From: Nemertoderma westbladi
Lineage: Eukaryota; Animalia; Xenacoelomorpha
Reading direction: 5' to 3'
NCBI GenBank assembly: GCA_032718475.1
Contig: JAUCBJ010006459.1
Coordinates: 1-64,000 of the forward strand
Length of the DNA: 64,000 bases
Of this stretch, positions 1 to 64,000 are shown piece after piece (positions within the stretch are counted from its first letter, which is position 1; each line of letters starts with the position of its first letter). A program made the translations under genes and the position numbers. The notes under the pieces were generated by a model. It did no database searches and had not been told where the DNA came from. It saw only the letters and a program-made list of their open reading frames with translations.

Positions 1-58
1 ATACTTGTCATAGACTAAAAAGCAATTTATTATCTAGAAGACATTCTAATTTGGCGGG

Positions 59-3000
59 TTAAACTGCCAAAGGTCTGAAAGCGCGAACATCCTGGTCACT
101 TACCTCTAGTGAACGTATTGGTGCTCTAGTATACCAACCTATGGGAGTTCTACATGCGTAGGGGTTGCCCGCTGTAATAACAGATGGGCGTGTCTCCCAT
201 ACCTGATGTAAGTTAAACTGGTCTGTCCCAATTAACATCGCAATTGAACGATAATTAACAGGACATTCCGGTATTCCAAGATGTCGGAAATACTTACGAT
301 CTTCCGGTGATTGCTCTGGCACAGGGCCGAGCAAGTTACTAAAGTCCTTCGTAGCTGCAAAGGTCAAATTTCTTACCGGAAGTAATGAGCGCTCCTCCTT
401 GCTGTGTTCCGCTTTGGAAAGAAGAGTGTCTAAAGTTAGTTTTACTCTTGTCACAGGAATCGCTCTCTTACCATGCATGCTGCTTACAGTATACTGAGCA
501 GTCTTACCTTGACTCATGTCCGTAACTACGTCGGCTACTTGTTCGTCGACATAGCTATGCGATGACGCAGAGTCTAAGATGGCGTATATACGCTTGCTCC
601 CTCGGGTTCCGGTAATCTTTATAGGAATCACGCTAAACCCTTTCAATTGGTTCTGTGTGAGGAGCGTTATCGATGGCTGTTCCTCACCTGCATGCACGTA
701 GAAAGTGTCGTCTTCCTCCTCGTCCTCGTCCGATGATCCTGACTGATCCATACAGTCGGTATAAAAGGTACGGATCTCGCGCGGCGCATGCTCCTTATAA
801 AGCGCGTCGCATCTAGCCGCTTTATCTGGATGCTCTCGTCGAAAGCGTCTGGTCGGAGTATGACTGGTTGTGTGAAGCAACGCGTCATGGTTACGTCTAC
901 ACAGAGAACATGTATCGTCGCTCGGGCAATCCTTCCGGACGTGTCCTGGCTTCATACATCTCCAACAGGAATCTAGAGATCGGATTTGGAGTCTCCTCTC
1001 CTCGATCCCCAACTCTTTAAAAGCGCGACATCCACGTAGTTTATGTCCGCTATGGTTTCTGCCGTTCCGCTCGCAGTATGAGCATCCCACAAAGTCCGCC
1101 GGCAACTGTTGTCGTGGCTGCGTGGTGCCGATAGCCGTCAGAACTTTAGAAGTCTCAGTAGGGGTGGCGTAAGTAACGGCTTTCGCATTCGTCGGAAACG
1201 GTTTAGTCCGATTCGGCGCAGAAACAGTTATCCCTTCCGCCGCGATATGGTGATCGGTATAGTTCGATCGAGTCTCAATCACGGCCTCCCGTGAAATAAG
1301 TTGATAGACATCGGTGAGTTTTAATAACCCTCCGGCCTCTTCGCGCTGGTACTCGATGCGTCGCCATTCTCGTCGTAGTCGATGGTGAAGTCGACCGATT
1401 ATTCGAATGAGAACCGTCGGTGCGTTAGCGTACTCGAGTTGTCCAATGGACCGTAAAGTCCCTATAGCGTTCTTTATTTCGTCCGCGAGTCGTAAAAGGT
1501 CGATCGGTCTCGAAATGTTGCCTCCTCTGCAGAGGTCTTCAATAATGGATTTAGCCATGGCGACATTACCGCCGTAAATCGAATACAAACGGTCGTACGC
1601 CAATTCAAAGGCATCGGGAACTCCAATAAAGGTTTCCGCTAATCGTTTCGGCTCACCAGACAGAACTTGGAGCAAGTAATTAAACTTCTCCGTCGAGGTG
1701 AAAGCACACTTAGCGATCTGGGACTCTACGTAGTCTACCAGTGTGCGCCAGTGTTTCGCGTTGCCAGAGAACTTCGGCGGTTGCTGTGCCGGTAATCCGT
1801 GTCTAGCCGCGAATTTCGCAATCTCGCTAACTAAATCCAACTGTCCGCGTCCCTGTTCGGCGGCGTCGTCCAGTCGCTCCCTTCCGCGCGTTGTTCGTCG
1901 GTAGGAATTATTAACGGGATCTTCTTCTCGATGTGTCGGAGTCCGTCTAGTCTCCTGTTCTCTCCTCGGTGGTCGATGTTGTCTAGGTTGTTCCAACTCC
2001 ACGCTGGTTCGTGATCGATCCGACGGTTGCGCTTCGAGTCGCTCTTCGAGTTGAGCTATTCTGTCCGTCATCTCGGTGAACTGTTTGGCGCTGATCGTTT
2101 CCGCTGGTTTCAACGTGGGTTTCTGTTGGGGTGTTTCTCGTGGAGGATTGTCGATATAGGGGTTCGTCGATCGTTCCTCCCGTTTGTAATCCGCTGCCGC
2201 TGCCGCTCCAGTACGGAATATTTCCCGTTCCGTCGACTCCGAGTCACTGGATGAATCGCTGTCGTCCGGATAAGGTGGTTGGCGGGTTCGCGTCCGGCGT
2301 ATTATTCTTCGTCGAGTTCGTCGTGGTCTGGGATCTACGGCTCCTCGTTGTTCGGTAGGCTCGCAAGCCTTCCACGAAGTCGTAGGTCTCGTTAAACATT
2401 GGGTGAGAGGTCTAGTAAAAACATCTGAGTTAAGTTCTACTGTAGGTTTATAAATGACTGGGTTCGCGCAGCACGTCACAGGTTTAACTTGCAATGGTTT
2501 ACTCACCTGTTTTACTGTCATAAACGCAGGTTCGTCTCTCTCCACAAGTAAACTACGACTTACTGTAGGTGGACTAGTTATGTTACCTGCTAAAATTGGC
2601 GATGAAGTCGCCCTAGGTTGCGGTATTTCCGTCACAACAAACCTGCTACCTTGCGTCGGGCGCACAGGCGTTATTTCCTTAGGTTTCGTAACAAAGACCG
2701 GTTTTATCGGAGTCGTGGGTTTGAGCATAGGAATAACTTGGGGAAAATGTTTACAGTAATCCTCGACGAACTCCTCTCCTCGATCTATCGCTCCCACGCT
2801 TCCTTCCTCGATTCGCTTCTGGATTCCGCGATATCGAGTCTCCATGCGATCCAGGGCAGACAAGTCGTGTCCAGTTCGAGACCTTATAGATCTATCTCTC
2901 GCGTCGAGTTCGAGGTCCGCTTGCGCGTTCGCTGCCTCGCGCGATCTACGATTCAGTTCGAACTGGAGCTGCATCTCTCTTTCGCGTCGATCTGCTTCCT

Positions 3001-4243
3001 GTTGTTGTGCCGCTAACTCCGCTTCCTGTATCGCTAAACGAGCGTTTATTTGTCGCGCCTCCAACTTGGCCCGAGCGTCGGATGCTGCCTTTTTCCGTGC
3101 TAACTCGTCAGCTGCGTTTACCGCCGCAACTCGTGCTAACTCGTCGGCTGCCTGTCGTGCTAACTCGTCGGCTGCTGTCGCCTGTCGTGCTAACTCGTCG
3201 GCTGCTGCCGCCGCGGCCGCTTCTCGCGCTAAGTCCTCCTCCAGTCTCCGCATCTCTGATGCTTCGAACTCAGCCTGTGCTTGAAGTTTCGCAAGTTTCG
3301 CTACATCCTCTCTGCGCTATTTTTCTCCTTCGATGGCGATCTGTGCCATCTGTAGTTGCGCTTCTTCCTCGGCGACTTGTTGTCGGCGTGCAACCTCCTG
3401 TTGTTGTCGAGTAATTCCAGACGCTGTTCTACTAACGTCGCCAACGTTGCCAACGTCGCTCCGTACGCTAACGAACGATCTATCCAGTGGTGGATGTTGG
3501 TAGGCTCGCGAGCCTTCCGTAGTGAGAACTTCCGTCGTCCCTCGCGGTTCGACTTCCGGTTCGTCGATCGGTACGCCGCATCTACGAAGAAAATTGGTCA
3601 GCGTTTCCAACCTTCCGTCCAGGCAGTAGAGTTCTTCTTCCTCTTCGGGTTGTAACAACGCGTCCGAAACTGACTCACCTAGCAGTTGGTCGAACTGCTC
3701 CTGTTGAGCCAATCTTATCACCGACTTAAACTGGATAAGGCTTTCTCTCGCACTTACCAATTTATCTACTATCTTTACCTGAGTAAAGTTGTCGCCACGC
3801 AACTCTGCAAGTTCGTGCAAACCTTCAAGTTTATCTACGGAGGCATGTACCCTACTTTCTATCCTTACCTGTAAGGTGTAGAACTCGTATCTCGACATCG
3901 GGGCGGTTAACTCGCGTAAAACGCGAAAACCTTCTCCGAGGTTCCGAGTAATCTGGGCCATGTGTCCTCCTATACTTCTAATAACGTTCTCCTGGCTTCC
4001 AGTCGAACTTACCATGTCCGGTTCCCGCGATCTAGTCTGCGGGACGGTAAGGAAATCTTCGATTCTGCCGTCGCCACGCGTTGCGGCTTCCGGTATTTCC
4101 GTTCGGGGTACCGGCGACGCAAGCGGTGTGACATCGGTGGAATCTCGGGTTCTCCTTCTCGGTTCGTCTACTGTCGATCTGTCCGGGTCGCACGAGTCAT
4201 AGTCGGTAGGTGGGTATCTCGTCGAATGGGGTGTGTCACTCAT
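59..4243 (-). pseudogene. Gag-protease of element C, frameshifted near 3300 and ending shortly after the protease
   Basis: Two consecutive ORFs match the single N-terminal frame of A. They contain a DUF1759-like gag core, Cys/His knuckles (CWRCMKPGHVRKDC) and an aspartic protease motif (ILDSAS). Confidence 0.88.
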
Positions 4244-6973
4244 GTCTTATTATATACGTCAAGTACGGATAATAAAATGTCAAAGTGTCTGAATGTTGAA
4301 GTGTCAAACTTACCTAACCGGTACAAATAAATCAACAAGTCAGAATGTCGAAATGTCAAAATGTCGAAATGTACAAATGTCAAACTTACCTTGATATATA
4401 TATATATCATATATATACCCTAACCGGTACAAATAAACTAACAAGGTATATAATAAAATAAGTAGTAATCTAGCCTACCGGCTAAATTTGTACGAATAAG
4501 TGAGATAACGGTATACGTTAACAAAATGTAGATCAACAAGTATAAACAATAGGCCAAAACAGCAACGTCTAACGGGAAAATAAGTACCAACAACACTACT
4601 AATAGACAGTGAAACCCACAAATTTTGAGTACTACTGTGCTTTCTTAAGTTTGAACGACGCGAGTCGTAAAACTTACGTTCCTTTGATCTTCCAGTCGTA
4701 CAAATTCCCAAATACAAACCGGACGTGGGTCTTTCCGTTTTTCGGCGGCGCGGACGAATTTATTGTCTCCCAAACTTTGCGAAAAGCGGTCTAATCCTCG
4801 AAGCGGTCCAGAAATGAGTCCTTGAGTCCTGAAAAGGTCGAAGGTGAGAGTTTTACTTCTACGCTTACGAAAAATCTTCCTAGGTACCGATACAAATTGG
4901 TCTTTAAACCCTATGTACCTTTTCAAGTACCGAAAGTAACACCGCACACACACGGCGTAAAACAAAGTGCTACAAACTAACTGTTAGCTAGTCAAAGATT
5001 AAATACGAAAGTACTAGCTACCCTAAAAGCCTACTGAAGCAGGGGACGTTCTAAATTACTAAATTTACTAACCTTAGTTTTTAAATATCTCCTACTTTCA
5101 ATAGCTAACAATCGAAATAATACTATAAACTACGGCGGAAATACTATATACTAATTTATATAAATACTTCCTACTGTAAGGGTCCAGTAGTATACCGCTT
5201 ACCAGATCCTAGTAACGATGTATCTTACTATGAGACTCTAGTAATGTATACGGGCTTGTACAGTATCTGACAACAAATCCCAGTCCAGGATATCTAAACA
5301 AACAGATACAATACACAAACGACTACTGGCGAGGAACAGAGCCTTGTATCTATTCTATGTACGTGAGCGGGTCTAATGCCTACGTACTAGACAGAAGGAT
5401 ACCTGTCCTCTAACCGGTGAGGCAGATGTACAGTTACAGTAACAGACCAAACTCACGGGAAAACAATCCCCGCGCAGCGAATCCTAACTATCACTGACAG
5501 TCCTAAATACAGTAACTTGCCGCGGTGTGATTTATATGGTTTATATACGAGCTAGTGGGTTAACAGACCTAGCGTAACAACACTGACAGTCCTAAATCAG
5601 TCGAAAAGGGGTCGTACCTAAATGTAACAATAACTGATCCCCCTGTACGAAATCAGTCTAAAAGGTCAGGCCTAAATGTAACAATACCGTTGTCCAGACA
5701 AACAACAGTTTAATAACGAAAGTGAAATACTCCTTATTGCCGCAACTAAATCAGATCCTAATTTTACAAATACAGACAATTTCCACCTAAAGTAATGTAT
5801 AGTACGCTATAGCTAGTAGAACTTTAAGGGCAATATGTTTTAGGGCGTGTGTGTGTGGGTGTGTTACAAATAAAACAATTTCGTGTAATTCCTTTTACTA
5901 GGTTTTAGTGATTTTCTGACTAAATGATACCGTGCGCTAGCTACTAAAATAAACTAGTCGCGTTTGTAGAACTTTATACTCACGAATGACGTCAAAGCTC
6001 TCTCCTTCCTATCCACAACCCAATGGGCAACCACAGTGTTAGTAACTACACCCGTGATCGGCACTAATACCAGATTCTGGTTGTAAGATAAGAATAGGGG
6101 TTAATCGCTACCGTACGTTAGCTGATCTGGTATACTAATTTAATTCTAGAACTTTGTTGCTGCGGTAGTTAGCAGCAATACCTATCAGTACGTGGCAAGG
6201 CGCGGTAGGATATTAATAAACCTCCCTAGGCCAAGCAGTGTGCCGGTAGCAGAAATACTCCTTGCCTGATCAAATAGCTAACTCCAGACAGGGGGGGGGG
6301 GGGGGGGGTGTACTAATGTACGTTCTACAAAGCGAACCGGTACCAAACAGTCAGTGCTATGAATCACTAAATTATGGAACATATGCTGTCCGTACCTAAT
6401 ATGTACTCGCGTACTGACGAATGGCAATAGTTCGCACCTGTAGGAAGTACAGGTTTTAACCCAGGGATTCGTAGGACTTGACAAAGGGGGGGGGGGGGGG
6501 GGTTGTCTGGATATAATTATTTGATCCTAAATTTGCGGCGTCCAGTACGGTGTCACGCTTACCCTGATCTATAGGTCTTACGGCGGGCAAGGGCGTCGAA
6601 CAAAGTCTTACCTTCTCACAAAGCGGGCGCTGCATAGCAAGTGGAGTATTTCGAAGGGGCAAAGGGGGTGCGCGGTCGATCCAATGTGGGCGCTAGCGTG
6701 TTGTGGACATCCCTTCCCTGCGTTGCTTACGGCCTAACGATCTAGGCTGCCATCTCCCTGACGTTCGGCTGTCCCGAAGTAGGACCAAAGGAAAACATGT
6801 CAGGAATTTGCAGTATATTTACAGTTTTACAAAAGGATTTATCAAACGAAGTTTCAACAAGAAACCGAATAAACTAATTTTACAAAAGTAAGAGTTTTAC
6901 AAAGTGGTAAGAAGTGACATAATATAAGGTGTGTGTGACGTGATAACAGGTAATAACGGAAGGCAAACCGGCC

Positions 6974-7220
6974 TTTTATACTAGAAATTGCACATGGAAA
7001 CTAAACAGAATTTTCCACAGCTTCACCATTGAGCAATGAAGTGCTTCGTGCCCTATGATTGGCCCAGCTCATCGTTCAACGCAGTCCGGCCCTTACACTA
7101 ATCTGGGACATGGAATCCTAACAGAATTTTCCACTGCCTCACATTTGAGCAATAAGATAATTTATGCCCTATGATTGGCCTGGCTCATCATTCGCTACGC
7201 TGTACGCTTCTCATTGGCCT
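6974..7220 (-). promoter_or_regulatory. Pol II promoter in LTR C: duplicated ~115-bp unit with CCAAT and GAAnnTTC motifs, TATAAAA at 6980-6974
   Basis: A direct repeat at about 6991-7075 and 7107-7190 carries GAATTTTC and ATTGG in each copy. A third ATTGG is near 7213. TATAAAA reads on the minus strand. Confidence 0.6.
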
Positions 7221-7253
7221 ACCAATTAGCACCACACGAAAATAAATGGCCCC

Positions 7254-7343
7254 AAAATACAAATTTCCCGACTGGGATTCGAACTCGTAACCTATGTAAT
7301 GCACTATGTACTTTAACGCCTTAACCATCTGACCACTACGCCA
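7254..7343 (-). ncRNA. tRNA-like Pol III cassette (A box, B box, T-run) in U3 of LTR C
   Basis: The minus strand reads TGGTCAGATGGTTAAGGC ... GAGTTCGAATCC ... TTTT. The acceptor stem does not pair. Confidence 0.6.
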
Positions 7344-7599
7344 CGAGAGTACCTAAGGGTTTTATGTGTACAAATATGAATAGGCATATTACATTACTGT
7401 AGCTCAATCAAAATACGTCGGATTTTCGAAAGTTTTTACGTTAAAGTTAAACTACAAATGCTATCTTATAGTGAAATAATTCATCACCACGGGGTTAATG
7501 TTGACCCCCCACCCCCCCCCCAAACAATTGCTCATAAGAGTAGCTCTACTACTAGTATCGGCATGCTGCATTGCAGCTGCATTTTTAAGAATGCTGTGC

Positions 7600-7790
7600 C
7601 GGCTTGTGGACAAAATTGCGCCGCCACAATTCCCTATCACCCATGACATTTGCTAGATCATCCGCATCTTCAAGGCCAGTGTCCTTTAAGATCGTCTCAA
7701 GAAAGTCATGGGCTGTCCACCATACTTATTCACTCCGCTTGTTCGGCCTTAGGTATAGTTGAGAGACTGCTAGAGAGGCTTATTGTTGAG
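7600..7790 (-). mobile_element. Possible 3' remnant of an RTE-like LINE
   Basis: One minus frame reads ...DDLANVMGDRELWRRN, which resembles the C-terminus of RTE-clade ORFs. It is short and degenerate. Confidence 0.3.
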
Positions 7791-7814
7791 AGGCTTATTC
7801 ACTCCATGAGGCTG

Positions 7815-7925
7815 CTAAAGTGCCTAGTTGAGCGCCGGTCCTGCAATCTATTGGTTGTAGGTTAAACCCCGCCAGGTTCCTCTCAGCCTTTCAACCACTG
7901 GGGTCGATAAAATGAGTAGCAGTTA
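7815..7925 (+). mobile_element. tRNA-derived SINE fragment with conserved central domain
   Basis: A degenerate B-box (GGTTAAACCCC) is followed by TCAGCCTTTCAACCACTGGGGTCGATAAAATGAGTAGCAG. This resembles the central domain of widespread metazoan SINEs (Meta/Nin-type; recalled, not searched). Confidence 0.45.
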
Positions 7926-7944
7926 AAAATTACTGGAAGCAAAA

Positions 7945-9008
7945 CTTGGGATAGGAGTAGCGCCCACCCCTACCTTCGGGTAGCAGATAGGAGTAGCGTC
8001 CACCCCTACATTCGGGTTGCAGATAGGAATAGCGCCCACCCCTACCTTCGGGTAGCAGATATGAATAGCGCCCACCCCTACCTTCGGGTAGCAGATAGGA
8101 GTAGCGCCTACCCCTACCGTCTGGTAGCAGATAGGAGTAGCGCCCACCCCTACCTTCGGGTAGTAGATAGGAGTAGCGCCCACCCCTACCTTCGGGTAGT
8201 AGATAGGAGTAGCGCCCACCACTACCTTCGGGTAGCAGATAGGAGTAGCGGCCACCCCTACCTTCTGGTAGCAGATAGGAGTAGTAGCGCCCGCCCACCC
8301 CTACCTTTGGGTAGCAGATAGGAGTAGCGCCCACCCCTACACTCGGGTAGCAGATAGGAGTAGCGCCCACCCCTACACTCGGGTAGCAGATAGGAGTAGC
8401 GCCCACCCCTACCTTCGGGTAGCAGATAGGAGTAGCGTCGACCCCCTACCTACGGGTCACAGATAGGAGTAGCGCCCACCCCTACACTCGGGTAGCAGAT
8501 AGGAGTAGCGCCCACCCCTACCCTCGGTTGGCAGATAGGAGTAGCGCCCACCCCTACCTTCGTGTAGCAGATAGGAGGAGCGACCACCCCTACCCTCGGG
8601 TACCAGATAGGAGTAGTGCCCACCCCTACCCTCGTGTAGCAGATAGGATTACCGCCCACCCCTACCTTTGGGTAGCAGATAGGAGTAGCGCCCACCCCTA
8701 CACTCAGGTAGCAGATAGGAGTAGCGCCCACCCCTACCCTCGGGTAGCAGATAGGAGTACCGCCCACCCCTACCTTTGGGTAGCAGATAGGAGTAGCGCC
8801 CACCCCTACACTCAGGTAGCAGATAGGAGTAGCGCCCACCCCTACCCTCGGGTAGCAGATAGGAGTACCGCCCACCCCTACCTTTGGGTAGCAGATAGGA
8901 GTAGCGCCCACCCCTACACTCAGGTAGCAGATAGGAGTAGCGCCCTTCCCTACCCTCGGGTAGCAGATAGGAGTAGTAGCGCCCGCCCACCCCTATCTTT
9001 GGGTAGCA
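7945..9008. repeat. 36-bp minisatellite (GCAGATAGGAGTAGCGCCCACCCCTACCTTCGGGTA)n, about 29 units
   Basis: Head-to-tail units with point variants are directly visible, with no unique spacers. Confidence 0.95.
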
Positions 9009-9519
9009 GCTATCGAGAGAGGAGCCTTTGGGTCGCCTCTGGCTTCGGTCTACTTGATTTTTTGTTAGAAATATACATTATACAGATCTGCGCATTTAAT
9101 AAGGGTGTACTGTACATGTGTTCATGGACTGTTATTTTGCACTCCCCGCCAACTCCTTTTTTCTAGTATCTACTATCAGACTGTGACCGTAGATACTTGT
9201 TACTACTGTTAATGTACCATACACTGCAGTACTGGCGCAATGGTGCTCAACAGAACCTGCAGCCCTACAACAACCCTGGGTACTGGTATATTATAATATT
9301 GTAACAATGAATAATTCTGATATTAGTTGATTTAATTATATTAATTACACTAAACCTGCATATTGGCATATAAATAAAGTAAAATTTTTTGCTTTGTCGC
9401 TTATTCAATATCCAATGAAAACAAAAGATATTGAAAACGTGTGAAATTAATGTTGACATAAATACTTTCTACTAACTATCATTCTTTATTTTAATATTTG
9501 TATTATTTTATAAAATTAG

Positions 9520-9717
9520 GTGTTTGTGGTTGATAGTGTTGATGCTTCTGACCTCAGTAATTTGGCTAACAACACAGACAATATTTGTGGTTCAGTCGAA
9601 GTTACGGCCGTGCAGAGTATAGACTGCAGAGGGAAACCTGGTCGTTATGTCGTTGTGTTCCAGGGCGGCGACACACCCCTGACGCTCTGCGAAGTCCAAG
9701 TGTATCCTCCACAATAG
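9520..9717 (+). CDS. Terminal exon of a host gene with an F-type lectin (fucolectin/FTP) domain C-terminus
   Basis: A T-rich tract and AG acceptor lie at 9518-9519. The translation includes CGS...C.GKPGRYVVV...LTLCEVQVY and a TAG stop, the typical end of an FTP domain. Confidence 0.72.
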   Translation: MFVVDSVDASDLSNLANNTDNICGSVEVTAVQSIDCRGKPGRYVVVFQGGDTPLTLCEVQVYPPQ

Positions 9718-10299
9718 ACACAAAAGTAGCTACAGTACAGTAGGGTATGAAGGAATTGAATATTCTATTCACTGTAGTGACTATCTATATGGTCGTGGGA
9801 TAGTATTTAATGTTAACGGTATGATAATTCTCCAAACAAATACATTGCCTTCCATTAGAACTTCAGTTTTCTGTGCCTTGAACTCACGTCCTTCATCTTA
9901 GAAGACCAACACTCTAACCAACTGAACTTATGGTCGCCAAGAGTGGTGAAAGATGTACCAACTGACATGTAAAAGAACATATAATAATAATCAATCACCA
10001 CAATGATAAACCAATCGTTAAATACTGAATACTGCTAAATATAATATCAATAGTCAATAACACCAGACCGATATCCAATTATTGTTCACACCTCTACATT
10101 ATTCCTGTGTTTCGAGCTGCCTCGATACAAAGTTTCCTGACAAAACCCCCATACATACTCTTACAGTAAGCAACTTCCACAATAACTTATATTGCACAAG
10201 TATGTGGTTACCAATAGAAAGTTGTTTGCCTCTATCAAGTATACAATGTATTGAACAATTTGAACAATCAATCAATCACATGATTTCGGAAGAGCTCTT

Positions 10300-10900
10300 T
10301 TATTTGAGTGTTGTGTTATTCGTAATATTTGTGTTATGTTTTGGGAAGCTAGCAGCAAACTCAGATACATTCGGTGTAGAGTTAAATGCAGCACATTGTC
10401 GATTGACCAGGGAAGCAAAAGATACTCTTTGCTTACGGCCACCTCTTTCTGGTCTCATCAAGGAAAGGTGAAGCATAAGAAGGAGCTTGGACCAAGACTG
10501 GTAATCATTGGACAATAAGACAGCCTGGACACAAGCGTCAAGTGTCTTAGCTACCTGCACTCTTGCCCCATGGGGGACAAACTTCAGGATTCTTGTCTTG
10601 CTGTTTTTAACAACATTGAGTAGAGCCCATGCTTCTTGGAGAGACTGGTCAGAAGGCCTACTTGTAGGTGTCCCAGTTCCCAGGTTATTTGGAACTTCTG
10701 AAGATGAGGTTCTTGTAAGTGTGTGGGATAGCTGATTTAGATTGGCATCAATGATATGTTCACCGGTTTGTGCAATCAAAGAACCGGATCCAGGACAGTA
10801 GGTGCCAGAGAATACTTTATGCCTACGGAGTTTACCATCATGGTTAGTAGAGAAAGGTTTTTTGCAGGAGTGGCAAGTGCGCTTTAAGTTAATATTTGCT
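10300..10900 (-). mobile_element. 5' fragment of a CRE-like (restriction-like endonuclease class) non-LTR retrotransposon ORF
   Basis: A Zn-finger-like CHSCKK...RRHK...C is followed by RILKFVPHGARVQVA...NDYQSWSKLL...RGGRK, which resembles the pre-RT region of CRE elements. No RT is present. Confidence 0.45.
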
Positions 10901-11577
10901 GGATCACTCTGGGAATGGGTGTCTTGTTGGCTGTGAAGGGCATGTATAGTATAGGCGGGGGGGTTGATGAATTATGTGGGAGTGTTTGAGGGATGTGGAC
11001 TGGTGGAGCAGGAATGGTTGGGTTGCGGTTAGTTGCTGGTGCATTGGGTAAAAGAGTTGGAGAGATAGTGGTATGTATGTTTGTTGGAAATGATTGCGCT
11101 ATGGACTAAAAAATATTTGCAATTTAATCAAAGTTAAATTTGCAATTAAACTAATAATTTCAAAATGTCAGGGAAAATATTTTTTAGTTTACGATTGTCA
11201 ATTATATACATTTGCTACAATTATATACAATGAAAACAAACAAAAATCAACAAACAAGCAACAGACGGGTATGGAAAAATTAACATGATTTGATGAAAAA
11301 TATATATGTTACAATTATATACAAATATATATACAACAAACAAATATTATATTATACAACAAACAAACAACAAACTAGCAGCAGGAATTAATATGATTTG
11401 ATTGTAAGGTGTATATATGTTAAAACAAACAATAAGCAGCAGATGGATATGGGGAAATGATTATGATTTGATTATAATGTATGTATGCTACAATTATATA
11501 AATAAACAAACAGCAAGCAATAAACATATGTGATTTATATATACATGCAACAAACAAAATCCCTCAAACAAAAAAAA

Positions 11578-11726
11578 TGCCTCAGTGAGGCGTAGTCTGT
11601 GCCTCAGTGAGGCATAGTCTGTGCCTCAGTGAGGCATAGTCTGTGCCTCAGTGAGGCATACTCTGTGCCTCAGTGCCACAGTGAGGCATAGTCTGTGCCT
11701 CAGTGAGGCATAGTCCATGCCTCAGA
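11578..11726. repeat. 22-bp tandem repeat with palindromic core GCCTCAGTGAGGC
   Basis: About 6-7 copies of GCCTCAGTGAGGCATAGTCTGT. Confidence 0.9.
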
Positions 11727-11765
11727 CCTAAAACTCAAGACTTTAGGAGTGCCTGATGTCTTAAA

Positions 11766-12297
11766 TGTTAGCTTATTCAATCCCGCTAACACCCCATAAA
11801 GTTGTAAGCCGATAAGCAATATTGGGAGCCACGAGATTGGGCAATTAACCAACTCGTGCCATCCCAATAAGAGTGGGAAGGAAGCACACAATAAAGGGTC
11901 AGGGGCCAAACCCCTAACCCAGAGAGTACAGGTGGAGTGAACGGGAACACTCCACGGGGCGCCAACAAGGGTAACAACCAATCAGAGGGGGGCAAGGCAT
12001 CGATTGAGTAGAGCAATAAGGCCACCGTGCAATATAACCAGTAACACAATGTCAGTAATTCAGTTATCTCAGTGCAGTGTAGGTTAGTTAGTTTAGATAG
12101 GGGAGCACGGGACTTTAGTTACCGTATCCCGCCTTCCGTATATTATACTACAGTCATCATATCTATATCTTATACCTATCAATTATTATACACCGAATAT
12201 CAGAACTCATTCACTATTTCCGTTTACTCTTTATACACGGCGGGGACGCGTAAACTAAACACCGGATAAATCGGGATCCCTCCTGGATCCCGTCACA
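11766..12297 (+). repeat. 5' LTR of B (532 bp)
   Basis: Near-identical to 43010-43541 (2 substitutions seen). TATAA lies near 12034 and a TCAGTT Inr near 12060. Confidence 0.97.
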
Positions 12298-12365
12298 GTA
12301 ACTAAATCAGCTGCCGCCCTAGATAAACTCAATAATCAACTAGCACCGAAATCTGCAGAAGAGAG

Positions 12366-15300
12366 ATGAGTCAGTCAGGTGACACGACACCGACGCGGAC
12401 CCCGGACGAAGACCTAACGATCCGCGAGGCCGCAACCAGGCGATACAGGCCCACAACGCCGGACCCATCGGTAACGGGTCATCCGGCAGTTCAGGACGAG
12501 GGGGGCCTGGAACCCGAGGTCGAACCGAGAGAAAGAGAGAGCGGGACGGAGGGAGACGGAGACGAGTCGACACGGGACGGGGGTCGACGCACCGGTGTCG
12601 CCGGCCAGCCACAGGCCGAGGGCGACGAGCGGCCCGCCGAAACGGCGACGGTGGGGCCGACGGTGCGGCCCCGGACGCAGAGAGACGGAGGAGACATCGG
12701 TACCGATGTCGCCGGCCAGCTACAGGCCGAGGGCGACGGACGGCCCACCGGAACGGCGACGGTGGAGCCGCCGGTACGACGTCGAACCCGGAGGGACGGA
12801 GGAGAGGTCGGCGACGAGGACGTCGGGGTTTCAGAGCGACTTCGACGGGCCTACAACGCGACCCGGAAGCTGATGAAGGACGCCAAGAAGGAAGGGGCGA
12901 AGGTAGACGAGGTGAGACTGAGAAAGCGACTAGGTGAGTCGGATAGACACTTTAATTACCTAATACGTTTTGGGCAGAGAGAACTAGCCGAGGAGAGAGC
13001 AAAAGGGGTTGCCGGCGAACTGTTTGAACTATGGGAGTGTGGGAGTATGGAACCTAGCGTAGCGCCAGTGTACATAGGGCCATACTTGGTCGATGCCCGG
13101 GGAGCAAAATTAGTGGGTTGGAGGGGACCCGAGGGGGGCGGATCCGAGGTTAACCCCGAGGATTCGGCCTCGTCGGTCGGAGAAAGTTCCGGGAAGCGGG
13201 GGAAAGTTAGTAGGTCGGGAAGGCGGAGGGGGTCCGCTGTAACCGATAAGTCTGCTACATCCTCCGCGAAAGAAAGAGTGGTGAGAGAGATAGGTGCCGC
13301 ATACCGTCTCAGCATGGTAGAACAAGGTCAGAGGGAAATGGAGGAACGGTTAGAGGAGGGGAGAGTGCGGTTAGCGAGGGAAGCGGCATTGATTAGAGAA
13401 ACCGGAGAGAGGGCCGAAAGGGCTTTGAGAAGCCTTAGGGAGTGTGAGGAAATAGAAGAAAAGGAGTGTAGGGAGCGTGAGGCGAGGGAGCGATAGGGAA
13501 CGCAAAGAGCGTGAGGCGAGGGAGGATAGGGAACGCAAAGAGCGTGAGGCGAGGGAGGATAGGGAACGCAAAGAGCGTGAGGCGGAACGCAAGGAATATG
13601 AGGCGAGAAGGGAAAAGGAACGCAAGGAGCGCGAGGTGAGACGAAGGGAGAGCATTAGGAGTGTAGCGGAGTCGGCCGCCCGGGACACCCAGGAGTGTGA
13701 GAGGAGAATGGGAGAGGCTGAACGAGAGCAAAAGGAATTAAAGAGACGCCAGAATGTGCTTGCGGAAGATAAGATTAGACGGGCGCACGAGTTGCAACTG
13801 GTGCAAGAGTCGCCGTCTGAAAGCGGGGCCGGCTCGAGTGTTTTTGGGGAGCCGGGGGCCGTAGATACATTTATTGATACCCCACTGACAGGGACCGCAC
13901 GACAGACTCAAAACTGGTGCGACCGTACGGGCGGGGGGGGGGGGGGTAATAATGATAATGGTACAGTAGACGTGGTTAATATTAATAGTACCGTATGGGA
14001 CAACTCTAATCAAACCTTTATTACAGGGAATACTTTACCTAGTGGTAGTAATTTAAATTTAAATCAGAACGTCCCTAGTATTAATGTAGAAAATAATTCT
14101 AATATTAATGTAGCTACGCAAAATAATCCAATTAATCAAAGTAATAACCCAAATTCGAACTTACAAAATAATTTAAATAACGCGATTACGCAGAATAATT
14201 CAAATAATTTAAATAATGATCCAAGCCCGAATTTACAAAATAATTCAGATAGTGTAGTCGCGCAATATAATCCAAGTGATTTTATCTCGAACGGACAAAT
14301 TAATTCCGTTTCCAATACAGGTGCTATTAATGTAAATACGTCGGGCGTGTATGGTCAGACAGACGAGGGCCTGGTAGGCCACGTAGTTGGTAGGCAAGGA
14401 GTGGCTGGGTTAGGTAGACCCAGCGAGGGCCTGGTAGGCCACGCAGTTGGTAGGCAGGGAGTGGCTGGGTTAGGTAGACCCAGCGAGGGCCTGGTAGGCC
14501 ACATAGTTGGTAGGCAGGGAGTAGAGGGCCTGGTAGGCCACGCAATAGCAGAGGGAGGGGCGGGGGTGAATAGACCCGACCGCGGTAGGCTTGATGTGTC
14601 GACTGGAGAGGGATATAGTAGCGGGGTGAGGAGTAGCGAAGTTAGATGTGGCGAATGGGGGGGGGGGCTACGAGAACCCCACAACAGCGAGTTAGCGGCG
14701 AAAGGGGGGGGGGGGCAGAGAGTGTCCCACAGCCGTCAGCGGATAATGCGAGGGCCGAAATAGGTAAACCGCAACAACCGGCGACGGAAAGTAATAGGGG
14801 GATTGCGAGTATCCCCAGCGGCGTGCGACCGAGCAGGGAGAGACAGGTTGACGTCGTAAGAGGGCGGACGAAGCGTCGAGCCCGATCAGAAGAGGGAAGA
14901 AGAAGAGTGGGGTTTAACCGGGAGGTCGGCGAGAGATCTCACGAGCGGGAATACTCCACTGAAAGGAGAAGAAGAGAAGACAGTAGTAGAGGTATCGCCG
15001 CGAACGATAGAAGAGCGAGGACGGATGGCGAGCCGTCGGTAGTTGAGATGAGAACGGAGAGTCAGTGGGGTCGGACTCCGGGAGATTGCCGTCGCCCCGG
15101 AGAGATGCGACCCGGCGAGGCGCACTACGCGCCGAGAGAGGGGTACGCGATGTACCGGTACGAAGATGAGAACAGTAGAGAGGGGGGTCGAAGAGAAACT
15201 TTCCGACGGAATACACCTACCGATCGAGAATACGGTAGCCGCGGGGAGGATTATTCGAGAAGAATAAACTTCGATCCCGAACAACACATGCAGACTGTAG

Positions 15301-18300
15301 GACATACTGTAGGCCTTACTGCACATACCGTAGGCCATACTGAGAGAGGCAATGTAGGCGATAGGATAGCGTGGACAATGGGATTAAACCCGGAAGTCGC
15401 GGAATACATACCGGCGGGTAGGCCAGAAGCTGATAGGCCTATACCGGTACCAACACAGCAGTATGACTACAGCATGCAGGGACATAACATATACCCAGGG
15501 GAGGGGGGAATTATTGCGGATAGGTGTATGGGCCCCAACATATTTACATCAACCCCAGTACCAAACATACCGGTGGGGGGTGACAGGGTGACATTCCCCC
15601 ATCACAATATCAACAATATACCCCGATAGTAGCAAGAACAGCGAGACCCTTGGATGAAAACAAGTCGTGTGACACAGACATATGGAGGGGGCCGCTACCC
15701 CCGATGACATACCCAAGCCAGAGAAAGTCAAGAAATAGGACGGACGAACCACACCAGACAGGAGAGACTATACAGCACCCGTCGAATCCATTGGAAGCGC
15801 AGGCGATAGGGATGGCCACGTTGATCGATGCGTTGAAAACGAGGATCGAGTTACCACCCGTGGAACCATTCAAATTCGATGGGAGCAGGCCGGAGGAATA
15901 TCTACAGTTTCGGCGAATGTATAGTAACGAAATACTAACAAAAAACTTGACGCAGGCGGAGTCTACAAGTGTACACGGGAGGCCCAGCATACGACATCGT
16001 GAGGCAATATCAAGGAATAGAGGGCGGCCGCTGAGGGGCATAACGTCGGGTGGCCTACAGGATAATCCTGTTAGCATTAAGACGTTCGCTAACAAAGTCG
16101 AAAAGGCGCTAATCGTGCTGAAGACGCTAGACGCGCCGTACGAGCTCAATGCGTCCAACAACATCACAACGATAGCGCAGGCACTACCAAACTGGCTGCG
16201 CAACAAGTGGAGAAAAATCGCCTTCTCTACTCGAGATAAGAAGGGTGCGGAACCGGGTTTAGAAGAAATGTCAAACTTCTTAAACTACGAGGCTGAACTA
16301 ATAACTGACCCAGTCTATAGCGAAGACAGCCTGGGAAAGGGACCGAAGACAGACTACCATAGACCGAAACCAGAGCACAACACATCGAACGCATTACCGA
16401 GACTCAGGCAATCATTGCCATATGCAGCGACGCAGGGGACTGCAAGTCCACAGCTAGCCGAGGATAAGACAACATCATGGAACGGACAGGGAAACAATAA
16501 TAACACGAATAAACATAACCCCAGTACGTCCAATAGGCAAAACCCAAACAATAAGAATAGTAGGGACTTTGGTACAAACGCAACTGCGATACGCAATGCA
16601 CTGTATAAAGAGGGCTACGACCCAAAGAGCAAATGTCAGCTACACGCAAATGCGCTTCATCAAACTATGAACTGCAGGTACTGGCAGGCGCTACCTAGGC
16701 AAGATCAGATAGATTATGCGTTCAGCAATAAAATCTGCTCGCGATGTGTAATGAGTGGACATAGAGCAAGGGAGTGTAAGGAGAAGCCAATGAAATTTGG
16801 TCAAAGGAGAGGCCAAACGATGGCGACGAGCACAGTAGGGGCGAAGAAGAGAGGAACGGTGCTACTTGGAGTAGTACCAGTACGAGTGATCGGAGAAGGC
16901 AATCGATCAGTAACAACACTAATGCTGGTTGATAGTGGAGCTGCCTTCACATTAGTCGAAGAATGGGTGGCCGTGGAGATAGGATTGAGAACGAGGCCGA
17001 GCAGGATGGCGGTAACAACCATCTCTAGCAAAGATGAGGTCCTGGAGATGAGAACAGGACGGTGCGCAATTGCAGCAGTGGCACCAGGATGCGACTATGG
17101 GGCAACCATCGACCCCATTCAAGTGATAGAGTCAATTAATATCAATGCTAGGCGGCCAACCAACATCGAGGTCGAGCAGTACAAATTCCTGGACAACATT
17201 GACTTCTCAATCCCAGACGTGGACGTTAGGAAGGTGTCCATCCTTATTGGGTATGGACTGCCCAACGGCCCACGAAAGAATGCAAACGGTCTTCGGGGAA
17301 GACAAGCAGAGTGACCCGGTGGCCATATTAACACCATTCGGGTGGACGCTGAGTGGTCCAATTAAGAGCAAGATACCATTTAGGATGTCGGAGACATCAG
17401 GATGCATGTTCGCGGGAACAATGCAGGAAATGGGTGACGAGGGAGCAGAAGAGCAGCTTAAAAGACTGCTCAGACAAGATTTTGAGGGACTGAAACAGAC
17501 AGGGGTCGGGACCTCAGTAGAAGACAAGCAGGCTCTACAAAGCGTGGAGGAATCAATGAGATGCGATGAGGGACGGTATACTATAGGAATGGTATGGAAA
17601 CTACCGAAGATACCGCTGCCCGACAATAGGGGGATGGTGCTCACGAGACTCCGCAAACTGAAACAAACACTAAAACGGAGCCCCGAGAAGAATGAGTATA
17701 TCCACAGAACAATTAAGAAGTACGTCGAGAAAGGATGGGCCGTGGAGTTACCGGTCGACGAGCCGAACACGGATAGAACATATTACCTGCCACTGCACGT
17801 GGCTTTAGATCCAAAGAAAGGTAAACTAAGGATGGTAGTCGACGCATCGGCAAAGACCGACGGAAAATGCTTAAACGATTACATGTTAGAAGGCCCAAAT
17901 ATTTACAATTCGGGCATAGAGGTGTTACTTAGATTTCGAAATGGGAAACACGCCTTCACGTGTGACATAGAAGGCATGTTCAACCAAGTCCGTGTAACGG
18001 AAGAAGATAGCGACAGTCAACGCTTCTTATGGTATAACGGCGAAGAAGAACCGCCGATAATACCAGCATATAAGATGGTAGTACAGAACATGGGGGACAA
18101 GTCGTCTTCATTTACGACGACTATGGCAGTGAGAGACACAGTAAAGGGGAAGGAAGATAGATACAGCAGTAGGGCCGTCGATATGATTCGACGCGGCTTC
18201 TACGTAGACGACGGAATGGAGTCTGGAAATACGGTTAAAGAAATACTGGACACCGGGCGCGAGGTTCGCGACATCCTAAAAGGATCCGGCTTTAACCTGA

Positions 18301-18616
18301 CCAAATTCCAATCCAGTTCAGAAGAATTTATTAAGGCGATAGAGGACAGGAGACCAGAATCGACCATGGACAATCCCACAACAGCCAAAGGGCAGGACAT
18401 GGCGATTAAGAGAACAGAATCTCAACAGAAGGCATTGGGAATCGTGTGGGATAGAGAGACAGACGAACTGAAGTATCAGCTGAGCCAAGAGGGCGCAGAC
18501 ATCCACACGAAGAGGGGCTTTGTATCGTATATAGCAAGGATATACGATCCCCTAGGCCTAGCATCCCCATTATTAGTCACGGGGAAACAGATACTCAAGA
18601 GAGTATACAAATTGAA
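12366..18616 (+). pseudogene. B gag-PR-RT (5' part) with several frameshifts, stops and deletions; interrupted by A
   Basis: Consecutive ORF pieces give a coiled-coil and Asn-rich gag N-terminus, FKFDGS, CSRCVMSGHRAREC, protease LVDSGA, and RT motifs YYLPLH, DIEGMFNQV and FYVDD. Confidence 0.92.
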
Positions 18617-18742
18617 TATAGAATTATATTCCCTAAATGCCGTGGATTTTCAAAATTTGATTTTATTCGGATTAACTTTGTAAAGATTGCTTTGAGTTCT
18701 CATTCGTATTGGTTCTATCATTTGTACATCTATCGGTCAAGT

Positions 18743-18829
18743 GGTTCAGTAGCTCAGTCGGTAGAGCGTTGGAAATTATATGTGTAGTAGGTGTTGAGTT
18801 CGAATCCTAGTAAGTGCGAATTATTTTTT
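18743..18829 (+). ncRNA. tRNA-like Pol III cassette in U3 of the A 5' LTR
   Basis: TAGCTCAGTCGGTAGAGC (A box and D arm), GAGTTCGAATCC (B box, 18796-18807) and T6 at 18824-29. There is no acceptor stem or normal anticodon arm. Confidence 0.7.
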
Positions 18830-18879
18830 GTACAGAATTTCAACTCATTTAAATTAACCGCTACAAATTAATTGCATTT

Positions 18880-19060
18880 ATCTGTACCAATGAGACTGTA
18901 GTTATTTGATTGTAACCAATGTCGTGCAAGTTATATATTAGCTGGACCAATAGCTATCTTTAAAACCCCGTTAGAACCCATAGAACAATCGAGAATTTTC
19001 TCGATTGATTGCGGCACAAATTTGCTATATAAAGGTGCGATTTGTTCATTAGTTATTCAC
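18880..19060 (+). promoter_or_regulatory. Pol II promoter of LTR A: three CCAAT boxes, HSE-like palindrome, TATATAAA at 19026-33
   Basis: CCAAT at about 18887, 18916 and 18947; CAATCGAGAA-TT-TTCTCGATTG at 18986-19007; TATA box followed by TTAGTT about 20 nt downstream. Confidence 0.65.
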
Positions 19061-21340
19061 TTCTACTTCACAGATTATCTTATCAATATTCTGTTGTGCT
19101 TAGTTTATTTCAGATTACATTGTACATATTATTATAATCTTCTGTAATAAAGTCAGAATATTCTCTCAGCTTTTCTATCTGTTTTACTATGGATTCACTA
19201 CGGTGAACTAACTCAGGGACAGGATGGCCGGCTAGAGATCGGGCCGCAGCAATGAACGGGAACATCACGGGAATGTAGACGAGAGACAACCCGCAATACC
19301 ATTTAGAGTTATTCGCCCATCGCCTGAAAGGTTAGACAGCGTTCGATCCTTGCTACCTAAGTGTAAGACCAAAAGATCAAAAGGTAGACGTAGTGACACG
19401 CTGTAAGCCCAAAATTACATCATAGGGACTGTACTGTCTTGATTCAGGAAAACCCACAGTAGACCTTCACATTCCTACGGGGGGGGGGAGAGAGAGCGCA
19501 GGCAGATACTAGTACGCAGATAGGACGTAGGCACACCGGTACAAGGCATACACATTGGTTAGGGTGCAGCAAACTGTACGCTTAACTCTTGCTAAGTACA
19601 GGTGCGTGTGCGACTATTTGCAGTACGACAGTGTCCATTACATCAGAACTTGTAGGCTAGGGGGTTGCTGTGTTTTTACCTGAATTGGGATTGTACCGTT
19701 CGGGCGGTAGGGCAGTTTACGTACTAGGCGCAAATAAATTGAGGCTATCAGGGATATACTAACATCTACCGTGTCCCCGCCAACGCCCTAATAGGAAGTT
19801 ACCCGGACTACCTGGGTGACTAAAATTCTAGATAGGAGCCAGGATAGCTATTAGTACCTGTACGCCTACAGTAGTAAACTAACACATCTCTTCTTAGTAT
19901 CAGGGACCTGGTACCTAAAATTGCCGAATTCTGGGCGTAGTATTAACCTTATGCCTGAATTTGAGTCCTGGAAATACGCAAGAGGGGAAGGAACCTTATC
20001 ATTCGTGAGTATTGGACCTACAAGTTACAAAATTAGAATATTCGTAAATGCACACCGTACCCAGTAATTATATATGTGAAGGAGCAAAACTGTTTTGACC
20101 GTTCAGAATTAACACGCGCGTTAGAAATTATTTACACCTCGAAATATATAAAATTAACTTTTGTCCGTACTGTGCTTTGCCCGCTAGTTAGACATCTCCA
20201 AATCTCTGCCTGTACCTAGCTAGCGTCTCTTTGCCCAACCATATAAATCACACCGCGGCAAGGTATACGAGCCTCTTAGTCCGTCAGTGAGTCAGCCTGA
20301 TTTTAGGATTCGCTGCGCGGGATTTTGTTTTATCGAAGTTTGTCTGCTCGTAGACTGTTTTCTGCCTCACCGGTTATAAGAGATCGATACTGCAATATAT
20401 TCGCTTACTTAGTTTATTGTTTTGGTGAGAAGGTCGGATTTATGATTTGATTTACAAACTTTACAGTAGGATATTGCAGGTATTGTTACCGTCTCTTCGC
20501 ATAGTAGGAATAGGCGTATCTCTTCAATTAGTAGGAATATGTTTTACTGAACTACGGTTCGGTAGGACTAAAGTTATTTGAAAATTCTGTATTTTGAGGT
20601 AAAAATTTGTATTTGATTAGCTAAGTGCTAATTTTTTGAAATAAAATTTGATTTGAACCGCGTGTAAAATATTTTTGGAATTGAATACCGGTGTTTTAAA
20701 AGGGTTTAAATACCATATTGTACCGGTACAAAATTTTCGTAAAAGTAAAACCTAACTCTTTTGTTTTTTCAGGATTCAGAACTCATTTCTAGACTGTAAC
20801 GGGAGCAAGACCGTGTTTAGCAAGTTTGGGAGATAGATAACTCAACAACTTTGGTTGGGAAAATCGCGTTTCGTCCGCAACGTTAAAAACGGAAAGGTTC
20901 ACGTCCGGTTTGTATCTGGGAATCTGTTTTTCTGGAGAATTATTGGAGTGGGTGAGTTCGAAAAGTTGCATAAATAAGTTAGGCATTACCGTATTAGTTA
21001 AAAATTATTGTGGGTTCCACTGTCTCAAGTATTTATGCATTCCGTATGATTTCTTTGTTCATTGCTGAATTAGTCCGTATTATTGTATTTAATTTACCTT
21101 TTGATAACGCATATCGTTATCCGAATTATTTGTTATAAAATTGGCCGCTAGGCTAATTTTATTATATACTTATTCCGTGACATTTATTTGCTGTAAAATT
21201 GGCCGTTTAGGCTAATTTTATCCATCTGCTATAAAATCGGCCGGTAGGCTAATTTTATAAGACTGTAATTAGTACCGTTTAGATAAATACGGTAAACTCG
21301 ATACTTTGACACTCACTTTACTTGACTTACAACTACCGAA

Positions 21341-24300
21341 ATGAGTGACAAACAAGACTATACGAAAAATACACAAACCGACTATGACTCATGTGACGCG
21401 GATAAGTCAGCAGCGGAAGAACAACAGGGGAAGACTCGCGAGCCTACCGAACCTACACCGTGTGCATCACCAGTACATCCAACGGGAGTACCGGATGCCG
21501 TAGTACGAGGCGACGGCAGGACCGAGGACTTTCTAACTGTTCCGCAACCTAGATACAGGGAAACGGAAATGGTAAGTTCAGCAGGAAGCACAGAAAGTGT
21601 GGTTAGAAGCGTCGGTGGATACATGGCGCATATAACCAGGAGTATTGGAGAAGGCCAACGCTTATTAGACGGGTTGACCGCTCCGATGTCTCGATTCGAG
21701 TTCTACACCCTCCAGGTTAGAGTGCAGAGTAAAGTATATAAGTCCGTAGATAATCTAGTTGGCCTACAAGATCTAGCTAGACAGAGACAGGACATGGATA
21801 CTCAACTTAGAATCCTCGAGAAACTAATGATCACTAGAGAGAAACTGATTCAGTTTAAGTCGACGATTAGACAGATACAACAGGAACAAGCGGACCAGTT
21901 GTTAGGTGAGTCAGTTTCGGACGAATTATTACAACCCGAGGAAGAACAGGAACTGTACCGACTGGATGGACAATTGAAACATCTGACGGACCACTTACGC
22001 ATGTGCGGCGAGGACGTCGGAGATTGGGAAACCGTGCCGGAGGCTACGAGGGAAACTTCACTCGCACAAATCAAACCGGTACCGGGAACACTAGATCAAT
22101 CACTGGTGAGTATTCGCAGCGAAATTGGCGAGGTGAGTATGGCTACGTCAGAAATTGCTCGACAACAGCAGATCTACAGACAACAACAGGAGTGGGAGGA
22201 ACAAACTCAACTCATAATGGCACAAGCAGCAGCAGAAGAAGAGAAACTACGCGTTGCGAATGTTGCGAGAATCTCTCACCTGCAAGAACAAGCTGAGTTG
22301 GAAGTAGCCAAAATGGAAAGGTTAGAGTTGGACATTGCACAACAAGCGGCAGCGGCCGAGTTAGCGCAACGAACGGCAGCGGCCGAGTTAGAGCGACAAG
22401 CGGCAGCGGCAGCGGCAGCGTCCGAGTTGGAGCGACAAATGTTAGCTTCAGAAGCGAGAACCGAAATGAAAAAACGGCAAATAAAGGCTCAATCAGCGAT
22501 ACGACAAGCGGAGTTCGAGGCGCAACAACAACAAACGGAACAACGCGAGAAAGAAGTTAAACTTCGTTTCGAACTCGAGAAGAAGGCGAGAGAATTAGCC
22601 AACGCCAAGGAAGACCTGGATCTACAAGCCCGCGATCGATCGATGAGATCTCGAGACGGACATGATTTAGACCGGTTGGAGGTAAGGCACCGCCAAATCC
22701 AGGAACGAATGAAGGAAGGTTCGATAGGAGCACCCGGACGGGAACGACAATTAGTAAAAGACTTGTGTCAACGATTCCCACAAGTAAATCCTATGTTTGC
22801 ACCAGTTACGACTAAGGAACCTGTTTCGATTGCGGGTAGTAGTAACATTTCTCCTATCTATGGTGCGACGGAACACAGGTTTGTTATTCCGGACGAGTTT
22901 ACACCGCCAAGAGCAACGTCGTCGCCTATTCCGAAGGTCAAGGTAAGTAACCCGCCGATTACAGATCGTAGTAGTTTATTAGTCGGACCTGCACTACTGA
23001 CGACTAAACAGGTGAGTCCACCTCTGACGCCACAACCTGTTACACACTACGCTTACCCAATGACGTTTCGACCTACAAGGCCAGTTGATTCAAATGCTGT
23101 CATTCGCCCACCGGTTCAGTTTACATCGCAATCTACGACTTCAAGGAAGACTTGTGAGCCTACCGAACAACGGAGAACAGTGGATATGCGACCGTTCAAC
23201 CAGTTTGCATCGCAATCTACGACTTCGAGGAAGACTTGTGAGCCTACCGAACAACGGAGAACAGTGGATACGCGACCGTTCAACCAGTTTGCATCGCAAT
23301 CTACGACTTCGAGGAAGACTTGTGAGCCTACCGAACAACGGAGATCAGTGGACGATGTTCCAAAGCAAAACGTTAGAATTCGTACGACGCAACGGACGCG
23401 AGCACGTCGACCACCGTATCCAGGTGACAGTAGTACTTCGAGCGAGTCGGATTACCCGGAATGCGAGGTATTTAGAACAGGAGCGGCCGACAAATGTAAA
23501 CGTGAGCGTTCGGATAATTCATTTATCGACAATCCTCCACAGAATACACCAACACAAAAGGCGTTACAACCAACAGACGCGATCAGTACACAACAGTTCG
23601 CCGACATCCTGCGACCAGTTGTTAACAAGTTGGCTCAGATCGAGGAACGTCTAGAGGAAGGTTATACCGACAGTTCGAGAAATTCCGAATTCGAACACAA
23701 TAGACACCCGAAGGAACCACAAAGACCGGTACCTTCAAACCCCACATCGTATCAGGGAAAAGCGCCAAGAAGGGATATCAACAAGGTTACCAACCAAGGA
23801 CGCGAAACTCTGAACGTTGCAGAGGAGATAGCGAAATTCGCAGCCAGACAGGGATTGCCGGTACAACAACCACCGAAGTTTTCCGGTAGCTCAAAACACT
23901 GGCATACTTTCGTAGACTATATCGAATCCCAGATCGCTGTGTGCGCCTTTACATCACGGGAGAAGTTCAATTACCTGCTCCAAACGTTGTCAGGAGAACC
24001 TAAACGTTTGGCGGAGACTTTCGTCGGTGTACCGGACGCTTTCGAACTAGCGTACGATCGTTTAACTTCGATATACGGAGGTACAGTTAGTATGGCCAGG
24101 TCAGTAATAGAGGAACTCTGTAAGGGAGGGGCTATCACTAAACCCGTCGACTTACTAAAACTAGCTGACGAGATCAAGAACGCTATCACTACCTTAAGAT
24201 CAATTGGACAACTTGATTACGGGAATACCCCTACAGTCCTATTAAAGATAATAGGACGACTCCACCATCGACTTCGTCGGGAGTGGAGGAAGGTCGAATA

Positions 24301-27300
24301 CCAGCGAGAAGAGCGGGGAGGATTCTTAAAATTAGAAGATGTGTACCTTTTAATATCCAAGGAGGCAGTAGTAGAAACTAGATCTAACTACACCGACCAG
24401 CACATCGTGGCAGAAGGAATCACACTGCCATCCTCCAACCGACAAAAACCCCAGACAACATCCACTAAGACGGCCACTTACACCACACCGACGGAATCAC
24501 GACAATTCTCGGACGGAGGTAGGGTATCTGCGCCCATTGGGACAAAACAAACGAGACAGCAACTTGGTACCGACTTCAGTGGCTGCCAATACTGCGAGCA
24601 TCTAGGTAAGCGGTATATCGGTCACAAGTTACGAGGTTGTCGACAATTTCGCGAGTTGAACTCGGAAGAACGACGGCTGCAAATACGGCCACTGGACTCT
24701 TGTTGGCAGTGTACGCGACACGGACACGTCCGTAAAGATTGCCCAAATACCGACACTTGTCCATCCTGTGGACGCAACCACGACGGTCTGCTCCACACAG
24801 ACAGCCACACGCCGACAAAACGCTTCGCCAGGGAACACCCGGAAGCAGCAGCGAGATGTGATGCGGCCTATAGAAAACGAGAATCGAAAACGACTCCAAC
24901 CTTCGTGACCCATATTGAGGATTGCTTCTCAGAACAATCCGGATCGTCGGACGAAGAATCAGAAGACGACGAATATTCCAATGGAGACGAACAACCGTCG
25001 ATCGCGCTTCTGACCACTGACCAACTGAAGGGATTCAGTGTAATCCCGATTAAGATCACTGGCACAAAGGGGAGTAAGAGGATCTACGCGATTCTAGATT
25101 CAGCCTCATCTCATAGCTACGTGGATGAAAAGATAGCTGACGTAGTGACGGATCTTAAACAAGGTAAGCATGTCAGTTATACAGTAAGTAGTATGCACGG
25201 ACAGCGTGCAATACCAGTAACACGAGTTAAGTTGGACTTAGACACTCTTCTTCCGAAATCGCAACACAGCGAGAGGGAGAGGTCTTTGTTGCCCTTTAAA
25301 GATCTAACCTTTGCGGCCACGAAGGACTTTAGTAACCTACTAGGTCCAGTGCCGGAACAATCTCTAGAGGACCGTAAGTATTTCAGACACCTTGGTGTAC
25401 CTGAATGTCCTGTCAATTATAGATCGGTAGCAATGCTGATCGGGACAGACCAATTCAACCTACATCAGGTGTGGGAAACCAGACCATCGGCAGTTGTAGC
25501 GGGAAACGCATACGCCTGCAGAACGCCGATAGGGTGGTATACTCGAGCGCCTGTGCGCACACTAGACGTAAGTGACGAGGAAGACGATGTACAGAGTACA
25601 TGTAGTTTATTAACTACAAATTCAATTCATTCCTTCTCACACGACGTGAACCATACTACACTACAGTCGACAAAACATAACAGACGTGTAACTAGTATGA
25701 TAAGTCACAAGGAGCAGCTAATTCACCAGGTGAGTTTAGAACTTGGGGAGAAGACGAGTCAGCTAGAGATTCCATCGACGACAGATGATAGGCTTGCGAG
25801 TCTACCTACCCCAATAACCTCAACAGTGCCCGTCGAGATCGATGATGACGCGTTGAGAAATCATCAGTTGGAACAAGCTGTACTAGACAAGGAATTAACG
25901 GAGAAGACTATCAGGTGGTTAGAACAAGATACAGCTGAACCTGGTAGCTACGAACCTTGTATGTCGGAACAGGAGAAACAATCTCTGAAGATCATGGAAG
26001 ATACTATCCACCAGACGAAAGACGGACATTATGAGGTAGGGATGTTATGGTGTAGCCAAAGTCCTAAACTCATAAACAACTATCCACTGGCTTTAAGACG
26101 TCTACACTCAATACGGCAACGTCTATTAAAGGACGAGAAGGCCCATCTGCAGTACAACACTCAGATGGAGACGTATTTGACTAAGGGATACGCTATCCGA
26201 ATGACTAACCCAGAGATAGAGACTGACCAGACATACTACCTGCCACATCACTATGTGAGACATCCCGACAAACCAGATAAAGTACGCGTAGTCAACGACT
26301 GTGCGGCTCTGTTTGAGGGAATGTCCCTCAATAGTGAGTTGATGGATGGACCAAACATGAATAATTATCTTATGGGGGTGATTATGCGCTTCCGTCAGCG
26401 TCAAGTAGCTTTTACTTGTGACGTTGAAGCGATGTTTCACCAAGTGAGAGCGTTAGAGCGAGACAGAGACAGTTTGCGGTTCCTCTGGTACCCGGAAGGA
26501 GACTTAAGTCTACCACCGGCGACTTACCAAATGCAAGTTCGCGTTTTCGGTGCCAGAGACAGCCCAAATTGCACGATGTACGCCCTAAAGCAGGCCGCTA
26601 GGGATCAGAAACACCTGTATGACCCAGAGATAATTAGGATTGTGGAGCGTGACTTTTATGTAGATGACGGTTTACAGAGTTGCGACACAGTAGAACGTGC
26701 TACAACAGTAGCACATCAATTACGGGACTGCTTAGCGGGCGGAGGTTTTAACCTCACCAAATTCGCCTCAAACAGTGCCGAATTAGTAGACTCATTCGGG
26801 ACGACTGAGCGTGGAGGTGGTGACATAGACCTAGAGTTCGAACCACTACCGACGACTAAGGTGTTGGGGCTCTTTTGGGACCCAAACACAGACAACTTTC
26901 GAGTGAAAGTGAGACTGGACAGTCAAGAGAACACACTGACAAAGAGATCATGCTTGTCAAAGTTGAGCCGATTGTTCGATCCGTTAGGATTCATCAGTCC
27001 AGTGATACTGCAAGCCCGCATTTATATGCGCAGTATATGGAAGGATGGAATAACATGGGATGAGCCGATCTCATCAGACCAAGTGGACTTATGGAAGACC
27101 TGGGAGGCGGAATTATCTTCGCTAGAGGATTATTCCATACCCAGGGTTTACTTTCCATTACAAAGTACATTTCCTGACAACTTGGAACTACACTGTTTTT
27201 CTGACGCCAGCGACAACGGTTTTGGTGTGGCAGCGTACTTGCGCAGACAAGTAGAATCAGACGAGTTCGATGTTTCGCTCATTACTTCTAAGGCTAAGAC

Positions 27301-30033
27301 CATGCCTACTAAGTATATGACGACACCACGAGCCGAGCTACAAGCCGCAACCCTGTCAACCACCATCGTGAACCTCATACAGACAGAACTACAGTCGAGT
27401 TTACAGATATTTTATTGGACTGACGCGACGTTGGTTTTATTTTACATAAACAACGACACACTCGAATTCAAGACATTCGTTGCTAACCGTCGCGCGGAAA
27501 TTCTAGACCGTTCAATAAAAGGGGATTGGCGACATTGTCCCGGACCACAAAACCCAGCTGATATTGCGTCGCGAGGAATGATGCCTGAGGAATTCTGTAA
27601 ACCGGAGAACAAAGAATTTTGGCAACACGGACCCCAGTTCTTGCAGAAATCGACACAAGATTGGCCTCCGTTATACGACAACAAATCTAACACTATCCCA
27701 AAGGACGCCGAAATCAAGAAACCAAAAAAGGGGAAGACAAAGAAAAGGACGACGGCGGCAAAACTCAAGAAAAAACCGAAGGCGAAATGGAAAGATATAA
27801 CTTCAAAGGTCAAGAGAGGAAGACTTGCGAGCCTTTCTACACCAGACATATCGCCAGACGGTCAACCAGACGCGTTACTAGACGGTCAACCAGACATTCT
27901 ACCAGACACTAGTGACATACTGACAAACAGTAAAGCCGCAGTTTCCCTATTGGAGCGGCCTTCTATTGACAAACAACCAGATACGTTACCAGACGTATCG
28001 CCAGACACATTACTAGACAGTCGACTAGACATTTTGTCAGAAACATCACAAAATGTTCTACCGGACATTAGTAATTTATCGACTAACAGTAAAGCCGCAG
28101 TTTCCCTATTGGAGCGGCCTTGTATTGACAAACTACCAATTTTGACACACTTGAGCAACCATAAGCACGGTGAAACCTCATGTATTACAGATGTGGGTAG
28201 TACCTACGCTAATGTAAATACAGGTGTTACTTTGCGCTCAAGAGACATACCGAACTTGCAACCTATGGTGAAACCTGGGATTAATATCGGCAGAAAAATT
28301 AGTTTACCGAAACCCACTGATCCCATAGAGTTCAAACCACCATTAACGATCGACTTACAAAGTACCGACAATCAAGGTAAGAAGACAAAGAAGGACAAAT
28401 TACTTGTAGACCCGGACGGATCAACAGTCAACAAGGGAATACCTACCGGCGGACCCGTGGGCCCTTCTAGTAATTCAAAACCTTCCAAAATCTCAATTGA
28501 CTTACCTGATGACGTCACAAATACTCATGTCGACCGTATTGTAAACCTAACAGATTCTTGGACAAACGCTTGCCGAAAATTAGCGTGGATTGTACGTTTT
28601 GTACAATACGTTAAAGGCAAACGTGACTTTACACGTCGACTTACATTGACTGAGATTGACAGGTGTGAAATTAAATTAATTCGCCATTACCAACTGCGAT
28701 ATTTCGCGCGCGAATTCACATCTATAAATCAAGGTCAACCAATCAAGTCGTCACCAATACTGAGTTGGAGTCCGATTATTTATAATGGCTTAATTTGTCA
28801 TAAATCTCGGCTTCAAAACATTGACTTTAACACAAACTTTAGGTACCCAATAATAATACCGCAACACCACGAACTACAACGTGCAATGATACTGGACGCA
28901 CATCTACATCTGAAACACGCTGGAAGACACCACTGTCTTTCCTACTTACGTACTAGATTTGTATTAATTTGACCCAGTAAAGCATTAAGTTCAGTGACAC
29001 GTACGTGTATTATTTGTAAAAAGGTACATTCTAGAATAGGTACCCAAGAAATGAGTGAACTACCACAAGCACGACTTCAAGCATTCAAACCACCTTTTAC
29101 AGAGACGGGAATTGATTGCTTTGGTCCCATACATACGAAACGTGGACGTATACTAGTAAAACGCTGGGGACTGATTTTCACATGTATGTCCAGTAGGGCA
29201 GTTCACATTGAACGTGTGATGGATCTTTCCACCAACGCGTTTATACTAGCACTGCGGCGATTTATTGCTAGACGCGGACTAGTAAAATGCTTGTACTCAG
29301 ACCAAGGGACAAACTTCGTTGGTGCTCGGAATGAGATTGCTAGAGCCTTTAAGAAATTAGATCATGATCAAATCTCGAACGAACTGCAACCTCACAAGAT
29401 TGTTTGGAAGTTCAATCCTCCAGATAGTCCTTGGAGAGGCGGAGTCTGGGAGAGATTAATTAGATCTATAAAGACAGCCATGGCAAAGGTCATTCCAGTA
29501 AACCACATATTAACAGACGACCAACTGACAACATTGTTGAAATCGAGGCAATACTAAATACTAGACCAATAGTATTAGTACCCGATGACAAACAATCTCA
29601 ATTTGCTTTAACACCAGCACACCTGCTAATGCAGGCACCGACTACTTTGACGCCGATTTCTATTCCAATAGAAAGCGACAGCTACGGTAGAAAAGCGTGG
29701 AAAATCACGCAACTACTAGCTAACAAATTCTGGGAAATATGGCAAAACCATTATTTGCCCTCTATTTCTGCCAGAACAACTTGGTACAATAACACCCGCG
29801 CATTAAAGCCGGGAGATCACGTGCTGTTGGCAGAAGTGAATCTAAAAAGACGCTTCTGGATAACAGGTGTAATTTTAGCCACACATCCATCTATGGATGG
29901 AGTGACAAGAACTGTGACGGTACGGACAATTGACGGTCGTACAGTAGACAGACCGACTCAACGTCTCGTACTTCTTGAAGAGACTCGTAACGAGTCTGGA
30001 GACTACAAATCTCCACCTAATACTAGTAAATAA
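21341..30033 (+). pseudogene. A gag-pol polyprotein (Gag, PR, RT, RNase H, IN); nonsense at 28970 and 4-bp deletion near 29535, both in the integrase region
   Basis: A 2543-aa ORF plus two downstream pieces. Motifs: ILDSAS, FYVDDG, FSDAS...RAEL...WTD...NPAD, H..HAG..CIIC, DCFGP, SDQGTNF, GGVWERLI and a GPY/F-like tail. The lesions are defined by comparison with A'. Confidence 0.95.
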
Positions 30034-30700
30034 TTAGGAGTTTACAAATAGATTTCCACGTACCTGTACACTGTAGTAAGGACAGCGGTGGGATTCCATT
30101 GTCTTTATATGTGAACATTGAGGGTAGTACCCTTATGTGTCACATAGGAGCGGGATTTGTAGGTATAAGAAATGTAATTCTACTTGGAACTCACAATATT
30201 GAGACATTTTTGAAATTTTAGACAATCCATTTGGATTTGAAAATTTTTAAAAATTTTCTCCAGTGAATAGATTTCAGGGTACAGTCGGGTGGAACTTAAA
30301 ATTAGAGAAACAAGAGAGGAAGACTTGCGAGCCTTTCTTAAAAAAAAAATTTTTTAATTAAATTTTACACGGTCTTGTTTCAATAAGTTACGTCGAAATA
30401 GACTCCCCTATATTTATTACTAATTCTTGATTGCTTATTTTCTGATAATAGTTTGGGATCAAAAGGTGAGTATTTTAGACTCACAGCCAGTTTAGCCCAA
30501 ATTCGTTTTTATTTCGGCAAAAAATTTTAGATAAGAAGCAGCGTGTCATTAAAGAAACCTTAGATCTTAGGCTATGGGTAGGAGGTTAGAGCGTTGTCGA
30601 AGCCCAAAGGGCAGACGAAACTCTCACGTCTCCTCACAACTAACTACAAACTCTGTTGTATTCCCTCTAGTAGTAATGATTATGTAACTACACCCTAATT

Positions 30701-33700
30701 ATGGAGAAAGGGATACAAGGAGAGCCGAGATGGGGATATGATATCCAAGAGGAGGCAGCAGCGCCATTCGAAAGATTTGGAGCCAAGGATTATACTATAT
30801 TTGGTATAAAAGAATTATCGGAAAGTACAGCGAAACTCGTGAGAACTAAATATGACTCGAACGTATTAAAGAGAAGGCAAAACGCATTAAACGAAAGAAT
30901 CGAAAGTTTGCGCCAAACCTTCAACGAACTTTACCCGTACGATGCTTTGTGTGATACGGGAGACATTAGCGAAGACCCCGATACTGAAATTAGTCGTTTG
31001 TATCATACCATGCAATACCTAAAGGCGCATGAACCTATGCCCGCGGTACGCGATGAATTCGATGGAATGCATCTTTACAGACGAACTCGAGGGGACGATA
31101 GAGAAACCAAGGAAGCATTTTCAGTTTATAAACTTTATTATCAATGCGGTTCTTGTATGCGCGAACAACGAAATGCGATTCCGATGCGTTTGAATAAGGA
31201 AAATCCCGAACCGATATTGGCGAGGTGTTCGAATCATCAACAACTACGCTACCAGGAAGGAGGGTATCCTTTATCGAATCCATATCATTCATTTGCTATG
31301 ACCGGACCAAAGGCGGGAGAAACTGTCATTTACCCACCTAAGGTTGTTGAACCCGATGTATTTGAACTTACGCTGGACGAGGCGAATCAGTCAACCCGCG
31401 AAAAGAAAGAAGCTCTTAGCCTATACAGAGCCTACAAGGCTTTCGAGAAAGGTGAGATGGAAGAATGGGGTGGAAGACTCGCGAGCCTACCTTGCCATTG
31501 GACGTCACACGATCAAACTTCAGCTAAGGAGATGACACCGGAAGTTTTCGAGAGCATAAACTTTGCTCAAAACGTTATTCAGAGACTACAGATTGCATCC
31601 CCGGAGAGGCCAAGAGAAATGCAACCGTATAGTACTTCAACTACGAAACCATTGAGTACGACACTCAATTTCCCTATTAGTATACCAGTCCGACAGGATA
31701 CGACGTACGAAATACCCATCGTGGATCATCCAGAAATCATTTCAAACTTGGAGTTTCTTCCTGCAGTTGTTTTCAGCGATATGAGTAAGATATATGATTT
31801 ACGTAGACATATTACTCAAAAGGTCGTGCACAACGTTCCACCTCATATTCAAGATTTCAAGGAACTGGATAGAGCTGGTGCCGACATAGCTCCAAGTAAT
31901 CTGAAAGGATATCTAACCAAGACGATTCGTTTATGGATTGGAACCGGAACCTTCGAGTCGGATACAGATATTGCCGCAGATTGGCGAGGTAAGGTTATTC
32001 GTTTCGATGAGGATAAGGATATAGAGAAGATTTGGCAACCTTCGGAAGAATTGTTGGATGAATGGACTAGGACGTTTAGATCGTTTCAGGAAAACGGTTA
32101 TATGTTTTACGATAACGAGGGCGGCAGTCATCAGCAGAGTTTGACTTCTAAGACTATACAAATTAGAGCGGCGGACGGAGTCCTGCACGTTTTCAGTAGA
32201 CAGAGGAGCGACAAACGAATGCCGATACCTCCAGCGAATACAAAGCGACACCATCTTATCACCGATATAGTAAAGAAGATGGACCAAGCCTGTAATATTG
32301 ACGCTAGAATGCTACCGAAGATGGTAAGAAACATGATTTTAGATAAAACTGTTGTAAAGGTTGGATCAGGAGTAAGGGAGGATTTAATTAGCGACTTCGC
32401 CGGCATGACGGACAGCGATGACCGACTACCGACACCATACGTCGACACTCGACCTCTTATTCTGTGGTCTATAGAACAGGGATATTTTCGTGAGTATAAT
32501 ACTCAGAAGACTGGAACTGGATACATTTCCTACCTGTTATTCAATTGGGATTATAAGGAAAATAAGAGAAACAAGTATATTGAAACTTATGGAGAAGGTG
32601 ATACTCCAGATATGAGTGAGTTTGAATCACAGCTTAAATGGAGAGGATGCATGTATTGGGCTATTACGTCACCTCCAAGAGCGGTCTTACAATATTATTT
32701 AGCGATAGAGTCGTCAGTGAATGTTTGCCTAATCGCCGACATTGTGTCTCGGACTCTCAAAAGACATCCACTTTGTCTCGGAGAAGATCATACGTTCTAC
32801 ATGGAAGGGAGAATTCGTACCGACGTGTTTAGACGATTCCTTGAACCCTTCTACAACTCCGACGCTCAGTGTAATGCCTTTACTCGAGCAGGATTTAGCA
32901 TATTTCGAGACGTGTATCTTCGCTGTGCGGGATCTCTTATCGAAAGACCATCTATGTTTACACTGTTACCCAATGAAGGAGAACGTATCGTGGAAATTAC
33001 GGATGAATCACGGCAGACGCGCGCGCCTATCGGTCACCTTGGTGATGAATTCGAAGTAACTACTACGATCGCCGACGATCCTTTAGAGGAACTTCTTGAG
33101 ATAGAAAGGAACCTCCCGAAGAAATCTCAGACGGAGATTCGACAACTTGAAGCAACAGATGCTATAGTTTGTATACAACCTTCAGAAACCTACCAACCCA
33201 TAGACCCAGATGATTACGATTATAGTGTGGGAGGAAGCGCTCGACCGATTGGAGATCTTATATATGAACGAGTGTGGTACCCTGCGAATACGATGTGTAG
33301 TAAATGTGGCGTCGCTGGACATCATATGGCAAAGTGCAGTGGAAAGCACATTACTACGACTCAGCTAATCTGTGGATGGTGTGGGGATCAAGGGTCTCAT
33401 ACCTTTTATACTTGCTGGAGATTTATGGCCCAATGTACTTATTGCAATATAAAGGGACATCGAGCATCTGAATGCCAACTAAGGGACATACCTTATGAAC
33501 ACGAATCTGTAAAACTCGTGAGGAAGTTATTTGATGAGTGGGAAGATTTAGCCGACGAACATGTATCAGCACAAAGAAGACGGTTTCCGTTGAGAGCGCA
33601 TCTCGGATTTTGGGCGGTAAATCCCCAGACGATGATGTCGGAAGGATATATCTCCGCTATGCCCCAATATGACGAACTTATCGAGGTTGTCGATATTTTG

Positions 33701-34426
33701 CCCCACGACAGCGGATTCCGAGTGGTGCGCGAGTATCTGTTACAAATTCACCCGGATAACAAAAACACGTGGAATTTTCAGAAAGTCGTTAATCGGATTA
33801 CGTATGGTGAATTCGATCGTTTCCGAACTGAAAAGCGGAACAAGGGAGCTTGGTTAACCGTCGCATGGGCGTACCGAGCCGCGTTTTACCACAAACGTAT
33901 ACGAGCGAGCGTATTCGAGGAAGAAGAGGTCCTAGAGGCGACAAATATACCAGCCACTCCGGTTGCGCCGTCTGCACGTCACCCTCGGGAGGACGGGCAG
34001 GGTAGGATCATACGGGTCCAAAAGGTGGGCCAACAATTAAAGAAAATTATTAATGTAGAAGAACGCAAAGGAGTTGAGCCGACTATTCGAGTTACTCGGG
34101 ATACGGTATCACTTCCAAGAGAACCAGTAGGAGGGTCGGGACATACACCAGCTGATCAACAGGGGGCGCAAGCTACTCTTGGGTCTGCGTCGTCCGCTTC
34201 TCGCGCGTTCCCAGACGTTCTACCAACTGTAGTGACGACTGATCGGTCACGAGGAATCGGTCGAGGTTTTGGGATGCTAAATAAACGAATTTGCGAGGAA
34301 ATAGTCGCACCGTCTCTCAACGTCCCAAGTAAACCAGTGACTCGCCCCACAAGTCCCATATCGCGAGCAAAGTCACCTGTGCGCAGTTTTCGAGGACGCG
34401 GCAGGGCTCGATCCACTAAGCGATAA
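30701..34426 (+). CDS. Accessory ORF2 of A (1241 aa): DEDDy 3'-5' exonuclease-like domain plus three CCHC zinc knuckles
   Basis: Intact ORF in the env position. FYDNEG (ExoI DxE), LPKMVRNMILDKTVVKVGSGVREDL (ExoII, WRN/EXD-like), YVDT and QYYLAIE (ExoIII-like). Knuckles: CSKCGVAGHHMAKC, CGWCGDQGSHTFYTC, CTYCNIKGHRASEC. Confidence 0.8.
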   Translation: MEKGIQGEPRWGYDIQEEAAAPFERFGAKDYTIFGIKELSESTAKLVRTKYDSNVLKRRQNALNERIESLRQTFNELYPYDALCDTGDISEDPDTEISRLYHTMQYLKAHEPMPAVRDEFDGMHLYRRTRGDDRETKEAFSVYKLYYQCGSCMREQRNAIPMRLNKENPEPILARCSNHQQLRYQEGGYPLSNPYHSFAMTGPKAGETVIYPPKVVEPDVFELTLDEANQSTREKKEALSLYRAYKAFEKGEMEEWGGRLASLPCHWTSHDQTSAKEMTPEVFESINFAQNVIQRLQIASPERPREMQPYSTSTTKPLSTTLNFPISIPVRQDTTYEIPIVDHPEIISNLEFLPAVVFSDMSKIYDLRRHITQKVVHNVPPHIQDFKELDRAGADIAPSNLKGYLTKTIRLWIGTGTFESDTDIAADWRGKVIRFDEDKDIEKIWQPSEELLDEWTRTFRSFQENGYMFYDNEGGSHQQSLTSKTIQIRAADGVLHVFSRQRSDKRMPIPPANTKRHHLITDIVKKMDQACNIDARMLPKMVRNMILDKTVVKVGSGVREDLISDFAGMTDSDDRLPTPYVDTRPLILWSIEQGYFREYNTQKTGTGYISYLLFNWDYKENKRNKYIETYGEGDTPDMSEFESQLKWRGCMYWAITSPPRAVLQYYLAIESSVNVCLIADIVSRTLKRHPLCLGEDHTFYMEGRIRTDVFRRFLEPFYNSDAQCNAFTRAGFSIFRDVYLRCAGSLIERPSMFTLLPNEGERIVEITDESRQTRAPIGHLGDEFEVTTTIADDPLEELLEIERNLPKKSQTEIRQLEATDAIVCIQPSETYQPIDPDDYDYSVGGSARPIGDLIYERVWYPANTMCSKCGVAGHHMAKCSGKHITTTQLICGWCGDQGSHTFYTCWRFMAQCTYCNIKGHRASECQLRDIPYEHESVKLVRKLFDEWEDLADEHVSAQRRRFPLRAHLGFWAVNPQTMMSEGYISAMPQYDELIEVVDILPHDSGFRVVREYLLQIHPDNKNTWNFQKVVNRITYGEFDRFRTEKRNKGAWLTVAWAYRAAFYHKRIRASVFEEEEVLEATNIPATPVAPSARHPREDGQGRIIRVQKVGQQLKKIINVEERKGVEPTIRVTRDTVSLPREPVGGSGHTPADQQGAQATLGSASSASRAFPDVLPTVVTTDRSRGIGRGFGMLNKRICEEIVAPSLNVPSKPVTRPTSPISRAKSPVRSFRGRGRARSTKR

Positions 34427-34499
34427 AAGGGAGGGCAAGGGTGGACGTAAGACTCGTGAGCATTTCTTATGATTTGTGATTTATTTTGAATTATATGTT

Positions 34500-35060
34500 T
34501 TATATTTAGAAAATTTAGTAAAACTTATATTTTATATTTGTGCTTATTCCGAACTTATGCAATTTGTATTGTTCCGAATTTATGAAATTTAGAAATAAGA
34601 ACTTATATTTTGTAAAACTTATATTTAGTAAAACTTATATTTTATATTTGTGATTATTCCGAACTTATGCAATTTATATTATTCCGAACTTATGCAATTT
34701 ATATTGTTCCGAATATTATGCAATTTATATTTTATGAGCAGTATTACAGTGAAACAGAAAGTAAGGGTAGATGGAAGACTCGTGGGCCTTTCTTATAGTT
34801 TCATTTGTAAAGTGTTATTTTGTATTTAGAAAGTTTTATAGTCAGAAATTTGTGCTTAGAAAGACTCATATTTGTAATTATTCCAAACTTATGCAATCTA
34901 CATTTAGGCACGAAAGTATTTGTAATTACTTGAATTTATGCAATATTTGAGATGCAATAGTAGATGGAAGACTCGCGAGCCTTTCTTATTGTTTTCATTT
35001 ATTTGTATTTGTAATTGTTTGAATTTATGCAATATTGAGATGCAATAGATTTATATTGGT
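34500..35060 (+). repeat. AT-rich degenerate repeats (TTCCGAACTTATGCAATTTATA) in the 3' UTR of A
   Basis: About 8 visible variants of GAAyTTATGCAAT; also present in A'. Confidence 0.8.
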
Positions 35061-35280
35061 GAATTTAATTTAGATTTATATTGTACTTACTTAGTAAAGC
35101 CTTAAATACGTAAAGTTTGAATTTGTAATTATTTTGTATCGAATCATTACGTAGAAAGGAAGTATTGTTTGAAATTTAATTGTAAATATGTAAGTACGCC
35201 CTAAGTATTCTATAGTTTAATTGATTATTGGTGAAAACCGTATATTTTATGCACGATAATATCCTGTTTTCATGGAGCGG

Positions 35281-37204
35281 TATAGAATTATATTCCCTAA
35301 ATGCCGTGGATTTTCAAAATTTTATTTTATTCGGATTAACTTTGTAAAGATTGCTTTGAGTTCTCATTCGTATTGGTTCTATCATTTGTACATCTATCGG
35401 TCAAGTGGTTCAGTAGCTCAGTCGGTAGAGCGTTGGAAATTATATGTGTAGTAGGTGTTGAGTTCGAATCCTAGTAAGTGCGAATTATTTTTTGTACAGA
35501 ATTTCAACTCATTTAAATTAACCGCTACAAATTAATTGCATTTATCTGTACCAATGAGACTGTAGTTATTTGATTGTAACCAATGTCGTGCAAGTTATAT
35601 ATTAGCTGGACCAATAGCTATCTTTAAAACCCCGTTAGAACCCATAGAACAATCGAGAATTTTCTCGATTGATTGCGGCACAAATTTGCTATATAAAGGT
35701 GCGATTTGTTCATTAGTTATTCACTTCTACTTCACAGATTATCTTATCAATATTCTGTTGTGCTTAGTTTATTTCAGATTACATTGTACATATTATTATA
35801 ATCTTCTGTAATAAAGTCAGAATATTCTCTCAGCTTTTCTATCTGTTTTACTATGGATTCACTACGGTGAACAAACTCAGGGACAGGATGGCCGGCTAGA
35901 GATCGGGCCGCAGCAATGAACGGGAACATCACGGGAATGTAGACGAGAGACAACCCGCAATACCATTTAGAGTTATTCGCCCATCGCCTGAAAGGTTAGA
36001 CAGCGTTCGATCCTTGCTACCTAAGTGTAAGACCAAAAGATCAAAAGGTAGACGTAGTGACACGCTGTAAGCCCAAAATTACATCATAGGGACTGTACTG
36101 TCTTGATTCAGGAAAACCCACAGTAGACCTTCACATTCCTACGGGGGGGGGGGGGGGGGGGGAGAGAGAGCGCAGGCAGATACTAGTACGCAGATAGGAC
36201 GTAGGCACACCGGTACAAGGCATACACATTGGTTAGGGTGCAGCAAACTGTACGCTTAACTCTTGCTAAGTACAGGTGCGTGTGCGACTATTTGCAGTAC
36301 GACAGTGTCCATTACATCAGAACTTGTAGGCTAGGGGGTTGCTGTGTTTTTACCTGAATTGGGATTGTACCGTTCGGGCGGTAGGGCAGTTTACGTACTA
36401 GGCGCAAATAAATTGAGGCTATCAGGGATATACTAACATCTACCGTGTCCCCGCCAACGCCCTAATAGGAAGTTACCCGGACTACCTGGGTGACTAAAAT
36501 TCTAGATAGGAGCCAGGATAGCTATTAGTACCTGTACGCCTACAGTAGTAAACTAACACATCTCTTCTTAGTATCAGGGACCTGGTACCTAAAATTGCCG
36601 AATTCTGGGCGTAGTATTAACCTTATGCCTGAATTTGAGTCCTGGAAATACGCAAGAGGGGAAGGAACCTTATCATTCGTGAGTATTGGACCTACAAGTT
36701 ACAAAATTAGAATATTCGTAAATGCACACCGTACCCAGTAATTATATATGTGAAGGAGCAAAACTGTTTTGACCGTTCAGAATTAACACGCGCGTTAGAA
36801 ATTATTTACACCTCGAAATATATAAAATTAACTTTTGTCCGTACTGTGCTTTGCCCGCTAGTTAGACATCTCCAAATCTCTGCCTGTACCTAGCTAGCGT
36901 CTCTTTGCCCAACCATATAAATCACACCGCGGCAAGGTATACGAGCCTCTTAGTCCGTCAGTGAGTCAGCCTGATTTTAGGATTCGCTGCGCGGGATTTT
37001 GTTTTATCGAAGTTTGTCTGCTCGTAGACTGTTTTCTGCCTCACCGGTTATAAGAGATCGATACTGCAATATATTCGCTTACTTAGTTTATTGTTTTGGT
37101 GAGAAGGTCGGATTTATGATTTCATTTACAAACTTTACAGTAGGATATTGCAGGTATTGTTACCGTCTCTTCGCATAGTAGGAATAGGCGTATCTCTTCA
37201 ATTA
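35281..37204 (+). repeat. 3' LTR of A (1924 bp), preceded by short PPT GGAGCGG; tRNA-like cassette at 35407-35493
   Basis: Direct repeat of 18617-20530. Confidence 0.95.
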
Positions 37205-37209
37205 TTGAA

Positions 37210-39395
37210 AGATGAGTGGGACGTAGAGGTACCAGAGGAAATCAAGAAACAGTGGAGCAAGTGGACAGGAGACTTGGAGAAGATGGGAACATACAACATG
37301 CCACGGGTGTATGTTCTCCGACGCGTCGTTGGAAGCGTACGGAGCGGCACTCTACTTAGTACAACGAAAAGGGGCTCATAAGCCAAGGCTAGCCTTTAGC
37401 AAAGCAAAGTCAACGCCGCCAGACTCAGCATCTGTTCCCAAGTTAGAATTGACAGCTGCGAGACTAGGAGTAAGAGCCACAGCCTACCTAGTAGATACTA
37501 TTCCCAACATAGTGGAGACACACTACTGGATGGACTCCATGGTAGTGCTCGGTTGGCTACACAACGAAAGGACGAGATATCCGATATTCGTCGCGAATAG
37601 AGTGGACGAAATAAGGGCGAGCACAGAACTGGAAAGGTGGCACTACTGCCAAACAGACGAGAACCCAGCGGACTTGCTGTCGAGGGGCGTGGAACGCCAC
37701 ACTTTCCTGAAGAAGGAAGTATTGTGGCAACATGGGCCACAATTTCTGAGCGATAGGGAGGCCTGGCCGCCGATAAGGAAGGTGGACCCGGGCTCGGAAG
37801 TAGTATCAGAAGGAGAAGAGGGGGATTCAGAGGGAGAAGAGATATACTCCCAGATGGTGAGGGAGATTAGGGACGTGCAACCAGGAAGGGAACTGTGCGA
37901 TAACCCAACGGATAAACTCCTCAGCTACAGTTCTAGTTGGTATAAGACCAAGAAACTAGTAGCGTACTGGAGAGCCTTCGGGAATTTCCTTGCGGGAGTT
38001 GGCAAGGACAAGAAGATCAGGACAACCATAGATCTGGAGGGAGCGGCGAAGGCAGTGATCCGCTATGAACAATGGAAGAACTACGGTGACGAGGTAGAAC
38101 GCGTCGGTAACCAACAGCACCTCCGACGGGACAGCGAGCTGATTACGCTGTCGCCACAACTCAATGATGACGGGATTCTAGTAATGAATTCTAGGGTGGG
38201 ATACAACAATAGCATAGTCGTACCACCGAAACCCATCATCATTCCTACAGGATCGCCAATAGTCCACCAGATTATATGGGACTCCCATAAATCGATATTA
38301 TATGGGGGCACCAACCGAACCCTCACAGAGATAAGGAGGACCTATTGGGTCAAACAATTAAGGAAGAAGGTTAAAGCGGTAGTGGGGCAGTGCCAGACCT
38401 GCCGACGGGCGAAGAAGGAGCGAGCCATACAGGAGATGGCGCCACTACCGGCGAGTAGGGTAAGACAGCACGACCCGCCATTTACGCATTGCGGTGTGGA
38501 CATGTTCGGGCCGATAAAGATCAAGGTGATGCGACACACGGAGAAACGCTACGGTATTATCTTCGTATGCAACAATACGCGGGCGGTAGGGATAGAACTC
38601 GCCCAAGATGCAACCGCATCAGCGTTCATTAACGCCTTAGAAAGGTTTAGGGACCGCAAAGGTGGGACGATCGCAGTGATATACAGCGACAACGGCACCA
38701 ACTTTGTGGGTGCAGAGAGTGAGATGGCAGAGGCCCTGGACATCTTGGAGGGGGAAGAAGTCAAGGCAGCCATGAGGAGACGTCAAGTAAAGTGGGAGAG
38801 ACGGACGCCGTATGCACCACATACACTAGGATGCGTCGAGAGACTGGTGGGCAGTTCAAAGCGTCTAATGACGAAGCTAATGAACACCCACATGGTCACT
38901 GAGGACGTTTTACGGACAGTACTTGCGAAGTGCGAGGGGATCATTAATAGCAGACCGCTATATCCGGAGAATGATGACCCTGAGTCGTTAGACGTGCTGA
39001 CGCCTAGCCATTTCCTGATGGAAAGGCCAGCGACCATCGATATGCGGGGTGTAGACGCAGATGACATACACTCCCGCCAAAGTTGGAAAGTCGCAAAGGC
39101 GATAAGCGCTGAGTATTGGAGGAGATGGGTCGAGGAATACCTACCCACGCTCCATAAGCGAAGCAAATGGAGGAAACCGAACAGGGAGTTAAGAACAGGA
39201 GATCTCGTAATCGTTACGGATGATACTATCATCAACAACCAGTGGCGGTTGGCGAGAGTTGTAGACACCTACTCCGACGAGGACGGAAGAGTCCGATCGG
39301 TAGAAGTGCGGATAGGTGGAAAGATAGGTGCGAAGGACAGAAAAACCTACAGGAGAGCAGTAGGGAAATGCTGTCTTCTAGAAGGGGCACCTTAG
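37210..39395 (+). pseudogene. B pol 3' part: RNase H and integrase
   Basis: FSDASLEAYG, PKLEL, WMDS, NPAD, CQTC, DMFGP, SDNGTNFVG and GCVERLV. There is a frameshifting deletion after PRVY near 37310. Confidence 0.93.
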
Positions 39396-39519
39396 AAGTG
39401 GAGTTAGCGCTTGGTTTAGTCGTCCAAGTTTTGGACTGAGGGGGGTGGGATTGAGGGCGAGACGCCCTTCCCACATATAAAATTTGAAAAATAAAATAAA
39501 AATAAAATAATAGTACATG

Positions 39520-40125
39520 AGTAGGTACGCAGTTAGTAGGCAGAAGGTACGTAGTACCTAATTAGTTAGTAGGTACGTAGTACCTAGAGTTAGTTAGTTA
39601 GTCAGAAGGTACGTAGTACCTAAGTTAGTTAGTAGGTACGTAGTACCTAGAGTTAGTTAGTTAGTTAGAAGGTACGTAGTACCTAATCAGTTAGTAGGTA
39701 CGTAGTACCTAGAGTTAGTTAGTTAGTCAGAAGGTACGTAGTACCTAATTAGTTAGTAGGTACGTAGTACCTAGAGTTAGTTAGTTAGTTAGTAGGTACG
39801 TAGTACCTAGAGTTAGTTAGAGAGTTAGAGGGTACGTGGTACCGTTAGTTAGAGTTAGAGGGTACGTAGTACCGTTAGTTAGAGTTAGAGTTAGAGGGTA
39901 CGTAGTACCGTTAGTTAGAGTTAGAGTTAGAGGGTACGTGGTACCGTTAGTTAGAGTTAGAGTTAGAGGGTACGTAGTACCGTTAGATAGAGTTAGAGTT
40001 AGAGGGTACATAGTACCGTTAGTTAGAGTTAGAGGGTACGTAGTACCGTTAATTAGAGAGTCGGAGGGTACGTAGTACCATTAGTTAGAGAAGAGTTAGA
40101 GTTAGAGGGTATGTGGTACCATTAG
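39520..40125. repeat. Tandem array of GGTACGTAGTACC cores with (TTAG)n/(TTAGAG)n spacers between pol and ORF2 of B
   Basis: Directly visible; about 18 cores. Confidence 0.92.
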
Positions 40126-40614
40126 AGAGAGAGGGAGTAAGAGGTAGAAGGGTATATAAGATATAGATATTAGTTAGCAGTTAGTAGCGAGAGGGGGGCA
40201 TATGAGTACAGCTGGGTAAATCGTGTGGCCACACGACGCATACTGCTGTACTGCATAGACCCACAGAGTAGGCCAGAATGTGGATTAGAGAATAGAATAA
40301 TCCATAGGCAGTAGTAAGTAGTAGGACAGTAGAATCAAATTAAAATAGATAAATAAATAGAATAGGGCTGAAAGTTGTGAAATAGTGGCAACATAAGGGA
40401 AGTTATTCTAGAACATAATAAAAGTAACGGACAGAAATTGTAAATTACGCTCATTTACTAGCTTCAAAATTAATTAGGAATAATTTAGGTTAAAAGGCGC
40501 AGTTAAGTAGAAGTAGGCCATTATCGAACTGTACAGAACATCCTAGATACATCACTCATCTGTATTGCGCCTTGGTAAGGCACCACCTTGCAGGTGAGCG
40601 AGTGAACGTTCGGA

Positions 40615-42298
40615 ATGGCGAGTAAGTTGATCAGAAAGAGAAAGGCGGAGTCAGGAGGAAAGGAGATACTGGTGGATTTCACCGAGAGACATCCGGAAGA
40701 GAAGACGAGAGGATACTACGAGAGGTTGGAAAGGGGTCACGCGGCACGAGCGTTGCAGGATCACTTCCGGGAGGCGCACGAACAGCGGCTGGTCGGGACC
40801 TACGGGACCCCGTCGCTAGACAACGCGATCTTCCAACATTTCCACTACGTAGTGAAAGGGGACGAGGCGAAGTTCGGGATTCCGAAGTACCCGAGGGAAT
40901 CACCGAGGAAGGACTGGAAGAGGTTCATAGAGTCCGTCAACAGAGGAGGATATATGATCCTAGATGACGAGGGAACCGTGGAGGACGAAGCGGGTTCGAG
41001 ACGAGGAACGGCAGGGTCGGCCAGGACCATACTCCTACATTTGGCCGCGCCAAATGGGGACATCTTCTTATTCGACCTAGGGACGTATGGGAAGAAGGAC
41101 GGGCCGAAATTAGACCGATTACCGAAAGCGGTACAAGTCTTAGTAAGAGAGAAGTCGACGACGAAAGTGGGATCGGCGATTCGCGAGGACGCGGAGAGGA
41201 TCATCGGTCCGGACGCCACCAACCTCCTGGATATGCAGAAAGTCTTTATGGCTATGACGGCACCGGATGGATTGGGGGTAGTCGGAAACACAGGCCAATG
41301 CGGGGCGGTGGCGATGGGCCAATTATTGGGGCTCGTATGCCACAAACCGATGGACTGGGGGAAGTTTAGGGAAGAATACGGAGCAGAACTAGCGAACTCG
41401 CTAAAGTGGGGAGCGAGACCGGGAAAGCAGGAGGTATATCAATTCCGCAGAGGAGCGATAAAGGTATATCAGAAGCGATATATCCTACAGGAAGACTGGA
41501 TCATGATAAGTTTGCTTAACTTATTTATGACCGTGGTTATCGAGAGGGAACCAGGGGCATTTCTGTTATCGGGATCACCCCTAAGCTACAGGAGAGCCTT
41601 TAAGACGGCCTTTGACGGTCTGGTAGACCACCCGGGGCTGAAGGGTGAGTCGGTATACTATAACAGCCGGCATCTGGTAGACGGGGAGACAGATACACCG
41701 TATCAGAGATGGGAGCAGTTAGAAGCGGATAGACGAGAAGCAAAGGGGACACTACGGACGCGAGTGCGACTGGATGAACGACGAGGAGAAGTTCACAAGG
41801 TTCGAGGAGTGGGCCGACGTCGGGGCCATGACGCGCCAGCGCATGAAGGCCCAGGAGTTTAAGTGGGGTTTCTTCCTTATCAATCAGGAGACTCACATGG
41901 AAATCATAAAGCGGAGGCTACCGTTTACCTACCAAGAGGTAGCAACGGCGGCGTCGTACGCTGGAGTGATGAACACGCAAAGGTATCTGGACAGGTGGAC
42001 GCCAGACAACCGAAGGGAGTTTAGGGATTTCTTGGCGGAGCACGTACCAAAGGCAATGAAAATGATCCTATGGGACGCCACTAGAGGGAGACAACCGGGC
42101 CACTCTGAGGGGCCACCGGCGAAGCGATATCGGGCACTAATAACACCAGCGCCCAAGGAGCCAACGACCGGGATCAGCAGGGAGGTGGCGGCGAAGGTCC
42201 GAAAACAGAAGGCGGATAATGCCAGAGGAACGGTGATAACCAAGAAACGACCCAGGGAAGAGGACGCCAGGGGGAACTATCCCCAGAGGAACAGATAG
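40615..42298 (+). pseudogene. Accessory ORF2 of B: DEDDy exonuclease-like, homologous to A ORF2; frameshifting deletion near 41735
   Basis: GYMILDDEG, LHLAAPNGDIFLFD, RLPKAVQVLVREKSTTKVGSAIREDA and LLDMQ. The second frame resumes with a half knuckle (KQRGHYGREC) and FEEWAD...WGFFLIN, matching A's FDEWEDLAD...LGFWAVN. Confidence 0.8.
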
Positions 42299-43009
42299 GT
42301 TCCCGAGTCGAGGGAGAGAGACTGGGACTTGGACGTGGTACGCCTGGAAGGCGCCGCGTGGGACGTACGAACTATTAAGTACAAATCTAATTAATGCAAA
42401 TAATCATATAAGTGCAATTTGTATGTACGTACGTAGTAATTAGTAATCTAGAAATATATACGTTCGGAGTAAGTACTATAGTCATACAACCTTTCTCAAT
42501 TAGCTACTGGGACTGGGGGATAACTGACTATGGGACTATGGACGAGACACCAGACAATTCCACACTTCTTGAGTGCGACGGCACAAGAGGGGGGGGGGGG
42601 AGATTCTGTCAGAAGGGATGGGACAGTCAGAGTGAGGTTGAGGGACGGAATAATAGTGCGGAGTGCGGAGAGAGTGCGGACGCAATTCTAGTGTGGGGGG
42701 GGGAGAATAAGAGGCTGAGCGAGGGACGAGGAGGTCCGAGTGTGAGAGAGTTAGGGTGAGAGTGAAGGTGAGATAGGGCGGAAGTGTTGGGGAAACAAAA
42801 GTTGCGTGAAAGGTGAGCGCGATCGGCCCGACATGAGACGCCAGGCACACAGGGTAGCGTTATCATACCCATAGGGGGCGGCCTGGAAAGCCGGCTCCAA
42901 GAGAAAAGAATTCCACCCCACACCCGATACTAGATCGGGATCCAGCGGGATTGTAGCGCACTTTTTGGTTGATGCTATCTTCTTACCGGGAAGATAGCAT
43001 GGGGGGGAG

Positions 43010-43541
43010 TGTTAGCTTATTCAATCCCGCTAACACCCCATAAAGTTATAAGCCGATAAGCAATATTGGGAGCCACGAGATTGGGCAATTAACCAACTCG
43101 TGCCATCCCAATAAGAGTGGGAAGGAAGCACACAATAAAGGGTCAGGGGCCAAACCCCTAACCCAGAGAGTACAGGTGGAGTGAACGGGAACACTCCACG
43201 GGGCGCCAACAAGGGTATCAACCAATCAGAGGGGGGCAAGGCATCGATTGAGTAGAGCAATAAGGCCACCGTGCAATATAACCAGTAACACAATGTCAGT
43301 AATTCAGTTATCTCAGTGCAGTGTAGGTTAGTTAGTTTAGATAGGGGAGCACGGGACTTTAGTTACCGTATCCCGCCTTCCGTATATTATACTACAGTCA
43401 TCATATCTATATCTTATACCTATCAATTATTATACACCGAATATCAGAACTCATTCACTATTTCCGTTTACTCTTTATACACGGCGGGGACGCGTAAACT
43501 AAACACCGGATAAATCGGGATCCCTCCTGGATCCCGTCACA
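43010..43541 (+). repeat. 3' LTR of B (532 bp) preceded by PPT GGGGGGGAG
   Basis: Direct repeat of 11766-12297, followed by TSD TTAAA. Confidence 0.97.
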
Positions 43542-43597
43542 TTAAATCAAAGTCTTACAAATTCGAACGTCAACGAACAACTTCGAACGTTACTGTC

Positions 43598-43700
43598 CCA
43601 CCTTGGTGTAGTGGTTGCGTTGAATTCACATCTCCCATAGTTCATGGGTTCAAACCCCGCATGGACCAGGGCAGATTTCGTTCGGTCAGCAATAGGCCTA
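43598..43700 (+). mobile_element. tRNA-derived SINE-like head
   Basis: A box TGGTGTAGTGG and B box GGTTCAAACC at tRNA-like spacing; no cloverleaf. Confidence 0.45.
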
Positions 43701-45009
43701 AGTATACAAAATGCAGTATTATTGCCTAGTAACCAATTCATAGCTACTATATGGTTTTCACTTTGAGAAATTTCGCCCTCTAGTGGCAGACTGGGGAACT
43801 TCAGACTACTCTGTGACTCCGCAAAAGATATAGCCTATATTGTAATAGATACCGAGTGGGGGGGGGGGGGTCAAAATTAAGTAATAATATATCTAAATAA
43901 GTCTCAAACATCTTGCCTCATGGCTCGCCCCTCAGAACTCTTAAACAATATAGGTTCATAGTTTTTAAGGAAAACTGGTAAACGAGATTTGTTAATAGTT
44001 AATAGAAAACAATATATAAAGTAAAAGTAATACAAATAATTAAAGTAAAAGTAAATACAAATATTTAATTTAAAATTAAATACAAATAAATAAATTAAAA
44101 TGAAATACAAATAAATAAGTATCAATAAATAAAAGAGCTGAGGTGTCACTTATGACACCCTCTTGGGCAGCTTTGTGACAGTTGGACAACACAGACACCA
44201 TTGCGTGTTAGGGCGCTAATCAGTCTGATTAATTAGGATAATCAATTAAACCCTAACTAGGAGTCATAAGACAACTATTAGGATGTTGATTAATTTTCCT
44301 CCATGATCATCTTTTAGGTTGTAATCTAAGAGATGAATATAATTTTCAGAAGCCTCAATATCGATTGTACTTAAAACTTTCCTTGCTTTTTCAGAAAAAA
44401 ACAATTTTATAATTATCATCACCTCGACGGGAAATAGTATAATCAATAATAATATACGGCTCGCCATCTTCTGAAAAAAATTAATGTCTTACTATTGGCA
44501 TATCCATATCAGAAGACATTATTTAATTTATTTTAATGTAAATCAAACAAAGTAAAAACTTTTTAATCTAAAACCATTATGCGCAGTTGATTATCGATCG
44601 TCGATTCTTTCAAGTATATGATGCGAGTAGCAGATGGTCGTCGTAGAGTGGAATTGAGTGAATTTCAATAGTCCTCCCTACGGGATGTCCCTTGAAAAGC
44701 ATAGGGAGGACATCCTTCTACTACTGGGGCGTGTCACTGAATTACGACACTATAAGTAGTATAGACTTGGGTGGCTTTGTGACACTTAGACCAAACTGAC
44801 TGGCGCCAGACTGTCTGGGTGACACCCAATGTCACCCTATGGGTGTCATTTGGCACCTCCTAATTAGGCTATTTAGACCCTAATTGACAGGTGTCATCCA
44901 TAAAATAGTACAATTAAACCATAATTTCGTAGGGATAGATGTCGATCTAGTTTTATTTCAAACTTTTCACCACCCTCGTTGTATTGCATAATAACAATTA
45001 ACTCGTCTA

Positions 45010-47490
45010 TCATTGATAATAGTAAGGAGGTATGTTGGGATTATATTTGTTCGTGTTGTTATTTTGTTTCTGTCCCTGCCACGGTGTGGCCCTACTCCCA
45101 GCTAACTGTGGACTTGTAGTCCCCTGCGTGGCCGCATGCGTTAGTGATTGCCTCACTTTAGGAAATGCATCTGCCGGACTATGTTCCAGTTTAGGTCGGC
45201 TGCATTCCGCATTCGGTACTTTGCCTAGACTGTCCTCACTATAGACTGGATCCGTTATTAGCTCCGCCTCGTAGTTTAGGAAGTTCGACATCTCCTCCAA
45301 CCCTGGCTCCGCACCCTTCTTCTCTCGAGTGGAGAAAGCGATCTTTCTCCATTTGTTCCTTTACCAAATCGGTAGTGCCTGCGCTATGTTCTAGTGCCTG
45401 CGCTAGTGCCTTGTTCTATGCACTTAGTTCGTATGGTGCATCTAGGGTCTTTAAGACTATCAGCACCTTTTCTACTCTGTTAGCAAAAGTCTTGATGCTA
45501 ACAGGGTTATCTGCGAGTCCGCCTGATGTTATTTCCCTTAAGGTTTGTCGGATATAATCTTAGCAGGATGGCCAAATTACCTGTCCAGGGCTCTCCACGC
45601 AGTTGTAAATCCTCCTTCAATTCCTTGGTATTGCCTTACGATGTCATAGGCTGGACCCCCTGTATAGACATGTAGATATTTTAGGCACTCCGCCTGTGTG
45701 TGATTTTTCATCAAAATCTCATTGCTGTACATCCTCCAGAACTGTAGATATTCTCCCGGCTTGCTACCATCAAACTTAAAAGGCTCCTCTGGTGGCAGCT
45801 CTATTCTAGTTTTCAGCGCGTCGATGAGTGTTGCTATTGCCATCGCTTTAATTTACAGCGTGCTCAATGGTACGGATGCAGGCTCCTTCAATGTTGACTG
45901 TGCTTCACCTCTCGGGTTTGTCGACTTTCCCTGAGTGGGATATATCATCGGGGGTGGCGGTACCTCCATATCTCCGTGTCATATGATTTATTTGTATCTG
46001 AGGGGGTCGGGGTTTTTAATTTTGGTTGTGTGTGTGGATACAGTAATGGGGGGAATGTCACCATGCCCCCCCCCCCCCCCCCCCACCGATGTTATATTTG
46101 ACATTGGGGTAGATGTCATTTTGTTGGGGCCCATACACCTATCTGCAATACCCCCCCCCCCCCTCCCCTGGGTATGTGTTATATCCCTGCATATTATAGT
46201 CATACAAGTGTGCAGGTACCGGTATAGGCCTAACAGGTTCCTGCATACTCACCGGTATGTAAGCCGCGACCTCCGGGTCAAATCCCGGCATTCACGCTAC
46301 CCTATCACCTACACTATCTCTCCCAACATGGCCTATAGTATGTGCAGTGAGACTTACAGTATGTCCTGCAGTCTGCCTATGTTCCTCAGGATCGAAGTTT
46401 AATCTTCTCGAATATTCCGAGAACACCTCCCCGCAACTACCATATCGTCGATCGGCAGCTACGTTCCGACGGGAAGTTTCCTTCAGATCCCTTCCTCTGT
46501 CTTCCTCCTCATACCGGTACACTCTGTACCCCTCACCCGGTGTGGTATATTTCGCCAGGTTGTGTTTCTCCGGGGCGACGGCAATATCCCGAAGTACGAC
46601 CCCACTGGCTCTCCCCCTCTAGTTCAACTAGCGACGGTTCACTGTCCGTCCTATCTCGATGTCTCTGGTTGCCCGTAGCAACATTTCCTCATTTCTCCTC
46701 GCATCCTCTGGTTTCGGCGCCATATCCACGTTCATGAGGTCTCGTATCGACCTCCTGGATGAACTCTACTGTTCTCCTTCCATCTTCTGAGTGGGCTCAA
46801 CGTTTTCTCATTTGGCTGCTTACGGCACCAATGTCCCTCCCTCTGCCCAGTTGTATGGCCTCGCGGATATTCGTTGCCCTTCTACTATCCTCCGTCGTCG
46901 GGTGCCACAGTTCACTTAACCCACCGCACGCATTTCCCGCAGACATTCGTGAGGTGTCTGCCCCCCCTCTATTCTCCACTGTCGTTGGGAGCCCCGGTTC
47001 ATTTGAATCACCGCGCATATTTCCCGTCGACATCCTATTGCGGTGGGGTGCCCTTCCCCCCCCCACCCGTCACTTCGCCCCACCCCCCTGCCCATGTTCC
47101 CCTCTAGTCGAGTTACTTCTGTTCTCCCTGGGTTCATTCGCCTGCGTTTCTCCCTGCGCAACCGCGTGGCCTTGTAGGCCCCCGCTAGGCGAATTACCTA
47201 TTTCCCCAACGTTTGTATTAATCATACCGCCACTAGCCTCACCCTCATCATTCATTATATTATTACTTGCATTATTTTGATTAATTTCAGCGGGATTATT
47301 CATAATATTGTTATTTCTGTACCACCACTCGCGGTATTATTAAATTATTTTGGTTATCTGGCGCAGCAATATTTACATTATTACTATTTATTAAAACATT
47401 ATTTCCTGCAAGAAATGTTTCATTATTGTTAGGGTTATCTACTACGGTATTATTAATATTAACGTTTTCATTGAACGTATTGTCGTGTAT
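45010..47490 (-). pseudogene. Degenerate gag fragment of a B-related BEL/Pao element (B')
   Basis: Minus-strand pieces match B gag: IATLIDALKTRIELPP, EEMSNFLNYEAELITDPVYSEDSLGK and NFDPEEHRQT. Confidence 0.88.
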
Positions 47491-47574
47491 GTTCAGTATT
47501 GCTTCAGTCGACCAAGGTCAAGATGGATCAAAGATTGGATATATCTTTTTACATAACACAGCAGAACACAGTAG

Positions 47575-47620
47575 AACACAGCAGAACACAGTAGAACACA
47601 GCAGAACACAATAGAATACA
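47575..47620. repeat. 10-bp microsatellite (ACACAGYAGA)n
   Basis: Directly visible. Confidence 0.8.
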
Positions 47621-47699
47621 GGCGGAACATAGGCGAACACAGCTGTAATTAAAATCTACACCAAAAAATAACACATTTGGGAAAGTAGGCCTACCGGAT

Positions 47700-49331
47700 T
47701 TAATCATACAACTGTAAGATGTCAATTACATATTTAAATTTAATGGCGGTTTTCCATATCCTCCAAAATAAATTACTTCTCATTATCCGCTATACTAAAG
47801 GCTAAAAACAAACTGCGGCATTCTGATTCACATTCAAATGTTTACGTATCACCTGATTTGACCCGACTTCAGTCTGAACAGGCATTCCTTCGACGTAAAT
47901 CAAATCGCGATTCGAACAATGTTGGGCGAAGTTCAGGAGGCGAAACATCAAACCCGATTGCCACCCCCACTGAAAGTTCGGACTCGGAAAACCACTAAAG
48001 GGAGAAAATTCCCGTAATTCAAACCCGCTTGTACAGTGTTGTACTTTTAATGCTCAGTCATTGGGTAACAAACTATTGGATCTTGAACTGTTTTTATCCG
48101 ATTCAAGATGTGACTTAATCGGTATTACCGAATCGTGGTTAACTGATGATATTACCGACGAGATGTTAAGTGGCGATGGGAAATTTAATGTGTATAGAAA
48201 TGACCGTACTACTAGAGGTGGCGGTGTGGTCTTACTTGTTAAAAAAGAAATAATTGCTATAAAGGTTCCCCTAAATAACATGAAGTATGGTAGCGATATT
48301 GAAGTTGTTGCAGTAGATTTACTAAGTAACACTCCATCTCGTGTAATATGTGCATATAGATCGCCATCTTCTAGTATAGATACTGATACCCGTTTTTGTA
48401 AATATTTATCAGATTTATGTGAGGTACAGTACCCAGTCGCACTCTGTGGTGATTTTAATCTCAGACTATTTGACTGGCAAACAAATTCACACCCAGACAG
48501 TCCATTGTATAATCTATTTGCAAACTTTATCCTGGATAATGGTTTAACTCAATTACAGTACAACCCCACACGATTGAGTAGTGTTCTTGATTTGGTGTTT
48601 ACGTCAGATGAGTTATTTATTTCTAATGTTCATGTTTCTGCTGGTTTAGGTACGAGTGATCACGATGGATCAGTATTTTTTAGCATTTTCACCCCGCAAC
48701 CGGAAACTTATGATGACCGCGATTTTTATTATGATTTTAAAAATGCAGATTATGTAAACTTTTCTAGATTTGTTGATAATAATAATTGGGTATCCGAGTA
48801 TGAATCATGTATATCTGTTAATGACTACTGGACAACATTTAGTAATATTTTAAAATCTGGTATAGAACGTTTTGTTCCTCGAATTTTACTGCGAAAGTCA
48901 AATAAGAGATCATATCCGGCTTACGTACGAACTCTTCAAAAAAGAAAAAAAATAGCGTGGCGGCGAAGACACACTGTAGATGGCCAGGCCGAATACAAAA
49001 GGTGTGCCAAAGCAGCTTCAAAGGCGGTTTACCGTGCCGCATGTATTCGTGAAAATAAGATACTAAGTTCTGGTAAGTCGGATGCAATTTTCTCTTACGT
49101 AAATTCAAAGCGTAACAATCGAGCTGGTATTTCCGCTTTTAAGTACAATGGTAGTATTATTGTTGACGATTGCGCGAGAGCTAATATACTTGCAAGTGTG
49201 TTTACAGAAAATTTCACCACTGATGATAATGTTTTGCCAAATTTTACCAATAAAGTATCTTCTAGTGTGCATATATCGAATATAGACTTTTCACCTGTTA
49301 ATGTTTTTTCAGTTCTTCGTAAATTAGAGCC
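47700..49331 (+). mobile_element. CR1/L2-group LINE fragment: end of ORF1 and APE endonuclease part of ORF2, interrupted by A'
   Basis: ORF1 tail ILKAKNKLR...VYVSPDLT. ORF2 has FNAQSL, IGITESWL, YRNDR..RGGGV, YRSP, GDFN, PTR..SVLDLVF and SDHD. It breaks at LRKLE, just before the RT. Confidence 0.88.
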
Positions 49332-51231
49332 TATTGGAAGAGACAGTAACAATACCTGCAATATCCTACTGTAAAGTTTGTGAATCAAATCATAAATCCG
49401 ACCTTCTCACCAAAACAGTAAACTCTAAGTAAGCGAATATATTGCAGTATCGATCTCTTATAACCGGTGAGGCAGAAAACAGTCTACGAGCAGACAAACT
49501 TCGATAAAACAAAATCCCGCGCAGCGAATCCTAAAATCAGGCTGACTCACTGACGGACTAAGGGGCTCGTATACCTTGCCGCGGTGTGATTTATATGGTT
49601 GGGCGAAGAGACGCTAGCTAGGTACAGAGGCAGATATTTGGAGATGTCTAACTAGCGGGCAAAGCACAGTACGGACAAAGTTAATTTTATATATTTCGAG
49701 GTGTAAATAATTTCTAACGCGCGTGTGTTAATTCTGAACGGTCAAACAGTTTTGCTCCTTCACATATATAATTACTGGGTACGGTGTGCATTTTACGAAT
49801 ATTCTAATTTTATAACTTGTAGGTCCAATACTCACGAATGATAAGGTTCCTTCCCCTCTTGCGTATTTCCAGGACTCAAATTCAGGCATAAGGTTAATGC
49901 TACGCCCAGAATTCGGCAATTTTAGGTACCAGGTCCCTGATACTAAGAAGAGATGTGTTAGTTTACTACTGTAGGCGTACAGTTACTAATAGCTATCCTG
50001 GCTCCTATCTAGAATTTTAGTCACCCAGGTAGTCCGGGTAACTTCCTATTAGGGCGTTGGCGGGGACACGGTAGATGTTAGTATATCCCTGATAGCCTCA
50101 ATTTATTTGCGCCTAGTATGTAAACTGCCCTACCGCCCGAACGGTACAATCCTAATTCAGGTGAAAACACAATAACCCTCCTAGCCTACAAGTTCTGATG
50201 TAATGGACACCGTTGTACGGCAAATAGTCACAGACGCACCTGTACTTAGCAAGAGTTAAGCGTACAGTTTGCTGCACCCTAACCAATTTGTATGCTTCGT
50301 ACCGGTGTGCCTACGTCCTATCTGCATACTAGTATCTGCCTGCGCTCTCCCTCCCCCGTAGGAATGTGAAGGTCTACTGTAGGTTTTCCTGAATCAAGAC
50401 AGTACAGTCCCTATGATGTAATTTTGGGCTTACAGCGTGTCACTACGTCTACCTTTTGATCTTTTGGTCTTACACTTAGGTAGCAAGGATCGAACGCTGT
50501 CTAACCTTTCAGGCGATGGGCGAATAACTCTAAAATGGTATTGCGGGTTGTCTCTCGTCTACATTCCCGTGATGTTCCCGTTCATTGCTGCGGCCCGATC
50601 TCTAGCCGGCCATCCTGTCCCTGAGTTTGTTCACCGTAGTGAATCCATAGTAAAACAGATAGAAAAGCTGAGAGAATATTCTGACTTTATTACAGAAGAT
50701 ACAATTATAATACAATGCAATCTGAGAATAAACTAAGCACGACAGAATATTGATAAGATAATCTGTGAAGTAGAGATGTAAGTGAAGAAGTGAACTAATG
50801 AACGAAATCGCACCTTTATATACTAAATTTGTGCCGCAATCAATCGAGAAAATTCTCGATTGTTCTATAGATTCTAACAAGGTTTTAAAGATAGCTATTG
50901 GTCCAGCTAATATATAACTTGCACGACATTGGTTACAATCAAATAACTACAGCCTCATTGGTACAGACAAATGCAATTAATTTGTAGCGGTTAATTTAAA
51001 TGAGTTGAAATTCTGCACAAAAAATAATTCGCACTTACTAGGATTCGAACTCGATACCTACTACACATATAATTTCCAACGCTCTACCAACTGAGCTACT
51101 GAACCACTTGACCGATAGATGTACAAATGATAGAACCAATACGAATGAGAACTCAAAGCAATCTTTACAAAGTTAATTCGAATAAAATAAAATTTTGAAA
51201 ATCCACGGCATTTAGGGAATATAATTCTATA
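49332..51231 (-). repeat. 3' LTR of A' (about 1900 bp, TATAG...CAATA); tRNA-like cassette at 51105-51019
   Basis: Reverse-complement match to the A LTRs, ending about 27 nt earlier than they do. Confidence 0.92.
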
Positions 51232-52103
51232 CCGCTCCATGAAAACAGGATATTATCGTGCATAAAATATACGGTTTTCACCAATAATCAATCAAACTAT
51301 AGAATACTTAGGGCGTACTTACATATTTACAATTAAATTTCAAACAATACTTCCTTTCTACGTAATGATTCGATACAAAAATAATTACAAATTCAAACTT
51401 TACGTATTTAAGGCTTTACTAAGTAAGTACAATATAAATCTAAATTAAATTCACCAATATAAATCTATTGCATCTCAATATTGCATAAATTCAAACAATT
51501 ACAAATACAAATAAATGAAAACAATAAGAAAGGCTCGCGAGTCTTCCATCTACTATTGCATCTCAAATATTGCATAAATTCAAGTAATTACAAATACTTT
51601 CGTACCTAAATGTAGATTGCATAAGTTTGGAATAATTACAAATATGAGTCTTTCTGAGCACAAAATTTTCTATCTATAAAACTTTCTAAATACAAAATAT
51701 AACACTTTACAAATGAAACTATAAGAAAGGCCCACGAGTCTTCCATCTACTCTTACTTTCTATTTCACTGTAAATACAAATACTGCTTATAAGATATAAA
51801 TTGCATAATATTCGGAACAATATAAATTGCATAAGTTCAGAATAATATAAATTGCATAAGTTTTGAATAATTACAAATATAAAATATAAATTCTTACTAA
51901 ATATAAGTCGTACTAAATACAGATATAAGCTGCTTTCTAAATTTCATAAATTCGGAACAATACAAATTGCATAAGTTCGGAATAAGCACAAATATAAAAT
52001 ATAAGTTTTACTAAATTTTCTAAACATAAAACATATAATTCAAAATAAATCACAAAATCATAAGAAAGGCCCACGAGTCTTCCGTCCACCCTTGCCCTCC
52101 CCT

Positions 52104-55100
52104 TTATCGCTTAGTGGATCGAGCCCTGCCGCGTCCTCGAAAACTGCGCACAGGTGACTTTGCTCGCGATATGGGACTTGTGGGGCGAGTCACTGGTTTA
52201 CTTGGGACGTTGAGAGACGGTGCGACTATTTCCTCGCAAATTCGTCTATTTGGCATCCCAAAACCTCGACCGATTCCTCGTGACCAATCAGTCGTCACTA
52301 CAGTTGGTAGAACGTCTGGGAACGCGCGAAAGGCGGACGACGCAGACCCAAGAGTAGCTTGCGCCCCCTGTTGATCAGCTGGTGTATGTCCCGACCCTCC
52401 TACTGGTTCTCTTGGAAGTGATACCGTATCCCGAGTAACTCGAATAGTCGGCTCAACTCCTTTGCGTTCTTCTACATTAATAATTTTCTTTAATTGTTGG
52501 CCCACCTTTTGGACCCGTATGATCCTACCCTGCCCGTCCTCCCGAGGGTGACGTGCAGACGGCGCAACCGGAGTGGCTGGTATATTCGTCGCCTCTAGGA
52601 CCTCCTCTTCCTCGAATACGCTCGCTCGTATACGTTTATGGTAAAACGCGGCTCGGTACGCCCATGCGACGGTTAACCAAGCTCCCTTGTTCCGCTTTTC
52701 AGTTCGGAAACGATCGAATTCACCATACGTAATCCGATTAACGACTTTCTGAAAATTCCACGTGTTTTTGTTATCCGGGTGAATTTGTAACAGATACTCG
52801 CGCACCACTCGGAATCCGCTGTCGTGGGGCAAAATATCGACAACCTCGATAAGTTCGTCATATTGGGGCATAGCGGAGATATATCCTTCCGACATCATCG
52901 TCTGGGGATTTACCGCCCAAAATCCGAGATGCGCTCTCATCAGAAACCGTCTTCTCTGTGCCGATACATGTTCGTCGGCCAAATCTTCCCACTCATCAAA
53001 TAACTTCCTTACGAGTTTTACAGATTCGTGTTCATAAGGTATGTCCCTTAGTTGGCATTCAGATGCTCGATGTCCCTTTATATTGCAGTAAGTACATTGA
53101 GCCATAAATCTCCAGCAAGTATAAAAGGTATGAGACCCTTGATCCCCACACCATCCACAGATTAGCTGAGTCGTAGTAATGTGCTTTCCACTGCACTTTG
53201 ACATATGATGTCCAGCGACGCCACATTTACTACACATCGTATTGGCAGGGTACCACACTCGTTCGTATATAAGATCTCCAATCGGTCGAGCGCTTCCTCC
53301 CATACTATAATCGTAATCATCTGGGTCTATGGGTTGGTAGGTTTCTGAAGGTTGTATACAAACTATAGCATCTGTTGCTTCAAGTTGTCGAATCTCCGTC
53401 TGAGATTTCTTCGGGAGGTTCCTTTCTATCTCAAGAAGTTCCTCTAAAGGATCGTCGGCGATCGTAGTAGTTACTTCGAATTCATCACCAAGGTGACCGA
53501 TAGGCGCGCGCGTCTGCCGTGATTCATCCGTAATTTCCACGATACGTTCTCCTTCATAGGGTAACAATGTAAACATAGATGGTCTTTCGATAAGAGATCC
53601 CGCACAGCGAAGATACACGTCTCGAAATATGCTAAATCCTGCTCGAGTAAAGGCATTACACTGAGCGTCGGAGTTGTAGAAGGGTTCAAGGAATCGTCTA
53701 AACACGTCGGTACGAATTCTCCCTTCCATGTAGAACGTATGATCTTCTCCGAGACAAAGTGGATGTCTTTTGAGAGTGCGAGACACAATGTCGGCGATTA
53801 GGCAAACATTCACTGACGACTCTATCGCTAAATAATATTGTAAGACCGCTCTTGGAGGTGACGTAATAGCCCAATACAATACACGCATCCTCTCCATTTA
53901 AGCTGTGATTCAAACTCACTCATATCTGGAGTATCACCTTCTCCATAAGTTTCAATATACTTGTTTCTCTTATTTTCCTTATAATCCCAATTGAATAACA
54001 GGTAGGAAATGTATCCAGTTCCAGTCTTCTGAGTATTATACTCACGAAAATATCCCTGTTCTATAGACCACAGAATAAGAGGTCGAGTGTCGACGTATGG
54101 TGTCGGTAGTCGGTCATCGCTGTCCGTCATGCCGGCGAAGTCGCTAATTAAATCCTCCCTTACTCCTGATCCAACCTTTACAACAGTTTTATCTAAAATC
54201 ATGTTTCTTACCATCTTCGGTAGCATTCTAGCGTCAATATTACAAGCTTGGTCCATCTTCTTTACTATATCGGTGATAAGATGGTGTCGCTTTGTATTCG
54301 CTGGAGGTATCGGCATTCGTTTGTCGCTCCTCTGTCTACTGAAAACGTGCAGGACTCCGTCCGCCGCTCTAATTTGTATAGTCTTAGAAGTCAAACTCTG
54401 CTGATGACTGCCGCCCTCGTTATCGTAAAACATATAACCGTTTTCCTGAAACGATCTAAACGTCCTAGTCCATTCATCCAACAATTCTTCCGAAGGTTGC
54501 CAAATCTTCTCTATATCCTTATCCTCATCGAAACGAATAACCTTACCTCGCCAATCTGCGGCAATATCTGTATCCGACTCGAAGGTTCCGGTTCCAATCC
54601 ATAAACGAATCGTCTTGGTTAGATATCCTTTCAGATTACTCAGAGCTATGTCGGCACCAGCTCTATCCAGTTCCTTGAAATCTTGAATATGAGGTGGAAC
54701 GTTGTGCACGACCTTTTGAGTAATATGTCTACGTAAATCATATATCTTACTCATATCGCTGAAAACAACTGCAGGAAGAAACTCCAAGTTTGAAATGATT
54801 TCTGGATGATCCACGATGGGTATTTCGTACGTCGTATCCTGTCGGACTGGTATACTAATAGGGAAATTGAGTGTCGTACTCAATGGTTTCGTAGTTGAAG
54901 TACTATACGGTTGCATTTCTCTTGGCCTCTCCGGGGATGCAATCTGTAATCTCTGAATAACGTTTTGAGCAAAGTTTATGCTCTCGAAAACTTCCGGTGT
55001 CATCTCCTTAGCTGAAGTTTGATCGTGTGACGTCCAATGGCAAGGTAGGCTCGCGAGTCTTCCACCCCATTCTTCCATCTCACCTTTCTCGAAAGCCTTG

Positions 55101-55834
55101 TAGGCTCTGTATAGGCTAAGAGCTTCTTTCTTTTCGCGGGTTGACTGATTCGCCTCGTCCAGCGTAAGTTCAAATACATCGGGTTCAACAACCTTAGGTG
55201 GGTAAATGACAGTTTCTCCCGCCTTTGGTCCGGTCATAGCAAATGAATAATATGGATTCGATAAAGGATACCCTCCTTCCTGGTAGCGTAGTTGTTGATG
55301 ATTCGAACACCTCGCCAATATCGGTTCGGGATTTTCCTTATTCAAACGCATCGGAATCGCATTTCGTTGTTCGCGCATACAAGAACCGCATTGATAATAA
55401 AGTTTATAAACCGAAAATGCTTCCTTGGTTTCTCTATCGTCCCCTCGAGTTCGTCTGTAAAGATGCATTCCATCGAATTCATCGCGTACCGCGGGCATAG
55501 GTTCGTGCGCCTTTAGGTATTGCATGGTATGATACAAACGACTAATTTCAGTATCGGGGTCTTCGCTAATGTCTCCCGTATCACACAAAGCATCGTACGG
55601 GTAAAGTTCGTTGAAGGTTTGGCGCAAACTTTCGATTCTTTCGTTTAATGCGTTTTGCCTTCTCTTTAATACGTTCGAGTCATATTTAGTTCTCGCGAGT
55701 TTCGCTGTACTTTCCGATAATTCTTTTATACCGAATATAGTATAATCCTTGGCTCCAAATCTTTAGAATGGCGCTGCTGCCTCCTCTTGGATATCATATC
55801 CCCATCTCGGCTCTCCTTGTATCCCTTTCTCCAT
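52104..55834 (-). pseudogene. ORF2 (exonuclease-knuckle) of A', disrupted
   Basis: Near-identical to 30701-34426, with a GAA>TAA change near 55764 and a 5-bp duplication frameshift near 53880. Confidence 0.92.
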
Positions 55835-56499
55835 AATTAGGGTGTAGTTACATAATCATTACTACTAGAGGGAATACAACAGAGTTTGTAGTTAGTTGTG
55901 AGGAGACGTGAGAGTTTCGTCTGCCCTTTGGGCTCGACAACGCTCTAACCTCCTACCCATAGCCTAAGATCTAGGGTTTCTTTAATGACACGCTGCTTCT
56001 TATCTAAAAATTTTTTTTTGCCGAAATAAAAACGAATTTTGGGCTAAACTGGCTGTGAGTCTAAAATACTCACTTTTTGATCCCAAACTATTATCAGAAA
56101 ATAAGCAGTCAAGAATTAGTAATAAATATAGGGGAGTCTATTTTGACGTAACTTATTGAAACAAGACCGTGTAAAATTTAATTAAAAATTTTTAAGAAAG
56201 GCTCGCAAGTCTTCCTCTCTTGTTTCTCTAATTTTAAGTTCCACCCGACTGTACCCTGAAATCTATTCACTGGAGAAAATTTTAAAATTTTTTCAAATCC
56301 AAATGGATTGTCTAAAATTTCGAAAATGTCTCAATATTGTGAGTTCCAAGTAGAATTCCATTTCTTAAACCTACAAATCCCGCTCCTATGTGACACATAA
56401 GGGTACTACCCTCAATGTTCACATATAAAGACAATGGAATTCTACCGCTGTCCTTACTACGGTGTACAGGTACGTGGAAATCTATTTGTAAACTCCTAA

Positions 56500-59400
56500 T
56501 TATTTACTAGTATTAGGTGGAGATTTGTAGTCTCCAGACTCGTTACGAGTCTCTTCAAGAAGTACGAGACGTTGAGTCGGTCTGTCTACTGTACGACCGT
56601 CAATTGTCCGTACTGTCACAGTCCTTGTCACTCCATCCATAGATGGATGTGTGGCTAAAATTACACCTGTTATCCAGAAGCGTCTTTTTAGATTCACTTC
56701 TGCCAACAGCACGTGATCTCCCGGCTTTAATGCGCGGGTGTTATTATACCAAGTTGTTCTGGCAGAAATAGAGGGCAAATAATGGTTTTGCCATATTTCC
56801 CAGAATTTGTTAGCCAGTAGTTGCGTGATTTTCCACGCTTTTCTACCGTAGCTGTCGCTTTCTATTGGAATAGAAATCGGCGTCAAAGTGGTCGGTGCCT
56901 GCATTAGCAGGTGTGCTGGTGTTAAAGCGAACTGAGATTGTTTGTCATCGGGTACTAATACTATTGGTCTAGTATTTAGTATTGCCTCGATTTCAACAAA
57001 CAATGTTGTCAGTTGGTCGTCTGTTAATATGTGGTTTACTGGAATGACCTTTGCCATGGCTGTCTTTATAGATCTAATCAATCTCTCCCAGACTCCGCCT
57101 CTCCAAGGACTATCTGGAGGATTAAACTTCCAAACAATCTTGTGAGGTTGTAGTTCGTTCGAGATTTGATCATGATCTAATTTCTTAAAGGCTCTAGCAA
57201 TCTCATTCCGAGCACCAACAAAGTTTGTCCCTTGGTCTGAGTACAAGCATTTCACTAGTCCGCGTCTAGCGATAAATCGCCGCAGTGCTAGTATAAACGC
57301 GTTGGTGGAAAGATCCATCACACGTTCAATGTGAACTGCCCTACTGGACATACATGTGAAAATCAGTCCCCAACGTTTTACTAGTATACGTCCACGTTTC
57401 GTATGTATGGGACCAAAGCAATCAATTCCAGTCTCTGTAAAAGGTGGTCTGAATGCTTGAAGTCGTGCTTGTGGTAGTTCACTCATTTCTTGGGTACCTA
57501 TTCTAGAATGTACCTTTTTACAAATAATACACGTACGTGTCACTGAACTTAACGCTTTACTGGGTCTAATCAATACAAATCTTGTACGTAAGTAGGAAAG
57601 ACAGTGGTGTCTTCCAGCGTGTTTCAGATGTAGATGTGCGTCCAGTATCATTGCACGTTGTAGTTCGTGGTGTTGCGGTATTATTATTGGGTACCTAAAG
57701 TTTGTGTTAAAGTCAATGTTTTGAAGCCGAGATTTATGACAAATTAAGCCATTATAAATTATCGGACTCCAACTCAGTATTGGTGACGACTTGATTGGTT
57801 GACCTTGATTTATAGATGTGAATTCGCGCGCGAAATATCGCAGTTGATAATGGCGAATTAATTTAATCTCACATCTGTCAATCTCAGTCAATGTAAGTCG
57901 ACGCGTAAAGTCGCGTTTGCCTTTAACATATTGTACAAAACGTACAATCCACGCTAATTTTCGGCAAGCGCTTGTCCAAGAATCTGTTAAGTTTACAATA
58001 CGGTCGACATGAGTATTTGTGACGTCATCAGGTAAGTCAATGGAGATTTTGGAAGGTTTTGAATTACTAGAAGGGCCCACGGGTCCGCCGGTAGGTATTC
58101 CCTTGTTGACTGTTGATCCGTCGGGGTCTACAAGTAATTTGTCCTTCTTCGTCTTCTTACCTTGATCGTCAGTACTTTGTAAGTCGATCGTTAATGGTGG
58201 TTTGAACTCTATGGGGTCAGCAGGTTTCGGTAAACTTATTTTCCTGCCGACATTAATCCCAGGTCTCACCATAGGTTGCAAGTTCGGTATGTCTCTTGAG
58301 CGCAAAGTAACACCTGTATTTACATTAGCGTAGGTACTACCCACATCTGTAATACATGAGGTTTCACCGTGCTTATGGTTGCTCAAGTGTGTCGAATTTG
58401 GTAGTTTGTCAATACAAGGCCGCTCCAATAGGGAAACTGCGGCTTTATTGTTAGTCGATACATTACTAATGTCCGGTAGAACATTTTGTGATGTTTCTGA
58501 CAAAATGTCTAGTCGACTGTCTAGTAATGTGTCTGGCGATACGTCTGGTAACGTATCTGGTTGTTTGTCAATAGAAGGCCGCTCCAATAGGGAAACTGCG
58601 GCTTTACTGTTTGTCAGTGTGTTACTAGCGTCTGGTGGAACATTTTGTGATATGTCTGGCAAAATGTCTGGTTGGCTGTCTAGTAACATGTCTGGTTGAC
58701 CGTCTGGTAACGTGTCTGGTTGACCGTCTGGCGATATGTCTGGTGTAGAAAGGCTCGCAAGTCTTCCTCTCTTGACCTTTGAAGTTATATCTTTCCATTT
58801 TGCCTTCGGTTTCTTCTTGAGTTTTGCCGCCGTTGTCTTTTTCTTTGTCTTCCCCTTTTTTGGTTTCTTGATTTCGGCGTCCTTTGGGATAGTGTTGGAT
58901 TTGTTGTCGTATAACGGAGGCCAATCTTGTGTCGATTTCTGCAAGAATTGGGGTCCGTGTTGCCAAAATTCTTTGTTCTCCGGTTTACAGAATTCCTCAG
59001 GCATCATTCCTCGCGACGCAATATCAGCTGGGTTTTGTGGTCCGGGACAATGTCGCCAATCCTCTTTTATTGAACGGTCTAGAATTTCCGCGCGACGGTT
59101 AGCTACGAATGTCTTGAATTCGAGTGTGTCGTTGTTTATGTAAAATAAAACCAACGTCGCGTCAGTCCAATAAAATATCTGTAAACTCGACTGTAGTTCT
59201 GTCTGTATGAGGTTCACGATGGTGGTTGGCAGGGTTGCGGCTTGTAGCTCGGCTCGTGGTGTCGTCATATACTTAGTAGGCATGGTCTTAGCCTTAGAAG
59301 TAATGAGCGAAACATCGAACTCGTCTGATTCTACTTGTCTGCGCAAGTACGCTGCCACACCAAAACCGTTGTCACTGGCGTCAGAAAAACAGTGTAGTTC

Positions 59401-62400
59401 CAAGTTGTCAGGAAATGTACTTTGTAATGGAAAGTAAACCCTGGGTATGGAATAATCCTCTAGCGAAGATAATTCCGCCTCCCAGGTCTTCCATAAGTCC
59501 ACTTGGTCTGATGAGATCGGCTCGTCCCATGTTAGTCCATCCTTCCATATACTGCGCATATAAATGCGGGCTTGCAGTATCACTGGACTGATGAATCCTA
59601 ACGGATCGAACAATCGGCTCAACTTTGACAAGCATGATCTCTTTGTCAGTGTGTTCTCTTGACTGTCCAGTCTCACTTTCACTCGGAAGTTGTCTGTGTT
59701 TGGGTCCCAAAAGAGCCCCAACACCTTAGTCGTCGGTAGTGGTTCGAACTCTAGGTCTATGTCACCACCTCCACGCTCAGTCGTCCCGAATGAGTCTACT
59801 AATTCGGCACTGTTTGAGGCGAATTTGGTGAGGTTAAAACCTCCGCCCGCTAAGCAGTCCCGTAATTGATGTGCTACTGTTGTAGCACGTTCTACTGTGT
59901 CGCAACTCTGTAAACCGTCATCTACATAAAAGTCACGCTCCACAATCCTAATTATCTCTGGGTCATACAGGTGTTTCTGATCCCTAGCGGCCTGCTTTAG
60001 GGCGTACATCGTGCAATTTGGGCTGTCTCTGGCACCGAAAACGCGAACTTGCATTTGGTAAGTCGCCGGTGGTAAACTTAAGTCTCCTTCCGGGTACCAG
60101 AGGAACCGCAAACTGTCTCTGTCTCGCTCTAACGCTCTCACTTGGTGAAACATCGCTTCAACGTCACAAGTAAAAGCTACTTGACGCTGACGGAAGCGCA
60201 TAATCACCCCCATAAGATAATTATTCATGTTTGGTCCATCCATCAACTCACTATTGAGGGACATTCCCTCAAACAGAGCCGCGCAGTCGTTGACTACGCG
60301 TACTTTATCTGGTTTGTCGGGATGTCTCACATAGTGATGTGGCAAGTAATAGGTTTGGTCAGTCACTATCTCCGGGTTAGTCATTCGGATAGCGTATCCC
60401 TTAGTCAAATACGTCTCCATCTGAGTGTTGTACTGCAGATGGGCCTTCTCGTCCTTTAATAGACGTTGCCGTATTGAGTGTAGACGTCTTAAAGCCAGTG
60501 GATAGTTGTTTATAAGTTTAGGACTTTGGCTACGCCATAACATCCCTACCTCATAATGTCCGTCTTTCGTCTGGTGGATAGTATCTTCCATGATCTTCAG
60601 AGATTGTTTCTCCTGTTCCGACATACAAGGTTCGTAGCTACCAGGTTCAGGTGTATCTTGTTCTAACCACCTGATAGTCTTCTCCGTTAATTCCTTGTCT
60701 AGCACAGCTTGTTCCAACTGATGATTTCTCAACGCGTCATCATCGATCTCGACGGGCACTGTTGAGGTTATTGGGGTAGGTAGACTCGCAAGCCTATCAT
60801 CTGTCGTCGATGGAATCTCTAGCTGACTCGTCTTCTCCCCAAGTTCTAAACTCACCTGGTGAATTAGCTGCTCCTTGTGACTTATCATACTAGTTACACG
60901 TCTGTTATGTTTTGTCGACTGTAGTGTAGTATGGTTCACGTCGTGTGAGAAGGAATGAATTGAATTTGTAGTTAATAAACTACATGTACTCTGTACATCG
61001 TCTTCCTCGTCACTTACGTCTAGTGTGCGCACAGGCGCTCGAGTTTACCACCCTATCGGCGTTCTGCAGGCGTATGCGTTTCCCGCTACAACTGCCGATG
61101 GTCTGGTTTCCCACACCTGATGTAGGTTGAATTGGTCCGTCCCGATCAGCATTGCTACCGATCTATAATTGACAGGACATTCGGGTACACCAAGGTGTCT
61201 GAAATACTTACGGTCCTCTAGAGATTGTTCCGGCACTGGACCTAGTAGGTTACTAAAGTCCTTCGTGGCCGCAAAGGTTAGATCTCTAAAAGGTAACAAA
61301 GACCTCTCCCTCTCGCTGTGCTGCGATTTTGGAAGAAGAGAGTCTAAGTCCAACTTAACTCGTGTCACTGGTATTGCACGCTGTCCGTGCATACTACTTA
61401 CTGTATAACTGACGTGCTTACCTTGCTTAAGATCCGTCACTACGTCAGCTATCTTTTCATCCACGTAGCTATGAGATGAGGCTGAATCTAGAATCGCGTA
61501 GATCCTCTTACTCCCCTTTGTGCCAGTGATCTTAATCGGGATTACACTGAATCCCTTCAGTTGGTCAGTGGTCAGAAGCGCGATCGACGGTTGTTCGTCT
61601 CCATTAGAATATTCGTCGTCGTCTTCTGATTCTTCGTCCGACGATCCGGATTGTTCTGAGAAGCAATCCTCAATATGGGTCACGAAGGTTGGAGTCGTTT
61701 TCGATTCTCGTTTTCGGTAAGCCGCATCACATCTCGCTGCTGCTTCCGGGTGTTCCCTGGCGAAGCGTTTCGTCGGCGTGTGGCTGTCTGTGTGGAGCAG
61801 ACCGTCGTGGTTGCGTCCACAGGATGGACAAGTGTCGGTATTTGGGCAATCTTTACGGACGTGTCCGTGTCGCGTACACCGCCAACAAGAGTCCAGTGGC
61901 CGTATTTGCAGCCGTCGTTCTTCCGAGTTCAACTCGCGAAATTGTCGACAACCTCGTAACTTGTGACCGATATACCGCTTACCTAGATGCTCGCAGTATT
62001 GGCAGCCACTGAAGTCGGTACCAAGTTGCTGTCTCGTTTGTTTTGTCCCAATGGGCGCAGATACCCTACCTCCGTCCGAGAATTGTCATGATTCCGTCGG
62101 TGTGGTGTAAGTGGCCGTCTTAGTGGATGTTGTCTGGGGTTTTTGTCGGTTGGAAGATGGCAATGTGATTCCTTCTGCCACGATGTGCTGGTCGGTGTAG
62201 TTAGATCTAGTTTCTACTACTGCCTCCCTGGATATTAAAAGGTACACATCTTCTAATTTTAAGAATCCTCCCCGCTCCTCTCGCTGGTATTCGACCTTCC
62301 TCCACTCCCGACGAAGTCGATGGTGGAGTCGTCCTATGATTTTTAATAGGACTGTAGGAGTATTCCCGTAATCAAGTTGTCCAATTGATCTTAAGGTAGT

Positions 62401-62889
62401 GATAGCGTTCTTGATCTCGTCAGCTAGTTTTAGTAAGTCGACGGGTTTAGTGATAGCCCCTCCCTTACAGAGTTCCTCTATTACTGACCTGGCCATGCTC
62501 ACTGTACCTCCGTATATCGAAGTTAAACGATCGTACGCTAGTTCGAAAGCGTCTGGTACACCGACGAAAGTCTCCGCCAAACGTTTAGGTTCTCCTGACA
62601 ACGTTTGGAGCAGGTAATTGAACTTCTCCCGTGATGTGAAGGCGCACACGGCGATCTGGGATTCGATATAGTCTACGAAAGTATGCCAGTGTTTTGAGCT
62701 ACCGGAAAACTTCGGTGGTTGTTGTACCGGCAATCCTTGTCTGGCTGCGAATTTCGCTATCTCCTCGGCAACGTTCAGAGTTTCGCGTCCTTGGTTGGTA
62801 ACCAGGTTGATATTCTCCCTTCTTGGCGCTTTTCCCTGATACGATGTGGGGTTTGAAGGTACCGGTCTTTGTGGTTCCTTCGGGTGTCT
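56500..62889 (-). pseudogene. gag-pol of A'; RT-RH-IN portion (61032-56500) open, stops at 62086 and 61045
   Basis: Near-identical protein to A with an intact integrase; CGA>TGA and TAT>TAA changes lie upstream. Confidence 0.93.
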
Positions 62890-64000
62890 TAGGGTGCATC
62901 AAATTTTGAAATGTTGGAAATTGATTATGCCTGGGTGATGTTTGTGTTCCATTTGGGGAATTATGATGTGTGGACAAAAATTGTTCAATTCTGACGACAT
63001 TTAGAGGTCCCACACCACCATGTTATATTTTAGCAACGGGCGATAAAACGCGATCAATATAGTTTCCACGAACGATCAAAATATCAATGTGCATGTATTT
63101 AGAAAAGTTTTGAAGTAATATTTATGTAAGAATTGTAATTTGCTTTAAAATGATATGCTGCATGATGTACTTCAGAACATATATAAAGGACATAGCAGAT
63201 ATCAGCGTCTGGCTTCAGCCGAGCTGTATTTTTAGGTTTAGACCAATATAGATCTATATAGCATGGAAGTAGCTTTGCTGATATAGTTTATACAATTAAA
63301 CATATTTTAATAATGTTAATTTAGATTTCAAAACTTTTCAAAATTTCCTTATCATATTAAGTTTTTTTCCTAATTCTTGTTCAAATAACACAAATAACTT
63401 CAAATAACTAATTGCAAACGGCAGAGATGTGATTGCGATATTCGATTAAACAGTAAATTTGAACTCAAATTGAATATGAAAACATTTATGTGATAGCATC
63501 AACATTGATATATTCAAGAAATCAAGGTATATTAAATTATATGAATAATTGTTCCTAGGTGAAAATATTTATGGGCATAATAAGACACTGGATAGAAATA
63601 TATAGAACATTCACAATTACCAATTATAGTATTAACAATATTTATATCAATTATTTATTGAATTCTACACTAATACTATATAAAATATCACTCTAAATGG
63701 GTTAGGCAGACATATATAATATACACATATAGTACAATTGTTTATCAATCAGTCTTTTTGTTTATTTAGTCTTTTACATTTCCGTATATTTGGTCTCATT
63801 TTACTCCGTAAGTTTGGTCTCATTTTACGATCTTTCTCAACAACTTGCAGGACGTTTTGAAAATGTTCTTCTGATTTGGCTGCTGACAGAAAGTCGCTGG
63901 TGAGCTTAACACCCCTTTCAGGACCATCGTTCAAAACATTCACTGAAGTAGCACGTGCTTTGCTTAATGCAAAGGCTGGATCGTTACACCAGTCTTTAAC
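62890..64000 (-). mobile_element. hAT-superfamily (hATm-like) DNA transposon, 3' end with transposase C-terminus (63749 to beyond 64000)
   Basis: The A' match stops abruptly at a TAGGGTG terminus. The ORF VLNDGPERGVKLTSDF...QNVLQVVEKDRK resembles the hATm transposase C-terminus (recalled, not searched). Confidence 0.6.

Follow-up and report, generated by a model that had tools for sequence, protein, structure and literature searches.

We suggest that the third gene (ORF3) of an 18.6-kb BEL/Pao retrotransposon in Nemertoderma westbladi is an old accessory gene of these elements, whose product would be a 3'-5' RNA exonuclease guided by zinc knuckles and most likely directed against host silencing RNAs; a probability of roughly 0.35 seems appropriate for this reading as a whole. 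The window analysed comprises 64,000 nucleotides (assembly GCA_032718475.1, contig JAUCBJ010006459.1, positions 1-64,000, forward strand). The young LTR retrotransposon that carries ORF3, referred to as element A, lies there together with a truncated second copy and a distant relative, element B.

Nested BEL/Pao elements and their third genes

The elements and the parts of element A that concern its expression are the following.

11766..43541, + strand: element B, BEL/Pao; LTRs at 11766-12297 and 43010-43541 (TG..CA), target duplication TTAAA
18617..20530, + strand: 5' LTR of element A, 1914 nt, begins and ends with TA, preceded by the target-site copy TTGAA
20773..20951, + strand: leader exon, with an acceptor-like site at its start and the donor G/GTGAGT at its end
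21341..30033, + strand: gag-pol of element A, from Pfam domains and the ORF map, broken in the window copy
30636..30670, + strand: splice acceptor for ORF3, with a CTAAC branch-like site, a pyrimidine tract and TAG
30701..34426, + strand: ORF3 of element A, 1241 aa, intact, under purifying selection
35281..37204, + strand: 3' LTR of element A, followed by the target-site copy TTGAA, with a short purine tract upstream
40615..42298, + strand: third gene of element B, homologous to ORF3 of element A, broken in the window copy
49331..62889, - strand: second copy of element A (97%), 5'-truncated

Paired LTRs, a target-site duplication of 5 bp (TTGAA) and a purine tract, together with a Pao-type gag-pol, place element A in BEL/Pao. 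Its LTRs are 99.3% identical, differing by three substitutions and the length of a G run, and the empty insertion site is joined across by contigs from three sequencing runs. In Pfam, the gag-pol matches Peptidase_A17 (E = 1e-42), DUF1759 (6e-11) and DUF5641 (4e-22); its reading frame is interrupted twice, with a stop codon at 28970-28972 and a shift of frame near 29534-29557. The 18.6-kb length and 1.9-kb LTRs exceed the ICTV range for Belpaoviridae (4.2-10 kb and 0.2-1.2 kb; PMC8742986) but fall within the maxima of BEL/Pao elements found de novo (22.8 kb and 2.4 kb; PMC3118150, supplement 9), and we therefore rejected the idea that its size is a record.

Element A is inserted in the pol of element B, with the Peptidase_A17 of the latter split across the insertion. 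Element B has Integrase_H2C2 and DUF5641 (Pfam) and an LTR pair of 99.4% identity, while the RT-RH regions of A and B are only 33% identical. In both elements the third gene is situated between pol and the 3' LTR, and the two genes are homologous (tblastn E = 7e-5; alignment score 89 against a maximum of 54 in 500 shuffles). The copy in element B possesses the motifs DDE, KVGSAIRED and YILQED, is broken near 41720 and lacks most of the knuckle region, after which the C-terminal domain follows in another frame. In the second copy of element A the third gene (52104-55834) is interrupted at codon 24 by a stop and shifts frame near codon 650, but retains all five active-site residues.

As originally described, ORF3 of element A is an intact frame of 1241 aa on the forward strand in the env position, that is, after the DUF5641 integrase C-terminus (ending at 30033) and before the 3' LTR (35281). 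The dN/dS comparison that had been proposed was run on the two window copies and reveals purifying selection: of the 34 substitutions, 20 are silent, whereas 10.2 would be expected from the same base changes (0/5000 simulations). The pN/pS ratio is 0.18 for ORF3 and 0.13 for gag-pol, and the pS of ORF3 (0.024) is close to the non-coding divergence (0.020-0.028). Within the nuclease domain alone, where there are three changes, selection is not significant. ORF3 is almost certainly a real, selected accessory gene.

The gene is likely made from its own spliced mRNA, as one contig and conserved signals indicate. This contig, from run X2, joins 20951 to 30671 with GT..AG borders and places the acceptor 30 nt before the ORF3 ATG; it is a single contig from a single run labelled 'DNA?', has 29 letters on its short side, and its joint is absent among those listed for the much deeper runs X1 and X3. 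The leader exon, acceptor and donor are kept in a sister family (C). In two runs there are contigs without the nuclease domain, which pass from 30839 directly to 32873 or 32985. The depth shape of run X2 suggests a 3'-biased RNA library, which contig depth cannot show, and the idea that priming had taken place internally at an A-rich stretch gained no support for this run (no 20-mer with 15 A).

The predicted exonuclease domain

Three regions are distinguished in the ORF3 protein.

32021..32800, + strand: DEDDy-like 3'-5' exonuclease domain (about aa 441-700; D471, E473, D561, Y666, E670), from alignment, profiles and Atlas on the homologue P0002
33296..33475, + strand: three CCHC zinc knuckles (aa 866-925, starting at aa 866, 891 and 912)
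33503..33790, + strand: conserved C-terminal domain (about aa 935-1030), aligned in P0002, P0003 and element B

Every motif previously noted in ORF3 was found at its place, including CxxC at aa 149 (31145) and CxxH at aa 176 (31226) of the N-terminal part, ExoI DNE at aa 471-473 (32111-32119), ExoII KVGSGVRED at aa 553-561 (32357), ExoIII YYLAIE at aa 665-670 (32693), the knuckles and a basic C-terminal tail. The supposed lack of a signal peptide and transmembrane segment agrees with a polar N-terminus and a best 19-residue Kyte-Doolittle mean of 1.38; by hydropathy neither envelope hallmark (signal peptide, membrane anchor) is present, and the maximum, at aa 661-679, is the ExoIII helix. For the N-terminal CxxC..CxxH no counterpart was found among the relatives; over this N-terminal part A and B align with a score of 27, shuffles averaging 30. 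Between ExoI and ExoII element A has an insertion of 27 aa.

Two environmental proteins, P0002 and P0003, from contigs of 7460 and 3001 nt, share the arrangement of nuclease domain, three CCHC knuckles and conserved C-terminal domain. All three knuckles of ORF3 align in both, while the Pfam zf-CCHC match of ORF3 is weak (E = 0.025). The C-terminal domain matches no Pfam entry or known family, and its A vs B score is 57 (maximum of 500 shuffles, 48). P0001 and P0004, the other two of the four matches, were dropped as relatives; they match the knuckles only. No related loci were found in metagenome contigs or viral contigs, no phage match was obtained for P0002, and PHROGs gave no match. Word-seeded protein searches were also without a match, which says little because nothing was found even with P0002 and P0003 in the query. 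Among 201 bacterial genomes the family profile had two matches at E<=0.1, one of them a stand-alone exonuclease by its motifs.

The family alignment and profile comprise four members (ORF3 of A, the third gene of B, P0002 and P0003). D471, E473, D561 and Y666 are invariant in all four, and the motifs exceed chance because these invariant columns occur among proteins with only 24-30% identity. The ExoI DxE (D471, E473) aligns with the DTE of reference PF01612 domains, and D561 of ExoII aligns with EXD2 and WRN. In ExoIII the tyrosine is common to 4/4, whereas the last acid is D in P0002 and P0003, which have the canonical YxxxD, and E in elements A and B; it is D in 58 of the 64 reference domains.

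The suggested assignment to the WRN/EXD2/RNase D type is supported at the family level, in three weak but agreeing tests, and not by the ORF3 protein alone. First, against 177,635 PDB sequences the top three matches of the four-member profile are EXD2 (E = 0.033), mouse WRN (0.56) and human WRN (0.6); the KVG..D region of ExoII aligns, as does the ExoIII helix, weakly (0.6 bits to EXD2). Second, HHalign of the family profile with 64 bacterial PF01612 domains gives a probability of 73% and a score of 38.8, compared with 11.3 when reversed and at most 17.5 in 40 column shuffles, over an alignment from ExoI to ExoII only. Third, in Atlas, PF01612 occupies the three highest feature rows of P0002 and 10/10 of its structure rows, and the P0002 model reaches TM 0.73 and 0.70 (by target) against stand-alone clusters of PF01612, below the naming bar of the tool. 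All family-level DEDDy scores are below the usual bars (Atlas 0.87, 158/256 features shared).

PF01612 in Pfam matches none of the window proteins, nor P0002 or P0003, and such genes are therefore probably missed in annotation. Taken alone, the ORF3 protein has no DEDDy match in Pfam or PDB: its score with the PF01612 profile is 0.4 bits (reached by 2/200 shuffles), its HHalign probability is 3%, and a weak DnaQ match extends across ExoI (E = 0.027). Class-specific reference profiles (26 stand-alone, 8 PolA and 24 RNase D) leave the window protein undetected, and only with the pooled set of 64 domains did B, P0002 and P0003 score higher than every one of 200 shuffles. AlphaFold models have a pLDDT of 30 (single sequence) and 36 (four-row alignment), both too low to use, and fold searches with the latter gave helical noise only, which speaks neither for nor against a fold. 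Taken at the family level, these comparisons make it very probable that the nuclease region adopts a DEDDy fold. The protein itself is probably an active nuclease, judging from the four acidic positions and the tyrosine kept across 24-30% identity.

Likeness to known systems

The closest parallels are the DEDDy third genes of the bdelloid rotifer retroelements Juno, Vesta and Athena/Terminon (PMC5408684, PMC6431247). The precedent originally given for such genes stands for rotifers, while Cer1 does not occur in the main text of PMC5408684; a BEL/Pao case, of which none had been given, was likewise not found in the literature searched, with Repbase and subscription journals outside it. Like ORF3, the rotifer genes are non-envelope third ORFs past pol, RNase D-like, free of membrane segments and altered in the acidic motif, although the change is DEDD to DEED there and concerns the last acid in ORF3. 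The likeness is by description. None of the four clades of PMC5408684 is BEL/Pao and 'CCHC' is absent from its main text, whereas in element A three knuckles and a C-terminal domain follow the nuclease. That text leaves the activity and benefit of the rotifer genes open, and selection and a splice joint, seen for ORF3, are not part of it.

A similar layout is found in TbRND of Trypanosoma brucei, where an RNase D domain is combined with four zinc fingers that carry RNA binding, and which trims guide RNAs (PMC7797062). It is a cellular mitochondrial enzyme, and since TbRND is absent among the PDB profile matches, this is a likeness of layout and not shown kinship. The top Atlas feature match for P0002 is a euglenozoan cluster with PF01612 and zf-CCHC. 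EXD2 and WRN, the best three PDB matches (E-values 0.03-0.6), differ from ORF3 in that the latter has no helicase or membrane anchor, has extra knuckles and ends the motif with E. The arenavirus and nidovirus ExoN are also captured DEDD exonucleases serving a parasite, in immune suppression or proofreading, but they belong to the DEDDh type, occur in RNA viruses and arose separately (PMC7968707). Element A resembles Belpaoviridae in its gag-pol with Pao RNase H family, DUF1759 and DUF5641, its LTRs and its 5-bp duplication; it differs in a third gene that is not env-like and in the lack of a tRNA-Arg/Gly primer site (PMC8742986).

Enzymatic cargo in the env slot, as described for rotifer Gypsy-type elements (PMC5408684), is extended here to BEL/Pao. 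To the rotifer work on DEDDy genes this case adds that the gene persists in very distant families, evolves under purifying selection and has a candidate spliced mRNA. The intact, soluble ORF3 protein offers a way to ask whether animal retrotransposons encode nucleases against piRNA/siRNA control, or by what route the 3' end arises in tRNA-free priming.

Possible functions of the third gene

We propose that the third gene, retained by selection and likely expressed from its own spliced mRNA, would supply a predicted 3'-5' exonuclease that its three knuckles would guide to RNA, and that this enzyme would shorten or destroy host silencing RNAs to the benefit of the element. Counting against this target, the 2'-O-methyl end of mature piRNAs resists trimming. 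RNA is a likely substrate by analogy with the TbRND-like layout, in which the knuckles supply RNA binding. A role facing the host seems preferable, as ORF3 appears to be expressed apart from Gag-Pol and DEDDy genes are also found on differently replicating rotifer elements (PMC5408684). We slightly favour silencing RNAs over primer trimming, while the target itself stays tentative.

Two further features concern priming.

19471..19478, + strand: candidate self-primer end, an LTR segment of element A that can pair with the 8 nt directly following the 5' LTR
20531..20541, + strand: primer-site position of element A, without a TGG-type tRNA site, starting GTAGGAAT

A particle-borne exonuclease might instead mature the primer of an element that primes on its own RNA, by trimming the RNA 3' end back to the primer-site duplex, which we regard as rather unlikely. 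An 18-nt site for tRNA-Arg or tRNA-Gly is missing: downstream of the 5' LTR of A the first TGG comes only at 20676, past the initial 145 nt, and the 120 nt read downstream of that of B contain none. An LTR segment pairs with the first bases past the LTR over 8 nt in A and 9 nt in B, stopping at the LTR boundary in both (reached by 18/300 and 1/300 resampled LTRs, the A match being weak alone). Family C offers a candidate of 10 nt in which one pair is compensatory when compared with A, though the LTR end of C was not established independently and a scan of 500 positions turned up a second match of 10 nt. The LTR of copy 2 ends just before another GTAGGAAT copy. On the other side, shifted starts equally reach 8-10 nt in A, and a long G run lies just 3' of its segment. 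The segments of A and B are far from the predicted transcription start, unlike in Tf1, where RNase H makes the primer end in self-priming. Neither a tRNA gene or Rfam family in the LTR nor a splice-built primer in A or B was found, and making a particle enzyme from a spliced RNA of its own would be a roundabout route. It is conceivable, if doubtful, that this BEL/Pao lineage, with neither tRNA priming nor envelope and with a knuckle-guided 3'-5' RNase, has either an enzyme that suppresses small-RNA silencing, the first to be encoded by a retrotransposon, or one that trims the RNA of the element itself into the RT primer.

Less likely still is a non-catalytic adaptor, whose DEDDy fold and knuckles would bind RNA to localise or shield element RNA or to soak up silencing factors. 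Egalitarian and EXD1 bind RNA through a DEDDy fold without catalysis, and both window elements have E as last acid, with the 27-aa insertion in A. Dead nucleases usually lose active-site residues, whereas here D471, E473, D561 and Y666 persist through four divergent proteins and P0002 and P0003 retain YxxxD. A point in favour of the adaptor is that inactive DEDD derivatives, Maelstrom and EXD1, take part in piRNA biogenesis (PMC5408684).

A helper on the DNA side, for RT proofreading or cDNA-end trimming in such a large element, is improbable. EXD2 and WRN, the closest relatives with solved structures, also work on DNA, but ORF3 is not fused to Pol and three knuckles point to RNA. Element A exceeds the BEL/Pao median of 7.4 kb about 2.5-fold, yet supplement 9 of PMC3118150 has BEL/Pao up to 22.8 kb and its main text is without any mention of an exonuclease. 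Nothing specific favours proofreading.

A captured host gene carried as a passenger of no benefit is highly improbable and already largely refuted: the third gene is broken in 2/3 window copies (B and copy 2 of A), some contigs skip the nuclease domain and, in rotifers, third genes of the env-like and GDSL kinds appeared to be neutral at the within-genome level (PMC5408684), but pol is broken in the same copies, ORF3 is under purifying selection, the splice exon is conserved and the gene has been kept in families 33% identical in RT.

Nested elements and their third genes

The open reading frame at 30701-34426 is the third gene of an 18,588-nt BEL/Pao element (A), which has jumped into another element of the BEL/Pao group (B), within its pol. 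TTGAA flanks A on either side, and its empty insertion site is bridged by contigs from three public sequencing runs.

Main features of the two elements (position, strand, description)
18617-20530 and 35281-37204, plus: LTR pair of A, differing by 3 substitutions and the length of a G-run
21341-30033, plus: gag-pol of A (DUF1759, Peptidase_A17, DUF5641)
30701-34426, plus: third gene of A, ORF of 1241 aa
49331-62889, minus: copy 2 of A, 5'-truncated (97%)
11766-12297 and 43010-43541: LTRs of B, whose pol is interrupted by A
40615-42298, plus: third gene of B, homologue of that of A in the equivalent slot (tblastn E 7e-5)

The gag-pol of this A copy is disrupted near 28970 and 29540. A sister family (C), 56% identical in the amino acids of gag-pol, is present as a 5' half that ends at the left window edge. 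Contigs matching A number 23,674 in run X1 and 10,081 in X3, hence the A family comprises many divergent copies. Element A is larger than the BEL/Pao range of 4.2-10 kb given by ICTV (PMC8742986) but stays below the largest de novo value, 22.8 kb (supplement 9 of PMC3118150).

A phmmer search with residues 301-966 against 1.84 billion representatives returned 4 matches, two of which were set aside as their similarity is confined to the zinc knuckles. The other two, the environmental homologues P0002 (558 aa) and P0003 (605 aa), both unnamed ENA singletons, share with A a nuclease-like domain, an acidic linker, three knuckles and a C-terminal domain. The third genes of A and B align with a local score of 89 (best of 500 shuffles, 54), although RT-RNase H identity between the two elements is just 33%. 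The B gene is disrupted near 41720, where nothing but the tail of the third knuckle precedes the C-terminal domain. The third gene is thus either an old trait of this BEL/Pao lineage or has moved between families; two elements fit either.

Between A and copy 2 the third gene differs by 34 substitutions, 20 of them silent, while 10.2 are expected when identical base changes are placed randomly (0/5000 reach the observed value). Its pN/pS of 0.18 is near that of gag-pol (0.13), and its silent divergence (0.024) equals the non-coding divergence (0.020 and 0.028). Taken region by region, significance is reached in the knuckle and C-terminal part alone (7 of 10 changes silent; 8/5000), and the nuclease domain holds just 3 changes. 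The third gene is a real, selected accessory gene family of BEL/Pao elements, and a mere passenger gene, ranked last, is very improbable.

Deleted derivatives exist as well: contigs of runs X2 and X3 omit the N-terminal part and the entire nuclease domain (30839-32873 and 30839-32985) and retain the knuckle region.

Probable assignment to the DEDDy exonucleases

The original prediction read the product as a DEDDy exonuclease (WRN/EXD2/RNase D type) with zinc knuckles. Every motif it named is in place, and its claim that a TM segment is lacking is borne out by a top 19-mer hydrophobicity mean of only 1.38. The exonuclease assignment is supported for the family but not by the A sequence taken alone, which as a whole protein matches nothing in the PDB at E<=1 and scores 0.4 bits with a pooled HMM of PF01612, the DEDDy 3'-5' exonuclease domain (2/200 shuffles equally high). 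Its sole Pfam match is a weak zinc knuckle (E 0.025), and NCBIfam gives a faint DnaQ match across ExoI (E 0.027).

When A, B, P0002 and P0003 are aligned (the others being 24-30% identical to A), all four share D471, E473, D561 and Y666, and the last acid is D in the environmental proteins and E in A and B. The profile of these four members gave six PDB matches at E<=10, headed by EXD2 (0.033), mouse WRN (0.56) and human WRN (0.6). HHalign against 64 bacterial PF01612 domains reached 73% with a score of 38.8 spanning ExoI-ExoII, compared with at most 17.5 for the reversed and 40 shuffled controls. With the pooled HMM, B, P0002 and P0003 each beat all 200 shuffles. In the Atlas cluster comparison of P0002, PF01612 clusters fill the top three feature rows (best 0.87, 158/256 features, a lead only) and 10/10 structure rows. 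The protein very probably has the DEDDy fold, and it is likely, with less assurance, to be an active nuclease.

Third ORFs of this type are described for the rotifer elements Juno, Vesta and Athena (PMC5408684, PMC6431247). No BEL/Pao element with a DEDDy third gene was found in the open literature, covered mostly at listing level, and the word 'exonuclease' has 0 occurrences in the main text of the BEL/Pao survey PMC3118150. This gene family of BEL/Pao elements, probably encoding a DEDDy nuclease, is apparently undescribed so far and extends an already known kind of cargo in variant form.

Expression and possible function

One X2 contig (depth 211, short side 29 letters) links 20951 and 30671, and the stretch skipped is bounded by GT..AG; this joint is absent from those listed for X1, X3 and X5. 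G|GTGAGT forms the donor, a CTAAC site and a pyrimidine tract mark the acceptor 30 nt upstream of the ATG, and a random joint would land on such a pair with a chance of about 1e-5. Family C keeps the leader exon and both splice sites. Since X2 is labelled 'DNA?' and none of the runs is recorded as RNA, an env-like spliced mRNA is a strong lead but not proven. An upstream ORF of three codons (30676-30687) precedes the ATG.

Most likely, such an mRNA would yield a soluble protein whose knuckles grip single-stranded RNA and pass its 3' end on to the two-metal site of the DEDDy domain. This is the scheme shown for trypanosome TbRND (PMC7797062). The tentatively favoured target is host silencing RNAs, or the precursors of these (about one in three), even though mature piRNAs have 2'-O-methylated ends that resist trimming. 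Two points speak for it: the third gene is probably expressed separately from Gag-Pol, and rotifer elements whose replication routes differ carry DEDDy genes too (PMC5408684).

Trimming of primers ranks next and is rather unlikely. No tRNA-type primer site follows the 5' LTR in A or B. The first bases past the LTR of A (20531-20541) pair over 8 nt with its own LTR segment 19471-19478 (18/300 resampled LTRs), those of B (12298-12306) over 9 nt with 12114-12122 (1/300), and in both the pairing ends at the LTR boundary. Family C has a candidate 10-nt pairing with one compensatory pair (about 5174 and 6440, minus strand). Binding of RNA as an adaptor without cutting, placed third, seems doubtful; Egalitarian and EXD1 are such adaptors. 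Proofreading on the DNA side comes after it and is improbable.

Minor features of the LTRs and flanks

Between RNase H and integrase, the Pol of A has a long basic, low-complexity insert with 159-nt repeats (27620-28500), of which 28 nt (27811-27838) are identical to a stretch of the post-pol spacer near 30311-30338. The 3' untranslated part (34427-35280) contains AT-rich internal repeats and numerous contig joints. A tandem array of 30-62-nt units (39531-40144) lies between pol and third gene of B, and a fragment of a B-related element (71-73%) occupies 45036-46805 on the minus strand. Copy 2 truncates a plus-strand non-LTR endonuclease ORF (47974-49374; Exo_endo_phos, E 2e-13), and a 36-nt minisatellite of about 26 copies (7842-9121) reads as an open repeat frame.

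The LTRs of A (18617-20530, 35281-37204) have TA at either end rather than TG..CA, and extend about 1.4 kb beyond the first poly(A) signal (35810), with a second signal at 36407. GTAGGA occurs four times around the end of the LTR, and the repeat before which A terminates differs between its two copies. The upstream LTR part of A carries a tRNA-like A-box/B-box (35410-35475 and 18746-18811), as does that of C (about 7345-7270, minus strand). ARAGORN and Rfam make no call on these boxes, which might represent a retained Pol III element or insulator.

Follow-up and report, generated by a model that had tools for sequence, protein, structure and literature searches.

The 64,000-nucleotide stretch of Nemertoderma westbladi DNA analyzed here (the window) contains two BEL/Pao retrotransposon families, A and B, that are alike in carrying a long extra gene between the integrase and the 3′ LTR. 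This raises the questions of what the gene encodes, whether its two versions share one origin, and what it does for the element. Our reading is that it is an accessory gene located after pol in three deeply diverged BEL/Pao lineages, which combines a predicted DEDDy exonuclease, Cys/His knuckles, and a post-knuckle block (W-G-F block), and which probably trims RNA 3′ ends to the benefit of the element.

Nested BEL/Pao elements and their extra genes

The window consists of BEL/Pao LTR retrotransposons nested in one another, with element A1 inserted in the pol of element B and a second family A copy nearby. The host range of such elements points to an animal genome (PMC8742986). Pfam detected Pao-type domains of RNase H, of integrase, and of gag in the window. 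Element B (11766-43541, plus strand) is a young member of family B. Its 5′ LTR (11766..12297; 532 nt, TG..CA) and 3′ LTR (43010..43541) differ at 2 of 532 positions, the target-site duplication TTAAA lies at 11761-11765 and 43542-43546, and a polypurine tract (43001-43009) directly precedes the 3′ LTR. The gag, protease, and reverse transcriptase region of B (12336..18616) is frameshifted and spread over five successive ORFs (12336-18683), whereas its RNase H (PF05380) and its integrase with PF17921 and PF18701 are located at 37227..39395, beyond the inserted A1. The Pfam domain order in B pol (PF13650, PF00078, PF05380, PF17921, PF00665, PF18701) corresponds to the Pao-type arrangement PR-RT-RH-IN, and the B reverse transcriptase is 30%–38% identical to 120 BEL proteins. 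Of note, the near-identity of the B LTRs contrasts with the splitting of its gag-pol, which could reflect sequencing indels or a defective copy mobilised in trans.

Element A1 (18617..37204, plus strand) has LTRs at 18617-20530 and 35281-37204 and a TTGAA target-site duplication. Its extra gene (30701..34426, within the plus-strand ORF 30680-34426; protein P0003) is uninterrupted and encodes the exonuclease domain, three knuckles, and the post-knuckle block, so that a protein is available to assay. The second family A copy, element A2, is 5′-truncated and lies on the minus strand; its extra gene (52104..55855, minus strand) contains an early stop and a frameshift. The first-pass annotation had described the two families as having dissimilar LTRs and very diverged Pol, and both statements were borne out: self-comparison of the window gave no match between A and B LTRs, and their Pol identity was 29%–36% depending on the domain. 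In A pol, RNase H and integrase are separated by a long insertion (27700-28700) that is rich in Lys, Pro, and Asp and contains 159-nt repeats.

According to the ICTV profile, Belpaoviridae have genomes of 4.2–10 kb, LTRs of 0.2–1.2 kb, a third gene that is only env-like, and an 18-nt primer-binding site for tRNA-Arg or tRNA-Gly (PMC8742986). The elements described here share with this family the LTRs, the polypurine tract, the gag-PR-RT-RH-IN order, and the domains PF05380, PF03564, and PF18701. In contrast to the profile, A1 reaches 18.6 kb and B, after subtraction of the insert, ~13 kb, the A LTRs are 1.9 kb, no TGG primer site is seen, and the third gene is not env-like; size and an env-like third gene are typical traits of the family and not the basis of membership. 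An env-like role of the extra gene was ruled out because hydrophobicity analysis revealed no transmembrane-like segment in it (maximum KD19 1.4). The A LTRs have TA at both their start and their end instead of TG..CA, and L016, a BEL/Pao locus without the extra gene, also starts with TA.

The region 40615-42298 of element B had been presented as a single ORF. It actually comprises two plus-strand frames, P0001 (40615-41862) and P0002 (41723-42298), which are joined at a deletion near 41745. The 5′ part of the gene (40615..41744) contains the ATG, an N-terminal region, and the DEDDy-like 3′-5′ exonuclease domain, and its frame continues out of register to the stop at 41862. The 3′ part (41747..42298) contains the second half of the third knuckle (GHxxxxC), the FEEWAD..R..WGFF block, a basic tail, and the stop. 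The A protein has three Cys/His knuckles (at residues 873, 898, and 919 of P0003), whereas in the B copy the knuckles are reduced to the second half of the third one, just past 41745. The break itself (41745..41746), an internal deletion with a change of frame, was recognized on contigs of other copies. These contigs, matched to family B, came from two public DNA runs (X1 and X3), either of which may be the source of the window itself. Loose contig ends were found on both sides of 41745 (16 + 10 in X1, 14 + 6 in X3), and therefore other copies hold extra sequence at this position and the window copy is internally deleted. Family B was represented by >13,000 contigs in X1 and >5,000 in X3, which indicates many copies of the family, although depth does not equal copy number. 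Deleted derivatives of the A gene also exist, as contigs of three runs jump ~2 kb of it (30834-32985), including the exonuclease domain.

The spacer between the pol stop and the start of the extra gene is 1.2 kb in B and 0.7 kb in A. The B spacer includes a block of tandem repeats with units of ~30–62 nt (39531..40144). A pyrimidine-rich run ending in CAG (40583-40593), 21 bases 5′ of the B ATG, is a candidate splice acceptor.

Homology of the two genes and the predicted exonuclease fold

P0001 aligned with the A protein P0003 at 23% identity over 268 columns (E 5e-7). The local score of this alignment was 92, compared with a mean of 41±5 for shuffled sequences, and none of the 300 shuffles reached 92; the same comparison gave scores of 37–46 for five further long ORFs in the window. 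All exonuclease motifs quoted in the first-pass annotation were located on the plus strand, namely GYMILDDEG (40948-40974), KVGSAIRED (41164-41190), and RYILQE (41476-41493) in B, and GYMFYDNEG (from 32096), KVGSGVRED (from 32357), and YYLAIE (from 32693) in A. The shared post-knuckle block is also real, but its A version is looser than had been quoted: FEEWAD (41801-41818) and WGFFLIN (41864-41884) in B correspond to FDEWED (from 33530) and LGFWAVN (from 33602) in A. Compared with A alone, the post-knuckle part P0002 gave a weak match (E 0.013, with 2 of 300 shuffles scoring as high). The block is established by P0007, a relative that was retrieved with a profile of the exonuclease only and that shares 40% identity with P0002 over 70 columns (E 1e-6). 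P0001 matched the same relative with E 4e-10.

The putative catalytic residues of B are D117 and E119 in ExoI (D-x-E, 40963..40971), D192 in ExoII (the last residue of KVGSAIRED, 41188..41190), and Y289 and E293 in ExoIII (Y-x3-E, 41479..41493), all on the plus strand. All 7 aligned sequences share D117, E119, D192, and Y289, which we assign to the ExoI-ExoII-ExoIII pattern of DEDDy nucleases on the basis of the family pattern and of the fold match described below. At the acidic position of ExoIII, A, B, and P0007 have Glu, but P0005, P0008, P0009, L001, and L003 have Asp. The Glu had been proposed as a possible lineage signature, which it is not, as other members of the family have Asp. The protein would be an active two-metal nuclease, although catalysis may be lowered where ExoIII has Glu instead of Asp.

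Pfam detected no exonuclease domain in A or B and matched P0007 to PF01612 only with E 0.2, and PDB sequence searches returned no exonuclease. PF01612 clusters of the ESM Atlas were matched at 0.93 (B) and 0.92 (A), with this family on 34% and 50% of the cluster members. The model of the B domain itself was poor (pLDDT 43); it had no Foldseek match at E ≤ 0.001, and the match obtained in a wide search was confined to a terminal helix. We therefore relied on the model of P0007, with a mean pLDDT of 41 and 60–85 in its core (residues 31-156). Foldseek returned 61 matches to this model at E ≤ 0.001, and all rows listed were of the DEDD family, with Egalitarian at the top, followed by EXD2, NrnC, RICE1, and RNase D; EXD1 was also listed. 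After realignment, the Z score was 12.0 for Nibbler/Mut-7 (7jw2; rmsd 3.7, 184 aligned), 11.7 for RICE1 (5v5f), 11.0 for Trypanosoma brucei RNase D, and 10.9 for WRN (2fbx). WRN and DNA-polymerase exonuclease domains were within 1–2 Z of the RNases, and because the scores tie, the fold is clear whereas the subfamily cannot be assigned. The extra gene is accordingly predicted, via the model of this relative, to encode a DEDDy 3′-5′ exonuclease fold. It resembles Nibbler, RICE1, EXD2 (6k1d), WRN, Egalitarian, and EXD1 in the fold of the P0007 model (Z 10–12) and in the ExoI-II-III pattern. It differs from these cellular proteins in its low identity to them (10%–20%), in insertions between ExoII and ExoIII, in being carried by an element, and in the added knuckles and W-G-F block.

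A parallel in domain layout is T. brucei RNase D (7c42, 7c4c; named CCHC-type domain-containing protein), where a single chain contains a DEDDy exonuclease and, after it, CCHC knuckles. However, this is a cellular enzyme of a protist with 16%–20% identity, the knuckles of the two proteins align weakly (E 0.27–0.42), and common descent is unsupported beyond the two domain families. The knuckles of P0007 matched retroviral nucleocapsid with E 1e-4.

Egalitarian is catalytically inactive. EXD1 is also described as inactive (PMC5408684). Since the former is the top Foldseek match and the latter is listed, the extra protein could be a catalytically dead RNA-binding adaptor similar to either of them, which localises or packages element RNA. 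The ExoIII Glu in A, B, and P0007 would fit such a function, and three knuckles could provide the RNA binding. We regard this as quite unlikely, because all 7 sequences, at identities of 21%–27%, have kept the Tyr and three of the acids, the fourth position remains acidic, and the other branch has the full D-E-D-Y-D set. Structural scores are neutral in this respect, as they separate neither active from dead exonucleases nor RNA from DNA exonucleases.

Relatives, selection, and history of the module

A profile built from the exonuclease regions of both genes, as the first-pass annotation had suggested, was compared with 1.84 billion proteins at a cut-off of E 0.001. It retrieved five relatives (E 1.8e-5 to 1e-3), all unnamed proteins and none of them a named cellular exonuclease. 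P0007 and P0008 have the complete layout that is common to the family, i.e., the DEDDy exonuclease, three Cys/His knuckles, and the W-G-F block. The post-knuckle block had been put forward as a mark of the family; it was seen in A, B, P0007, P0008, L001, and L003, and can serve as a marker in searches for the group. Word-based searches with P0001 and with an alignment yielded nothing new, and in IMG/VR one weak integrase locus was detected, but nothing related to the extra gene.

Three loci (L001, L002, and L003) were detected among metagenome contigs. In two of them (L001 and L002) the homologue directly follows a BEL/Pao integrase, whereas L003 starts inside the extra gene on a contig that has no pol sequence. 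All three come from one assembly and were therefore counted as one further lineage. None of the 1965 reading frames from 16 other BEL loci matched the extra-gene profile (the best had E 0.07); in five of these 16 both LTRs are present and 0.05–0.8 kb follows the integrase, and several others are too short to judge. The module was not fused to any of the 120 BEL polyproteins, for which the presence of a separate gene is not recorded. Of note, the BEL/Pao elements L005-L020 come from assemblies that are recorded as bacterial genomes, including a Wolbachia chromosome (L010); some of them have both LTRs, and they are probably host contamination.

These relatives bear on the possibility that A and B each acquired an exonuclease gene from a host in separate, recent events, in which case their likeness would be that of any two DEDDy domains. 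The exonuclease identity is just 23%–27%, and rotifer elements are reported to have gained such ORFs at least twice (PMC5408684). In contrast, the shared order extends outside the catalytic motifs to a K-x6-10-YG..KW stretch, the knuckles, and the W-G-F block, the identity across all cross-lineage pairs is 21%–27%, and the profile search scored no named cellular exonuclease and no close relative, unlike what is expected for a recent donor. Recent independent capture is therefore very improbable. Because the knuckles and the W-G-F block accompany the exonuclease in the same order and no close host donor was found, we are highly confident in the identity of the gene as described and in a single origin of the module.

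The extra gene is under purifying selection in both families. The B variant set comprised the best 40 of 352 rows, 6 of them outside the gene; inside the gene, 29 of 34 variants were synonymous, compared with 8.9 expected under random placement. Most of this signal came from the 5′ part (27 of 30 synonymous), and the 3′ part contributed only 2 of 4. For A copies (best 40 of 120 rows, 1 outside the gene), 25 of 39 variants were synonymous, compared with 11.6 expected. Between A1 and A2, the extra gene contained 19 synonymous and 13 non-synonymous codons, and pol 52 and 24. Variant sites are shared by descent, so p-values are overstated, but the direction is plain.

The pol trees address whether the carriers form one lineage. 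The 92-row trees included the carriers and those 89 of the 120 BEL hits that have all three domains. In these, FastTree joined the three carriers with support of 95 (reverse transcriptase), 95 (integrase), and 99 (all domains), and it joined them at 99 when ORF-less loci were added (36 rows). The carriers have long branches, and each FastTree run flagged a long-branch warning. A mixture model applied to 24 of those 36 rows joined them at 76/77, and in 78% of bootstrap trees. The sample is unrooted, contains no named superfamily references, and has most of its rows in one group, so three distant carriers may group by default.

An alternative history is that the module arose once and was then passed by template switching from one BEL/Pao superfamily to another, unrelated one, and thus marks no clade. 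Pol identity among A, B, and L002 is 31%–32%, whereas A pol is 37%–40% identical to P0130 and P0017 and 33% identical to the ORF-less L010. The carrier values fall within the averages between BEL/Pao superfamilies (26.5%–39%; Table 3 of PMC3118150). Moreover, a topology that places A with L010 and P0130, a group picked after viewing the tree, had a p-AU of 0.148, which is above rejection, and sharing of DEDDy ORFs between retroelement types has been proposed for rotifers (PMC5408684). On the other hand, all five trees joined the three carriers, and the exonuclease identity (22%–25%) is below that of pol in every carrier pair, so that no recent swap is visible. We consider template switching possible but doubtful. 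Inheritance alongside pol within one BEL lineage is the simplest history, and we lean slightly toward a strict vertical clade of carriers. The module had been called ancient, selected, and clade-defining beforehand; its age and selection stand, whereas "clade-defining" goes further than the mixture-model support and the p-AU value given above allow.

Proposed role and comparison with known systems

Small RNAs or 3′ tails are the substrates of several top structural neighbours, namely Nibbler, RICE1, and trypanosome RNase D. We therefore tentatively favor counter-defence against RNA silencing or tail-triggered decay as the role of the extra gene, by analogy with these enzymes. Since the gene starts well past the pol stop, it would probably be translated from a separate or spliced RNA. 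The three knuckles presumably would hold single-stranded RNA, from whose 3′ end the DEDDy site would remove nucleotides, and activity of the exonuclease on RNA is reasonably likely. In this way, host 3′ marks could be stripped from element RNA, or small-RNA precursors could be destroyed. If such trimming of small RNAs or of 3′ tails does take place, the protein would represent a rare case of enzyme-based counter-defence by an animal LTR element.

Alternatively, the enzyme could serve reverse transcription within the particle, by trimming primer or RNA ends or by editing cDNA 3′ ends. WRN and DNA-polymerase exonuclease domains tie structurally with the RNases, the knuckles resemble nucleocapsid, and both A and B lack the TGG of a primer-binding site beside the 5′ LTR: the sequence after the LTR (from 12298 in B and 20531 in A) continues with GTA, as in L016. 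However, the gene is separate from pol, all 16 other BEL loci lack it, four of five ORF-less elements are also without TGG, and a self-priming match is not general. A role in reverse transcription thus seems unlikely. We considered whether self-priming connects the nuclease with the lack of TGG, and rejected this idea. The B stretch after the LTR has a 9-nt complement at LTR position 349 (8 of 1000 shuffles), but this match was found post hoc in one of seven elements, and the predicted fold pairs the B site elsewhere; the self-complement of A was unremarkable (137 of 1000 shuffles), and ORF-less elements lack TGG as well. No tRNA genes were found in the window.

Exonuclease genes in other retrotransposons offer a comparison with the counter-defence gene proposed here. 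The rotifer elements Juno and Vesta are Gypsy-like, and Malik et al. reportedly noted an exonuclease in nematode Cer elements in 2000. A DEDDy-exonuclease ORF3 is carried by Juno and Vesta, which are LTR retrotransposons of bdelloid rotifers, and by Athena/Terminon (Rodriguez et al. 2017, PMC5408684); as presented in that paper, ORF3 has a DEED set, was gained recently, shows no clear departure from neutrality, and is of unknown function. The same paper cites Malik 2000, yet calls DEDDy exonucleases previously unreported in retrotransposons, and excerpts of PMC5718144 and PMC6338049 refer back to the rotifer case. Like the rotifer ORF3, the gene described here is a separate post-pol ORF of DEDDy type that retains the catalytic residues and lacks a transmembrane domain. 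Compared by description and not by sequence, it differs in its BEL/Pao carrier and in its DEDE or DEDD set, and also in its purifying selection and deep conservation. It has three knuckles, whereas the text of PMC5408684 mentions a Cys-His-Cys motif only, and neither "CCHC" nor "zinc knuckle". The rotifer study left the importance of such genes open, since no clear selection was seen; the present data indicate that the genes matter.

In searches of the main texts of the open literature we found no BEL/Pao exonuclease gene, and a prior note may exist elsewhere. The word "exonuclease" was absent from the main-text portions consulted of PMC3118150, PMC8556966, PMC9094657, and PMC12451622, and the corresponding portions of PMC11662393, PMC10309623, and PMC3985635 held nothing further on such genes. 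Whereas descriptions of the third gene of BEL/Pao elements are limited to an env-like type, the carriers studied here, with their deeply diverged pol, have a conserved nuclease module under selection in its place. The broadest reading is that large BEL/Pao elements in several animal hosts form a deep, hitherto undescribed lineage, defined by an active exoribonuclease-triple-knuckle gene that suppresses RNA silencing or 3′-tail decay, with Gypsy-like elements having reached the same exonuclease-plus-zinc-finger design independently. Taken as a whole, this reading is speculative and rather unlikely.

The remainder of the window contains further repeats. A third BEL family is represented by gag and protease at 59-4265 (minus strand), with ~68% DNA identity to A, where the element is cut by the window edge. 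A decayed gag relic at 45036-46805 (minus strand) is 71%–73% identical to B gag. Tandem arrays with 36-nt and 22-nt units are located at 7842-9121 and 11552-11747, respectively, and a LINE-type endonuclease ORF (PF03372, PF14529) at 47974-49374 (plus strand) adjoins the end of element A2.
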